From a virus (Duplodnaviria; Caudoviricetes), in IMG/VR virus record IMGVR_UViG_3300037448_000006, positions 1 through 46,101 of that record: DNA of 46,101 bases. One strand, given 5' to 3'. The position numbers and the translations under genes are program-made. Every line of letters begins with the position of its first letter. The first letter of the stretch is position 1. Below the pieces are notes generated by a model. It was given only the letters and a program-made list of their open reading frames with translations. It made no database searches and was not told the origin of the DNA. Of this stretch, positions 1 through 46,101 are shown piece by piece.

Positions 1-30
1 CCCTGGATCGTCATGCCGATCTCGTCGGCC
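1..30. repeat. Terminal 30-bp overlap (circular assembly junction)
   Basis: Bases 1-30 CCCTGGATCGTCATGCCGATCTCGTCGGCC are identical to 46072-46101. Confidence 0.97.
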
Positions 31-122
31 GCCTTCAAGCGGCCGACGCCAGCCTGAGTCAGCTTGAGGAAGGCTTCCTTCTTCTTCGGGATCGGAAGCT
101 CTCGGGTGTTCACGATACTCAA
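1..122 (-). CDS. terL: 5' part of terminase large subunit gene (HTH-like N-terminus), continues across the junction
   Basis: Reads (L)SIVNTRELPIPKKKEAFLKLTQAGVGRLKAADEIGMTIQG in frame with ORF 44289..46085; AGGAG RBS before TTG at 122 (alternative GTG at 113). Confidence 0.85.
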   Translation of the reverse strand, partial: MSIVNTRELPIPKKKEAFLKLTQAGVGRLKAADEIGMTIQ

Positions 123-502
123 GGGGTCTCCTAATGACGGGGAAGGGATTCCCCGAAGGGGACACCGTGGATATCCATCTTCAACAGCTTCAACCGGTGT
201 CACGTAGTGAGCAGGGCGAGCTTGCGAGCCCTGCGAACGATCTCACCCACTTCGACTCCAGGCCCCCTGAAGGGCCTGGAGTCAGGTGCACCTGTGTGCA
301 CCCAGTGCACTTGTTCTCCCCGTGCACTTCCCGTCGGCAGCCCTTCAGGGGCTGCCTCGGGGTGCCACTGGTGATCCTGGTGGCACTTGCACACGCTCGG
401 CTCTCCTCGCCTCGCTCACTTCGTTCGCTCGGCTCGGGGACATCGCTGGGGGCCCCATATACCTAACGCCCGTATTTCCGGATTTCGTGACAGCACAGCC
501 AG

Positions 503-518
503 TGTGATCTACGTCACA
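503..518. promoter_or_regulatory. Crp-family binding site 1
   Basis: TGTGA-TCTACG-TCACA, perfect TGTGA-N6-TCACA in non-coding DNA. Confidence 0.6.
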
Positions 519-571
519 CTCATGCCGACCCATGCAGGACAAGGACCGTTCGTGTCTCCACCTTCCAAGAA

Positions 572-587
572 TGTGACCCAAGTCACA
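572..587. promoter_or_regulatory. Crp-family binding site 2
   Basis: TGTGA-CCCAAG-TCACA, perfect TGTGA-N6-TCACA. Confidence 0.6.
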
Positions 588-728
588 CCAAGAACCGGGA
601 ATAGACCATCTGGAGGTCAAGCCATGACAGTCACACAGAGAAGCCCAGTGCACACAGTGAGTAGTCCATATTGCGCATGTGGAGGGGGACTCACCCCACC
701 TCACCCCGCCGCCAGTTAAAACCCCCGG

Positions 729-905
729 GTCGCGCGCGTGCACACGAACGCGCACACGATGCACGCACACACACGCACGAACGCGCGCGTGCACACACGC
801 ACCTCGCTGCGCCCTGACATGACCACGCCCAGGCCAGCCGTGCACGCATGACCATGCATGGGCACGCATGTCGATGCATGTGCCAGCATGCGTTCACAAG
901 CGCAC
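729..905. repeat. Alternating purine-pyrimidine low-complexity tract
   Basis: CGCGCGCGTGCACAC occurs twice, plus CACACACACG and several GCATG/ATGCAT units. Confidence 0.85.
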
Positions 906-1092
906 AATCAACAGTCTGTTGAAGGAAGGATGGGCTGCCGGGGGGCGGACAGACACCTGTCCAAGACGCTTGTCCCACCATGTCAGGACCAAAATGCATG
1001 ACAGTGCTGACATTGCAGGCCATTGATTGTCTACGCGCGTAGATGCTTGGAGGCTTTGGATAACGGGTCGATAACGGAATCGGGGAAGGGTC

Positions 1093-1129
1093 TTGACGCC
1101 CTTCTCCCCGTAGCGCTTGGCTGTGCCCC
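1093..1129 (+). promoter_or_regulatory. Candidate housekeeping-sigma promoter for a leaderless first gene
   Basis: TTGACG-N18-TTGGCT, 7 nt before ATG 1130; no SD; the -35 sits inside an inverted repeat. Confidence 0.35.
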
Positions 1130-1408
1130 ATGGACATCACGTGGGAGTTCGAGAGCGAGAGGGCGGCCCTTCGGGGGGCCGCCGCCGCCACTGGCCTGGA
1201 CATGGCCGAGCAGGCCATGGAGGACGAGTGCACGGCTGAGTCCGTGTGGCTCGACCTGGTGGCCGCGTTCTCCCGTGACCGTGAGATCGGGACTGCTCCC
1301 GTGCTCACGGTGGCCACCGGGGCCACCGTGAGTGTCCCCAGGCGCAGGGTCACCCTGCGTTCCCTGGTCTCCCGCTTCATCCCCGCCATCACCTGGAGTC
1401 TTGCATGA
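1130..1408 (+). CDS. hypothetical protein
   Basis: ORF with GC3-rich codons, ATGA overlap with next gene. Confidence 0.65.
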   Translation: MDITWEFESERAALRGAAAATGLDMAEQAMEDECTAESVWLDLVAAFSRDREIGTAPVLTVATGATVSVPRRRVTLRSLVSRFIPAITWSLA

Positions 1409-2034
1409 CCATGACCCGTATCAAGTTCGAACTGCTGGGCGACCGGCGGGGCGACGACTTCCGCTGCCTGGCTCACATCGACTACTCGGAGCCGGGTACG
1501 CCCGTGTACACCGCGTTCGAGTGCACGTACTGCGGTGAGGAGTGGGCCGAGGGGCGGTGTGTCCGTGCCGTCTCTGCGGACGGCACGGTTGTCGATCTCC
1601 ACGCTTCCGGCTGCGAGCACGCCGAGCCGGTGAAGGAGTCCTGCCACTGTGGTGGGACCATCGAGCCCAGCACCGATGAGGATGCGGACCTCAGCCCCCA
1701 GGAGTGGCTGTGCGGGTCCTGCCTGCTGGTCTACCCCGCCCCCGCCCCCGAGCTTCGCCCGCTGGACGGGATGGACGTGATCACGATCCTTGAGGAGCGT
1801 CCGCACCCCCGCAACGTGGTCGCTGGCACCATGGCCGTGCGGCGCCTGAAGTGGCACAGGGAGCTGGCACAGATCAGCGTGGAGACCGGGATCGCGTTCG
1901 AGGATCTCCCTCAGGCCGCTGTGGACAAGCGGATGCGGGACGCGCAGAAGTCCTTCACGGCTCGCCCCAGGGCTCCCCGTGCCTCTCGCGCGAAGACCGG
2001 CATGTCCACCCTGCGCGACGGTCTGAGGTTCTGA
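1405..2034 (+). CDS. hypothetical Cys-rich (Zn-binding) protein
   Basis: 209 aa with CxxC, CxC and WLCGSC motifs; typical codon bias. Confidence 0.8.
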   Translation: MTMTRIKFELLGDRRGDDFRCLAHIDYSEPGTPVYTAFECTYCGEEWAEGRCVRAVSADGTVVDLHASGCEHAEPVKESCHCGGTIEPSTDEDADLSPQEWLCGSCLLVYPAPAPELRPLDGMDVITILEERPHPRNVVAGTMAVRRLKWHRELAQISVETGIAFEDLPQAAVDKRMRDAQKSFTARPRAPRASRAKTGMSTLRDGLRF

Positions 2035-2121
2035 CGTGAGCATGTTCCGGACCATCAGGGCGTGGCTGTCCTTCGCGGGTGAGATCACCGTCCTGCGCTT
2101 CGCCTACTGCCTGGAGTCGCT

Positions 2122-2397
2122 GTGACCGACGTGAACGTCCGCAACGCCCTCTTCGATCCCCGCTGCGGGTGGGTTCTCGTCAGTGGCGGTGTGTACCTGG
2201 GGATCACCAGGGTTACGGGCCGGAGCGCTGCGATGAGGGTGCTGAGTGCACGTGAGATCGCCTGCGGGGTGCGGGAGTCCACCCGCAAGTGGGAGAGCAG
2301 CTCCGGCCGTGAGGCTGGCCGGGGCGAACTCAGGAGCTTCTGGGCTCGCGATGAGAAGCTCGGGGAGGCCCGGAGGCGCATGCGTCGCGGTGAGTGA
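2122..2397 (+). CDS. hypothetical protein
   Basis: GGAG RBS, GTG start, ends just before a terminator. Confidence 0.6.
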   Translation: MTDVNVRNALFDPRCGWVLVSGGVYLGITRVTGRSAAMRVLSAREIACGVRESTRKWESSSGREAGRGELRSFWARDEKLGEARRRMRRGE

Positions 2398-2399
2398 GG

Positions 2400-2431
2400 C
2401 AGGCCCCCACTTCGGTGGGGGCCTGTTCTTT
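2400..2431 (+). terminator. Intrinsic terminator
   Basis: CAGGCCCCCAC-TTCG-GTGGGGGCCTG followed by TTCTTT. Confidence 0.85.
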
Positions 2432-2895
2432 GCCCTGATGGTTGCAAAGTACACTCAAGCCCTACAGGGCCCCTTGAGGGGGCCCTGTCCCATTGGTGGA
2501 CTGATGTACGCACCCATGCCTGCGAGGCTGCTGAAGGGCCCTTGTAGGCCCTTCTCGGGGGTCTGTGCTGGCTGGGGGCCGTGCCGGGGGTGCACCTGGT
2601 GGCCGTTATCGGCCTGTGACCTTTCCGTGTCCTTGCCGTGCTCGATCCGGGGTTCCGGACCCCGTAATGTTCTGGGTGTCGGAAGGAGCGGGGAGCACGA
2701 AGACCCGGACACCGCGACCGTTGAGCAGAAGAGCCGTGAACGCCCTTACGGGCCTAACCCAAGGCTTGGATCTCAGAAAGGTCACGAAGTCCGCGAGGGT
2801 CTGGACTGCGACCCGCGAGACCCGGCAGGATCTACCCCAGCACGACGGCCCGGAGGCAACGCCCCTCGAAAGGGGGTGGCCCGAAGTGAGTCGCA

Positions 2896-2913
2896 GTCCC
2901 TTGACAACTGAAC
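2896..2913 (+). promoter_or_regulatory. rrn-leader-like boxA element
   Basis: GTCCCTTGACAACTGAAC resembles the actinobacterial rRNA leader motif GTTCCTTGAGAACTCAAC (from memory); lies in a 700-bp non-coding leader. Confidence 0.5.
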
Positions 2914-3015
2914 CGAACGGCTTGGCCCACCGAGTGACGGGCCACGGCAGGTCCCGAGAGCACCACCAGACGATACACGCTGGTCAGTGTTTACGGTCTG
3001 CCGCTTCTCTCTCCC

Positions 3016-3111
3016 GGACGGGAGTGCACCTTGCTCCCGTCCATTCCCTACGGACAGGGTCTTCGGACCCTGTCCGGTCCAGGGGTGACAGTCCTCAATG
3101 CCTGTCACTCC
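3016..3111 (+). promoter_or_regulatory. Three tandem hairpins ahead of the first early-operon gene
   Basis: Stems at 3016-3042, 3051-3076 (UUCG loop) and 3082-3111. Confidence 0.7.
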
Positions 3112-3142
3112 CGCATCGGTACCCCATAGGGAAGGGAACCCC

Positions 3143-3406
3143 ATGAACACCAATGACTTCGAGTACACGCAGCACATCACCACCGACATGAACCCCGACG
3201 GCTACTGGGTCGGGGTCAACAAGGTGGGTGGTGGCACGGTGGGCCAGAAGTACACCGGCTACTGGGACGCCACCGTGTACGACGGTGACGAGAACGAGCT
3301 GTGGCACACGGACGGCGCGACGGACAGGCACATCTGCACCCGCGTCTTCCAGAACCACCTGTACGCGGCCTGCCTCGCTCTGGATGTGTACGAGGGAACG
3401 CTCTGA
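3143..3406 (+). CDS. hypothetical early protein
   Basis: AGGGAAGGGA RBS, starts MNTNDFEY. Confidence 0.85.
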   Translation: MNTNDFEYTQHITTDMNPDGYWVGVNKVGGGTVGQKYTGYWDATVYDGDENELWHTDGATDRHICTRVFQNHLYAACLALDVYEGTL

Positions 3407-3455
3407 GACATCTTCAAGCACACCCCCGAAGGGGTGTGCTTGGGGGGCATCTCAG
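3403..3455 (+). promoter_or_regulatory. Intergenic long hairpin, copy 1 (RNase III-like site)
   Basis: CTGAGACATCTT...AAGCACACCCC-CGAA-GGGGTGTGCTT...GGGCATCTCAG. Confidence 0.7.
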
Positions 3456-3482
3456 CCTGGATCCTCAGGGAAGGGGAGAAGC

Positions 3483-3851
3483 ATGGCGAGCAACAAGAGG
3501 TACATGGTCGTAGGCAAGTGGTACGGCCAGCGCTGGGCGGATGCGGACTTCGAAGTGTGGGAGTCCGAGTCTCACGCCCGCCATTCGCTCCTGGTTCGTG
3601 ACAACATGAACTGGGATTCGCGGACGCTCCTTCAGGAGGTCAGCGGGTCCTGGGGAGAGTTTCACACCATCTCCCACGTGGAGAATGTCCGCTTCTATGC
3701 GGACAGTCGTGAGACTCGCCGCATCGACATCTACGCCGTGGAGCTGGAGTACGACCCCCGCCTGATGGCGTGGAAGTTCAAGGTCGCCTCCGACCCGTGG
3801 TACCGGCTCACGCTGGGCCCCCGTGGTGGCGTCCGTAAGGAGATGTACTGA
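3483..3851 (+). CDS. hypothetical early protein
   Basis: GGGAAGGGGAGAAG RBS; ends in LTLGPRGGVRKE, a motif familiar from actinophage proteins. Confidence 0.85.
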   Translation: MASNKRYMVVGKWYGQRWADADFEVWESESHARHSLLVRDNMNWDSRTLLQEVSGSWGEFHTISHVENVRFYADSRETRRIDIYAVELEYDPRLMAWKFKVASDPWYRLTLGPRGGVRKEMY

Positions 3852-4147
3852 TGGGCACCCTGAAGAACATCGAGACCGGCGGGATCTTCTGGTACGACCG
3901 GTACGAGAGGGTCAAGGCCAAGCGATGGCTGTTCAGGGCGGAGTACCAGGGCGCCGGGGAGGCCGGAGGGGCTCTCTTGAGGAGTTTCTCCGACCATCCC
4001 GAAGCTCACTACGTCATCCTTATCCAGGATGACGAGCCGTGCATCCACCTGCTGGTGTGGAATCCGGCGAAGTACGACGTGTGCGGCGAGTGCTTCAGCC
4101 GCAAGGATCGCCTGTGTCAATGCGAGGGAGCATCATGGAACGAGTAG
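3851..4147 (+). CDS. hypothetical protein
   Basis: TGATG coupling, AAGGAG RBS. Confidence 0.8.
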   Translation: MGTLKNIETGGIFWYDRYERVKAKRWLFRAEYQGAGEAGGALLRSFSDHPEAHYVILIQDDEPCIHLLVWNPAKYDVCGECFSRKDRLCQCEGASWNE

Positions 4148-4320
4148 CGCGAACGGGGCTCACTGCCTTGATTGGCATGGCCGTCGGCATCACCCTGTCA
4201 TGGGTGAACATCGACAGGCCTGACGAGGTGACCGTGTTCAACTCGGGGTTCTCGGACTCCAAGCAGGACGACTGCCAGCAGGGGTTCATCCCCGCGTGTG
4301 CCTGGCTGAACGGCAAGTGA
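4135..4320 (+). CDS. small membrane protein
   Basis: GAGGGAG RBS; N-terminal hydrophobic helix GLTALIGMAVGITLSWV. Confidence 0.75.
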   Translation: MERVARTGLTALIGMAVGITLSWVNIDRPDEVTVFNSGFSDSKQDDCQQGFIPACAWLNGK

Positions 4321-4321
4321 C

Positions 4322-4376
4322 CTGAGACATCTTTACCAGCAGGGCCTCAAGGCCCTGCTGGTTGAGGGCATCTCAG
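4322..4376 (+). promoter_or_regulatory. Intergenic long hairpin, copy 2
   Basis: Same outer arms as copy 1 (CTGAGACATCTT / GGGCATCTCAG), different inner stem. Confidence 0.7.
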
Positions 4377-4412
4377 TTCTGAGGTGAACAACCCTAGGGA
4401 AGGGAGAAGATC

Positions 4413-4679
4413 ATGGAAACCATCATCTACGTGATGGCGGGGAACGACGTGAACGGCAACCCGCGTCGGGGGTGGATTATCCCCGGTGCTGGTCCGGATC
4501 GTTCGGACGCCTTCGTGGATGAGGGGTACGCGGGGCGCGACGCGCTCTACACGTATCTCCACCTGCCCATGAAGGACAAGAGCCTGAACATCGCTCGCCT
4601 CAACTACGACACGCACGTGACTGAGGTCGTTCTCGACATCACTGTGTCGCAGTACAACAAGTTGAAGCGGGGCAAGTGA
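4413..4679 (+). CDS. hypothetical protein
   Basis: GGGAAGGGAGAAG RBS; NDVNGNPRRGW motif. Confidence 0.85.
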   Translation: METIIYVMAGNDVNGNPRRGWIIPGAGPDRSDAFVDEGYAGRDALYTYLHLPMKDKSLNIARLNYDTHVTEVVLDITVSQYNKLKRGK

Positions 4680-4903
4680 TGGCGAGGAACAAGAGGTTCA
4701 AGCTCACTCGCGTTACCAGCAAGAGGGCGAGCCAGGACACGTTCGAGGTGTTGGACCGGAAGACCGGTCAGCGTTACGCCATCCTGTACCGCCAGAACCA
4801 CGGTGGTTGGCGGTACCGACTGGACAATTACGCTCACCGCATGTCTGCCCTGTTCGCCACTGAGTCGAGCGCCCTGGACGCCATCGAGCGAGAGGTTTTC
4901 TGA
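4679..4903 (+). CDS. hypothetical protein
   Basis: Coupled start; basic ~74-aa ORF. Confidence 0.75.
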   Translation: MARNKRFKLTRVTSKRASQDTFEVLDRKTGQRYAILYRQNHGGWRYRLDNYAHRMSALFATESSALDAIEREVF

Positions 4904-5127
4904 TGGCCATCATCATCAGGATCGAGATCCAGGGAGACCGGAGGGGCGTCAAGCCCTCCGGCTGGCTTGTGCTGGAGTACGGCCAGCCGAACCTGTTCCA
5001 CAGGGATGACGGGCTGATGTCCGTCGCCGAGGTGCAGAAGAAGTACGGCGGGATCGTCAAGGAGACCATCAGGGTCGGGTCCACCGAGTATCAGAGGCTC
5101 CTGGCCAAGTCCGGAGTCCGGGAGTAA
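4903..5127 (+). CDS. hypothetical protein
   Basis: GAGG RBS, TGATG coupling. Confidence 0.8.
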   Translation: MAIIIRIEIQGDRRGVKPSGWLVLEYGQPNLFHRDDGLMSVAEVQKKYGGIVKETIRVGSTEYQRLLAKSGVRE

Positions 5128-5131
5128 GTGT

Positions 5132-5187
5132 CAGTGACCAGTGGCACGGCAGGGTCTTCGGCCCCTGCCGTGTACGCGGCATCACTG
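5132..5187 (+). promoter_or_regulatory. Intergenic long hairpin, copy 3
   Basis: CAGTGA...GCACGGCAGGG-loop-CCCTGCCGTGT...GGCATCACTG. Confidence 0.7.
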
Positions 5188-5209
5188 CCGAAACGGGAGA
5201 GGAGAGATC

Positions 5210-5434
5210 ATGGCATACGCCGAAGAGGTCGTCATTGGTGACCTCATCGCACTCGCCTGGGTAGGCGAGTGCGAGGCTACCGATCTCCTCAAGGTGACCA
5301 CCATCGGGTGGACCGCCGAGGGGAGCATCAAGTTCTTCGGTTACCGAATGATGGGGGACGGCACGACCATCTCCCTGGACCCGATGGCCCCGCATGACGA
5401 ACTGATCTTCTGGCCTGTGAAGGAGTACGTCTGA
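5210..5434 (+). CDS. hypothetical protein
   Basis: GGGAGAGGAGAG RBS, starts MAYAEE. Confidence 0.8.
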   Translation: MAYAEEVVIGDLIALAWVGECEATDLLKVTTIGWTAEGSIKFFGYRMMGDGTTISLDPMAPHDELIFWPVKEYV

Positions 5435-5604
5435 TGGTGTCCTGGAAGAGGCACGGCAAGGTTGAGGCCGACTACCGCGCCCAGGCGGACAAGTACACGT
5501 CCGAGTGGGTGTCCAGCGAGGTGACGGGCGACGAGCCCACGGTGTGGGATCAGATCCAGTCCGCCCCGCCGGTCGCCGGATGGGACAAGGAGGACAAGAA
5601 GTGA
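5434..5604 (+). CDS. hypothetical protein (56 aa, below ORF-track cutoff)
   Basis: AAGGAG RBS, coupled at both ends; MVSWKRHGKVEADYRAQ... Confidence 0.7.
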   Translation: MVSWKRHGKVEADYRAQADKYTSEWVSSEVTGDEPTVWDQIQSAPPVAGWDKEDKK

Positions 5605-5849
5605 GCGTCTACGTGGTCGAGTGGTACATGGACAGCGACAACCGGGTCCGGTCCATGGAGATCGACATCGGCAAGGAGAAGCCCACCAAGGAGACGTTCG
5701 CGTTCTTCATCGAGGCTCGCGAGAGTCTCCAGGGTGAGCGCATCAACGTGTACAACTGGCTGCTTCAGGGCGAGCCCCGCTCGCCGTTCAATCGACTGTG
5801 GGGCGGCTCCAACCCGGGCGGCCCCAAGTCGCTGGCCGACCTTCTGTAG
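5601..5849 (+). CDS. hypothetical protein
   Basis: AGGAGG RBS, GTGA overlap. Confidence 0.8.
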   Translation: MSVYVVEWYMDSDNRVRSMEIDIGKEKPTKETFAFFIEARESLQGERINVYNWLLQGEPRSPFNRLWGGSNPGGPKSLADLL

Positions 5850-5896
5850 TGCAGTCGGATGCACGGCCCGGGCCGTGCATCCTTTCGGCATCACAG
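5844..5896 (+). promoter_or_regulatory. Intergenic long hairpin, copy 4
   Basis: CTGTAGTGC...GGATGCACGGC-CCGG-GCCGTGCATCC...GGCATCACAG. Confidence 0.7.
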
Positions 5897-5922
5897 CGGT
5901 GCCTGAAGGGAAGGGGAGAAGC

Positions 5923-6570
5923 ATGACCGAGGTTCAGAACGCCGTGCCCGAGATCGTCATCAACGGCGTGACGGTGGTGTCCATCGCGGACTACGCGAAG
6001 CGTCGCCACCTCAAGGTGGCGTTCGTGCAGAACACCATGATCAAGGGCGACGACCAGAACCCGAAGATCGAGCCCGTGTACAAGCTCGGCACGACCGGCA
6101 TGTACTCGATCGAGGAGCTGGACGCCGCGTACCTGACTCGCGGTTCCAAGGGGATCACCCTGGCGTCCATGGGCTACCTCCACCCCGCCAAGGCGGTGGA
6201 ACTGGAGTCCCGGATCCGCGAGCTGATCATGGAGAAGGTGGAGATCGGCAACCAGTACAACGACATCTTCAACGACATCCAGGAGCGCGAGGAGGAGCTG
6301 ACGCAGGCTCGGGACGCGCTCTACAAGTCCACGGCCGAACTCCAGGACGTCCAGGAGGAGCTGGCGCGGGTCAAGGCCAGGCTGTTCCGTGCCGAGCAGC
6401 TCATCGAGAGCGGCCAGAAGGAGTACGACAAGGTCTCGGCGGAGCGTGACGAGCTGTTCGCGAAGGTGCGCAAGTACGAGGAACTCGCCCTGGAGAACGG
6501 TCGCAATGCGACCGATGCGGAGCGTGCGGCCGAGACTCTCCGGAGTGCCATCGCCGAGGCGAACAGCTAG
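5923..6570 (+). CDS. putative HTH plus coiled-coil protein
   Basis: N-terminal SIADYAKRRHLK (excisionase/MerR-like HTH appearance) followed by a long E/K/L/R heptad-like region. Confidence 0.8.
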   Translation: MTEVQNAVPEIVINGVTVVSIADYAKRRHLKVAFVQNTMIKGDDQNPKIEPVYKLGTTGMYSIEELDAAYLTRGSKGITLASMGYLHPAKAVELESRIRELIMEKVEIGNQYNDIFNDIQEREEELTQARDALYKSTAELQDVQEELARVKARLFRAEQLIESGQKEYDKVSAERDELFAKVRKYEELALENGRNATDAERAAETLRSAIAEANS

Positions 6571-6574
6571 CAGC

Positions 6575-6627
6575 GTGTGAGCTTCTATCCCCCAGGGCCT
6601 TCAAGCCCTGGGGGCTGATGTCCACAT
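6575..6627 (+). promoter_or_regulatory. Intergenic long hairpin, copy 5 (divergent)
   Basis: GTGTG...CCCCCAGGGC-CTTCAA-GCCCTGGGGG...CACAT. Confidence 0.6.
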
Positions 6628-6656
6628 GATGTGCATGAGGACGGGAAGGGGGAAGC

Positions 6657-7187
6657 ATGGCGAAGGGCGACGAGATCGACGCCATTTGCCGCATCCTGGA
6701 CAAGGAGTGGCCGGAGGACACGGTCAACGAGACCGTTGCCGCCGCGATCCTCAAGGCGGTGGACGCCACAAGGAGTACCCTGTGGAGGCCCCTGGGGGCC
6801 CCCCTGAAGCCCGGGATGGCCTTCAAGGGTATATGGTCCAGTACGACCTGGATCGTGGCCTGGATAGGCCCTGCGGAGCCTCAGGGACGTGAGATGGCGT
6901 GGCTGGTCCACGCCTCGGCGGACTACGGGGCCATTCAGCCGGTGGAGTCACGGGCGTGGCAGTGGACTTCCCCTGCCGCGATCAGGGATGCCACCAAGGA
7001 GAAGATCCTGACCAACGAGCTGGGCATGGTGGCCGGTGACAAGGTGACCATGCGGCAGGACGGGCAGTATCTCATTGAGGCTGTCTTCTCCCGTGGGGTG
7101 CTCATGCGCTCCCGTCGCACCGGCATGGTGTGGGCAGAGACGAACGGCGGCCTGGAGAAGTACTACAAGGACGGATGGAAGAGTTGA
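6657..7187 (+). CDS. hypothetical protein
   Basis: GGGAAGGGGGAAG RBS, 176 aa. Confidence 0.85.
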   Translation: MAKGDEIDAICRILDKEWPEDTVNETVAAAILKAVDATRSTLWRPLGAPLKPGMAFKGIWSSTTWIVAWIGPAEPQGREMAWLVHASADYGAIQPVESRAWQWTSPAAIRDATKEKILTNELGMVAGDKVTMRQDGQYLIEAVFSRGVLMRSRRTGMVWAETNGGLEKYYKDGWKS

Positions 7188-7378
7188 ACAACCAGAAGTG
7201 GTTCCTCGCGTGGGACGCGCCGGACGGCAGGGAGTGCATGGTTCAGGGGGACGGCAACTACTACGACGCCGTCAAGTGGGCCGACGCCAAGCTGCAGCCC
7301 GGCGTTCAGTGCTTCATCTCCGTCGTCGGTGATGACAGTCTCGACACCTACGGCTACAGCGTCAAGGAGGGCAAGTGA
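7175..7378 (+). CDS. hypothetical protein
   Basis: AAGGA RBS, starts MEELNNQKW. Confidence 0.7.
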   Translation: MEELNNQKWFLAWDAPDGRECMVQGDGNYYDAVKWADAKLQPGVQCFISVVGDDSLDTYGYSVKEGK

Positions 7379-7557
7379 CCGAGCGTCGCAAGCAGGCGTA
7401 CCAGGAGTTCTACGCCGTCACCATGGGCTCCAGTGCTCAGTACGTGCTGGAGAGGATCGTCCGGGAGGGCGTGAACACGGACTTCCTGAGCGACTCCTAC
7501 CCGGCCAGCGGCCGGGATCACAAGTGGCACATCAAGATCGAGATTACGGAGGTCTGA
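7375..7557 (+). CDS. hypothetical protein
   Basis: AAGGAGG RBS, GTGA overlap. Confidence 0.8.
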   Translation: MTERRKQAYQEFYAVTMGSSAQYVLERIVREGVNTDFLSDSYPASGRDHKWHIKIEITEV

Positions 7558-7558
7558 C

Positions 7559-7675
7559 ATGGCCGACTTCATCGGAACGCTCGCGGTCGCCCTCCTCGGA
7601 CTGACCAGCATCGTGACCAGCTCGACCATCAACAACCTGCGCAAGCGGATCGAGCGACTGGAGCGTAAGCAGTAA
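7559..7675 (+). CDS. small membrane peptide
   Basis: GGAGG RBS; MADFIGTLAVALLGLTSIVTSSTINNLRKRIERLERKQ. Confidence 0.7.
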   Translation: MADFIGTLAVALLGLTSIVTSSTINNLRKRIERLERKQ

Positions 7676-7860
7676 TGCAGATCGCGTTCAACATCATCGC
7701 CCTGATCCTGTTCGGTGGGCTCGCCGGTGCGAACGCCGTCCTCCGCGTGAAGGTGGAGTTGGCACTCGACCACATGGCCTGGCAGGAGAAGCGAATCAGC
7801 AGACTGGAGGAGCGCTTCCCGCTCAAGCCCGAGGAGGTCTCCAAGTACTGCGGTGACTGA
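7675..7860 (+). CDS. small membrane protein
   Basis: N-terminal TM helix plus RISRLEE coiled segment, similar to the upstream peptide. Confidence 0.75.
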   Translation: MQIAFNIIALILFGGLAGANAVLRVKVELALDHMAWQEKRISRLEERFPLKPEEVSKYCGD

Positions 7861-7871
7861 GGGGTGAAGGA

Positions 7872-7899
7872 GGAGCCAGGGCCGAAGGGCCCTGGCTCC
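7872..7899. terminator. Hairpin between convergent units
   Basis: GGAGCCAGGGCC-GAAG-GGCCCTGGCTCC, 12-bp stem. Confidence 0.75.
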
Positions 7900-7909
7900 G
7901 ATTGGCCTG

Positions 7910-8284
7910 TCAGTCCATCCAGCGACCGTGGGGAGTGAAGGTGCGCGGCGCGGCGAACTTGGTGAACTGCACGGTGATGGTCTGCTGGCCGTGAATGGTG
8001 GTGGACGACTCGTGGGAGGTCACCCGCACGCCGTGAGTACGCTCCAGCTTGCCCAGCTCCCGGGTCAGGGCTTCCACCAGGCCGCGAGCCTGGATCTGCT
8101 TCTCAGCGGCAGCCTTCTCGGCCTGCCGCTTGGCGTGATCCCTGGCGATCTGCTCCTCCCGCTCCCGCTTCTCGCGCTGAACGGCGGCGTACTTGATCTT
8201 CTCCAGGTTCGCTTGAGCCTCGGTCGCCTGCTGCTTCCAGTGGCTGCGGTTCGCCCGCTCTTCGTCGGTGTACTTCGGGTCCAT
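7910..8284 (-). CDS. hypothetical coiled-coil protein
   Basis: GGAG RBS, coupled to the sigma gene. Confidence 0.8.
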   Translation of the reverse strand: MDPKYTDEERANRSHWKQQATEAQANLEKIKYAAVQREKREREEQIARDHAKRQAEKAAAEKQIQARGLVEALTRELGKLERTHGVRVTSHESSTTIHGQQTITVQFTKFAAPRTFTPHGRWMD

Positions 8285-8958
8285 CAGTAGTCTCCATGGG
8301 TGAGTGTGCGTGCTGCACTGTTGGACATGGCCTTGCGGCCCTTGCTGCGGGTGTCGAAGGGGCCGTTGACGGCCTCATAGGGGTCGCCCGGACGTGGACC
8401 CCCCAAGGCGTTCCGCACGGCGTGCACGGCCCTGTGGAGCCGCTGCCGTGCGGCTCCCTCGGAGATGCTCCACGCTTCTCCGATATCTTCCAGCCCCCAT
8501 CCCTCGCCGTAGTGCTGGCGGAGGATGTCCCGCTGGTCGGGGAGGATCTGATCCAGCGCCTTGCGCACATCCAGGATTGCGGCCAGTCGGTCACCGGTGG
8601 CGTTGGCGATCGGGGTGGCGCGGCGCTCCTGGCCGCGCCTCTCGAAGCTCTGCCAGTTCTCGTACTCGTAGACGTCGGGGAGGATCGCCCGGATCTGGTT
8701 GGGCGTGTACCACTCCTGGTCGTCGGGCGCGTATCCGGTCACTGCTGCTCGTTCCTTGATGGCGTAGGTGCGTGCTTCCTGGTTGAGGATGGATCGGATG
8801 ATCCGTTCGCCGTCCTGCCGCTGCATGTAGTCGAAGAGGCGGGGGAGGTTGGCCTGCGCGTGAGCCCAGAGCTGCTGACTCACGTCCTCCCGCGTCGCCT
8901 GCGGGTAGGCGCGGGCTGTGGCTGCTGCCACATAGCTAATGATCTTGCTGAGGTCCAC
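8284..8958 (-). CDS. phage-encoded sigma-70/ECF-like RNA polymerase sigma factor
   Basis: Region 2-like REDVSQQLW and region 4 HTH LPDQRDILRQHYGEGWGLEDIGEAWSISEGAARQRLHRA. Confidence 0.85.
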   Translation of the reverse strand: MDLSKIISYVAAATARAYPQATREDVSQQLWAHAQANLPRLFDYMQRQDGERIIRSILNQEARTYAIKERAAVTGYAPDDQEWYTPNQIRAILPDVYEYENWQSFERRGQERRATPIANATGDRLAAILDVRKALDQILPDQRDILRQHYGEGWGLEDIGEAWSISEGAARQRLHRAVHAVRNALGGPRPGDPYEAVNGPFDTRSKGRKAMSNSAARTLTHGDY

Positions 8959-9232
8959 GGTCCTCCTTCCGCTCCCAGTCAGTCTCCAGCTCGTCGATGC
9001 TTACGCCCTCATGGTGGAGGCATGTGCATCTGGGGATCACGTTCTCGTGGCACAGGTCGTGCCACCCGTTCAGGCAGGCGAGGGATGCCGACTTGTGCAG
9101 CATCCACTTGATCTGATGCCATGCTCCACTGGAGCAGCGGAAACACAGGAGGAACTCTGCCTGCTGGATCCCGTCAGTGAACTTGCACGAGAAGGTGAAG
9201 TCTTCATTTCCGCATCGCTCGCAGACGTTCAC
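8936..9232 (-). CDS. Cys/His-rich hypothetical protein
   Basis: CxxC pairs plus CLNGWHDLC...CTCLHH. Confidence 0.7.
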   Translation of the reverse strand: MNVCERCGNEDFTFSCKFTDGIQQAEFLLCFRCSSGAWHQIKWMLHKSASLACLNGWHDLCHENVIPRCTCLHHEGVSIDELETDWERKEDRGPQQDH

Positions 9233-9495
9233 TGCTCCTCCCGGTGGCAGTCACAGATGCACTTGGCATCGCAGAACTTGCAAGTGGACGGCTCCTTGTC
9301 GCCCGCCAGGCCCTTCCTGGCCTGGCAGTAGGCATGTTGTCCGTGCCGACAGCTGGTGCTCAGGTAGACGTGGATGTCGGACTTGAAGGTTTCCACCTTC
9401 GGGCGAAGCTCGGCGAGGATGCGATCCAGTTCACCGTCAAGGTCAAGGCGGCGGTAGACCTCCTGGATCCACATGCTCCAGTAGCTGTCGCTCAC
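9229..9495 (-). CDS. CxCxCH-type hypothetical protein
   Basis: YLSTSCRHGQHAYC...CKFCDAKCICDCH; GTG start overlaps the upstream stop. Confidence 0.75.
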   Translation of the reverse strand: MSDSYWSMWIQEVYRRLDLDGELDRILAELRPKVETFKSDIHVYLSTSCRHGQHAYCQARKGLAGDKEPSTCKFCDAKCICDCHREEQ

Positions 9496-10247
9496 CACAG
9501 CTCCCCGTCGTCCAGGTAGAACCGCCCCTTCTGGGCGGTGACCAGCTGCGGATGGGTGTGCTCGCCGTCCCACGTGAGGATGCCGAACGCCTGGCACCAC
9601 GTGGCGTAGTCCTCGGTGAGGTAGTCCGCCTTGGTGATGTCCATCCCGTGACCCACGTTCATGGTCCACAGGGATTGCAGGCTCTCGCCCGCGCCCTTGG
9701 CTGTGAAGTTGAGGAGCGGGGTGTGCGTGTGCCCGTAGACAAAGTTCTTCCCGTACTTCAGGACTCGGTCGAGTCCGTACTTCCCGGGAACGGTGGAGTA
9801 CCGGCCTTCGTGTCCGTGTCCTGAGAGAGTGTCGGGGAGTAGATCGTGGACCCCCATGACGACCTCCATCCCAGCGGCGTCCAGTCCTGCGAGAGAACTG
9901 AAGTCCATGGATCGCAGACTGGACAGGGCGGGAGCGTACTCGTCGATGTACTTGCGGGTTCGCTCGTCATGGTTGCTGTCCTGGAGTGTGATCTCGATGT
10001 CCCCGACGGCCCGCCGGAAGCGGGCCACGACATCAGCTGTGGTGTCGAACGCGGCTTGCAGCTGGCCGGAGTACTCTCCGGCCCTGCCCTTGACCCACCG
10101 ACCCACTTCCGTGGAGTCGGTGAGATCCCCGATGAAGTGAAGCTTGTCCGGCTTGAGGTACTCGGCCACCTTGACGAGCTTCGTCGTGAACTCTGCGTCA
10201 TGCAGAGGGATCTGGAGATCGGGGATCACCAGTACAGTGGTGCTCAT
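9492..10247 (-). CDS. calcineurin-like metallophosphoesterase
   Basis: Motifs IPDLQ, IGDLTD, SNHD, GHGH, YGHTH; AAGGAG RBS. Confidence 0.92.
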   Translation of the reverse strand: MSTTVLVIPDLQIPLHDAEFTTKLVKVAEYLKPDKLHFIGDLTDSTEVGRWVKGRAGEYSGQLQAAFDTTADVVARFRRAVGDIEITLQDSNHDERTRKYIDEYAPALSSLRSMDFSSLAGLDAAGMEVVMGVHDLLPDTLSGHGHEGRYSTVPGKYGLDRVLKYGKNFVYGHTHTPLLNFTAKGAGESLQSLWTMNVGHGMDITKADYLTEDYATWCQAFGILTWDGEHTHPQLVTAQKGRFYLDDGELW

Positions 10248-10296
10248 GGTCTCTCCTTAACTTCGTTAAGGAAGATCGTAACACGAAGGAGGAGTG

Positions 10297-10416
10297 ATGG
10301 GACGCGTACTGTTCGACGCATGCTGGAAGGGTTGGCACGAGATCTGTCCGGGCGTGGACGATCCGGAGTGCTGCGAGTGCACCTGCGAGTGCCACGGGAA
10401 GAAGGAGGAGAAGTGA
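10297..10416 (+). CDS. CxCxCH microprotein (39 aa)
   Basis: AAGGAGGAG RBS; MGRVLFDACWKGWHEICPGVDDPECCECTCECHGKKEEK. Confidence 0.75.
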   Translation: MGRVLFDACWKGWHEICPGVDDPECCECTCECHGKKEEK

Positions 10417-10538
10417 GAGAGTCCGACGTGTCCCTCGACTGCAAGAGGGGTGACCATACTCTCTGCCAGGCCGCCTGCTGCGACCCTGACCCCTGCTGGG
10501 TGTGCCCCTGTGACTGTCACAAGGAGAAGGAGAACTGA
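10413..10538 (+). CDS. CxCxCH microprotein (41 aa)
   Basis: MRESDVSLDCKRGDHTLCQAACCDPDPCWVCPCDCHKEKEN; AGGAGGAG RBS. Confidence 0.75.
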   Translation: MRESDVSLDCKRGDHTLCQAACCDPDPCWVCPCDCHKEKEN

Positions 10539-10714
10539 TGGCGAGCGGAAGCGTCAAGAAGACCGTCACCGTCACGGTGACGCTGGACCTGGAAGAGCTG
10601 ATCATCACGGCGAACGCGCTGGCCAGCTACGTCGACGCGCCTGCGTGGACCAGGGACAGCGAAGTGATGGACATGCGGGACTTCTGGTCCGACCTCGTGG
10701 AAGACGCGAAGTGA
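10538..10714 (+). CDS. hypothetical protein (58 aa)
   Basis: AAGGAG RBS; MASGSVKKTVTVTVTLDLEE... Confidence 0.75.
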   Translation: MASGSVKKTVTVTVTLDLEELIITANALASYVDAPAWTRDSEVMDMRDFWSDLVEDAK

Positions 10715-10878
10715 GCATCAAGAGGACATACACCTGCGGTCGCTGCGACGGCGAGGTGGCGGACATGAAGACGGCCCGCTTCATGGCGGGCCGCTACTGG
10801 CACTTCGAGTGCCCGGACCAGGCGAAGGACCGTGCCTGGCGGGAGATCCTGCGCGAGGCCGAGAGGGGCAAGCTGTGA
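10711..10878 (+). CDS. small Zn-finger-like protein
   Basis: YTCGRC...WHFEC; GTGA overlap. Confidence 0.7.
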   Translation: MSIKRTYTCGRCDGEVADMKTARFMAGRYWHFECPDQAKDRAWREILREAERGKL

Positions 10879-11186
10879 GTGAACGCAAGTACGTCTTCCA
10901 CCCGTGCCACCAGCGGCGGCACTCCGGCTGCTCGGCATCCTATCGGGACAGCTACGGAAGTCCCTTCACCTGCTCATGCACATGTCACAACAACAGCGAG
11001 AAGAGTGAGTCCGTAAGCTTCGAGATCAAGACCAGCACCAAGGTGACCGGCGTTACGGTGGAGCTGACGCCGGAGGCTGCCCGGGAGACGTTCGCCGCTG
11101 TCAAGGCGTACTGGGTGGAAGACGCCCCCGTCCACCTCCAGTGGAAGCGCGTCGACGACGCGCTCAACAAGGCCGAGGGCGAGTGA
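10875..11186 (+). CDS. CxCxCH-domain fusion protein
   Basis: CHQRRHSGC...CSCTCH followed by a KTSTKVTGVTVELT segment. Confidence 0.75.
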   Translation: MSERKYVFHPCHQRRHSGCSASYRDSYGSPFTCSCTCHNNSEKSESVSFEIKTSTKVTGVTVELTPEAARETFAAVKAYWVEDAPVHLQWKRVDDALNKAEGE

Positions 11187-11389
11187 GCCGCCTCGACTAC
11201 CGCTCCGTCTCGGGGTGCCGCTTCTGCGGCCTCCCCGAGCAGGGCCACTACCGGATGTACGACCATCCCGGCTGGACTCCGCCGACCATGGACCAGCTGA
11301 AAACCAGGATGCGCTACAGGGCCATCAGAAGGGAGCTGAGGAAGCTCATGGACCAACTGCCCAAGGGCACCAAGAGAGGCCGCCTGTGA
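11183..11389 (+). CDS. hypothetical protein
   Basis: GCRFCGLPEQGHYRMY...WTPPT...RM. Confidence 0.75.
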   Translation: MSRLDYRSVSGCRFCGLPEQGHYRMYDHPGWTPPTMDQLKTRMRYRAIRRELRKLMDQLPKGTKRGRL

Positions 11390-11601
11390 CCCCCTGGAGC
11401 CCCTTCTCGGGGGCTCCTCGCGAAGGCATCGTTCTCTCCGTCGGACAGAAGTGTTACGTGTGCGGGGGAAGCATGCCCAAGGGAGCCCGAGTAGCGGGCT
11501 CCCGGCAGGTCGGGGACGGGAGGCAGGTGCCCTCCTACCCGAAGTTCGGTGGGACGACCGGCATCCACCGCACATACCGACACCTGGACTGCCGGGAGTA
11601 A
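11386..11601 (+). CDS. small Zn-binding protein
   Basis: KCYVCG...RHLDC; GTGA overlap. Confidence 0.7.
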   Translation: MTPWSPFSGAPREGIVLSVGQKCYVCGGSMPKGARVAGSRQVGDGRQVPSYPKFGGTTGIHRTYRHLDCRE

Positions 11602-11794
11602 TCCGCTTGCACCCGTGTGCTAAGCTATCAACGTGAGCGTGAGTGAGGGAAACGAGTGAGCGCCCCGACCGGCGGGGAAAGAGGAGCCGGGCGAAAGGGC
11701 GCAGCACACAAGGATCTCAAGTGCACGCAAGCAACAAGAGCACGCCAACGGATGGCGGCACGACTGTCGTGATCACCCCTTCCCGGTTGCGGCA

Positions 11795-11828
11795 GGCAGG
11801 AGGGCCCTTCAGGGGGCCCTCCTGCTGT
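11795..11828 (+). terminator. Hairpin/terminator in the 11602-11918 intergenic region
   Basis: GCAGGAGGGCCC-TTCAGG-GGGCCCTCCTGC. Confidence 0.65.
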
Positions 11829-11918
11829 CACTAAGTGCACTTAGCATCCTTGCGATCCCCTCCCCGTCCTGGACGTTCAGCCATCAGGGCTGAACGTCTT
11901 GCATGGAGAGGAGGTGCG

Positions 11919-12482
11919 ATGAGTGGTTCCGGTGAACAAGTGGACTGGAGGCAGTTTGCCTCCTGTGCAGGAAAGGACCCGACCCTCTGGGAGTCGGGTC
12001 CCTGGAGTGTTCAGCAGATGGAGAAGCTGTCGATAGCGAAGGGTATCTGCGATCGCTGCCCCGTATCAGCCGAGTGCCTGAAATCCGCCACTGCGGCGGA
12101 TCTCGTGGATGTCATGCGGGGTGGAGTCTTCCCTACAGGGCAAAACGTGGCAGGCTCCGGAAAGCCTGCGATCTTCGGTCCGAGGAACATGCTCACCAAG
12201 GGCGCGTGTCCCGCTGGACACCAGATCGGATCCCTTGCCGACATGTACCCCAGTGGGGAGTGCAAGAAGTGCAGCAACGAGCGGCAGGCTACCCGCAGAA
12301 GTCAGGAGAAGACGGAGCGTAAGCCGAGGAAGCTTCGGACGCACTGTAAGCAGGGGCACGCTCTAGTCGGGGAGAACATCCTCAATCCGGTCAAGAATAC
12401 GTGCCGTACATGTCACAACGCCAGGAAGCGAAGGGCGCGGAAGCAGGGGAAGTCACCCCAGCAGGCTAAGATCCCTGTATGA
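11919..12482 (+). CDS. whiB: WhiB-family regulator fused to two C-terminal Zn modules
   Basis: DWRQFASC...AKGICDRCPVSAEC (four Cys), then CPAGH..CKKC and THCKQGH..CRTC; GGAGG RBS. Confidence 0.85.
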   Translation: MSGSGEQVDWRQFASCAGKDPTLWESGPWSVQQMEKLSIAKGICDRCPVSAECLKSATAADLVDVMRGGVFPTGQNVAGSGKPAIFGPRNMLTKGACPAGHQIGSLADMYPSGECKKCSNERQATRRSQEKTERKPRKLRTHCKQGHALVGENILNPVKNTCRTCHNARKRRARKQGKSPQQAKIPV

Positions 12483-13285
12483 CACCAGATCATCTGAGCT
12501 ACAGTGCTCTGAGCGCATACCAGAAGTGCCCCCGCGCCTACCAGCTCGGGCGCATCCTCCGGGCGCCCGAGGTTCCCGCCTGGTACTTCGCCACGGGAAC
12601 CGCTGTACACCGGTTCGTGGAGGATCACCTGAAGGGTGAGGCCCACAAGGACACGGTGGAGTTCTACTTCCTTGAGGAAGTGGAGAAGTACATGGAGATC
12701 GAACCGGACACCCGCAAGTGGGCTCATGCCGGATCCAAGGAGGATCCGGTCATCGAGGAGAAGGCACTCCGTCTCGCGCAGGAATGCGCCGAGCGGGCCA
12801 TCGCTCTGCTGGACGACATCGACGTGTGGGAAGTCGAACTCGACGTCACGGGGATGCTCCCCGGGTGTCCTCTCCCCGTCATGGGGTTCGTGGACATCGT
12901 GGGTGAGCACAAGAAGCACGGCCCGATCATCGGGGACTGGAAGACGGGGAAGAGCAAGCCGAAGGATGCTCTCCAGCTGGAGACGTACGGCGCGCTGATG
13001 CGTGGAGGCACTGGAGTCCACTACAGCCAGGACTTCAAGGGCCTCTGGCTCATGGTCAATCCGGGCGCCCCGAAGGCGCCCCGGCCCATCGTTCTCAAGG
13101 AGACTCCGGTCACCATGGGGAACGCCTACGGCGACATGGCGCGGTCTCTGGCGAAGGGTGGGTTCCCCGCTCGGGTCAAGCAGTGGGAGTGCAACCACTG
13201 CCACCAGCAGCCCAACTGCATCATGGGTGGCAAGCCGACCGAGCGGTCCAAGTACTACGAGAAGTTGAGGAAGGAGTCCGAGTGA
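12479..13285 (+). CDS. Cas4/RecB-like PD-(D/E)XK exonuclease
   Basis: LSYS..CP, GTAVH, GFVD, DWKTG, QLETY and C-terminal CNHC..C. Confidence 0.92.
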   Translation: MTPDHLSYSALSAYQKCPRAYQLGRILRAPEVPAWYFATGTAVHRFVEDHLKGEAHKDTVEFYFLEEVEKYMEIEPDTRKWAHAGSKEDPVIEEKALRLAQECAERAIALLDDIDVWEVELDVTGMLPGCPLPVMGFVDIVGEHKKHGPIIGDWKTGKSKPKDALQLETYGALMRGGTGVHYSQDFKGLWLMVNPGAPKAPRPIVLKETPVTMGNAYGDMARSLAKGGFPARVKQWECNHCHQQPNCIMGGKPTERSKYYEKLRKESE

Positions 13286-13500
13286 GTGCGGGGCGCAGCA
13301 ACTATCGCAAGCTGAAGAAGCTCATCGGCCGCAAGTGGGACGATGTCGCCGAGGGCGGCATCGGCGGATGGACCGAAGAGCCCACCGAGAATGAGATCAA
13401 CCGACTGGAGCAGTTCCTCGACAGTCGCAACTTCAGGGAGGGGCGTCTCTCGGTGGCCAAGCTTCGCGTCAGGCGGGACTGGAAGGGAGCGAGCAAGTGA
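13282..13500 (+). CDS. hypothetical protein
   Basis: AAGGAG RBS, GTGA overlaps. Confidence 0.75.
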   Translation: MSAGRSNYRKLKKLIGRKWDDVAEGGIGGWTEEPTENEINRLEQFLDSRNFREGRLSVAKLRVRRDWKGASK

Positions 13501-14045
13501 GTATCGAAGCCGAGTTCATCGTCCAGACGGAGCCGTTCCAGCACGTCAAGGTGACCCTGTCGGACAAGGATCTGATCTCCGCTCTCGTGAAGAGCGCCCC
13601 GGACCTCCCGTTCGGGGAGGCGCTGGGCGACTACTGGGCCAGCCTCAGGGCGGCCGTTCTCTACGGCCGCGACAAGGCGCTCGAAGCGGTGGCCAAGGCG
13701 GAGCCTCCGGTCCGGGACGAGCCCTTCGCGTCGACTCAGGAGTACATGGAGTCGAGCATCGCCGAGCTGGCGGCGCAGGACAGTGCCGAGTTCCACGACG
13801 CACAAGATGCCACCGAGGAGGCCCTGGAAGGGGCCTCTGAGCTTCTCCAGCGCGAGCTTGGGGCAACCGTCCTGGAGGTCACCGAGAAGCCGCAGAAGGG
13901 GCCCTCCAGCCCCTCCACGGACCGCCCCTGGAAGAGCAAGCCCAAGGCCAAGAAGCAGCGGCCGTGGGAGGAGGGGGCTCCGGCCACCAAGCCGGAGCCT
14001 GCCAAGACCGACAAGCGGGACGTCGCTGACGACTGGGGGTTCTAG
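13497..14045 (+). CDS. hypothetical protein with acidic-aromatic C-terminus
   Basis: 182 aa ending DVADDWGF; downstream of the exonuclease. Confidence 0.8.
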   Translation: MSIEAEFIVQTEPFQHVKVTLSDKDLISALVKSAPDLPFGEALGDYWASLRAAVLYGRDKALEAVAKAEPPVRDEPFASTQEYMESSIAELAAQDSAEFHDAQDATEEALEGASELLQRELGATVLEVTEKPQKGPSSPSTDRPWKSKPKAKKQRPWEEGAPATKPEPAKTDKRDVADDWGF

Positions 14046-14230
14046 TGCGCGATCCCCGCGAACTGGCCAGGCTCCTGTGCGAGCAGATTATCGAGAGCTG
14101 GGTGCACGACACGATCCAGGGGTTCCTCGGCGAGGCCCTGGACGGTGAGCGCCCCTCGCGAGAGCTGTACGACAAGGTCTACGATCTCGCGCTGTCCGCC
14201 ATCATCACCATCCCCGAAGAGGGGCAGTAG
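14045..14230 (+). CDS. hypothetical protein
   Basis: Coupled ORF, 61 aa. Confidence 0.7.
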   Translation: MRDPRELARLLCEQIIESWVHDTIQGFLGEALDGERPSRELYDKVYDLALSAIITIPEEGQ

Positions 14231-14757
14231 TGCCCATCGACTGGGATAAGATCAAAGAGATCATGCAGGCACGAGAAGAGGGAACGTACAAGATGCCCAT
14301 CGACCCGAAGTACGCCGCCGTCATCGAGAAGAACAAGAAGAAGAACAGCGGCGGCGGTGACTACGAGAAGCTGCCCGCCATCTGGCTGAACAACGTGGGC
14401 GACGGCTTCCGTGGCACGGTGACCCGCGTCTCCGACATCATGGAGATCGACGACAAGTACAACGAGGGCCAGAAGAAGGACGTCCAGTTCGTCGACCTCA
14501 AGGACGTCACCCTGCGTCGGCTGGATGCCGACAAGGGTGAGTTCGTGGAGACGCCGATGGAGGCGGGTACTTTCATGCTCTCCAAGGGTGGCCACTTCGA
14601 GGCCGTGTATCAGGCGCTCGTCGACCTGAACAGTGAGGCTGAGGGTGACGGCTTCTCCGACATTCCGGTGAGCGGCATGTTCGCCATGCGGCGACTCGCC
14701 AACGACGACAAGCGCCACGTGTTCTCCGCCAAGGTGACCAGCGGCGTCCCGTTCTAG
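14230..14757 (+). CDS. putative single-stranded DNA-binding protein
   Basis: VGDGFRGTVT OB-fold-like segment, C-terminal PF, replication context. Confidence 0.65.
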   Translation: MPIDWDKIKEIMQAREEGTYKMPIDPKYAAVIEKNKKKNSGGGDYEKLPAIWLNNVGDGFRGTVTRVSDIMEIDDKYNEGQKKDVQFVDLKDVTLRRLDADKGEFVETPMEAGTFMLSKGGHFEAVYQALVDLNSEAEGDGFSDIPVSGMFAMRRLANDDKRHVFSAKVTSGVPF

Positions 14758-14850
14758 CAGTGATCGAGAGGGGCGGGGTGTCGCGTTGAACGCGGCGGCA
14801 CTCAAACGAGACGGCTTAGCAGTCCGCCCGCCCCTTCATCTGGAGGAATC

Positions 14851-15036
14851 GTGATCAAGAAGAGCAAGCGCGTTCAGCTGGAGTTCAACGGATCGTCCTT
14901 CACCTTCGGGCAGCTCCAGGACTTCTTCTACGCCTGTCTGGCACTCGACCCCGAAGACCGGACAGAGGTCCAGCTCGTCATCTCCATCATGGACTGCCGT
15001 ACCGGTGTGCTCTGCATGGACAAGGAGGACGAGTGA
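14851..15036 (+). CDS. hypothetical protein
   Basis: GGAGG RBS. Confidence 0.75.
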   Translation: MIKKSKRVQLEFNGSSFTFGQLQDFFYACLALDPEDRTEVQLVISIMDCRTGVLCMDKEDE

Positions 15037-15182
15037 AGGCCGAAGTCAGGACCGTCAAGACGTACACCGTCGAGCTGACCGAGGAGGAGTATCGGATCAT
15101 CTCTTACGCGCTTGCGCTGACCGAGGACCTCGATATGCCTGGTGCGGAAGCGCTATACGACGCATGGACGGAGGTCGAGTGA
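15033..15182 (+). CDS. hypothetical protein (49 aa)
   Basis: AAGGAGG RBS; MKAEVRTVKTYTVELTEEE... Confidence 0.7.
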   Translation: MKAEVRTVKTYTVELTEEEYRIISYALALTEDLDMPGAEALYDAWTEVE

Positions 15183-15352
15183 ACGGCAGCTTCGAGGATG
15201 GCCAGGTGGTCATCCGCATGAGCAAGGCGGAAGCCGATCGCCTCACTTGCGAACTGTTCTACACGATCGATTACAGGCCCGAGGAGAACCCGGAGTACGC
15301 CGCTCTCGAGTCGGCCCTGCACAAGGCGCTGGACGGGAGCTGGGGTGCGTAG
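15179..15352 (+). CDS. hypothetical protein
   Basis: GGAGG RBS, GTGA overlap. Confidence 0.7.
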   Translation: MNGSFEDGQVVIRMSKAEADRLTCELFYTIDYRPEENPEYAALESALHKALDGSWGA

Positions 15353-15482
15353 CATTCGGATCTTCGACGACGAGACCATGCGTCTGATCGCAGTCAAGAC
15401 GGAACCCGAAGTGCTGGAGCTTCTCGGGTACTACGTCGGATGGTCCGAGCTGGAAGAGTGGATCGAGGAGGGTGATGCGTAG
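15345..15482 (+). CDS. hypothetical protein (45 aa)
   Basis: Fills the gap; GGGAG RBS; MRSIRIFDDETMRLIAVKT... Confidence 0.6.
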   Translation: MRSIRIFDDETMRLIAVKTEPEVLELLGYYVGWSELEEWIEEGDA

Positions 15483-16293
15483 TCTCGGACGTGCTGTCAT
15501 GGAGGGCATGGGGGACCTCGTCCCCCTGCCCGACCCCTTCCGCGCCTTCCGTGAGGCGGGGGCTAGGATCTACCGTGGCGAGGTGACCGAGTTCGCCGGA
15601 CCCTCCGGATCCATGAAGACGATCCTCGGCCTGAACATCGCACACCAGCTCGGCGTGCCATCGCTGTACTTCTCCAACGACAGCACCAGGTATACGATCA
15701 TCGCCCGTTCGCTGGCCATGCTCACCGGCAAGCCGTTCGAAGTGTGCGAGAAGATCGTGCAGTCCAACCCGGAAGAGGCGGCCTACGTCCTCAGGGCGTG
15801 GGACAACATCCGCTTTGACTTCTTCTCCTCGCCGAACATGGACCGCATCTGCACCTACGGCGAAGCGTTCCGGGAGATGTACGGCGAGTACCCCCACGCC
15901 ACGTGGGTGGACATCGCCATGAACGTGGACCATGAGGGCATCGAAGCCCAGCAGTACTGGTCCATGTTCAAGGAGCTCAAGAAGATCGCCGAAGAGTGGC
16001 AGACGGCGATGATCGTGATCCACCACACCCGCGAAGGCGGGGAGAACAAGTACAACCCGTGCCCCCCGAAGAGCGCGGTGTTCGGGAAGGCGGATCACCT
16101 TCCCGCCCTGATCGTCACGCAGGTGGGCGCTGGTGACCGCATCCTCTTCTCGCCGGTGAAGAACCGGAACGGCAAGCATGACCCCACCGGCCAGCTGCAC
16201 TATCAGCTGGCCGTGGATCCCGGCAGGTGCAAGGTGTGGGACATCGTTCCGGAGCGGGCTCCGCTCCATGACCACAAGGCAGTGAAGGCATGA
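15475..16293 (+). CDS. DnaB/RecA-family replicative helicase (ATPase domain only)
   Basis: Walker A GPSGSMKT, Walker B-like WVD, LKKIAEE..IVIHH and VKNRNG. Confidence 0.88.
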   Translation: MRSLGRAVMEGMGDLVPLPDPFRAFREAGARIYRGEVTEFAGPSGSMKTILGLNIAHQLGVPSLYFSNDSTRYTIIARSLAMLTGKPFEVCEKIVQSNPEEAAYVLRAWDNIRFDFFSSPNMDRICTYGEAFREMYGEYPHATWVDIAMNVDHEGIEAQQYWSMFKELKKIAEEWQTAMIVIHHTREGGENKYNPCPPKSAVFGKADHLPALIVTQVGAGDRILFSPVKNRNGKHDPTGQLHYQLAVDPGRCKVWDIVPERAPLHDHKAVKA

Positions 16294-16430
16294 ACGACAT
16301 CGAGAGTATCGAGCGTATGCTCAAGGCGTGGAAGAGGGACTACGAGAACGGCCGCATGGCCGAGTCCGAGTACCTGCGCATGAGGAACTCGTGGGAGACC
16401 CGCCTGCGCCAGCTCAAGGAGGCCAAGTGA
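16290..16430 (+). CDS. hypothetical protein (46 aa)
   Basis: ATGA overlap; MNDIESIERMLKAW... Confidence 0.65.
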   Translation: MNDIESIERMLKAWKRDYENGRMAESEYLRMRNSWETRLRQLKEAK

Positions 16431-16537
16431 CCGTCTGCCCCGAGGACAAGGGAGGTCGGCACCTCTGGGCCGACCTCCTGGACGGCTGGTTCTGTCTGCA
16501 CTGCGGTGCGAGCTACAGTGAGGAGTCCAAGAAGTGA
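16427..16537 (+). CDS. Zn-ribbon microprotein
   Basis: MTVCPEDKGGRHLWADLLDGWFCLHCGASYSEESKK. Confidence 0.7.
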   Translation: MTVCPEDKGGRHLWADLLDGWFCLHCGASYSEESKK

Positions 16538-16644
16538 GCGAGACCCACTGCCCCGAGTCGCCGGACGGGAAGCACGTCTGGCGGCGGTACGAACGCAAGA
16601 TCATCCGCTGCATCGCCTGCGAGAGGCTGGAGAAGGTCAAGTGA
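16534..16644 (+). CDS. Zn-ribbon microprotein
   Basis: MSETHCPESPDGKHVWRRYERKIIRCIACERLEKVK. Confidence 0.7.
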   Translation: MSETHCPESPDGKHVWRRYERKIIRCIACERLEKVK

Positions 16645-16796
16645 GCGAGCAGGGCTGGCAGTCCTACTGTCGCCGATGTGGCGGCATGGAGTTCCACGAG
16701 GATGCTGAGGGCAACGAGATCCCCATTCCTCGCGACGAGCAGTGCGACTGCTTCAAGGTGACCTGCCCCCACTGTGGAGAGGAGTTCGACAGATGA
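16641..16796 (+). CDS. small Cys-rich protein
   Basis: YCRRCGG...CDC..VTCPHCG. Confidence 0.7.
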   Translation: MSEQGWQSYCRRCGGMEFHEDAEGNEIPIPRDEQCDCFKVTCPHCGEEFDR

Positions 16797-16915
16797 GTGA
16801 GTGCCCCGGAAACCCGCAGGGCCATGTGTACAAGTCCATCGGAGTCAACACGTACGAGTGCGTGTACTGCTTCCTGAAGAAGGTCTTCGCCGAGATGACG
16901 AAGGGGTGGTCATGA
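16793..16915 (+). CDS. Zn-ribbon microprotein
   Basis: MSECPGNPQGHVYKSIGVNTYECVYCFLKKVFAEMTKGWS. Confidence 0.7.
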   Translation: MSECPGNPQGHVYKSIGVNTYECVYCFLKKVFAEMTKGWS

Positions 16916-17076
16916 GGATCTACTACCGGCCTCGCAAGCAGGAGGCCAAGATCATGATCACTCTGAGCAGGGATGAGGTGGACGTGATCCTCGGTGAGCC
17001 CCATTCCTCAGCCGGGTTCCTGGTCGACATGCGGGCCAAGCTGCGCCTGATGCGGGAGGAGGGGAGGTTCAAGTGA
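16912..17076 (+). CDS. hypothetical protein
   Basis: ATGA overlap; MRIYYRPR... Confidence 0.7.
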   Translation: MRIYYRPRKQEAKIMITLSRDEVDVILGEPHSSAGFLVDMRAKLRLMREEGRFK

Positions 17077-17219
17077 GCGAGCACTTCGCCAGCGCGGAGA
17101 TGGCCAAGTTCTACTGCGAGAACTGTGATAGCTACAGCTACGCCTACGGGTGGAGGGACATCCTCTCGACCGGCGGGCAGATCCGCTGCGACTGCTCCGA
17201 CTTCGAGGAGGAGAAGTGA
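17073..17219 (+). CDS. small Cys-rich protein
   Basis: GGAGG RBS; FYCENC...IRCDC. Confidence 0.65.
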   Translation: MSEHFASAEMAKFYCENCDSYSYAYGWRDILSTGGQIRCDCSDFEEEK

Positions 17220-17626
17220 CCGACAGCCGCGTCGCCCGTGGGCGCAAGACTCAGGTCATCGCCGCCGACTACCTCAAGCCCGTGTTCCCCGACGCCGAGA
17301 GCCGTGCCGCCTCCCTGGGCGGCACGGACATCCTGAACACTCCCGGCTGGGCACTGGAGGTCAAGGGTCGCCGGGAGTTCAAGCCCACCGAGTGGTCCAA
17401 GCAGATGGTCAAGAACACGAACCGTGACTTCGACTGGTCCGCCTGCATCATGCGGCCCGACGGGTACGGGGAGGCGAAGGTCGGCCAGTGGGTGACCTTC
17501 ATGCTGTTCGAGGACTTCCGGGCACTGATCGGCTGCATGCAGCGGCTGGAGCGAGAGGTGGAGCGACTTGAATCAGAGAACCTCGGCCTTCTCTTCCCAC
17601 TCCTTTCCGATCAGCCCGATCCTTGA
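17216..17626 (+). CDS. Holliday junction resolvase (PD-(D/E)XK type)
   Basis: SRVARGRKTQ..ADYL, GTDIL, LEVKGR. Confidence 0.8.
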   Translation: MTDSRVARGRKTQVIAADYLKPVFPDAESRAASLGGTDILNTPGWALEVKGRREFKPTEWSKQMVKNTNRDFDWSACIMRPDGYGEAKVGQWVTFMLFEDFRALIGCMQRLEREVERLESENLGLLFPLLSDQPDP

Positions 17627-17981
17627 GCACTACGGGTTCGACCCCGTAGAGGAAGACCGTGGCTGGCACGACGTGAGGTGCGCCTTTCACGGGGACCGCA
17701 GCGCCTCAGGGCGCGTGCGGTCCGACGAGTCCGAGGAGCAGGTGTTCACGTGCCTCGCATACGACACCTGCCCTCGGGGCAACGCAGTCCAGATCATCAT
17801 GGCCAAGGAAGGGTGCGAGTACCGGGATGCTGTCGAGCGAGCAGAGGAAATCACTGGAGTCAGCGGCGGACCGGTACGCCGATCATCTCGAACTCGCCAT
17901 GCCGTACCTCGCGAAGCGAGGTCTGAGTCGGCAGTCAGCGTCTTCCGTCGGACTTGGCTTCGTGAAGAGGCCGACGAGTGA
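17568..17981 (+). CDS. DNA primase, Zn-binding (CHC2) part
   Basis: CAFHGDRSAS...FTCLAYDTC..GNAVQIIMAKEG. Confidence 0.85.
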   Translation: MNQRTSAFSSHSFPISPILEHYGFDPVEEDRGWHDVRCAFHGDRSASGRVRSDESEEQVFTCLAYDTCPRGNAVQIIMAKEGCEYRDAVERAEEITGVSGGPVRRSSRTRHAVPREARSESAVSVFRRTWLREEADE

Positions 17982-18492
17982 CGAGCCCGACCTGCTGCCG
18001 GGGCACGAGAAGTATATCGGTCGACTCTCCATCCCGTACGTCACCAGGGCGGGCGTGATCGGCTTCAAGTTCCGGTGCATCAAGTGTGCCGGTGACTGCG
18101 TGGGGCACGCCAAGTACCTGAATACATCGGGATGGGAGACGCGGTTCTACAACACGCTCGACCTCCACGAGGACACGTTGGACATCCATGTGGCGGAGGG
18201 TGAGTTCGACACCGTCACCCTGTCCACCCTGTGCGGCCTGCCCGCTGTCGGCATCCCCGGTGCCACCAACTGGAAGCCGTGGTGGAAGGAGATCCTGGAG
18301 GATTTCCGGTGGATCTACGTGTTCTGCGACAGCGATTCGGCGGGGAGTGGCCTGGGGCGCAAGCTCCAGAAGGAGCTTGGCCGGAAGGTTGTCCTGCTGG
18401 AGTTCGACGAGCCGGACATGGATGTGAACAGCATGTATGTGAAGCGCGGCCGGGAGTTCATCCGGTCCATGATCCCCAAGGAGAGCAAGTGA
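17827..18492 (+). CDS. DNA primase, TOPRIM part
   Basis: YLAKRG, RLSIPY, KYLN, VAEGEFD, GIPGA and CDSDSAG. Confidence 0.9.
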   Translation: MLSSEQRKSLESAADRYADHLELAMPYLAKRGLSRQSASSVGLGFVKRPTSDEPDLLPGHEKYIGRLSIPYVTRAGVIGFKFRCIKCAGDCVGHAKYLNTSGWETRFYNTLDLHEDTLDIHVAEGEFDTVTLSTLCGLPAVGIPGATNWKPWWKEILEDFRWIYVFCDSDSAGSGLGRKLQKELGRKVVLLEFDEPDMDVNSMYVKRGREFIRSMIPKESK

Positions 18493-18656
18493 GCCAGGTC
18501 TACATCCTGTGGTGGGAGAACGAAGACGGGGACTGGGACTTCATCTCGGCCCACGCGACCCGCGAGTCGGCCGAGGATGCGATGGAGGAGGAGCTGGCCT
18601 CCGACCCTGACTGCGAGTACTACACCACCCCGCTGACCCTGAAGGAGAGCAAGTGA
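18489..18656 (+). CDS. acidic hypothetical protein
   Basis: AAGGAG RBS; MSQVYILWWE...SAHATRESAE. Confidence 0.75.
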   Translation: MSQVYILWWENEDGDWDFISAHATRESAEDAMEEELASDPDCEYYTTPLTLKESK

Positions 18657-18901
18657 GCGACGAAGAGCGGTGGGCTGTCTATCTGGACTTCAATCACACG
18701 AACGACAGGATCAGGATCGTCTACACGATCCCGCTGGGCGGGACGATCGGAAGTCGAGAGCAGGCGCGAATCCATCTTGGCCAGATGCAGTTCGGTGACG
18801 TCGCCAGCGACTACTGGGAGGTCGACGAGCTGGAACTCCCGCACGGCTACAAGTTCCAGACGTACTACGTAGCGCGGTACTTCGACGGCGACGAGAAGTG
18901 A
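18653..18901 (+). CDS. hypothetical protein
   Basis: AAGGAG RBS, GTGA overlap. Confidence 0.75.
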   Translation: MSDEERWAVYLDFNHTNDRIRIVYTIPLGGTIGSREQARIHLGQMQFGDVASDYWEVDELELPHGYKFQTYYVARYFDGDEK

Positions 18902-19320
18902 TGGCCCGCCCAGACTGGGCCGAGACATGGCTGTCCGTCGCCCGGGTCATGGCTGAGCGCTCCCTGTGTGCACGGCGCCAGGTAGGCGCCGTGCTGGTCA
19001 AGGACAATCGGATCATCTCGACCGGCTATAACGGAACTCCGCCCGGAGAGGCGGAGTGCCTTGACGGAGGGTGCCCCCGAGGAGGGCTCACAGGGCCCCT
19101 TCCGGAGGACTACAACGCCTACCCCTGCCTGGGTATCCACGCGGAGGCGAACGCCCTTCTGAGGGCCGGTTCTGTGGCTTCCGGAAGCGTGCTCTACTGC
19201 ACGCACAGACCGTGTCCGCAGTGCCAGAACCTGATCATGGGCGCCGGGGTGGGCATGGTCGTATGGCCTGGCCATGTGAACCTGGGCCAGTGGTGGCCGA
19301 GGAACGGAAGGCTGCCCTAG
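18901..19320 (+). CDS. deoxycytidylate (dCMP) deaminase
   Basis: RSLCARRQVGAV, STGYNG, HAEANAL and PCPQC. Confidence 0.93.
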   Translation: MARPDWAETWLSVARVMAERSLCARRQVGAVLVKDNRIISTGYNGTPPGEAECLDGGCPRGGLTGPLPEDYNAYPCLGIHAEANALLRAGSVASGSVLYCTHRPCPQCQNLIMGAGVGMVVWPGHVNLGQWWPRNGRLP

Positions 19321-19394
19321 TGTGTCTGGACTGCGAGGGCCAGTACGATGACGACGAGTTCGACGACTACGATGAGGAGGAGGCCGATGAGTGA
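19320..19394 (+). CDS. 24-aa acidic peptide
   Basis: MCLDCEGQYDDDEFDDYDEEEADE, coupled on both sides. Confidence 0.5.
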   Translation: MCLDCEGQYDDDEFDDYDEEEADE

Positions 19395-19659
19395 CACCGA
19401 GGCTGAAGAGGGCGACCTGATCTTCACGAAGTACGGGTTCTACATCTTCGTGAAGTTCGGCGCCAGGTACAATCAGCGCGGGATCAGCGGTCCGAAGCGG
19501 GTCTACGCCCGATACGTCCACAGTGACGGGCGGATCGACGAGAAGGCCACTGCTGCCCCTTACGAGTACCTGGTCATCGCCCGTCCGGGCAAGACCCTCG
19601 GCGGAGTCTGGGAGAACGGCTACCTGAAGGTGGCCATGGACGCCTGGCGGGAAGTGTAG
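19387..19659 (+). CDS. hypothetical protein
   Basis: GGAGGAGG RBS. Confidence 0.8.
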   Translation: MSDTEAEEGDLIFTKYGFYIFVKFGARYNQRGISGPKRVYARYVHSDGRIDEKATAAPYEYLVIARPGKTLGGVWENGYLKVAMDAWREV

Positions 19660-19663
19660 GAAA

Positions 19664-19689
19664 GGTGGCGGCCCCTGAAGGCCGCCACC
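19664..19689 (+). terminator. GC-rich hairpin (no U-tract)
   Basis: GGTGGCGGCC-CCTGAA-GGCCGCCACC. Confidence 0.6.
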
Positions 19690-19693
19690 CAAT

Positions 19694-19754
19694 GGGCTGT
19701 GATATGGGTCGGAACCAGTGCACGGGTTCAGGGGGTTCGAGTCCCTCCAGTCCA
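19694..19754 (+). ncRNA. Mini tRNA-like RNA with alanine identity (tmRNA-TLD-like, no D stem)
   Basis: Acceptor GGGCTG/CAGTCC+A with G3.U; T arm GGGGG-TTCGAGT-CCCTC; middle stem GAACC/GGTTC with TGC in an 8-nt loop. Confidence 0.65.
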
Positions 19755-19782
19755 CGCAAGTACAAGTCCACAAGGAGGAACT

Positions 19783-19914
19783 ATGGTCCAGAAGGTACCC
19801 ATCAACTCCGGCTGCGCGAAGTCGCCGAACGGACGCCACACCTGGGAGAACGGCCGTGACGATGCCGGACGCATCGTCACCTGGTGCCGCTACTGCCACA
19901 ACCTTCCGAAGTAG
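19783..19914 (+). CDS. Zn-ribbon microprotein
   Basis: AAGGAGG RBS; CAKSPNGRHTW...WCRYC. Confidence 0.75.
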   Translation: MVQKVPINSGCAKSPNGRHTWENGRDDAGRIVTWCRYCHNLPK

Positions 19915-19923
19915 GAGGACATC

Positions 19924-20082
19924 ATGGGACGACGGAGCAAGGCGGACTACCGGATCGTGGACCGTGACAGCATCTGCCAGGTCACGGGCAAGGGGCACAT
20001 CCCGACCACGATCGAGCGCATGGAGGACGGAGCGCACGTGAAGTTCCACGTGTGCAAGGAGTGCGGGGGTCACATCCGGTGA
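19924..20082 (+). CDS. Zn-ribbon microprotein
   Basis: AGGAGG RBS; CQVTGKGH...VCKECG. Confidence 0.75.
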   Translation: MGRRSKADYRIVDRDSICQVTGKGHIPTTIERMEDGAHVKFHVCKECGGHIR

Positions 20083-20297
20083 TGGGTTACGACGGGGAGG
20101 AGGATGGCCCCTTCGGCCATCCTCTGGGCGGGTACGACATCAAGCTGATGGCTGAGCAGTTGGCCGCTACCATGGAGACCATCATGGGTCTCCAGCTCGA
20201 AGTGCAGACACTCAAGAGCCAGATCGACGGGATGACGTTAGTCGGACCGTCCAACGTGGTGCAGTTCCAGCCCCGCAACAGGAGGAACGATGGCTGA
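20082..20297 (+). CDS. hypothetical protein containing a TTA codon
   Basis: Coupled start; ends SNVVQFQPR...; in-frame TTA at 20238. Confidence 0.7.
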   Translation: MGYDGEEDGPFGHPLGGYDIKLMAEQLAATMETIMGLQLEVQTLKSQIDGMTLVGPSNVVQFQPRNRRNDG

Positions 20298-20505
20298 CAA
20301 GCTCTTCGACCACTGGTTCGTCCACCTGGACCAGGACAGCGGCAACAGTGTGGTGGGCCCGTTCAGTTCGAAGGATGCGCGAGAGACGGCGGAGCTGATG
20401 GTGGCCAACCGTGACGCCCAGGGCTACCGGATGGTCAAGACCGGCGCGCTCAGGTGGGAGTCGGAGACTCACTTCCTGACGATCGAAGTGAAGGCGAGTC
20501 GCTGA
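20290..20505 (+). CDS. hypothetical protein
   Basis: AGGAGG RBS. Confidence 0.8.
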   Translation: MADKLFDHWFVHLDQDSGNSVVGPFSSKDARETAELMVANRDAQGYRMVKTGALRWESETHFLTIEVKASR

Positions 20506-20750
20506 TGGCGCGCGCCATGTGGGACACGACGGAGGTCTACCGGGCATCCGTGAGGCACAAGGCTCCGTGGATGGAGTCGGGCGAGATGACTTCCTTCTAC
20601 GGACCGTACGAGGGTCCTGCCGGCAAGAGTCACGCGAAGCGCCGGATCAGGGATCAGCACGGGAGCGTGATCGAGGGCAAGGTGCAGAGGCTTGCCTGCG
20701 TCCATGACGGCAACGGCCCCGATCTTCAGTGGGTGGACGTCGATGAGTAG
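20505..20750 (+). CDS. hypothetical protein (paralog A)
   Basis: VYR..GPY..VQRL..QWVDVD. Confidence 0.8.
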   Translation: MARAMWDTTEVYRASVRHKAPWMESGEMTSFYGPYEGPAGKSHAKRRIRDQHGSVIEGKVQRLACVHDGNGPDLQWVDVDE

Positions 20751-20991
20751 GACCATGAAGCCGGAGAACACCGACATCTACCGGTGCGTCCAGGTGGAGC
20801 GGTACGCCGATGGGCGAACCTTCGAGGTGGTCGTGGGCCCGTATCCCACGACACAGTGGCTCAAGGGATCGACCGGCGCCCGTGGTCGAGTGGTCTCCCG
20901 CAGGATCCAGAGGCTGGAAGCCAAGCTGTCGTACGACTATGACGACAATGGCTTCGCTGCGGGACTGGAGTGGGTGGACGTCGATGGCTGA
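20743..20991 (+). CDS. hypothetical protein (paralog B)
   Basis: IYR..GPY..IQRL..EWVDVD. Confidence 0.8.
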   Translation: MSRTMKPENTDIYRCVQVERYADGRTFEVVVGPYPTTQWLKGSTGARGRVVSRRIQRLEAKLSYDYDDNGFAAGLEWVDVDG

Positions 20992-21148
20992 CCAGGATCC
21001 CATCACACAGGAGGATCTGCGCAACCTTGGTTTCGCTCTCTATACTGCGGGGTGCTGGACCGAGGGATCCCTGGCGCGGGCCTTCATCAAGATCGGTCAG
21101 GAGATCATCGACTTCGTTGACGGGATGAACGGGGAGGCTGATGACTGA
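20984..21148 (+). CDS. hypothetical protein
   Basis: Overlapping start MADQDPIT. Confidence 0.7.
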   Translation: MADQDPITQEDLRNLGFALYTAGCWTEGSLARAFIKIGQEIIDFVDGMNGEADD

Positions 21149-21242
21149 GGTCTACGACAACCGAAAGTGCCCCGAGTGCGGGGGCAAGCTGAGCCACAAG
21201 ATCGACTGTCCCCGCAGGGACTGGAGGCCGAGCCGTGGATAG
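21141..21242 (+). CDS. CxxC-H-C microprotein
   Basis: GGAGG RBS; KCPECGGKLSHKIDCP. Confidence 0.65.
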   Translation: MTEVYDNRKCPECGGKLSHKIDCPRRDWRPSRG

Positions 21243-21408
21243 GCAAGTCGTCCGCTTCTGCATCGAGGGTTCCGTCTCCCGTCACAACGATTCCCGTGAC
21301 GAAGTCGACGACGAGCAGTGGGATTTCCTGGTGAGCAAGATCCGGTCCATACTCGTGGAGCACGAGTACCTCATGGACAGCCTGAGGATCGAGGAGAGGC
21401 AGTGGTGA
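21235..21408 (+). CDS. hypothetical protein (57 aa)
   Basis: GGAGG RBS; MDRQVVRFCIEGSVSRHN... Confidence 0.65.
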   Translation: MDRQVVRFCIEGSVSRHNDSRDEVDDEQWDFLVSKIRSILVEHEYLMDSLRIEERQW

Positions 21409-21491
21409 GTCTCATCGACGTCCTGATCTGCCGGGAGTGCCGAAGGCCACTCCCGAACCACGACGCACTGTGTAGGAGGTGGCGGGGATGA
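21405..21491 (+). CDS. CxxC-H-C microprotein
   Basis: MSLIDVLICRECRRPLPNHDALCRRWRG. Confidence 0.6.
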   Translation: MSLIDVLICRECRRPLPNHDALCRRWRG

Positions 21492-21565
21492 TCGAGACGT
21501 GCCACTGGTGCGGCCTGGAGCGCGGTCACGCACCGAGGTGTCCGCACTACGGAGGCGGACAGTGA
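21488..21565 (+). CDS. CxxC-H-C microprotein
   Basis: AGGAGGT RBS; MIETCHWCGLERGHAPRCPHYGGGQ. Confidence 0.6.
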   Translation: MIETCHWCGLERGHAPRCPHYGGGQ

Positions 21566-21726
21566 GTCCTGAGGAGGTGCGGATCGAGATCAACCGCATC
21601 GACCTGGAACACTGGAACGCGGTCGATGCCCTGATCGACCGCGCCAAGAGCGCCGGAGTGGACCTCGACTACGACTGGCACGACGGCATACACAAGATCG
21701 ACGGGAAGTGGATCGATGAGTCCTGA
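21562..21726 (+). CDS. hypothetical protein (MSPE start)
   Basis: GGAGG RBS. Confidence 0.7.
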   Translation: MSPEEVRIEINRIDLEHWNAVDALIDRAKSAGVDLDYDWHDGIHKIDGKWIDES

Positions 21727-21940
21727 GCAGGACAGGTTCAACCGTCTCGCGGTCGAGTTCTGGAAGGAGTGCTGCGAAGCTCTCAAGCCCATCGAGGAGC
21801 GGTACGGCATGGAGCGCGTTGTCAGCGGTTACGAGTACGACGACGATGTGAGTTCACTCGGCCCGAAGTGGACGCGCTGGATGTCCCGTCCCGTCTACTC
21901 GATCGAGGACGAGATCGCGAGGGGCGCGGATGAGTCCTGA
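21716..21940 (+). CDS. hypothetical protein (MSPE start)
   Basis: 11-nt overlap with the upstream gene. Confidence 0.75.
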   Translation: MSPEQDRFNRLAVEFWKECCEALKPIEERYGMERVVSGYEYDDDVSSLGPKWTRWMSRPVYSIEDEIARGADES

Positions 21941-22091
21941 GGAGTGGGCCTTCAAGATCAGTGAGCTGATCAAGGAGTGCGAGAAGGACGGCTACAGCGT
22001 CGACGTGACGACGGAGGGCGATCTGACCATCTGGGTGGATGAGGCTCTCGATCCCGAACAGGTGGCGTCACCCATCTTCATCACTTGGTGA
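21930..22091 (+). CDS. hypothetical protein (MSPE start)
   Basis: GAGG RBS; MSPEEWAFKISELIKECEKDGY... Confidence 0.7.
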   Translation: MSPEEWAFKISELIKECEKDGYSVDVTTEGDLTIWVDEALDPEQVASPIFITW

Positions 22092-22094
22092 ACG

Positions 22095-22127
22095 CAAAGA
22101 AGCCCCCCTCTTTCGAGGGGGGCTTCT
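22095..22127. terminator. Terminator between the converging genome arms
   Basis: AGAAGCCCCCCTC-TTTC-GAGGGGGGCTTCT; U-rich tail on the - strand. Confidence 0.9.
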
Positions 22128-22135
22128 GTCGTTGC

Positions 22136-22450
22136 CTAGTAGAGCGCCTTCGCGACCCACTCCGTGCCGGTGTTCACGATCACCGCACCGTGGAAGGCGG
22201 AGGCCGCGAGTACCAGCGTGGTGGCGCCGTTGATGGTCTCGGAGGCGTTCGCGTCGATGGTGACGGTGAACGCGGCGCCGTCCTTGGTGATGCTGTAGGA
22301 GCGGCCCGGGATCGTGGTCGCGACGGGCGGGAGGTTCACCAGGATGTTGCCGGTGATGCCCTTCGCGTAGATGTCGTAGTCGTTGTCGGTCGCCGTGGTG
22401 GTGGCAGTGATGACCCGAACGGTCTCGGAGGTGTTGTCGAAGCCGGACAT
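22136..22450 (-). CDS. putative virion structural/decoration protein
   Basis: Thr/Ala-rich beta protein (VNLPP...GRSY.I...ETING). Confidence 0.8.
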   Translation of the reverse strand: MSGFDNTSETVRVITATTTATDNDYDIYAKGITGNILVNLPPVATTIPGRSYSITKDGAAFTVTIDANASETINGATTLVLAASAFHGAVIVNTGTEWVAKALY

Positions 22451-22451
22451 G

Positions 22452-22649
22452 TCAGCCCTTCGCTAGTGCGGCAGTGTTGGGATCGCCGATCTTCTTGGCG
22501 ATCAGAACCTTGACGGTCGTGAGGAGCACCGTGCCGACCGGGATCCACACCTCCGGCAGGTCGTTGATGTAAACGGCAGCCGCCGAGGCGGCTGCCGAGA
22601 CTGAGGTCCACAGAATGCGTTCCACGGCATCCTTGACGTACTCACGCAT
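22452..22649 (-). CDS. holin
   Basis: KDAVERILWT, two hydrophobic helices, C-terminal IGDPNTAAL (r1t-like holin pattern). Confidence 0.8.
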   Translation of the reverse strand: MREYVKDAVERILWTSVSAAASAAAVYINDLPEVWIPVGTVLLTTVKVLIAKKIGDPNTAALAKG

Positions 22650-22872
22650 GGTGACTCCTGATCCTGTCGAGAGCTTCGGCCGTGGGTAGATCCAGGGCTC
22701 CGGTCACAGATAGCCCCAGGAGGGCCTGGAAGCCCCTCAGGCGGGACTTTGTGGGGTCGTCCAGTGCTCCGGTCTCATCGAGGCCCATGATGCGCTGAGA
22801 GGCCCTTACAGCCTCTCTGTCGCGGTCCGTGACGGGAGCGAGGACCGGCCGGTGGAACCAGTCAGGAGGCAT
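22642..22872 (-). CDS. stand-alone peptidoglycan-binding domain protein
   Basis: VRASQRIMGL..TGALD..T..LRGFQ..GLSVTGALD (PG_binding_1-like repeats). Confidence 0.8.
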   Translation of the reverse strand: MPPDWFHRPVLAPVTDRDREAVRASQRIMGLDETGALDDPTKSRLRGFQALLGLSVTGALDLPTAEALDRIRSHHA

Positions 22873-23128
22873 CGAACCTCTCCCTTATCTCGGTGACGAT
22901 CTCCAGGACTTCGTCCACCTTCGCCCGCTGGGTGACCAGATCCTCCAGGACGACGATCCTCTGCTGAAGTACAGGGACTATCTCCACCTGGAGGCGCAGC
23001 TCCGAAAGCTGCGCCTGGAGCATGGTGATCGTAGACTCGGCCAGTGGAGTATTCCTCCGTCCACCCACGTACCCGCCGAGGACACCGGCAGCGCCGGTGG
23101 CAATGGCGACAAGGGTTCCCGCATCCAT
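22862..23128 (-). CDS. membrane protein with coiled coil (lysis cassette)
   Basis: N-terminal TM segment MDAGTLVAIATGAAGVLGGYVGG. Confidence 0.8.
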   Translation of the reverse strand: MDAGTLVAIATGAAGVLGGYVGGRRNTPLAESTITMLQAQLSELRLQVEIVPVLQQRIVVLEDLVTQRAKVDEVLEIVTEIRERFDAS

Positions 23129-25197
23129 CAGTCTGGCTCCGGAACATTGGGGACAAGGGTCGTGACGGCATCCGCCACAGTGCGCATCGTCACTGTCAGG
23201 TAGCCGCCATAGTTCTCCTTGTTCGGACCGGGAGTCGTCAGCATGGTGAACTGGTAGTCGTCGATGATGACCTGCGTGCTGATGTCCTGCGCCAGATCCT
23301 GGAAGGTCACCGTGTCCCCGCGCTGGCACATCTGCCGGATGGCAGTGAGGATGCTGATCGACTGCTGATCACCGGCAATACGGTTGCCGGTCTTGTCCTC
23401 CATGGAGTTGAAGCACAGGAACTGGTGGACCAGCATCCGCTGCTTCAGCGTGCCGGGAAGTGCCTTGATCTGCCACGAGTCCAGCTCTCCGCCGACCGTC
23501 ACGTCAGTGGCGGACCGGCGCAGCGTGAACCGCAGCGCCTCCCAGTTCCTCGGACCGCCAGGATTCGGGGTGGCGATGTCACCCGTGCCCGGATCCAGGT
23601 TCGGGCCGTAGGTCACGTAGTTCGTCATGCCGCCGGAGTCGTCCAGGACGGCGACGGTGACCTCTCCGAGCAGCGGAACAGGAGTCCTGATCGAGAAGTA
23701 CTTGAACAGCTTCGGCTCGATGGTGTTGAACCTGCACCGGCCGGTGTCCAGGAACCCGCTCTCGATCAGCTTGGACTCGTGCTCCACGTACACCTTGGCA
23801 TCGATGCCCGCCTCTGCGGAGAAAGCCACCCTGCCAGTACGGGTCGTGCAGACATCCTGTACAGCATCAGTGTTCGCAGGGAAGTACGTCCACGTGCAGT
23901 ACGGATTGAACACCGCACCGGTGTTCGTGTCGTTGATCAGCGTCCCCAGATCCACAGCCATGATCCCCTTGGAACCCTGGTGCTGCGACTCCCCGAGAGT
24001 CGCGATGTACGCGCGGTTCCCGTAGAACGCGATCTTCCCGAAGCCACTGTCCCCGGGAGTGACGGGGACAGTGAGGATCTGCGGACCGTAGGAGATCCCC
24101 GAACTGGTGAAGCTGCCCACTCGGATACCCGAGTTCGAGGTGATCACCATGAACGTGCTCACGTACGCCTGGCAGTCGTTGATCTTCTCGCCGTCCGGAA
24201 GGACGGCGGTCAGCGTGAGGCCGTTCACCAGCCCGTTGGTGTCGAACGTGGACTTGTAGATGTAGCCGCGCAGGTCGTCATTGGCCCCGACGTACACGGC
24301 GTCGGGGCCGTCCGTGATCGACACGATCGTCTGGTCCACAGGTATCGCGGCGTTCGGCGAGACGGGGAGAGCGGTGTTCGCTGCCGCATACGGGTCCAGC
24401 ATGTACAGCGAGTTGTTCGACCCGAAGGCGATGAGGCCCCTCGCCTTGGCGATCGTGGGGAAGTTGATGTTCGCCGGAGGCTGGTAGATCCGGGTGGCAG
24501 CGGCGGAGCCTTCGTCCACCCGCCAGATCCCCGAGTTCGCCACCGAGCTGTAGTCCGCCATGAAGACCACGGCGAAGTAGGTCTCCACAATCCCGGACAC
24601 CGCCTTGAACGTGGCGATGTCACCCGTGATGGACTGCGTGGAACCCGATGTCGGGATCACGGCCGTGGAGTTGATCGTCAGATCCGAAGCGGCCACCTGC
24701 CGCATCTCCACCGTGTCACCACGAGCCACCCATACGCAGTCGCCGAATCCGTTGATCTGCGAGGCCAGGTAGGCGAAGCCACTGTTCGTCCCGCCAATGG
24801 CCGTGCACTGCTCGGTCTCCCTGAGGAGACCGAGCAGGTCAGGATCCGTGAACGGGTCGACGCCGAGGCTCTGCGCGAACCTGATGTTCTTCGCAGTCCC
24901 CTGCGTATCAGGGTCCTGGTAGACGATCCCCGCACCGCCCGAGAACGAGGACTGGGAGCGCAGCCACCACTGGTTCAGGCTGTACTCGCCGGGATCCTTG
25001 AACGCGTCGAACTGGTCCTTGCGCTGCGGAACAGGCTTCTCGGTGTCCGGCCTGGTGTCGCCCGTTGCCGAGAGGAGCGGGATGCCGCCAATGGCGTAGT
25101 CGTACTGGTAGTCCATCGGGACATAGAGCCCCGATGATGCCGCGACCCTGCCGCTGACCTTGTAGACGATCTTCTGGACAAGAGATCCGTAACCCAT
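23128..25197 (-). CDS. tail protein (nozzle / beta-propeller-like)
   Basis: 689 aa, beta-rich, podovirus tail position. Confidence 0.75.
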   Translation of the reverse strand: MGYGSLVQKIVYKVSGRVAASSGLYVPMDYQYDYAIGGIPLLSATGDTRPDTEKPVPQRKDQFDAFKDPGEYSLNQWWLRSQSSFSGGAGIVYQDPDTQGTAKNIRFAQSLGVDPFTDPDLLGLLRETEQCTAIGGTNSGFAYLASQINGFGDCVWVARGDTVEMRQVAASDLTINSTAVIPTSGSTQSITGDIATFKAVSGIVETYFAVVFMADYSSVANSGIWRVDEGSAAATRIYQPPANINFPTIAKARGLIAFGSNNSLYMLDPYAAANTALPVSPNAAIPVDQTIVSITDGPDAVYVGANDDLRGYIYKSTFDTNGLVNGLTLTAVLPDGEKINDCQAYVSTFMVITSNSGIRVGSFTSSGISYGPQILTVPVTPGDSGFGKIAFYGNRAYIATLGESQHQGSKGIMAVDLGTLINDTNTGAVFNPYCTWTYFPANTDAVQDVCTTRTGRVAFSAEAGIDAKVYVEHESKLIESGFLDTGRCRFNTIEPKLFKYFSIRTPVPLLGEVTVAVLDDSGGMTNYVTYGPNLDPGTGDIATPNPGGPRNWEALRFTLRRSATDVTVGGELDSWQIKALPGTLKQRMLVHQFLCFNSMEDKTGNRIAGDQQSISILTAIRQMCQRGDTVTFQDLAQDISTQVIIDDYQFTMLTTPGPNKENYGGYLTVTMRTVADAVTTLVPNVPEPD

Positions 25198-25205
25198 GAG
25201 ACCCC

Positions 25206-26072
25206 CTATCCGATGAGAGGAACTGCCGAGATGTTCCTGTAGTCGATCTGAGCGGCATTGGCATTCACCCGGAACATCCAGGTGAAGGTGACGGTCTCAC
25301 CGGGCGTAGCACCGGACACGATGTACGACTCGGTTCCGGGCTGGTTGTCCTGCCCGGAACCATTGATGAGCTTCATCGCGGTCGCATCGTTGGCGGACCG
25401 GAGAGTGCCGCTCGAAGATCCGACCGCCTGGACTGCGGCGAACAGGATCGGACCATCAGTGTTGATGTACAGCTGGCATCTGGCGACAACCATCAGCTTG
25501 CCGGAAGGAGGAGCGATCGCCGTGGTGAACACCGGTATCGCGCCAGAGGTGTACGACGTGGACGACACCACCTCGGCAGCAGCGCTCTCGGTGAATGCCG
25601 ATGCCATGCCCGTAGCGCGCACAGTTGAGGTGGTGTTGATCACGGCGGCTCCGTTGACGGAGCCGCCGTTGATGGTGGGAGTCGTGAGTGTCTTGTTCGT
25701 CAGGGTCTGAACGTCCGTCGTTCCGACGACGGACGATGCACCACCGATGCCATGAACGCCGATCGAGGACCCTTCGTGCGAACGGCTGTCGTTGCCGTCC
25801 TTGGCGATCCACGTGTGCCTGACACCGGCACCCACGTTGTGCGAGGTGGCCGAGGTTCCGTCGTACGCACGGGTGACCGTCCACACGGTACCGGCCACGG
25901 CGGTGACCAGAACCACCTCTTCGGAGGAAGTTCCGTAATCCAGTGCCGCGCCGAACGGCGTGGTCGGGTAGCCGGTGGACGACGCCACATTGATGGTGAG
26001 GTTGCCCGGGCCGATGTTGGACGTGAGGGTGGTCGGCACGGCGGTGTTGGCATAGAAGCGGGACTGCGCCAT
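25206..26072 (-). CDS. tail fiber / minor tail protein
   Basis: TVTRAYDGTSA..H..GA.VRH and QTLTNKTLT motifs. Confidence 0.8.
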   Translation of the reverse strand: MAQSRFYANTAVPTTLTSNIGPGNLTINVASSTGYPTTPFGAALDYGTSSEEVVLVTAVAGTVWTVTRAYDGTSATSHNVGAGVRHTWIAKDGNDSRSHEGSSIGVHGIGGASSVVGTTDVQTLTNKTLTTPTINGGSVNGAAVINTTSTVRATGMASAFTESAAAEVVSSTSYTSGAIPVFTTAIAPPSGKLMVVARCQLYINTDGPILFAAVQAVGSSSGTLRSANDATAMKLINGSGQDNQPGTESYIVSGATPGETVTFTWMFRVNANAAQIDYRNISAVPLIG

Positions 26073-26081
26073 GTCGCCTCC

Positions 26082-26999
26082 TTACGCGAGGAACGTCTGA
26101 TAGGACGGGAAGAGCTGGTGGAGTCGCTCCACTTCCTGATCGAAGCGCTGCTGGTACAGCTGCCAGAAGTAGCGACTGGCCGAGGTTGCCGCTCCCGTCG
26201 GCACGAGAGGAGCACGCTCCGTGGACTCGACACTCTTCTGCTGAAGACGGGCGGGCTCGACTCCCGAAAGGAGTCGAGCCACAGCACCGAACTGGATCAT
26301 GTCGATGTAGCGCTCCGGATAGCCGGTGGTCGCCTCGAACGGATCACTGTTGCTGGTGAGTGTCCCCGGCTTCTTGGTGTACATGGCGCGGATCGTCCTT
26401 CCGGGGACGATCTGATCCATCACTTCGAGCGTCTTGTTCGTGGTCAGGCCGGAAGCTGGATCGTTCTGCGCCTGCGAGTTGAAGCGCCACCGCTGCGCCT
26501 GGAACTTCACCTTGGATGGGCCGATCGTGTCGGCCGTCACCTTGTACACGCCCTCCGCCTCGGCGGGCATCTGGTACTCGTAGCGCGCGGCGGTCTTCGG
26601 GAACTCGAAGGCGGACATCACGTACAGATCCGGATAGGTGGCCTGGATCGTGTCGTTGATGGCCTCAGTGATCCGCTGTCGCGGGAAGTCCGGGTCCATC
26701 GTGACGATGGCATTCAGATCATGGAAGACGGCCGTGGTGTTCTCGACACCACGGCCGTTGGTACCGGCCGCCACGTTGACCAGGCCGACTTGAGTGTTGA
26801 AGTTGTTGACGATCAGGAGTTCGTCGTCGATCTGGACCAGACCTCGGGTGACCGAGTTCGAGGTTCCGATGTCCACCAGGAACGAGGTGTCCAGGGCGGT
26901 CATGGCCTGGGCCAGCCAGGTGATCTGCTCCTGGTTGCGGGTGTACCCCTGAAGGAGCTGGCTGATGCGCCCCTTCATATCGCCCAGGGTGACTGCCAT
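26082..26999 (-). CDS. tail adaptor / tubular protein
   Basis: 305 aa; RQRITEAINDTI..YP and FGAVARLL; position. Confidence 0.7.
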   Translation of the reverse strand: MAVTLGDMKGRISQLLQGYTRNQEQITWLAQAMTALDTSFLVDIGTSNSVTRGLVQIDDELLIVNNFNTQVGLVNVAAGTNGRGVENTTAVFHDLNAIVTMDPDFPRQRITEAINDTIQATYPDLYVMSAFEFPKTAARYEYQMPAEAEGVYKVTADTIGPSKVKFQAQRWRFNSQAQNDPASGLTTNKTLEVMDQIVPGRTIRAMYTKKPGTLTSNSDPFEATTGYPERYIDMIQFGAVARLLSGVEPARLQQKSVESTERAPLVPTGAATSASRYFWQLYQQRFDQEVERLHQLFPSYQTFLA

Positions 27000-27008
27000 G
27001 ATGGCCCC

Positions 27009-27377
27009 TTAGAGGAGAAAGCCGTTGATGGTCACGGAGGCGCTCGAAGCGCCTCCGGTGTTGAAGTCCAGGGTGCAGCCGTTGTCCCCGCCCCAGACGA
27101 GTATCTCCGTGGTGTTGGAGTCCGTGATCGTCGTGAGAGCCAGCCCAGTGACGGACAGGCGGGCGAGAACCGAACCATTGCCCGGAGCGGCACCGGAAGT
27201 GCCGCCCGGGACCACGTACGTCACGCGCGGGATGGCAGTACCGGCGATGGTGTGCGATGCGGAGAGCTGCACATTGGCAGTGAACCAGCGCCCGCCGGGA
27301 ACGGTGACGATCCCGGTACTGTTCGCTGTCGCGGAGGCGTTGATGATATCGGAAGCGGGAGGTCCTGCGACGATCAC
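27009..27377 (-). CDS. putative structural protein
   Basis: GTG start MIVAGPP; beta-rich. Confidence 0.75.
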   Translation of the reverse strand: MIVAGPPASDIINASATANSTGIVTVPGGRWFTANVQLSASHTIAGTAIPRVTYVVPGGTSGAAPGNGSVLARLSVTGLALTTITDSNTTEILVWGGDNGCTLDFNTGGASSASVTINGFLL

Positions 27378-27946
27378 TAAAGGCTCTTCTCTGCCCAGAT
27401 GTACTGGAGATCCCAGCGGACATCGGTGTCGCCGCTGGGAGTGTTGAAGACGATCCCCTCGCCAGGAAGGAACACGAACGAGGCACCCGGAGTCGGGGCG
27501 ACGGTCTGACCGTTCTGGGCGCCGTTGCCCACAACCATGGGGATCCCGATCATCGGGTTGGTCCCATTGGTATTGGTCGTGGTGGGGTTGCCGGTGCGGA
27601 CCTCGCACGCGGGGTTCGCGAAGGCGGTGGCGAACCGGTTCACGTTGGCTGCCGTGGTCTGAGTGCCGCCAGAAGCGGCACTCGTCCTGAAGGCCCTGAG
27701 GGAACTCGGGGTGGTGATGGAGTTGAGGGAGTAGCTGGACGCGCTGAACCCGAGGGCGATAGCGATCTTGCCACTGCCGACCGGATTGAACACGGACAGA
27801 TAGTTGTTCGACCCGACAACGCCAGGGTCGTCCACATTGGCGTGGAAGTAGACGCCGGTCCATGTGGGGTCGATCCCGGTGAACGTCGGGATCGACTGGC
27901 TGGTTGGGTCGTTGACGATCGTGATCGCCTGGGAGGATGCAGCCAT
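27377..27946 (-). CDS. putative structural protein
   Basis: 189 aa ending LPGEGIV..W.E. Confidence 0.8.
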   Translation of the reverse strand: MAASSQAITIVNDPTSQSIPTFTGIDPTWTGVYFHANVDDPGVVGSNNYLSVFNPVGSGKIAIALGFSASSYSLNSITTPSSLRAFRTSAASGGTQTTAANVNRFATAFANPACEVRTGNPTTTNTNGTNPMIGIPMVVGNGAQNGQTVAPTPGASFVFLPGEGIVFNTPSGDTDVRWDLQYIWAEKSL

Positions 27947-27947
27947 G

Positions 27948-28448
27948 CTATGCCGCCATCATTCGAACAGTGATGGTGCCGGTACCACCGGCACCCGAGA
28001 GGTTCACGCGAGCGTAGCGAGAGGCGCGCCCGGTGGAGAAGAGTCCCTGATTCGTGGCCGCCACGATCGTGCCCGTAGTTCCCGACGGCACCCAGTTGCC
28101 TCCGTCGTCGGACAGCTCTAGGGTCACCGTTCCGGTGAGGGTTCCGGTCGGGAAGCAGAAGGCCGTCCAGTTGGCCTTGGCGCTACCGGCATCCACTCCG
28201 GCGCCGGAGATGTTCGTGCTGGCACCGGCGATCGTGGTACCACTGAGCACCGTTCCACCGGCAACCGCCAGAGCGTTGCCGGTGAGGGAGTTCTGCACGA
28301 TGCCAGCCGTCACCGTGCCATCGGTGATCTTCACCGAGGATGCGGTGCCCGGAGTATTCGGCGCACTGGATACCAGGATCGGGGTCGTCGGCGACGAGAC
28401 GCCGGTGGTGGCGTCCTTCCCGTAGGCGATGACTTCCATTACTGCCAT
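27948..28448 (-). CDS. putative structural protein
   Basis: VTLELSDDGGNW...RYARV beta-sandwich-like motif. Confidence 0.8.
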   Translation of the reverse strand: MAVMEVIAYGKDATTGVSSPTTPILVSSAPNTPGTASSVKITDGTVTAGIVQNSLTGNALAVAGGTVLSGTTIAGASTNISGAGVDAGSAKANWTAFCFPTGTLTGTVTLELSDDGGNWVPSGTTGTIVAATNQGLFSTGRASRYARVNLSGAGGTGTITVRMMAA

Positions 28449-28684
28449 GGCTTCTCCGCGTCGTAGGCCACTCCTGTGGCGTCGCTGATACGTACGGCCT
28501 TGTCCACCTCGGCCATGGAGGTTCCGGCGGGCTGGATGCCCGCCGCTACCGCGTTGTCGTAGGCATCGAGTTCACGATCCCAGGCACGGTCGCGGACGTA
28601 CACTTCGCCCGTGTTGATGCTCAGGCCCTTGCAGCACTCGGCGTAGGACCGGTGGTTCCGCGTAGGGCATCCGGATCGGCACAT
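28439..28684 (-). CDS. hypothetical protein
   Basis: CRSGCPT..H.SYAEC and WDRELDAY..GIQPAGT. Confidence 0.8.
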   Translation of the reverse strand: MCRSGCPTRNHRSYAECCKGLSINTGEVYVRDRAWDRELDAYDNAVAAGIQPAGTSMAEVDKAVRISDATGVAYDAEKPWQ

Positions 28685-28944
28685 CAGTCGTCGTCACCGA
28701 CACTGTTCGTGGTGTAGATGCCCACCTTGTGGGCATCGTGACTGCTGGACATGTAGCCCGTGGAGACACGCTGTGCGATGGACAGGATGTAGCCGTCCAG
28801 GCGGGCCTTCTCGTCACCCTCGATGAGAGTGGTGTTCCCGCCGGGAGTGGCGGGGTTGCAGCAGGGTTCGTTGCACTTGAACTCCGGACCCCGACGGTCC
28901 GGAGCATGCGTCTTGCTGGGGTCGATGCTGGTTCCGTGTGCCAT
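28684..28944 (-). CDS. hypothetical protein
   Basis: GAGG RBS, coupled at both ends. Confidence 0.75.
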   Translation of the reverse strand: MAHGTSIDPSKTHAPDRRGPEFKCNEPCCNPATPGGNTTLIEGDEKARLDGYILSIAQRVSTGYMSSSHDAHKVGIYTTNSVGDDD

Positions 28945-29147
28945 CAGTTCCTCGCAATTCCTGCATTGGCCCACATGACGGCCTCTTCGATCTTCGTGAG
29001 AGCCAGAGACTTCTCGCGGGAAGGGAGCATCACGGTATCCAGGAAGGTGGCGAATTCCTTGCCGAACCCCCTGGCCTGCTGGTGAAGCTCGACCTTCGCC
29101 CCGGAGGGCTCGTGGTAGGTGAAGTTCTTCTGGAGATCCTCGCTCAC
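28944..29147 (-). CDS. Acb2/Tad1-like hairpin protein (candidate nucleotide-signal sponge)
   Basis: NFTYHEP...PSREKSLALTKIEEAVMWANAGIARN. Confidence 0.7.
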   Translation of the reverse strand: MSEDLQKNFTYHEPSGAKVELHQQARGFGKEFATFLDTVMLPSREKSLALTKIEEAVMWANAGIARN

Positions 29148-29314
29148 TTCTTCTTCCCCTTCGCCGCCATGGCCGCCATCTTCTTGGCGCCGTACTTCTT
29201 GCGACCCGCAGCAGCGGCGATCGCCTTGCCCTTCTCTCCGCCGCCCGCCGCCTTGGCGACGGCGGCGAACCTGCCGCCCTGGCCCAGCGGCGCGTTCTTG
29301 TTCGGCTTCGCCAT
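29144..29314 (-). CDS. small basic Ala/Lys/Gly-rich protein (56 aa)
   Basis: MAKPNKNAPLGQGGRFAAVAK...GRKKYGAKKMAAMAAKGKKK; AGGAG RBS. Confidence 0.8.
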   Translation of the reverse strand: MAKPNKNAPLGQGGRFAAVAKAAGGGEKGKAIAAAAGRKKYGAKKMAAMAAKGKKK

Positions 29315-29323
29315 GCTTCTCTC

Positions 29324-29647
29324 CTATGCGATCACGAAGTTGGCATTGGTGATCCCGATGCCGGAGTTGATGAGGTCGGCCTTCGTGGTGTCGTCCACGA
29401 TCCAGGCGTATCCGCCACGGAAAGTGTTCAGGCCGGTCGGCTGGATGCTGGGCTGCGAAGGCTGGGCTGGGAGGTTCGCGGATCCGAGTTCGTCTGTGTA
29501 GGCCGCGTAGCGTTCGAGGACGTAGTTCGGACCGGGTGCCGTCTGCTTGACGGTGACCCCGCGATTCATGCGGTACCGCTCGTGGAGGTCGTTCCAGGCG
29601 AACGGGGCCTCCGAGGTGGTCGGGGTAGTGAAGATCCAGAGGGCCAT
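29324..29647 (-). CDS. hypothetical protein downstream of capsid
   Basis: AAGGA RBS, 107 aa. Confidence 0.85.
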   Translation of the reverse strand: MALWIFTTPTTSEAPFAWNDLHERYRMNRGVTVKQTAPGPNYVLERYAAYTDELGSANLPAQPSQPSIQPTGLNTFRGGYAWIVDDTTKADLINSGIGITNANFVIA

Positions 29648-29700
29648 GATCTATCCTTCGGCAGCATTCGTTACGCTCAGGGTGCAACAAATGCTGCACA

Positions 29701-29732
29701 AGGAAAGAGGCGGCCCCCGAAAGGGCCGCCTC
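29701..29732 (-). terminator. Post-capsid terminator
   Basis: GAGGCGGCCC-TTTCGG-GGGCCGCCTC-TTTCC on the - strand. Confidence 0.8.
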
Positions 29733-29741
29733 CAAGTGGTG

Positions 29742-30737
29742 CTACGCGTTCGGGCGAGCGGTCGCCGAGTTCTGCGCCAGGATCAGCGCCTCCGGACGGT
29801 ACAGGGACCAGCCAGCCACGCCGTACCAGCCGAGCGGCTGGAAGCGGGTCAGCTTGTCGACCACCGGACCACGGATGGTGTGGAACTCCTCCGCGACAGC
29901 CTCGGCGAGAGCCTGCTGACCGGTGAAGTAGGTGTTGAACACGCGGGTCTGGGTGCCACCGGCACCCGCACCGACCTGGGCGTTGATCGCACGCGGGGTC
30001 TCGATGTAGACGGCACCCTCGTACTCGCCGATGTTGCCCGCCCAGATGTTCCCCGCAGCGGAGAACTCGTGCGGCTGGCGCCACGAACCGGCACCGGTCT
30101 CACGCCGCAGGTCTCGGGAGACCTGCGGGTGGATATACGCGGTGTAGTAGGTGCCCTTGTTCGGGTGCACCTTGTTGGTCCGCAGCTGGGTGACGCAGAA
30201 GTTCGCCTCGTCGGAGTTGAACGTGTTGTTCGCGCCGTTGGCGATAGTGTTCAGTGCGGTCGGCTGAGTCGGGGTGGTGCCGAAGCCGTAGGTGACGGCA
30301 CCGGTGGCCGGGTCGCGCCGAACGGTCTGAGTACTGGCGGCCAGAACGTTCTGGACCACGAGGTCCACGGAGTCGGCCAGGTTCCACGCGACCTGGTTGA
30401 CGAGACCGGCAGTCACGTCGGTGAAGCTCATCAGGTCGAGCTTGTTGGAGACCAGGATCGAGTTGCCGTACTCCAGGAGAGTCACGGAGACCGTGGACGG
30501 GTTGCCAGCGGCAACGGCGTCGGGGTCGACCAGCTCATTGAGCGGAGTGATCTGCTGCGCGAGATCCTGGTAGATCTCGAACACGACGCTGGAGCCGGGC
30601 ATCGCCTGCTGCACCGGTCGCTTGTCGGCGACCGTGCGGAACAGGGGCTGGGCACGCAGGGCGAACTCAAGAGCGCGGTCGTACGCGGTCTGGACGATGT
30701 TCGCCATGGCTGCGGTGCCGGTAAAGGCGTTTGCCAT
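29742..30737 (-). CDS. major capsid protein (N4-gp56-like family)
   Basis: AYDRALEFALR, LLEYGN, YIHPQV..DLR, IGEYEG and GWYG; follows scaffold. Confidence 0.9.
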   Translation of the reverse strand: MANAFTGTAAMANIVQTAYDRALEFALRAQPLFRTVADKRPVQQAMPGSSVVFEIYQDLAQQITPLNELVDPDAVAAGNPSTVSVTLLEYGNSILVSNKLDLMSFTDVTAGLVNQVAWNLADSVDLVVQNVLAASTQTVRRDPATGAVTYGFGTTPTQPTALNTIANGANNTFNSDEANFCVTQLRTNKVHPNKGTYYTAYIHPQVSRDLRRETGAGSWRQPHEFSAAGNIWAGNIGEYEGAVYIETPRAINAQVGAGAGGTQTRVFNTYFTGQQALAEAVAEEFHTIRGPVVDKLTRFQPLGWYGVAGWSLYRPEALILAQNSATARPNA

Positions 30738-30772
30738 GTCACATCCTTAAGGGAGGATGCGGCCCTTGAGTG

Positions 30773-31240
30773 CTACTTGAGCTTGCTGAGGGCCGCGATC
30801 AGGTCTGCGGTGGAGTTGGCGCCGGAGAGATCGCCTGCGATCGCCTCCAGGTTGCCGACCGTCGCAGCACCCGAACCCTGCTGGTTCATCTTCTCGTACT
30901 GGGCCTGGGTTTCCGTGGCCAGGGAAGTGCCAGTGGTTTCGGTCTGCGACGGAGCGACGCCCAGGGCGTCGCGGAAGTCGTTGAGCCACGTGTTGACCTT
31001 GTCGGGGTCGGCGTCGCCCGTGTAGTGCTTCGCCAGCGAGCGCTTGGCGCCCGCAGCCTCGATGAGGTCAGCGGCGGTGTTCCGGCGGTTGACGGCCTCC
31101 AGTGCCTCCAGTCGCTCCATGAGCTTCTGGTTCTGGTCCTTCTGTGCCCGGTAGGCATCCTTCAGGGCCTTGTTGGCGTTGCCGAACTGGGGCTCGGTCT
31201 CTTCGCCGCTTTCGCCGGTGATTTCCCACTCGTTGCTCAT
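30773..31240 (-). CDS. scaffolding protein
   Basis: Acidic N-terminus, helical, immediately upstream of capsid; AAGGAG RBS. Confidence 0.75.
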   Translation of the reverse strand: MSNEWEITGESGEETEPQFGNANKALKDAYRAQKDQNQKLMERLEALEAVNRRNTAADLIEAAGAKRSLAKHYTGDADPDKVNTWLNDFRDALGVAPSQTETTGTSLATETQAQYEKMNQQGSGAATVGNLEAIAGDLSGANSTADLIAALSKLK

Positions 31241-31361
31241 TGACTTGCTCCCTTGTCTTGGATGTGTTGGCGAACGCTAACGCCGTCCGTAGGGGACGGA
31301 CGGCGAGACTCGCTCTACCGGTCTTGAGTGTCGTGATCGGGGCCGGTGGGTCCGATCAGAG

Positions 31362-31433
31362 CTGACCAAACAGGATTCGAACCTGTAACCAAAGCCTTAA
31401 CAGGACTCTGCTCTACCGTTGAGCTATTGGTCA
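31362..31433 (-). tRNA. tRNA-Asn(GTT)
   Basis: TGACCAA-TA-GCTC AACGGTA GAGC-A-GAGTC CTGTTAA GGCTT-TGGTT-ACAGG TTCGAAT CCTGT-TTGGTCA-G; CCA not encoded. Confidence 0.93.
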
Positions 31434-31504
31434 CCGCCCCAGATTCCGTAACCGTGATCCGGAGCGTCCTCCGGCGGCGTGGGCAACGATCCCACCTGGG
31501 GTAG

Positions 31505-31562
31505 TGCACCTGAGGGAATCGAACCCCCAACACTGTGCGCACAGTGCCATCCGTTGCGGTGC
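31505..31562 (-). ncRNA. Second mini tRNA-like element / degenerate tRNA
   Basis: GCACC...GGTGC-A acceptor; T arm GGGGG-TTCGATT-CCCTC; CACTG/CAGTG middle stem; no D stem. Confidence 0.55.
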
Positions 31563-31627
31563 GAAGGGGTGCATCAGGCTCTCGGTCTGCCCCAAGCCAC
31601 CTGATGCCGTCCCTCAGTACAATTGTA

Positions 31628-32494
31628 CTACACGCGTCCAGACGTGGAGCGGGACAGGCCCTGGGCGGCAGCACCAGCCTCGCCCTTCGAACGTGCCCTC
31701 TGCCAGGACTGGAGGCGCTCGAACTTGGCGGAGGGATTCTCCTGGTAGTACTGCGGGACACCGGTCGTGCCGGTCTCCAGGATCGCGTGCTCGAACTCGT
31801 GCTGGTTCGTCTTCTCCCCGTACTGCGCAGCGATCGTCTGGTACTTCGGGAGATCCTGCGCGATCTGGGTGTACGCCTGCGCCGCCTGCTGAGCGGTGAT
31901 GCCAGCGGTCGCGTACTCCTCCAGGTTCTGGCTCAGCTCCAGGTTCCGCTTCAGCGCCTCCGCGCCGATGGCGGCGGCGGCAGCCTGCTTCTGGAGGAGC
32001 GGGAGAGCCTTGTCCTGATCGAGGAAATACGCGGTGACATGACTCTGGTCGACCCCGTACATGCGCTCCAGCGCATCCTTGTAGGCGGTGTTCGCCAGCG
32101 TCGCCGCTTGCGATGCCAGATCAACCCTGGACTTCAGCTCGGTAGGAGACATGTCCTTGCCGATGAAGTCGTTGAAGTCGGACGCCTGATCGTAGAAGCC
32201 TTCCGGAAGTCCGGCCTGCCTCATGAGCTGACGGTAGCTGGACTCCACGCTCAGGTACTCGTTCGGTGCGAGGACCGGAAGTCCTCGCTGCCGCCTCAGT
32301 TCGTTGCCCGCGAACCTCTGCTTGTACTCGGGAGTGTCCTGGAGGAGCACCTGGATCGTGTCCGCCGAGTATCCGTTCTGGATGAACTCGAAGATCTTCG
32401 GGGCCAGAGAGCCAAGGCCGAAGCTGGAGAACACGTTGTTCAGCGCGTCGAACGCGTTGCGCTGCTCTCCGTAGAGGTTGTCTCCGATCGCCAT
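31628..32494 (-). CDS. internal virion (ejection) protein
   Basis: YKQRFAGNE.R..GL..L.PNEYL; virion block. Confidence 0.75.
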   Translation of the reverse strand: MAIGDNLYGEQRNAFDALNNVFSSFGLGSLAPKIFEFIQNGYSADTIQVLLQDTPEYKQRFAGNELRRQRGLPVLAPNEYLSVESSYRQLMRQAGLPEGFYDQASDFNDFIGKDMSPTELKSRVDLASQAATLANTAYKDALERMYGVDQSHVTAYFLDQDKALPLLQKQAAAAAIGAEALKRNLELSQNLEEYATAGITAQQAAQAYTQIAQDLPKYQTIAAQYGEKTNQHEFEHAILETGTTGVPQYYQENPSAKFERLQSWQRARSKGEAGAAAQGLSRSTSGRV

Positions 32495-33579
32495 CAAGTC
32501 ACCATCCCGAAGTCCATGAGCACCTTGTGCGCCGTGCCCATAGAAGCGTCCTGGGCGTTCTGAGTCTTCTTCCAGCGATCATCCTGGCGGAGATCGTTCT
32601 GGAACTGCCAGATGGGCTTGGAGCTGGCGCTCCCTGCGGGGTCGCGCCAGCTGAGCGCGTTCCTGATTGTCGGATCGAACATGTTGATGTTGCCCGAAGG
32701 TATCTCCAGGATCTGAGACATGCTCTGCGTGTAGGGCTGAGCGAGATCCGTCAGGGTCGAGCCAGCCCTCAGCTGCTTCTCCAGTCCGGGGAATGCGGCG
32801 ATCGATTGGGACATGATCTCGTTCTTGTAGTCCTGGAGAGTCTTGCGCCCGGAGACGATGTTCCTCACCGCCGACTGGCTCCACCAGTCGGCGTTCTGCA
32901 CGCCCATCTGGTACGCGTAGGTGTTCAGCTCCTGCTGTGCCGCACCGGCCTTGCCGCCAGCGAGGCCGGAATCCCCGAATACCACGTACTGGCCAAGGTA
33001 GTCACGGGCCTGGTTGTCGTTCCACCCATCCCAGATGATCTTCGATGCGGCGGCATTGATCTGATCCCAGTTGCTGGCGTCCGCACCGATGTCCGCCATG
33101 AGATCGCGAACGTGCGCCTGCGTGGTGTTCCACAGCTGACCCCAGCTGGCGGGATCCTGGTACTGCTGGATCGCGGCCTTGCGCTGGGTCTCGCTGCGAG
33201 TCTTGTACCACTCGGTATTACGGAACTTCGCCTGGAACTTGTCGGCGGTCCAGCCTTCGCGGACCGCCTGGTCGAACAGCACCTTCAGTTCCGGGTAGGC
33301 GTTGATCAGTCCGGAAGTCAGCGCGTACTGCTGGGCAAGCTCGTTCGGATCGACCGAAGGAGCTGCCGTGGCTGCCGCCTTGGCGGGGCTGGAAGGGGCC
33401 GTAGAGCGACTCGTGGAAGCCTTTGGGGCAGCCGCCTTGGGAGCGGCTGCCGGAGCCTTCACGGGGGCCTGTGGGGCCTTTGCGGGCGCAGCTGCCTGGA
33501 GCGGGGGAGCAGTGCCAGCGGCAACGCGCTCACGTCGCTCCTTGGCTGCGGCCTTGTCGGACTCGCCTTCGCTAGGCAC
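32494..33579 (-). CDS. internal virion protein, paralog of the NlpC/P60 protein C-terminus
   Basis: LFDQAV..T.DKFQAK and FQ..LR.D.RW..T..AQD shared with 33572..34873. Confidence 0.8.
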   Translation of the reverse strand: MPSEGESDKAAAKERRERVAAGTAPPLQAAAPAKAPQAPVKAPAAAPKAAAPKASTSRSTAPSSPAKAAATAAPSVDPNELAQQYALTSGLINAYPELKVLFDQAVREGWTADKFQAKFRNTEWYKTRSETQRKAAIQQYQDPASWGQLWNTTQAHVRDLMADIGADASNWDQINAAASKIIWDGWNDNQARDYLGQYVVFGDSGLAGGKAGAAQQELNTYAYQMGVQNADWWSQSAVRNIVSGRKTLQDYKNEIMSQSIAAFPGLEKQLRAGSTLTDLAQPYTQSMSQILEIPSGNINMFDPTIRNALSWRDPAGSASSKPIWQFQNDLRQDDRWKKTQNAQDASMGTAHKVLMDFGMVT

Positions 33580-34873
33580 TGATCACCCCCCAGTCCTTCA
33601 GGATGCCCCTGCCGATGGACATCGTCTTGTCCTGCGCTTGCTTGGTCTGACGCCAGCGGGGATCTCCGCGAAGGAGATCCTGGAACTCGGTCAGTGTCTT
33701 GCCGACCGGCTTGCCGTCCTTGTCGAGGCCGTTGAGCCCGGACATGATGGTCGGATCGCGCAGGCCGATCTCTTCCGGATTCAGCTCCAGAGACTGAGCC
33801 ATGGTCTGCACGTACGGGTTCGCGATGGACTTCACCGTCTGGCCGGACTTGATCTGCTCACCGAAGGCAGGGAAGGCCGAAGCCGCCTGCTCGTTGATCC
33901 AGTTCTTGAAGTCCTGCTGGGTGCTCATGCCCTTCAGCATGAGCTGGGCATGGTTCTTGATCGCCTGCTGGCCGATCGACACACCCATGTCACTGGCGTA
34001 CTGCCGCATGCCAAGCTCGAACATCCCGGCCTGTCCTGACAGGGTGTTGTTCGTGAAGTCCACATAGTCCGCAAGGATCTTCTTGATAGCACCGTCGTCC
34101 ATGCCGAGCATCTCGATCTGCTCCGACAGTGACGGGATGACACCATCAGGGACTGCCGCACCCATCTCGGCGGCCATATCCCTGATGCGCTGGCTGTTCG
34201 CAAGCATGGCGGCCGACCACGTTGCCGGGTCGGCCTGCTTCGTCTCCAGCGCCTTGCGCGCCGTGTCCGAGTTGTTCTTCCAGAAGTCGGTCTCGCGAAG
34301 CTTCGCCTGGAACTTGTCCGGCGTCATGGTCTCCGACACAGCCTGGTCGAACAGACCCTTGAGGCTCGGCTCGCTGTTCAGGAAGCTGAATGCAAGACCG
34401 TACTGGGCGGACAGCTCCTCCGAGGAGAGCTTCTTCTCGACAACAGTCTGCGTCTCCCAGTCCGTATTGGCCGGACCTCCGCCCTCCACGCCGTCGAACC
34501 TCCTCCCGCCCATGAAGCGGGAGGAGTAGTAGGAGTCCGTCATGTCGGAAACCTTGACCACATCGCCGGTCTTCGGCGCGTGAAGGAACTTGCCGCCACC
34601 GATGTAGATGCCCACATGATCCGGACCGCCAGTAGAGCGGTCCGTGTCGAAGAACACGGCATCGCCCACCTGGAGATCGTTCATGCCGACACCGCGACCC
34701 TGGTTGATCTGGTCGTAGGTGACACGGGCGATATCCACACCGAACTTCTTGAAGCCCTGCTGAAGAAGGCCGGAGCAGTCGATCCCGCCGGAGAGGCTAT
34801 TGCCTCCCCAGGCGTACGGAGTACCACGGAACTGCATCAGATAGTCCACGACATCCTGACCACGAACAGCCAT
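33572..34873 (-). CDS. virion-associated NlpC/P60 peptidoglycan hydrolase
   Basis: GTPYAWGG, DCSG, HVGIY and HAP catalytic motifs. Confidence 0.92.
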   Translation of the reverse strand: MAVRGQDVVDYLMQFRGTPYAWGGNSLSGGIDCSGLLQQGFKKFGVDIARVTYDQINQGRGVGMNDLQVGDAVFFDTDRSTGGPDHVGIYIGGGKFLHAPKTGDVVKVSDMTDSYYSSRFMGGRRFDGVEGGGPANTDWETQTVVEKKLSSEELSAQYGLAFSFLNSEPSLKGLFDQAVSETMTPDKFQAKLRETDFWKNNSDTARKALETKQADPATWSAAMLANSQRIRDMAAEMGAAVPDGVIPSLSEQIEMLGMDDGAIKKILADYVDFTNNTLSGQAGMFELGMRQYASDMGVSIGQQAIKNHAQLMLKGMSTQQDFKNWINEQAASAFPAFGEQIKSGQTVKSIANPYVQTMAQSLELNPEEIGLRDPTIMSGLNGLDKDGKPVGKTLTEFQDLLRGDPRWRQTKQAQDKTMSIGRGILKDWGVISA

Positions 34874-35772
34874 CAGTACCCCCTGGCGAGGGTCTGCATC
34901 ATGGCCTGGTAGTAGGTGGTGGCCGCCTGATAGGCGCCGTACTCCTTGTTCTGCTTCAGCTGGTCCTGCGCGAGCATGGCCCGGGCCTGCTCACTGACGC
35001 CGCCCTGAGTGTTACTCGTTGACGTGCTACTCGTGTCACCGCCACCACCAGCCCCTCCAGGCTGGGTGGTGCTCGTCTGAGTGCTCGTGGTGACTCGGGG
35101 GTTCTTGCGCTCGTAGGCGTTCAGCGAGCCCAACAGCGTGGTCACCTCCTGCCTCGTGGGATCCCTGCCCAGCAGGGACCTGGCCGCCTGCTGAGCGATG
35201 TACGCGGCATCCTCACGGGTCGAGATGTCCAGAGCGGTAGAAGTGCTCGTGGACGTGGAGGTGGTCGGCCCCTGGCGCTCACGGTTGGCACGATCCATGG
35301 ACATCACGTCCCACGGGGTCAGGGCCTTGCCGTTCCCGTTCTGCCAGTACGCACCGGCCTGGGCCACGTACGAAGCCCAAGCCTTCTGGATCTGGGCGTC
35401 CGACATGCGATCCACCTCGGCGCCGGTGAGAGCCAGCTCCGAGCGGAACTTCTGCTTGGTCGGCTCGTCCCACAGGTAGTACTGATTGGAGACATCGCTG
35501 TAGCTCTTGACGTCAGGCGTTCCGTAGCCAGCCCTGTTCCGGGCCACAGCCTTGTCCGACTCACCAGCAATCGCCTCACCCGACCGCCCCATGAGGGGGG
35601 CGGTCGGAGACTTGCGCCCCAGGAAGACGGGGGGATTGTCCGGATCGTAGTACGCGGGCGCATTCGCCTGGCTCTGTGCCTGCGCATCACGGACGGCCTT
35701 GATGTCCTTGGAGTTGCTCGGAACCGTCGGGGACGGGAGAGGACCCGACGGGCCAGGAGTGGGTGTGCTCAT
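34873..35772 (-). CDS. internal virion protein
   Basis: 299 aa; LLGRDPT; S/T-rich linkers. Confidence 0.8.
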   Translation of the reverse strand: MSTPTPGPSGPLPSPTVPSNSKDIKAVRDAQAQSQANAPAYYDPDNPPVFLGRKSPTAPLMGRSGEAIAGESDKAVARNRAGYGTPDVKSYSDVSNQYYLWDEPTKQKFRSELALTGAEVDRMSDAQIQKAWASYVAQAGAYWQNGNGKALTPWDVMSMDRANRERQGPTTSTSTSTSTALDISTREDAAYIAQQAARSLLGRDPTRQEVTTLLGSLNAYERKNPRVTTSTQTSTTQPGGAGGGGDTSSTSTSNTQGGVSEQARAMLAQDQLKQNKEYGAYQAATTYYQAMMQTLARGY

Positions 35773-35775
35773 CTT

Positions 35776-38700
35776 CTACCTCCCGTAACCCATGTCGGTG
35801 GGGAACCATCGTGCATGCAGATAACCGAACCTGGTGTCCTGTTCGATCAGGTCGTTCGTGAAGTACGAGAACATCTGCTTCAGGTCCAGGTTCTTCTTGG
35901 CGTTGATGTCGTCCGATCCGCCAGCCTTGTCCCGGCGGTACAGCTCCTGGGTGACCTTTCTGCGGGCCTCCAGGTAGTCGCCCAGCCGGGCGATCTCGGA
36001 GCGCTGGCCGCCAGGATTGCCGTCCTTGTCGAACGCCTTGGCCCGCAGTCCGGGATCGTCGGCGATCTTCTGGAAGTCCAGGGCGCGACGGTCGTACATG
36101 CCCTTGTCCAGCTGGCTGAACTCCTGCTCCCAGGCTCGGTTGTAGTACGAGTTCTCGGTGCCGTCCGGGTTGTACTGAGCGGTGAGTACCGAGATGTTCG
36201 CGTCCCGCTTCGCCTTCAGATCCTTCGCACCCTTCGAGTCGAAGGAGGTGAGACCGCGCGCGATGAGCTGCGCCTGCACATCCGCGTTCAGCGCGGTGTA
36301 CTGCTGCCAGCCGAGAGACGCCTGAGCCTTGCGCCAGGCATCCTTGGCATCCAGCTTCTCCCGCTGCTTGGCACGGCCGCCTGTCTGGGCGGCCGTCTGG
36401 CTCTGGAGGTAGTAGGCACCCTGCGAGTACTCACCCTCACCCTCGGAGCCGACGATCACGGAGGCGTACCGAGGGTCCTCCATGGTGTCAATGAGATCCT
36501 GGTAGTACTTGCTCATGTACCAGCCCTCCTTCGTCGGCTTGATCCCCGTGTTGTTCTTGGAGTTCGACTGCGAGAACATGAACAGCGAGTCGCCGTACTT
36601 CTGATAGAAGGCGTCCTCGGCGCCATCGCCGTAGGCGGCCTGCATGTTCTTGTACTCGTCGCGGAAGAACTGGTAGGGATCCTGCTGGTTCACGGAGAAC
36701 GGGGCCACGAAGCCGATGAGCGTCTTGAACGAGTAGAAGGTGTCCGCCCGCTCCTTGAGCTCGGACCACGTGGGAGGCTCACTCCGCATACCGTTCTGGT
36801 ACTTGTAGTCCTCGGCCTGCATCATCTTGAACAGCGTGCCCTGGTACTTCTCGTCCTCCGAAGACGCGCCACGCTTGAGCGTGGCGGGGACGAGCATATT
36901 GAACCAGTCGCCCGTAGTCTCTGGCGAACCGGTCGGGCCGAACGGAAGGATGCCCAGCTTCTTGAACATGTCGGCCGCCTCCGGAGCCCTGAGGGCGTAG
37001 GAGTTGGCGGCCATCTGCACGAGAGGCCCGGAGGACGGGAGCCACACCGGGTCGGACTGGAGTACCAGGTTCAGGGAGTTCATCGGGATCTCCCACTTGG
37101 CGTGCTCGTCCGCGCCGATGAACTTGTTCAGGCTCTTGCCGCCCAGATAGTCGGGGATCTGGACGCCGATCTTCATGTCCGACTTCGGAACGAGGCGCTT
37201 CTCACCGGTCACCGGATCGACAACGTAGCCTTCGGAGTCGATGACGTTGCCGTCGGCATCCGTGGCCATGCCGAGCCTGATCGGCGAGCCGTACACCTGC
37301 GTGCCGTGCGCGATCGTCTGAGGCTTGTCAGCCACGATCCTCGCCCACCGGTTCCACGACTCCTGCTGTGCCGAGAAGAACGCCGAGAAGAACTTCAGGT
37401 TGTAGGCGAGCTTCGTCTCGTGATTCATGTTGAAGCTGAACCGGCGGACCTGGCTGAGGGCGTACTTCCTGGCGGCAGTCTCCATGGACTGCCGCACTTC
37501 ATCGGTGATCCTTTCCACGCCCTGGCCCTTGAGAACCTCGATCTGTCGCTGCACCTGCTGGCGGTACATCTGGGCGAACAGGGGGTGGCGCAGAAGATAC
37601 TGGCTGGGCAGCTGGTTCATGACCTTGTAGAAGCCGCCGATGGCGGTATCCAGCATCTTCGTCAGCTCGTCACCGCCGAACGCGGACCGGAGCTGCTCGG
37701 CATTCACGTCGGGGCGCTGACTGAGCTTGACGACATCCTTGAGGTCGTCAGCCTTGAGCGGACCGTCCAGGAGTGCGCCACGAAGGATGTCGGCCCCAGG
37801 AATGGCGGGATCGAGAAGATGGTCCACGTGGGCCTTGACCCGTCCGGCCAGTTCGTCCTCCGGCAGGTACTTCAGGTTGAGCCTGCCCATGTGCTGCTGG
37901 CCCTCGGGGCCACGGAGCCAGCGGGTCAGCTCGGCTTCGCTCGCACCGGTGAGAGCCTGGCGGGCCAGGGGGTCGTTCGCCACCTGGTCGTTCAGGGCTC
38001 GCAGCCAGGCGTTCATGTGCTGTGACTCGTTGGCGGTGGTGGCGGAGATCGTGGCCCAGTCGCCCTGACTGCGCATGGTGCGCAGATGCCAGTCGGCAGT
38101 GCGCCCGAAAATCTGCGAGGCGTTCCTCTCACCCGCCGCGAGATCCTTGAACATCTGCCCTTCCATGCCCTCGTAAGGACCCTGGAAGCCGCGACCGAGA
38201 CCCGTGGGCCGCAGGGTCCCGCTGGGCGCCCTGCGGTTGTGGATGTCCGCGATCTCGGACTCGAACTGACCGTACATGTCCCGGGCGTCGTCGTGGGCGT
38301 CCTGGAGGCGCTGACGTGCAGCCGGATCCTTCTCCTTGCCGATGCGCCTGGCGAGAGCCTGTGCCCGCTGTTCGGCCTGGACCATGCCGTTCTCGGCCGA
38401 GATGAGGCGCATGGAATCCGCCTCGCGGGAGCTGTACCTCCACGCTCCACGGACGAACCTCGCAGCACCTTCCGCGCTGCGGGCCATCATCATGGCACCA
38501 CCGAAGCGGGCGACCTGCCCCATGAGATCGTCGGCTACGGCTCGTGGGCCGTAGCCGACACGGGCCAGCTGAGCGAACTTCCAGTAGTGATCCAGGAGAT
38601 CGGCCACAGCCTTGGTCTTACTGGCCGCGTTACCGCCCGCCCTGTAGACGTCCTCCAGTGCCTTGCCGCTGTTCTTGAGCGCCTTCTCCATGAGCGAGAA

Positions 38701-40464
38701 GTCCATGAGGACGTGACTGTTGGCCATCTGTGAGGCGAGGATCGGGTGGGCGAAGACCACCGATCCGTCCGAGGAGATCTCGGCGGCATTGACGAACTCA
38801 CCCTGCTGGTTCTTCCACTGCGCACCGGAGTAGGAGCGCACACCGGCCTGGCTGGCGCTCCGTCGCTGGGCGTACTCGGAGTAGAGCGCCTTCGCCACGT
38901 CGGGCTCCACGCCGTACTTCGCGGCGAGCTTGCGCACCACATTCTCTTCCATGAGATTGAGGTAGGCGCCACGCTCGTCAGGGCGGGCGTTGATGTAGCC
39001 GGAGACCATCTGTCGGCGAGTGCCCACGTCGACGGACTTGACCTGACGCAGGCTGGCGTCCAGCTCGCGGTAGGAGTCGCTCTCGTGCACGTCCAGGTAG
39101 TTGGACGGGCGCAGGTCCGAGTAGCTGCGCAGAAGTCGCACGGGACGGGAGTAGGTGTCGGAGAACTTGACCCGTCCGGTAACCATGGGGCTGGTGGTGA
39201 GCTTGTTGTAGTTCAGAGACTGGACCGTGCCGAACGCGTCCATCGCGTTCGTGACGAAGCGCTCCTGACCGTTGATCTGGTTGATCGTCTCGGTCACCTG
39301 GTCGACGTAGCCCTTGATCAGATCTCCGGGGAGACCCGCGCGCTGGTCGACGGTGAGAGCGGCCATGTTGGTATTCAGTGCGGACAGCTGGGCCTTGGCG
39401 GCCTGGAGCTGTCCGGCCGCGCGCGGGTTCGTCTGGAGCAGCCGTTCGCGGGCCGAGACATCGCCGACGGAGATGCGAAGGATGTCCGCGATCTCATTCT
39501 GATCCTTGGCCTCGCCGAGTGCCCTGGCGAGTACGTCACCGTCCGCCGACTTGCGGACGGTGGGAAAGTGTTCGCGGATCACGGAGGCGGCGTTGTCGCC
39601 GTGCGTGTCCTTGATCTTCTGCACGGCTTCCGCCATGGAGTCGAAGACGCCCTTGGTCTCGTACTTCTCCACATTGGACTTGCCGACCTTCGCCTGAGCG
39701 AAGGTGTCCGCCTTGCCGGTGACCACGCGGCCGATGGCGCGAGCAGTACCCACTTCACCAGTGACAGGCTTGGTGAAGGCAGCGGCGCGACCGGCGCCCG
39801 CTGCCTTGCCTCCGATGACGAAGGGGTCCAGGTACCAGGAGACGGCGAAGTCGGCACTGCCAGTGGCGAACTTGGCGGCACCGGTGCCGAAGTAAGCCTC
39901 CTTGGCGCGCTTGCCTTCCTCGCTGTCAGCGATCTGGGCGGGAGCGATGCCTCGCTCGCGAAGCTGGTCATTATCCAGGCCGAGCATCCAGATGGCCTGG
40001 CCGGGAGACACATTGTGCGCGAGATCCCAGATGTCGCGGTAGTCGTCCTGCTCGCCGTATCCGGTGCCGTAGACGGCCCGCCGTGCACCGAGCACGGCGG
40101 AGCTGAGGACGGGGGAGACGGAGTGGGAGTACACCCAGTACATCTTGGAACCAACGTACTCCAGCGGGGTGAGAGCCCACGAAATCGGACCGGTACCCTC
40201 ACCCCGCTGCATGGCAGCCTGACGCTTGGCATTCAGCGCATCCAGCTCCTCCTGAGTCACGCTCGGAGAGAGTGCCTCAGGATTCTTCGTCCAGTAGTCC
40301 TGGATGTTGCGCTTGACGTTGTCGGGAAGGGAGTCGAAGTCCATCTTCCCGCCGAGCAGCGCATCGCTGTACTGGATGCGGGTTCGCTCGTCCAGGTTCA
40401 CCGCAGCGGGACCCGGGAGAGCCCCACCCGGATTGGAACCCTCAAGGGTGAACGGGGTCGTCAT
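35776..40464 (-). CDS. large internal virion (ejection) protein, 1562 aa
   Basis: Largest ORF, helical, podovirus ejectosome position; no polymerase motif seen. Confidence 0.8.
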   Translation of the reverse strand: MTTPFTLEGSNPGGALPGPAAVNLDERTRIQYSDALLGGKMDFDSLPDNVKRNIQDYWTKNPEALSPSVTQEELDALNAKRQAAMQRGEGTGPISWALTPLEYVGSKMYWVYSHSVSPVLSSAVLGARRAVYGTGYGEQDDYRDIWDLAHNVSPGQAIWMLGLDNDQLRERGIAPAQIADSEEGKRAKEAYFGTGAAKFATGSADFAVSWYLDPFVIGGKAAGAGRAAAFTKPVTGEVGTARAIGRVVTGKADTFAQAKVGKSNVEKYETKGVFDSMAEAVQKIKDTHGDNAASVIREHFPTVRKSADGDVLARALGEAKDQNEIADILRISVGDVSARERLLQTNPRAAGQLQAAKAQLSALNTNMAALTVDQRAGLPGDLIKGYVDQVTETINQINGQERFVTNAMDAFGTVQSLNYNKLTTSPMVTGRVKFSDTYSRPVRLLRSYSDLRPSNYLDVHESDSYRELDASLRQVKSVDVGTRRQMVSGYINARPDERGAYLNLMEENVVRKLAAKYGVEPDVAKALYSEYAQRRSASQAGVRSYSGAQWKNQQGEFVNAAEISSDGSVVFAHPILASQMANSHVLMDFSLMEKALKNSGKALEDVYRAGGNAASKTKAVADLLDHYWKFAQLARVGYGPRAVADDLMGQVARFGGAMMMARSAEGAARFVRGAWRYSSREADSMRLISAENGMVQAEQRAQALARRIGKEKDPAARQRLQDAHDDARDMYGQFESEIADIHNRRAPSGTLRPTGLGRGFQGPYEGMEGQMFKDLAAGERNASQIFGRTADWHLRTMRSQGDWATISATTANESQHMNAWLRALNDQVANDPLARQALTGASEAELTRWLRGPEGQQHMGRLNLKYLPEDELAGRVKAHVDHLLDPAIPGADILRGALLDGPLKADDLKDVVKLSQRPDVNAEQLRSAFGGDELTKMLDTAIGGFYKVMNQLPSQYLLRHPLFAQMYRQQVQRQIEVLKGQGVERITDEVRQSMETAARKYALSQVRRFSFNMNHETKLAYNLKFFSAFFSAQQESWNRWARIVADKPQTIAHGTQVYGSPIRLGMATDADGNVIDSEGYVVDPVTGEKRLVPKSDMKIGVQIPDYLGGKSLNKFIGADEHAKWEIPMNSLNLVLQSDPVWLPSSGPLVQMAANSYALRAPEAADMFKKLGILPFGPTGSPETTGDWFNMLVPATLKRGASSEDEKYQGTLFKMMQAEDYKYQNGMRSEPPTWSELKERADTFYSFKTLIGFVAPFSVNQQDPYQFFRDEYKNMQAAYGDGAEDAFYQKYGDSLFMFSQSNSKNNTGIKPTKEGWYMSKYYQDLIDTMEDPRYASVIVGSEGEGEYSQGAYYLQSQTAAQTGGRAKQREKLDAKDAWRKAQASLGWQQYTALNADVQAQLIARGLTSFDSKGAKDLKAKRDANISVLTAQYNPDGTENSYYNRAWEQEFSQLDKGMYDRRALDFQKIADDPGLRAKAFDKDGNPGGQRSEIARLGDYLEARRKVTQELYRRDKAGGSDDINAKKNLDLKQMFSYFTNDLIEQDTRFGYLHARWFPTDMGYGR

Positions 40465-40646
40465 TACTCTCCGTACGCGTCGAACCCGGAGTCGCGAAGA
40501 CTCCGGGTGAGGCTGATGACATCAGATCGGTTGAGTCCTGGGCTGGTGTTCAGGTCGACCCCGAGAACGGGGCTCTGGCCGAGGTTGAACACACTCATGC
40601 CCATGTCGTCGAACCACTGGCCTGGATAGCTGTAGTCAGGAGTCAC
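40464..40646 (-). CDS. hypothetical protein (60 aa)
   Basis: GTG start MTPDYSYPGQWFDDMG; AAGGGG RBS. Confidence 0.7.
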   Translation of the reverse strand: MTPDYSYPGQWFDDMGMSVFNLGQSPVLGVDLNTSPGLNRSDVISLTRSLRDSGFDAYGE

Positions 40647-41077
40647 ACGATCCCCTTGACCTTGCGTACCAGATTCCGCATGGCCCAGCTCGCGCCGGTC
40701 ATGTTCCCCATGTATTCCAGGACGGGCAGGTAGGACTTGATCCTCTGGAGATCCTCTTGCCGGAGGTCCTGATTGATGCCGAGAGCATTGATCCCGGCCC
40801 CGGGCCCCGCAGAGGCGCCGTCGGTCACGGGAGTGCTCGGCATCTGACTCGGCTCGGACAGGGGTACCACGTTCGCCGCCGCACCCTGGAACATCTGGGA
40901 GAGGTCCATCGAGGGTGCTCCCGGCTCCGGAGCCTTCGCCATGGGCGCATCCTGCTGGAGCTGCTTGTATGCCTTCTGCTCCCCGTAGTCGGCGTTGGAG
41001 AGCTGAGCCATGGGCTGGCGGTCGGTTCGCTGGGAGAACTTGCCGGGACCGCTGACCGGCATGCCGGGAGTACTCAT
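40643..41077 (-). CDS. hypothetical virion protein
   Basis: VSGPGKFSQRTD, YGEQK and PVTDGA..GPG; GAGG RBS. Confidence 0.85.
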   Translation of the reverse strand: MSTPGMPVSGPGKFSQRTDRQPMAQLSNADYGEQKAYKQLQQDAPMAKAPEPGAPSMDLSQMFQGAAANVVPLSEPSQMPSTPVTDGASAGPGAGINALGINQDLRQEDLQRIKSYLPVLEYMGNMTGASWAMRNLVRKVKGIV

Positions 41078-41085
41078 GGTCTACC

Positions 41086-41352
41086 TCAGTGGTTCGGGAG
41101 ATCCGAGTTGTAGGAGGCGCCCGCACCGTCGCCACGGGTCATGCCAGTGGTCACGATGATGGTGGAGTTCCAGTCCGGGGAGTGGGTGGGCGTGGTGTGG
41201 CGGGAGTCACCCTCACTGGTGGAGGTCATGATCGGAGCCTCCCAGCACGGGAGGGTCTGGCCCTCGCGGGCCCACTCGCCCTGACGGTTGTGATCGGCGA
41301 ACGAACCGGAGAGACCGGCCTCGTACATACCGGCGGTGTTCGGACCGGGCAT
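41086..41352 (-). CDS. hypothetical protein
   Basis: GAGGA RBS, starts MPGPNTAG. Confidence 0.75.
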   Translation of the reverse strand: MPGPNTAGMYEAGLSGSFADHNRQGEWAREGQTLPCWEAPIMTSTSEGDSRHTTPTHSPDWNSTIIVTTGMTRGDGAGASYNSDLPNH

Positions 41353-41354
41353 GG

Positions 41355-41546
41355 TTACTTCCTCGCGGTGGTCTTGGGAGCCGGAGCCTTGACGGGCTCC
41401 GGCTCTTCGGTCTCGACCGGAACCTCGATGGTCTTGGTCGTCTTCGGCGCGTGGCAGAGGCTGCACACGACACGGCCGGAAGCCGTGTCGGTGATCCACT
41501 CCGGAGCGGCGCCGATCACTTCGGCGTAGTCGCACTTGTGGGTCAT
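41355..41546 (-). CDS. hypothetical protein
   Basis: Coupled to the portal stop. Confidence 0.7.
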   Translation of the reverse strand: MTHKCDYAEVIGAAPEWITDTASGRVVCSLCHAPKTTKTIEVPVETEEPEPVKAPAPKTTARK

Positions 41547-43330
41547 CAGATCGGGACATTCCTCTTGGTTCGGACGTTCATCTTGGCTCCCCCTCCGGAC
41601 TGGAGGGAGGTCAGGAGCTGCATCATGTCAGGCATGCCCTGAGGAGCCCCTGAGGGGCCCATAGGAGCGCCCTGAGGCGCTCCCTGGGGTGATGGTCCAG
41701 CCATGCCCTGCGCGGCCCCCTGAGGGGCCGCTACGGGCTTGAACGCCTCCAGGAAGGCTTCATGCACCGGACGGCCCTTCTCGCGCATACTCATCACCTT
41801 CGCGAGCTTGGTGAGCAGATCCACCGGATCCTGACCCTGGGCGGCCAGCGGGCCAAGGGATTGCATGAGCTGCTGGAGTCCGGCCTTCATGGCGTCCTCG
41901 AACTGCTCGGTATCGATCTGCTGCTGCATCTGGGCGATGTCGATCTCCATGGGCAGCTGGCCCATGGTGAAGGTGCGCGAGATCAGGTTGTCACTGCGGA
42001 GCTGGAGCATGGCCACGATGGCGCGGGCCGGATCCTGTCCGGCCGCGAAGCCGTAGGTCACATCGACCGTATGGTTCCCGGCGATGTCCTTGGACGGGAC
42101 GTACTCCTCCTCGAACGGAGTGCCCTGGGCCACGCCACGAATGGTCTTCTTCGTGTTGCCCCACAGCTTCTCGTCCATGTCGAAGCACATCTCCAGGGCC
42201 TGCTTCAGTGCCTGGCCGATCACCTGCTGTCCGGCGGTGATAACCGTGTCGAAGCCGCCCATGAGCGCTTCGACACCCTTGCCGGTGATGATGCTCGCGT
42301 CCAGGTTGCCACTGCGCACCTGAGGCTGGCGGGTGGCCAGCCTCAGTTCGGCCTCCAGGATCTGCGCTTCCTGCATGGCGAACTGGGGAAGGTCGACACC
42401 GACACGCTTGATCTTCTCCGGACTGTCGGTCCGGAGAATGGCGTCGGAACCGAACACCATACTCTGCACATCCTTGGGGAGCGCGAGCGGGGCGCGGACC
42501 GACTTCTCGGCCGCCTCCAGTCCAAGCATCGCCATGCGGCTCTTCGCCAGGTACACCCAGATGGCGTCGTCATAGGCGCCACGGACTTCACGGTCGAACG
42601 AGGGGCGCTTCGCGATGGCGATAGTCAGCCTGCCCATGGGATTGGGCATCTCGTCCACGAAGACATTGGAATGATTCGGCAGGTACATGTAGATGCGGTC
42701 GGCATCCATGTACTTGGCGATCTCGATCTCCCGCTCGGCCCAACCCTGATCGATCGTGCCGCCGTACTGGTCCTGACGCTTGAGCGCCTTCAGGAGGTGC
42801 GGATACTTGGCCACCAGGTGGATGGCCTCCTCCCGCCACACCTTGGTGAACGAGCGGAGTTCGCCGAAGAGCCCGATCTCGGGGTAGGTGCCCTGCGGGT
42901 GCTCGACACGGATGACCGGAGTCATCCGCTCGAAGTCCGGCTCCACGCAGTAGATCGCCATGCCGAACGTCTGGTAGTGGTCGCACATCCTGATCTGCTC
43001 GCCAGCCGGAAGGCGGCTGGCGAGGATGTAGTGCGCGGCGATCTTCGTGCGGCGGGACGAGAACTTCTTGCTGCGCTCCGAAGTCTGGAGACTGTTCGAG
43101 CAGTTCACGGCGGGCATCTGCCCCATGACCTCGGACTTGTCCCGGGCATCCGCGTCGATCAGGTTCGCCACGACAGGGCGGGGCCACGCGTCCGGCAGGG
43201 CGCCCGGGATGACCGTGTCCACCTGGCCGGTACGGATGTCGTGAACGTCGCGATGGCGCTGGTCCCGTTCGCGGGCCGCATCGCGCAGCGCATCCACCTT
43301 CTTGTGGATGCGCTCGTACGTCTCGTTCAT
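41546..43330 (-). CDS. portal protein
   Basis: 594 aa after terminase/lysin; VVANLID, IITGKGVEALMGGFDT; Pro/Gly/Gln-rich tail. Confidence 0.85.
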   Translation of the reverse strand: MNETYERIHKKVDALRDAARERDQRHRDVHDIRTGQVDTVIPGALPDAWPRPVVANLIDADARDKSEVMGQMPAVNCSNSLQTSERSKKFSSRRTKIAAHYILASRLPAGEQIRMCDHYQTFGMAIYCVEPDFERMTPVIRVEHPQGTYPEIGLFGELRSFTKVWREEAIHLVAKYPHLLKALKRQDQYGGTIDQGWAEREIEIAKYMDADRIYMYLPNHSNVFVDEMPNPMGRLTIAIAKRPSFDREVRGAYDDAIWVYLAKSRMAMLGLEAAEKSVRAPLALPKDVQSMVFGSDAILRTDSPEKIKRVGVDLPQFAMQEAQILEAELRLATRQPQVRSGNLDASIITGKGVEALMGGFDTVITAGQQVIGQALKQALEMCFDMDEKLWGNTKKTIRGVAQGTPFEEEYVPSKDIAGNHTVDVTYGFAAGQDPARAIVAMLQLRSDNLISRTFTMGQLPMEIDIAQMQQQIDTEQFEDAMKAGLQQLMQSLGPLAAQGQDPVDLLTKLAKVMSMREKGRPVHEAFLEAFKPVAAPQGAAQGMAGPSPQGAPQGAPMGPSGAPQGMPDMMQLLTSLQSGGGAKMNVRTKRNVPI

Positions 43331-43341
43331 GATGCCTCCAC

Positions 43342-43557
43342 TCAGGCGCGGAGAGCCTTGTCGTAGGCGACGAGCTGGAGGAACTCGGCGTCACTGCCGT
43401 AGGCGATCGTGTAGTCAGCGTCGGGATAGCCCCACGCCGTCCACTCGGCCTGGGTCAGGAGGCGGGTGTAGCCACTCGGCCAGATGCCGAACAGCTCATT
43501 GCCCTGACCCTGGTGGGAGTCACCCTTGACAAGGATGAGGCCCTCGGGCTTGCTCAT
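43342..43557 (-). CDS. hypothetical protein
   Basis: GGAG RBS, starts MSKPEGLILVKG. Confidence 0.75.
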   Translation of the reverse strand: MSKPEGLILVKGDSHQGQGNELFGIWPSGYTRLLTQAEWTAWGYPDADYTIAYGSDAEFLQLVAYDKALRA

Positions 43558-43558
43558 G

Positions 43559-44158
43559 TCATACTCCGATCGCTCGGTAGGCTCGCGGCCTGCGACGGCT
43601 CGGAGCGGGGGAAGGCTTGGGGGCGGGAGGAGCCTGGGCCGGGTACTTGTGCACTCGGCGCTTGATCTCCGGCAGCACGTAGTCATGGAACTGCTTACGG
43701 CGGGCATCGCCCGGACAGGCGGTTCCGCCGTCACTCCACTGCGGGAACATCGAGTGGTATCCCATGCCCGGCTTGTCCCACGCGGTGGGGATCTCGGGCG
43801 GGATTCCGTGGGCCATGTTCAGCCACACGCCGAGCTGGACCAGCTTCTCCAGCTGCTCAGCGGTCCACGGATCGGTGTGCTTGTCGTTGCTCGCGGTCTC
43901 CACGGAGACCGCTCGCACGTTGGCGTACATGTTGGCATCGGCACGGGTCTGCGTGCCGATGAACTGGCCGAGGTCACCGTCGTACGCCAGGCCGAAGTGC
44001 GACTCCAGATTGGTGGAGTCCCGCCAGTACTCGAAGATCCGCTGCACCTTCCAGGGTGCAGCGATGGAGTGCATGATGAACTGCGTGGGCTTGATCGCAG
44101 CCTGAGCATCGGACTCGGGTTGCAGCTCCAGCTTGCGGGCGAACGGACACCAGGCCAT
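43559..44158 (-). CDS. endolysin, N-acetylmuramoyl-L-alanine amidase (catalytic domain only)
   Basis: IMHS, SHF, SVET, GYH and TACPG Zn-amidase_2 motifs. Confidence 0.9.
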   Translation of the reverse strand: MAWCPFARKLELQPESDAQAAIKPTQFIMHSIAAPWKVQRIFEYWRDSTNLESHFGLAYDGDLGQFIGTQTRADANMYANVRAVSVETASNDKHTDPWTAEQLEKLVQLGVWLNMAHGIPPEIPTAWDKPGMGYHSMFPQWSDGGTACPGDARRKQFHDYVLPEIKRRVHKYPAQAPPAPKPSPAPSRRRPRAYRAIGV

Positions 44159-44304
44159 CAGGCCCCCTCCCCATTCTGACCCTTGACCCATCCGGGGCAC
44201 TTGGCCCATCCGTCCGAGTGCTTGAAGATGTGAGCGCCGTGAGCCTCCTGGAAGGTCCATCTCTCACAGGGACGATCGAACTTCGGGATCAATGGGACCA
44301 CCAT
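44158..44304 (-). CDS. small C/H-motif protein (~48 aa)
   Basis: MVVPLIPKFDRPCERWTFQEAHGAHIFKHSDGWAKCPGWVKGQNGEGA fills the gap; stop coupled to the amidase ATG. Confidence 0.6.
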   Translation of the reverse strand: MVVPLIPKFDRPCERWTFQEAHGAHIFKHSDGWAKCPGWVKGQNGEGA

Positions 44305-46101
44305 CCTTGGATGCCATCGCTGATGGCGTTCTGGGCGTAGTGATCCAGGTCGATCACCATCTGCTTGTTCTTGTCCCGCTCCGAGAGGTACGGGTTCATG
44401 ATGTGGAACTCCTGGCGGGAGATGTCCTCCGACAGCTCACGGCACCGGATCTCCGCGAACCACAGGGCCATCACACAGTCCGTCTTGCGCTTCGACTTGT
44501 GACCCGGCTGCTCCGGCTCCCAGGTGACCAGCTGCTCGATCAGAGCCCGCACGCCTTCGGCGTTCTTCTTCGGGAGACGGATCAGGTTGCTCTTCGTCTC
44601 CCAGCCGTCGAACAGCATCGACATGGAGGCGACACCGAAGTCCGCGTCCCACTTGTTCTTACCGGTGAAGTGCTCGGACAGCTGGCAGCCACGGTTGGCC
44701 AGGAACTGCCGGATCTCCCGGGACTGAGTGATCATGAGGTTCATGGCGTTCTTCTCGATACGCCACTCGTTCATCCGGTACTTGACCGTCCAGTCCTTGA
44801 TCTTGTCGAAGATCTCGTCCGGCTTGGTGGGTGCCGTCCACACGTCCAGCACCCACCTCACACCGGTACGGCGGTCCATCGCTATCACGATGGCCGCCGA
44901 GTTGCCCGTCACGGCGGGGTCGAAGCCGCCGATGATGTAACACCCCTCGGTGCCGTTGGGACGGCCCTGAGCCGTCCCGCCGCCCATGGGGCCAGGACTG
45001 CGCGCATCGTCAACGCAGCCCATCACAGCAGCCTGCTGGAAGATCGAATCTTCCGTAACCTGCGCCTGCTGGTAGACCAGAGCCCAGTTCCTGGGAGACA
45101 TCTGGCGTCGCCTGCGCGCAAGCGCAGGCCCGTCCCACATGGGATAGAGACCGTCCTCGCCCTGCTCGACCTTGGCTCGACCGGCGACAGAAACAGGGGG
45201 ACGGTTCGTCTTGGGCCACAGAGTGACCCAATCCTCGGGATCGTCCGCGAACTCCAGCACAGCAGGCTGAGTCAGGTACGTCCACGGAGACTCTTCGTCG
45301 TTGTAGTAGGAAGGCTTCGTGATCTCGCCGTACAGGTCGACGGGAGCCAGGCGAGTTCCGATCAGCAGGATCTTGGAGCCGAACTGCGAGTTGCGGTTGT
45401 ACACCTCTCGCTGCATCCAGTCCATCTGCTTGATGAACTCGTGGGCGTTCTTGCCCGTGACCGTGTCGTCGAAGATGATCAGGTCCGAGCGGGAACCGTA
45501 GATGTGGCCCGTGATACCGAGAGCCTGGACCGTCGGGGACGCCTCACCCGAGTCGCGAAGCTCAGGGTTGATGTAGATGCTGTCCGCCGTCCAGGCGGAC
45601 GAGTTCGCATTGAACCCGCCCTCGGGGGCGAAGTCGATCTGAAGCTTGCGGTAGTTCGGATTCGGGGAAGCGAGGCGATCCTTGATCGCCCGCAGGAACC
45701 TCTTCGCCATCTCCTGCGTCTGAGACACCAGGATCACACGGATGTTCGGATCCTGGCAGATGCGGTACGTCACGTAGTTCACGGTGATCGTGGTGGACTT
45801 GGCGTGCTCCGGAGGAGTGTTCACCATGATGAAGTCCGGATCGCCCTTGTCGTACCGCTGGGCGGGATGGAGATTCCGAGGTTCACGACCCTCCAGCAGG
45901 TCGACCCACTGGAGGTGGTGGTTGAACAGCTGGGTGTCCAGGTACTTCATGCAGAACTCCTCGAAGCTCGGCATGGAGTTCCGTGCCTCGGGCATCACAC
46001 CCTGACGAGTGAGCTTGATCCTGTCGTCCCGCATACGGAAGTCGGGATCCGACTGACGCCAGTAGTTCACTCCCTGGATCGTCATGCCGATCTCGTCGGC
46101 C
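44289..46101 (-). CDS. terL: terminase large subunit (5' end wraps to 1-122)
   Basis: PPEHAKST Walker A-like, LIIFDD Walker B, GTR, GGFDPA and DCVMALW nuclease motifs. Confidence 0.93.
   Translation of the reverse strand, partial: ADEIGMTIQGVNYWRQSDPDFRMRDDRIKLTRQGVMPEARNSMPSFEEFCMKYLDTQLFNHHLQWVDLLEGREPRNLHPAQRYDKGDPDFIMVNTPPEHAKSTTITVNYVTYRICQDPNIRVILVSQTQEMAKRFLRAIKDRLASPNPNYRKLQIDFAPEGGFNANSSAWTADSIYINPELRDSGEASPTVQALGITGHIYGSRSDLIIFDDTVTGKNAHEFIKQMDWMQREVYNRNSQFGSKILLIGTRLAPVDLYGEITKPSYYNDEESPWTYLTQPAVLEFADDPEDWVTLWPKTNRPPVSVAGRAKVEQGEDGLYPMWDGPALARRRRQMSPRNWALVYQQAQVTEDSIFQQAAVMGCVDDARSPGPMGGGTAQGRPNGTEGCYIIGGFDPAVTGNSAAIVIAMDRRTGVRWVLDVWTAPTKPDEIFDKIKDWTVKYRMNEWRIEKNAMNLMITQSREIRQFLANRGCQLSEHFTGKNKWDADFGVASMSMLFDGWETKSNLIRLPKKNAEGVRALIEQLVTWEPEQPGHKSKRKTDCVMALWFAEIRCRELSEDISRQEFHIMNPYLSERDKNKQMVIDLDHYAQNAISDGIQGWWSH

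What the first reader, a model, noticed from the sequence alone, without database searches (positions are those of the whole stretch)
19694..19754. 61-nt alanine-identity mini-tRNA resembling the tRNA-like domain of tmRNA without its mRNA domain
Seen: an intergenic RNA with acceptor GGGCTG/CAGTCC followed by A, a canonical T arm (GGGGG-TTCGAGT-CCCTC), a 12-nt loop with GG where the D stem should be, and a GAACC/GGTTC stem with an 8-nt TGC-containing loop. Known: G1-C72, G2-C71, G3.U70, C4-G69 and A73 are the AlaRS identity set, and a D-stem-less Ala acceptor plus T arm is the architecture of the tmRNA tRNA-like domain bound by SmpB. Inference: it could be a phage TLD mimic (an SmpB/AlaRS decoy, or tag-free ribosome rescue), a decoy for tRNA-targeting defence nucleases, or an RNase P processing signal for downstream genes. 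The acceptor is one bp short, so standard tRNA scanners may miss it.
Basis: partly seen in the sequence, partly recalled or inferred. Interest (0 to 1): 0.85.

Follow-up and report, generated by a model that had tools for sequence, protein, structure and literature searches.

The report
Non-decoding phage tRNA top-half element
A soil phage related to Streptomyces phages carries a real 61-base, tRNA-shaped unit that has lost its codon-reading parts and likely tells the host's tRNA-cutting enzymes where to cut the phage message; it is not a copy of the ribosome-rescue RNA, and whether it is loaded with alanine is untested.

Summary
The unit is real (0 in 200 shuffles; T stem paired in 40 of 40 cells across 8 aligned sequences). 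The window is a complete genome of a cluster BF-like Streptomyces podophage. At the same site relatives carry a graded series: true tRNA-Arg(CCU), D-arm RNAs with stunted anticodon arms, and a 42-nt minihelix; none has a full tRNA-Ala. It fails the tmRNA tests: no Rfam tmRNA match (DS6A control 43 bits), no UCGAC loop or GAC connector, 11 rather than 12 stacked pairs. Alanine marks are real (G3.U70 in 7 of 13 relatives' units). But the 11-pair form mostly goes without them: a second mimic in this genome and 20 repeats upstream of genes in cluster BD/R phages. Best reading (0.45): an RNase P-type processing signal descended from a tRNA. Rival (0.27): a charged alanine decoy. Nothing on expression was testable. 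The scan noted anticodon-less alanine mimics before on other DNA; the 11-pair repeats and a palindrome-bearing subfamily were not found there or in ten paper searches.

The parts
19694..19754 (+). tRNA-like unit, position 1 to discriminator A73 (61 nt); 6-bp acceptor + 5-bp T stem = 11 stacked pairs
19694..19699 (+). acceptor 5' strand; pairs with 19748-19753; G3.U70
19693..19693 (+). U at -1; can pair with A73 and shift the register out of alanine identity
19700..19711 (+). collapsed D region, 12 nt with GG; a weak 4-bp hairpin is possible
19712..19729 (+). 5-bp arm with 8-nt loop (no U33, cannot decode); self-complementary hexamer at 19718-19723
19731..19747 (+). T arm with canonical 7-nt loop
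19755..19758 (+). trailer after A73 (C74, no encoded CCA); R73-C74-G75 in 7 of 7 units at this site
19664..19689 (+). 10-bp GC hairpin ending 4 nt before position 1; a hairpin of different sequence stands here in 6 of 7 relatives' units; likely protects the upstream mRNA end or terminates
19783..19914 (+). 43-aa Cys/His ORF starting 28 nt after A73, with ribosome-binding site; kept next to the unit in L002 and L008 only
19924..20082 (+). 52-aa Cys/His ORF, kept in L002 and L008
18898..19320 (+). dCMP deaminase, upstream in the same early/replication gene run
31505..31562 (-). second non-decoding tRNA-like unit of the same layout (11 pairs incl. one G.A, 9-nt GG loop, arm with 16-nt palindrome, 1-nt linker, T arm), no G3.U70; nearly identical in L008; upstream of tRNA-Asn and the scaffold/capsid genes

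Best explanation
This is a tRNA-derived, non-decoding unit that keeps only the acceptor and T arm and likely acts in cis as a cutting signal: host RNase P would cut at position 19694 in the phage early transcript. The upstream hairpin would then protect the 3' end of the replication-gene message, and the small genes downstream would get their own processed message, either with the structure left as a 5' cap or after a second cut and CCA addition. Shown: the sequence, its conservation pattern, its position and its kin. Inferred: transcription, cutting, the enzyme, the fate of the RNA. The alanine marks are inherited from a 12-pair ancestor; this copy has slipped to 11 pairs and may or may not be charged.
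For: (1) At this site 7 distinct units keep top half, T loop and R73-C74 while the interior runs from 12 to 41 nt and from a true tRNA-Arg to a bare loop; the T stem covaries (40 of 40 cells paired, 8 double changes, 0 of 500 shuffles). (2) It lies between same-strand genes, 4 nt after a hairpin and 28 nt before a start codon; no sigma-70-like promoter in 17500-22500. A strong hairpin of unrelated sequence directly precedes 6 of 7 units. (3) 3 of the 7 lack G3.U70. (4) The genome's second mimic has the same layout without G3.U70 and persists where the ~20-tRNA cluster of BF phages has shrunk to one tRNA or none. (5) In four cluster BD/R phage regions 20 of 22 T arms close into an 11-pair unit, 1 of 20 with G3.U70; 13 of 14 checked lie 24-69 nt before a start codon, 9 in one genome region. 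(6) Among short IMG/VR units a 6-bp acceptor occurs in 3 of 62 with G.U but 13 of 28 with G-C. (7) Acceptor+T-arm hairpins are RNase P substrates and R73-C74 anchors the cut (passages of PMC11143913); t-elements set mRNA ends this way (passages of PMC1920247).
Against: G.U sits at pair 3:70 in 7 of 13 BF units and at 2 of 71 other acceptor pairs (units are related, registers set by hand); processing enzymes do not need it. Across IMG/VR short, fully paired units favour G.U (36) over G-C (12) and A-U (1). The site is empty in L015, L017-L021, L370/L371 and all 7 cultured BF phages read, so it is dispensable there. RNase P measures 12 pairs, so 11 pairs is not the ideal substrate. The BD repeats have no consistent upstream hairpin. 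This copy folds weakly. The promoter scan does not cover most Streptomyces or phage promoters.
Confidence: 0.45

Rival explanations
1. The released RNA gets CCA, is charged by host AlaRS (which ignores the anticodon) and works in trans as a charged, non-decoding tRNA decoy, for example for defence enzymes or factors that grip acceptor ends or the elbow.
For: Acceptor pairs 1-4 and A73 are invariant in window, L002, L008 and the distant L022 while pairs 5-7 and the interior change. G.U is concentrated at 3:70 (7 of 13 versus 2 of 71); among Manuel's 19 annotated tRNAs only tRNA-Ala has it. G1-C72, G2-C71, G3.U70, A73 are the conserved tRNA-Ala set (passages of PMC9976931). 36 versus 12 versus 1 in IMG/VR.
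Against: 59 of 62 G.U units keep a 7-bp acceptor; this one does not. U-1 can pair with A73 and move the G.U to 4:69. 3 of 7 orthologues lack G.U; the Cas4-WhiB-site units have G73 and toggle C/U at 70. No target is identified.
Confidence: 0.27
2. A decaying tRNA-Arg-derived pseudogene; this copy is the most worn member and does nothing.
For: True tRNA-Arg(CCU) at this site in L011/L013/L016/L292 and an odd Arg(ACG) form in L009; one C lost from the T-stem run explains 12 to 11 pairs; z -0.62; site empty in many relatives.
Against: T stem and acceptor stay fully paired with compensatory changes while the interior is rewritten; the 11-pair form recurs in 20 of 20 closed BD/R units, 5 of 6 Cas4-WhiB units and 3 of 3 late-strand units.
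Confidence: 0.14
3. The RNA dimerises through its self-complementary loop, like a family of 53-64 nt alanine-type phage RNAs that carry a palindrome in place of the anticodon arm.
For: 14 of 22 such units have a perfect hexamer palindrome within 6 nt of the T stem versus 2.5 expected, maximum 7 in 500 shuffles; controls 0 of 6 and 0 of 4. Predicted homodimer -58.9 versus 2 x -21.9 kcal/mol. The second mimic also has a palindrome, conserved in L008.
Against: Length class and distance were chosen after seeing the data; an independent acceptor set gave 6 of 45 versus 5.2. Here the palindrome lies 7 nt from the T stem, has chance 0.12, and is absent from L002 and L008. The family model does not discriminate: L002 and L008 outscore the window.
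Confidence: 0.08
4. A TLD-only tmRNA mimic that binds SmpB and blunts tagging, like the DS6A RNA.
For: Same topology (acceptor, stemless GG loop, arm, T arm) and G3.U70/A73; DS6A's RNA is described as inhibiting tmRNA (passages of PMC4131195 and PMC11915505); the likely host genus has tmRNA-SmpB (abstract of PMC2635970).
Against: No RF00023 match versus 43.2 bits for DS6A; no UCGAC, no GGAC/GCAC connector, 11 pairs; closest relatives have full D stems.
Confidence: 0.06

Closest known systems
t-elements of plant mitochondria (PMC1920247, passages read)
   Same: T arm plus closed acceptor, non-canonical interior, placed at mRNA boundaries; proposed cis signal for RNase P/Z
   Different: here in a phage of bacteria; 11-pair top half; RNA ends not mapped; carries alanine marks
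TLD-only tmRNA of mycobacteriophage DS6A (PMC4131195, PMC11915505, passages read; Mao 2009 not seen)
   Same: phage-encoded, anticodon-less, G3.U70, A73, stemless D region, one arm before the T arm
   Different: DS6A has 7+5 pairs, UCGAC, a GCAC connector and matches RF00023; this unit has none of these and descends from a tRNA
tRNA-Ala identity set (PMC9976931, passages read)
   Same: G1-C72, G2-C71, G3.U70, A73
   Different: 6-bp acceptor, no D stem, 8-nt loop without U33, no CCA, alternative U-1:A73 register
Odd 'tRNA-OTHER/Pro/Leu' calls between WhiB and Cas4 genes of cultured cluster BF phages
   Same: early strand, stunted anticodon arm, upstream hairpin, R73-C74, mostly 11 pairs
   Different: different site, D arm kept, G73; annotated as ordinary tRNAs or missed
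Bacterial Y RNAs, YrlA (PMC4201824, passages read)
   Same: tRNA-mimic ncRNA also found in actinophages
   Different: YrlA has T before D and lies near Ro60; no Ro60 among 38 ORFs scanned here

Membership tests
TLD-only tmRNA | G3.U70 and A73 | tested here: met
   (in the register starting at 19694)
TLD-only tmRNA | 7-bp acceptor + 5-bp T stem | tested here: not met
   6+5 here; DS6A 7+5
TLD-only tmRNA | match to Rfam tmRNA models | tested here: not met
   none at E<=10, no clan overlap dropped; DS6A 43.2 and 34.7 bits
TLD-only tmRNA | GG..UCGAC in the D region and GGAC-type connector before the T stem | tested here: not met
   motif absent, connector is one A
TLD-only tmRNA | binds SmpB | not testable with these tools
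   needs binding assay
tRNA-Ala | 7-nt anticodon loop with U33 and a D arm | tested here: not met
tRNA-Ala | acceptor identity set | tested here: inconclusive
   present, but U-1:A73 pairing (0.72) offers a non-alanine register
t-element-like processing signal | canonical T-arm motif with closed acceptor, free interior | tested here: met
t-element-like processing signal | inside a same-strand gene run at a gene boundary | tested here: met
t-element-like processing signal | mapped mRNA ends coincide with its ends | not testable with these tools
   no RNA run listed
11-pair repeat of cluster BD phages (found here) | 11 stacked pairs, R73-C74, just upstream of a gene | tested here: met
11-pair repeat of cluster BD phages (found here) | 5+6 pairs with an 11-nt GGCA loop, many copies | tested here: not met
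   6+5 pairs, 31-nt interior, two dissimilar mimics per genome
Palindrome-bearing alanine-type mimics (found here) | hexamer palindrome within 6 nt of the T stem, D hairpin, 7-bp acceptor | tested here: inconclusive
   palindrome at 7 nt, chance 0.12, absent in closest relatives; 6-bp acceptor
Y RNA (YrlA) | T arm 5' of D arm; Ro60 gene nearby | tested here: not met

The most novel reading that the evidence does not exclude
Streptomyces phages use a dedicated 11-pair tRNA top-half module, in up to nine copies per genome region, as a host-RNase-P-cut device that sets or shields phage mRNA ends. This unit is a tRNA caught converting into that module via an alanine-chargeable, anticodon-less stage.
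Probability: 0.33. Interest if true: 0.75.

Novelty: new variant of a known kind. Interest (0 to 1): 0.5.

Why it matters
If the processing reading holds, phages punctuate their messages with stripped tRNA shapes that standard scanners miss or mislabel, and cultured Streptomyces phages (clusters BD and BF) make this testable at once by end mapping. The series at one site, from true tRNA-Arg to a 42-nt minihelix, shows which parts of a tRNA a phage keeps when decoding is dropped. If the alanine decoy reading holds, it would explain why anticodon-less phage RNAs converge on G3.U70. This single copy is not itself a new ribosome-rescue system.

Tried and rejected
Exact pattern of the unit in IMG/VR: 0 hits. 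BLAST of the unit against 50,697 phage records: no full-length homologue; one 31-nt hit led to the BD repeats. Primase-profile scans returned 160 loci, mostly distant phages; they added only the tRNA-Arg type and L022 again. No RNA holder listed; the one DNA run matches the region but may be the source of the window. Three covariance models score the unit 30.9, 36.1 and 24.1 bits, mostly through the top half, so they do not assign a family. Y RNA for the second mimic (Rfam E 0.38): rejected, no Ro60. Palindrome as a general trait: failed in the independent set. One search used a mis-registered structure and is superseded; one search's automatic registers were wrong for L010, L144, L573 and late L008 and are superseded. 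ARAGORN's tRNA-Arg(CCG) calls in L020/L021 overlap the tail gene and were rejected. Paper searches found no description of these BF or BD units; the Verabelle paper has none of the terms tRNA, repeat, motif. The 2013 actinophage comparison paper was not held and may describe the BD repeats.

Full report
Setting. The window is a complete 46.1-kb virus record with direct terminal repeats, held by a soil metagenome run that may be its source. Its capsid protein is 71-74% identical to those of Streptomyces cluster BF podophages such as Manuel and Immanuel3, with the same gene order. The host is therefore likely a streptomycete (inference). The unit lies on the early/replication strand after primase and dCMP deaminase.

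Observation. A T arm closed by an acceptor occurs twice in the window and 0 times in 200 shuffles. Scanners miss it. Four cautions. T19693 can pair with A19754 (0.72), which would move the G.U to pair 4:69. No CCA is encoded. The copy folds no better than shuffles (z -0.62). The T stem is only 0.35 probable in the unmodified ensemble.

Relatives at the same site. A tail-protein search gave 16 loci; L012 and L014 do not reach the site. Seven distinct units were found, counting the window. L008 (tail 75% identical) has a 7-bp acceptor with G3.U70, A73, a full D arm and a 6-nt loop on the anticodon stem. L002/L007 (80%) has the same marks and a stunted anticodon arm. L022 is a 42-nt minihelix with G3.U70. 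L009 is an odd Arg(ACG)-like RNA with A3-U70. L010 has a tetraloop for an anticodon arm, G3-C70 and G73. L011/L013/L016/L292 carry a true tRNA-Arg(CCU). L015, L017-L021 and L370/L371 have none. No relative has a full tRNA-Ala. Window, L007 and L008 form one clade (100/100); L022 lies apart on a long branch. The shared trailer R-C-G after the last pair fixes G19694 as position 1 by homology. The T stem is paired in 40 of 40 cells with 8 double changes. L008's best BLAST matches are mostly tRNA-Arg, so an Arg origin is likely but not shown. Loss of one C from the T-stem run is enough to turn L008's 12 stacked pairs into the window's 11 (inference).

Not a tmRNA head. The window's unit has none of these and no tmRNA match at E<=10. 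Its closest relatives have D stems. It shares the topology only.

The case for alanine. A pattern forcing G3.U70 returned 120 IMG/VR loci of about 130; 36 of 107 distinct matches were fully paired short units. The G3-C70 control gave 12 of 46 and the A3-U70 control 1 of 68. Among 13 BF units (7 here, 6 at the WhiB-Cas4 gap; duplicates L007, L013, L016, L292 and Abafar dropped; registers set by hand) G.U is at 3:70 in 7 and at 2 of 71 other acceptor pairs. These are related sequences, so the P value overstates the case. The alanine set is the conserved one (passages of PMC9976931). So many phage mimics are likely selected to be charged. That AlaRS needs no anticodon is established knowledge (recalled).

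The case for a cis processing role. First, 3 of 7 units at this site lack G.U, yet 7 of 7 keep the T loop and R73-C74, and 6 of 7 follow a strong hairpin of unrelated sequence. There is no room for a promoter between hairpin and unit, so the unit must be cut out of a longer transcript. Second, the genome has another mimic of the same layout at 31505-31562 without G.U, conserved in L008, at the place where BF phages keep about 20 tRNAs. Third, all 7 cultured BF phages read have a stunted-anticodon unit between WhiB and Cas4, annotated as Pro, Leu, OTHER or not at all; 5 of the 6 distinct ones have 11 pairs and all have G73. Fourth, a BLAST hit led to a repeat in cluster BD phages: 113 Streptomyces phage records match at E<=10 (chance hits included). 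In four regions read, 20 of 22 T arms close into 5+6 pairs around an 11-nt loop, with G.U at 3:70 in 1 of 20 (the parser tried 11 or 12 pairs and preferred R73-C74). 13 of 14 checked lie 24-69 nt before a start codon; the window's unit lies 28 nt before one. Fifth, in the IMG/VR sets a 6-bp acceptor goes with G-C (13 of 28), not G.U (3 of 62). The window's copy has the alanine letters but the geometry of the non-alanine class.

Palindromes. Among 22 G.U units of 53-64 nt, 14 have a hexamer palindrome within 6 nt of the T stem, of ten different sequences, versus 2.5 expected. This looks like a real subfamily selected for self-pairing, but the class was defined after seeing the data and an independent acceptor set showed nothing (6 of 45 versus 5.2). 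The window's palindrome is 7 nt from the T stem, has chance 0.12 and is absent from L002 and L008. I keep it as a minor rival.

Verdict. Real, maintained, tRNA-derived, non-decoding. Works most likely like a t-element (0.45); charged alanine decoy 0.27; decay 0.14; dimer 0.08; TLD mimic 0.06. It is not a member of the TLD-only tmRNAs. Transcription, cutting and charging are all untested. Ten paper searches found no account of the BF or BD units, but the library lacks most subscription papers, one relevant comparison paper was not held, and Mao 2009 was seen only as cited. I read no supplements. Earlier scan notes report similar alanine mimics in other genomes and nothing on this genome or the BD repeat. 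Interest 0.5.

Noticed in passing
L696 (Aaronocolus) 440-7710 minus strand; L697 (phiHau3); L001 (Verabelle) 2149-5704; L698 (Send513) 5312: Stereotyped tRNA-like minihelix repeat (5+6 pairs, 11-nt GGCA loop, T loop, R73-C74), 9 copies in 9 kb of Aaronocolus, nearly always 24-69 nt before a gene; unannotated; matches in 113 Streptomyces phage records at E<=10. Not found in my paper searches.
   Followed up: partly
L028, L044, L046, L057, L059, L069, L071, L072, L087, L088, L099, L101, L103 (each near 1501-1561 or as): Family of 53-64 nt alanine-type phage RNAs: 7-bp acceptor, D hairpin, then a self-complementary hexamer of varying sequence in place of the anticodon arm (14 of 22 versus 2.5 expected); predicted to form tail-to-tail homodimers.
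   Followed up: partly
window 31505-31562 minus; L008 3351-3408; L007 3684-3753: Second non-decoding tRNA-like unit ahead of tRNA-Asn and the scaffold/capsid genes, with a 16-nt palindrome identical in L008; a conserved promoter-like motif lies about 60 nt upstream.
   Followed up: partly
L005 34094-34161, L143 about 7900-8000, L144 7320-7389, L572-L575 (WhiB-Cas4 gap): All 7 cultured BF phages read carry a stunted-anticodon tRNA-like unit here, mis-annotated as Pro/Leu/OTHER or missed; the window has no gap at this place.
   Followed up: yes
   Followed up: partly
window 31361-31433 minus: Only one true tRNA (Asn, GTT) remains where cultured BF phages have about 20.
   Followed up: no
window 19783-19914 and 19924-20082: Two tiny Cys/His ORFs (C-x6/7-H ... 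CxxC), no PHROG or Pfam match, kept in L002 and L008.
   Followed up: partly
window 34873-35772 minus: Late-region ORF with weak, below-cutoff Pfam hits to APOBEC-like families (E 0.005-0.008).
   Followed up: no
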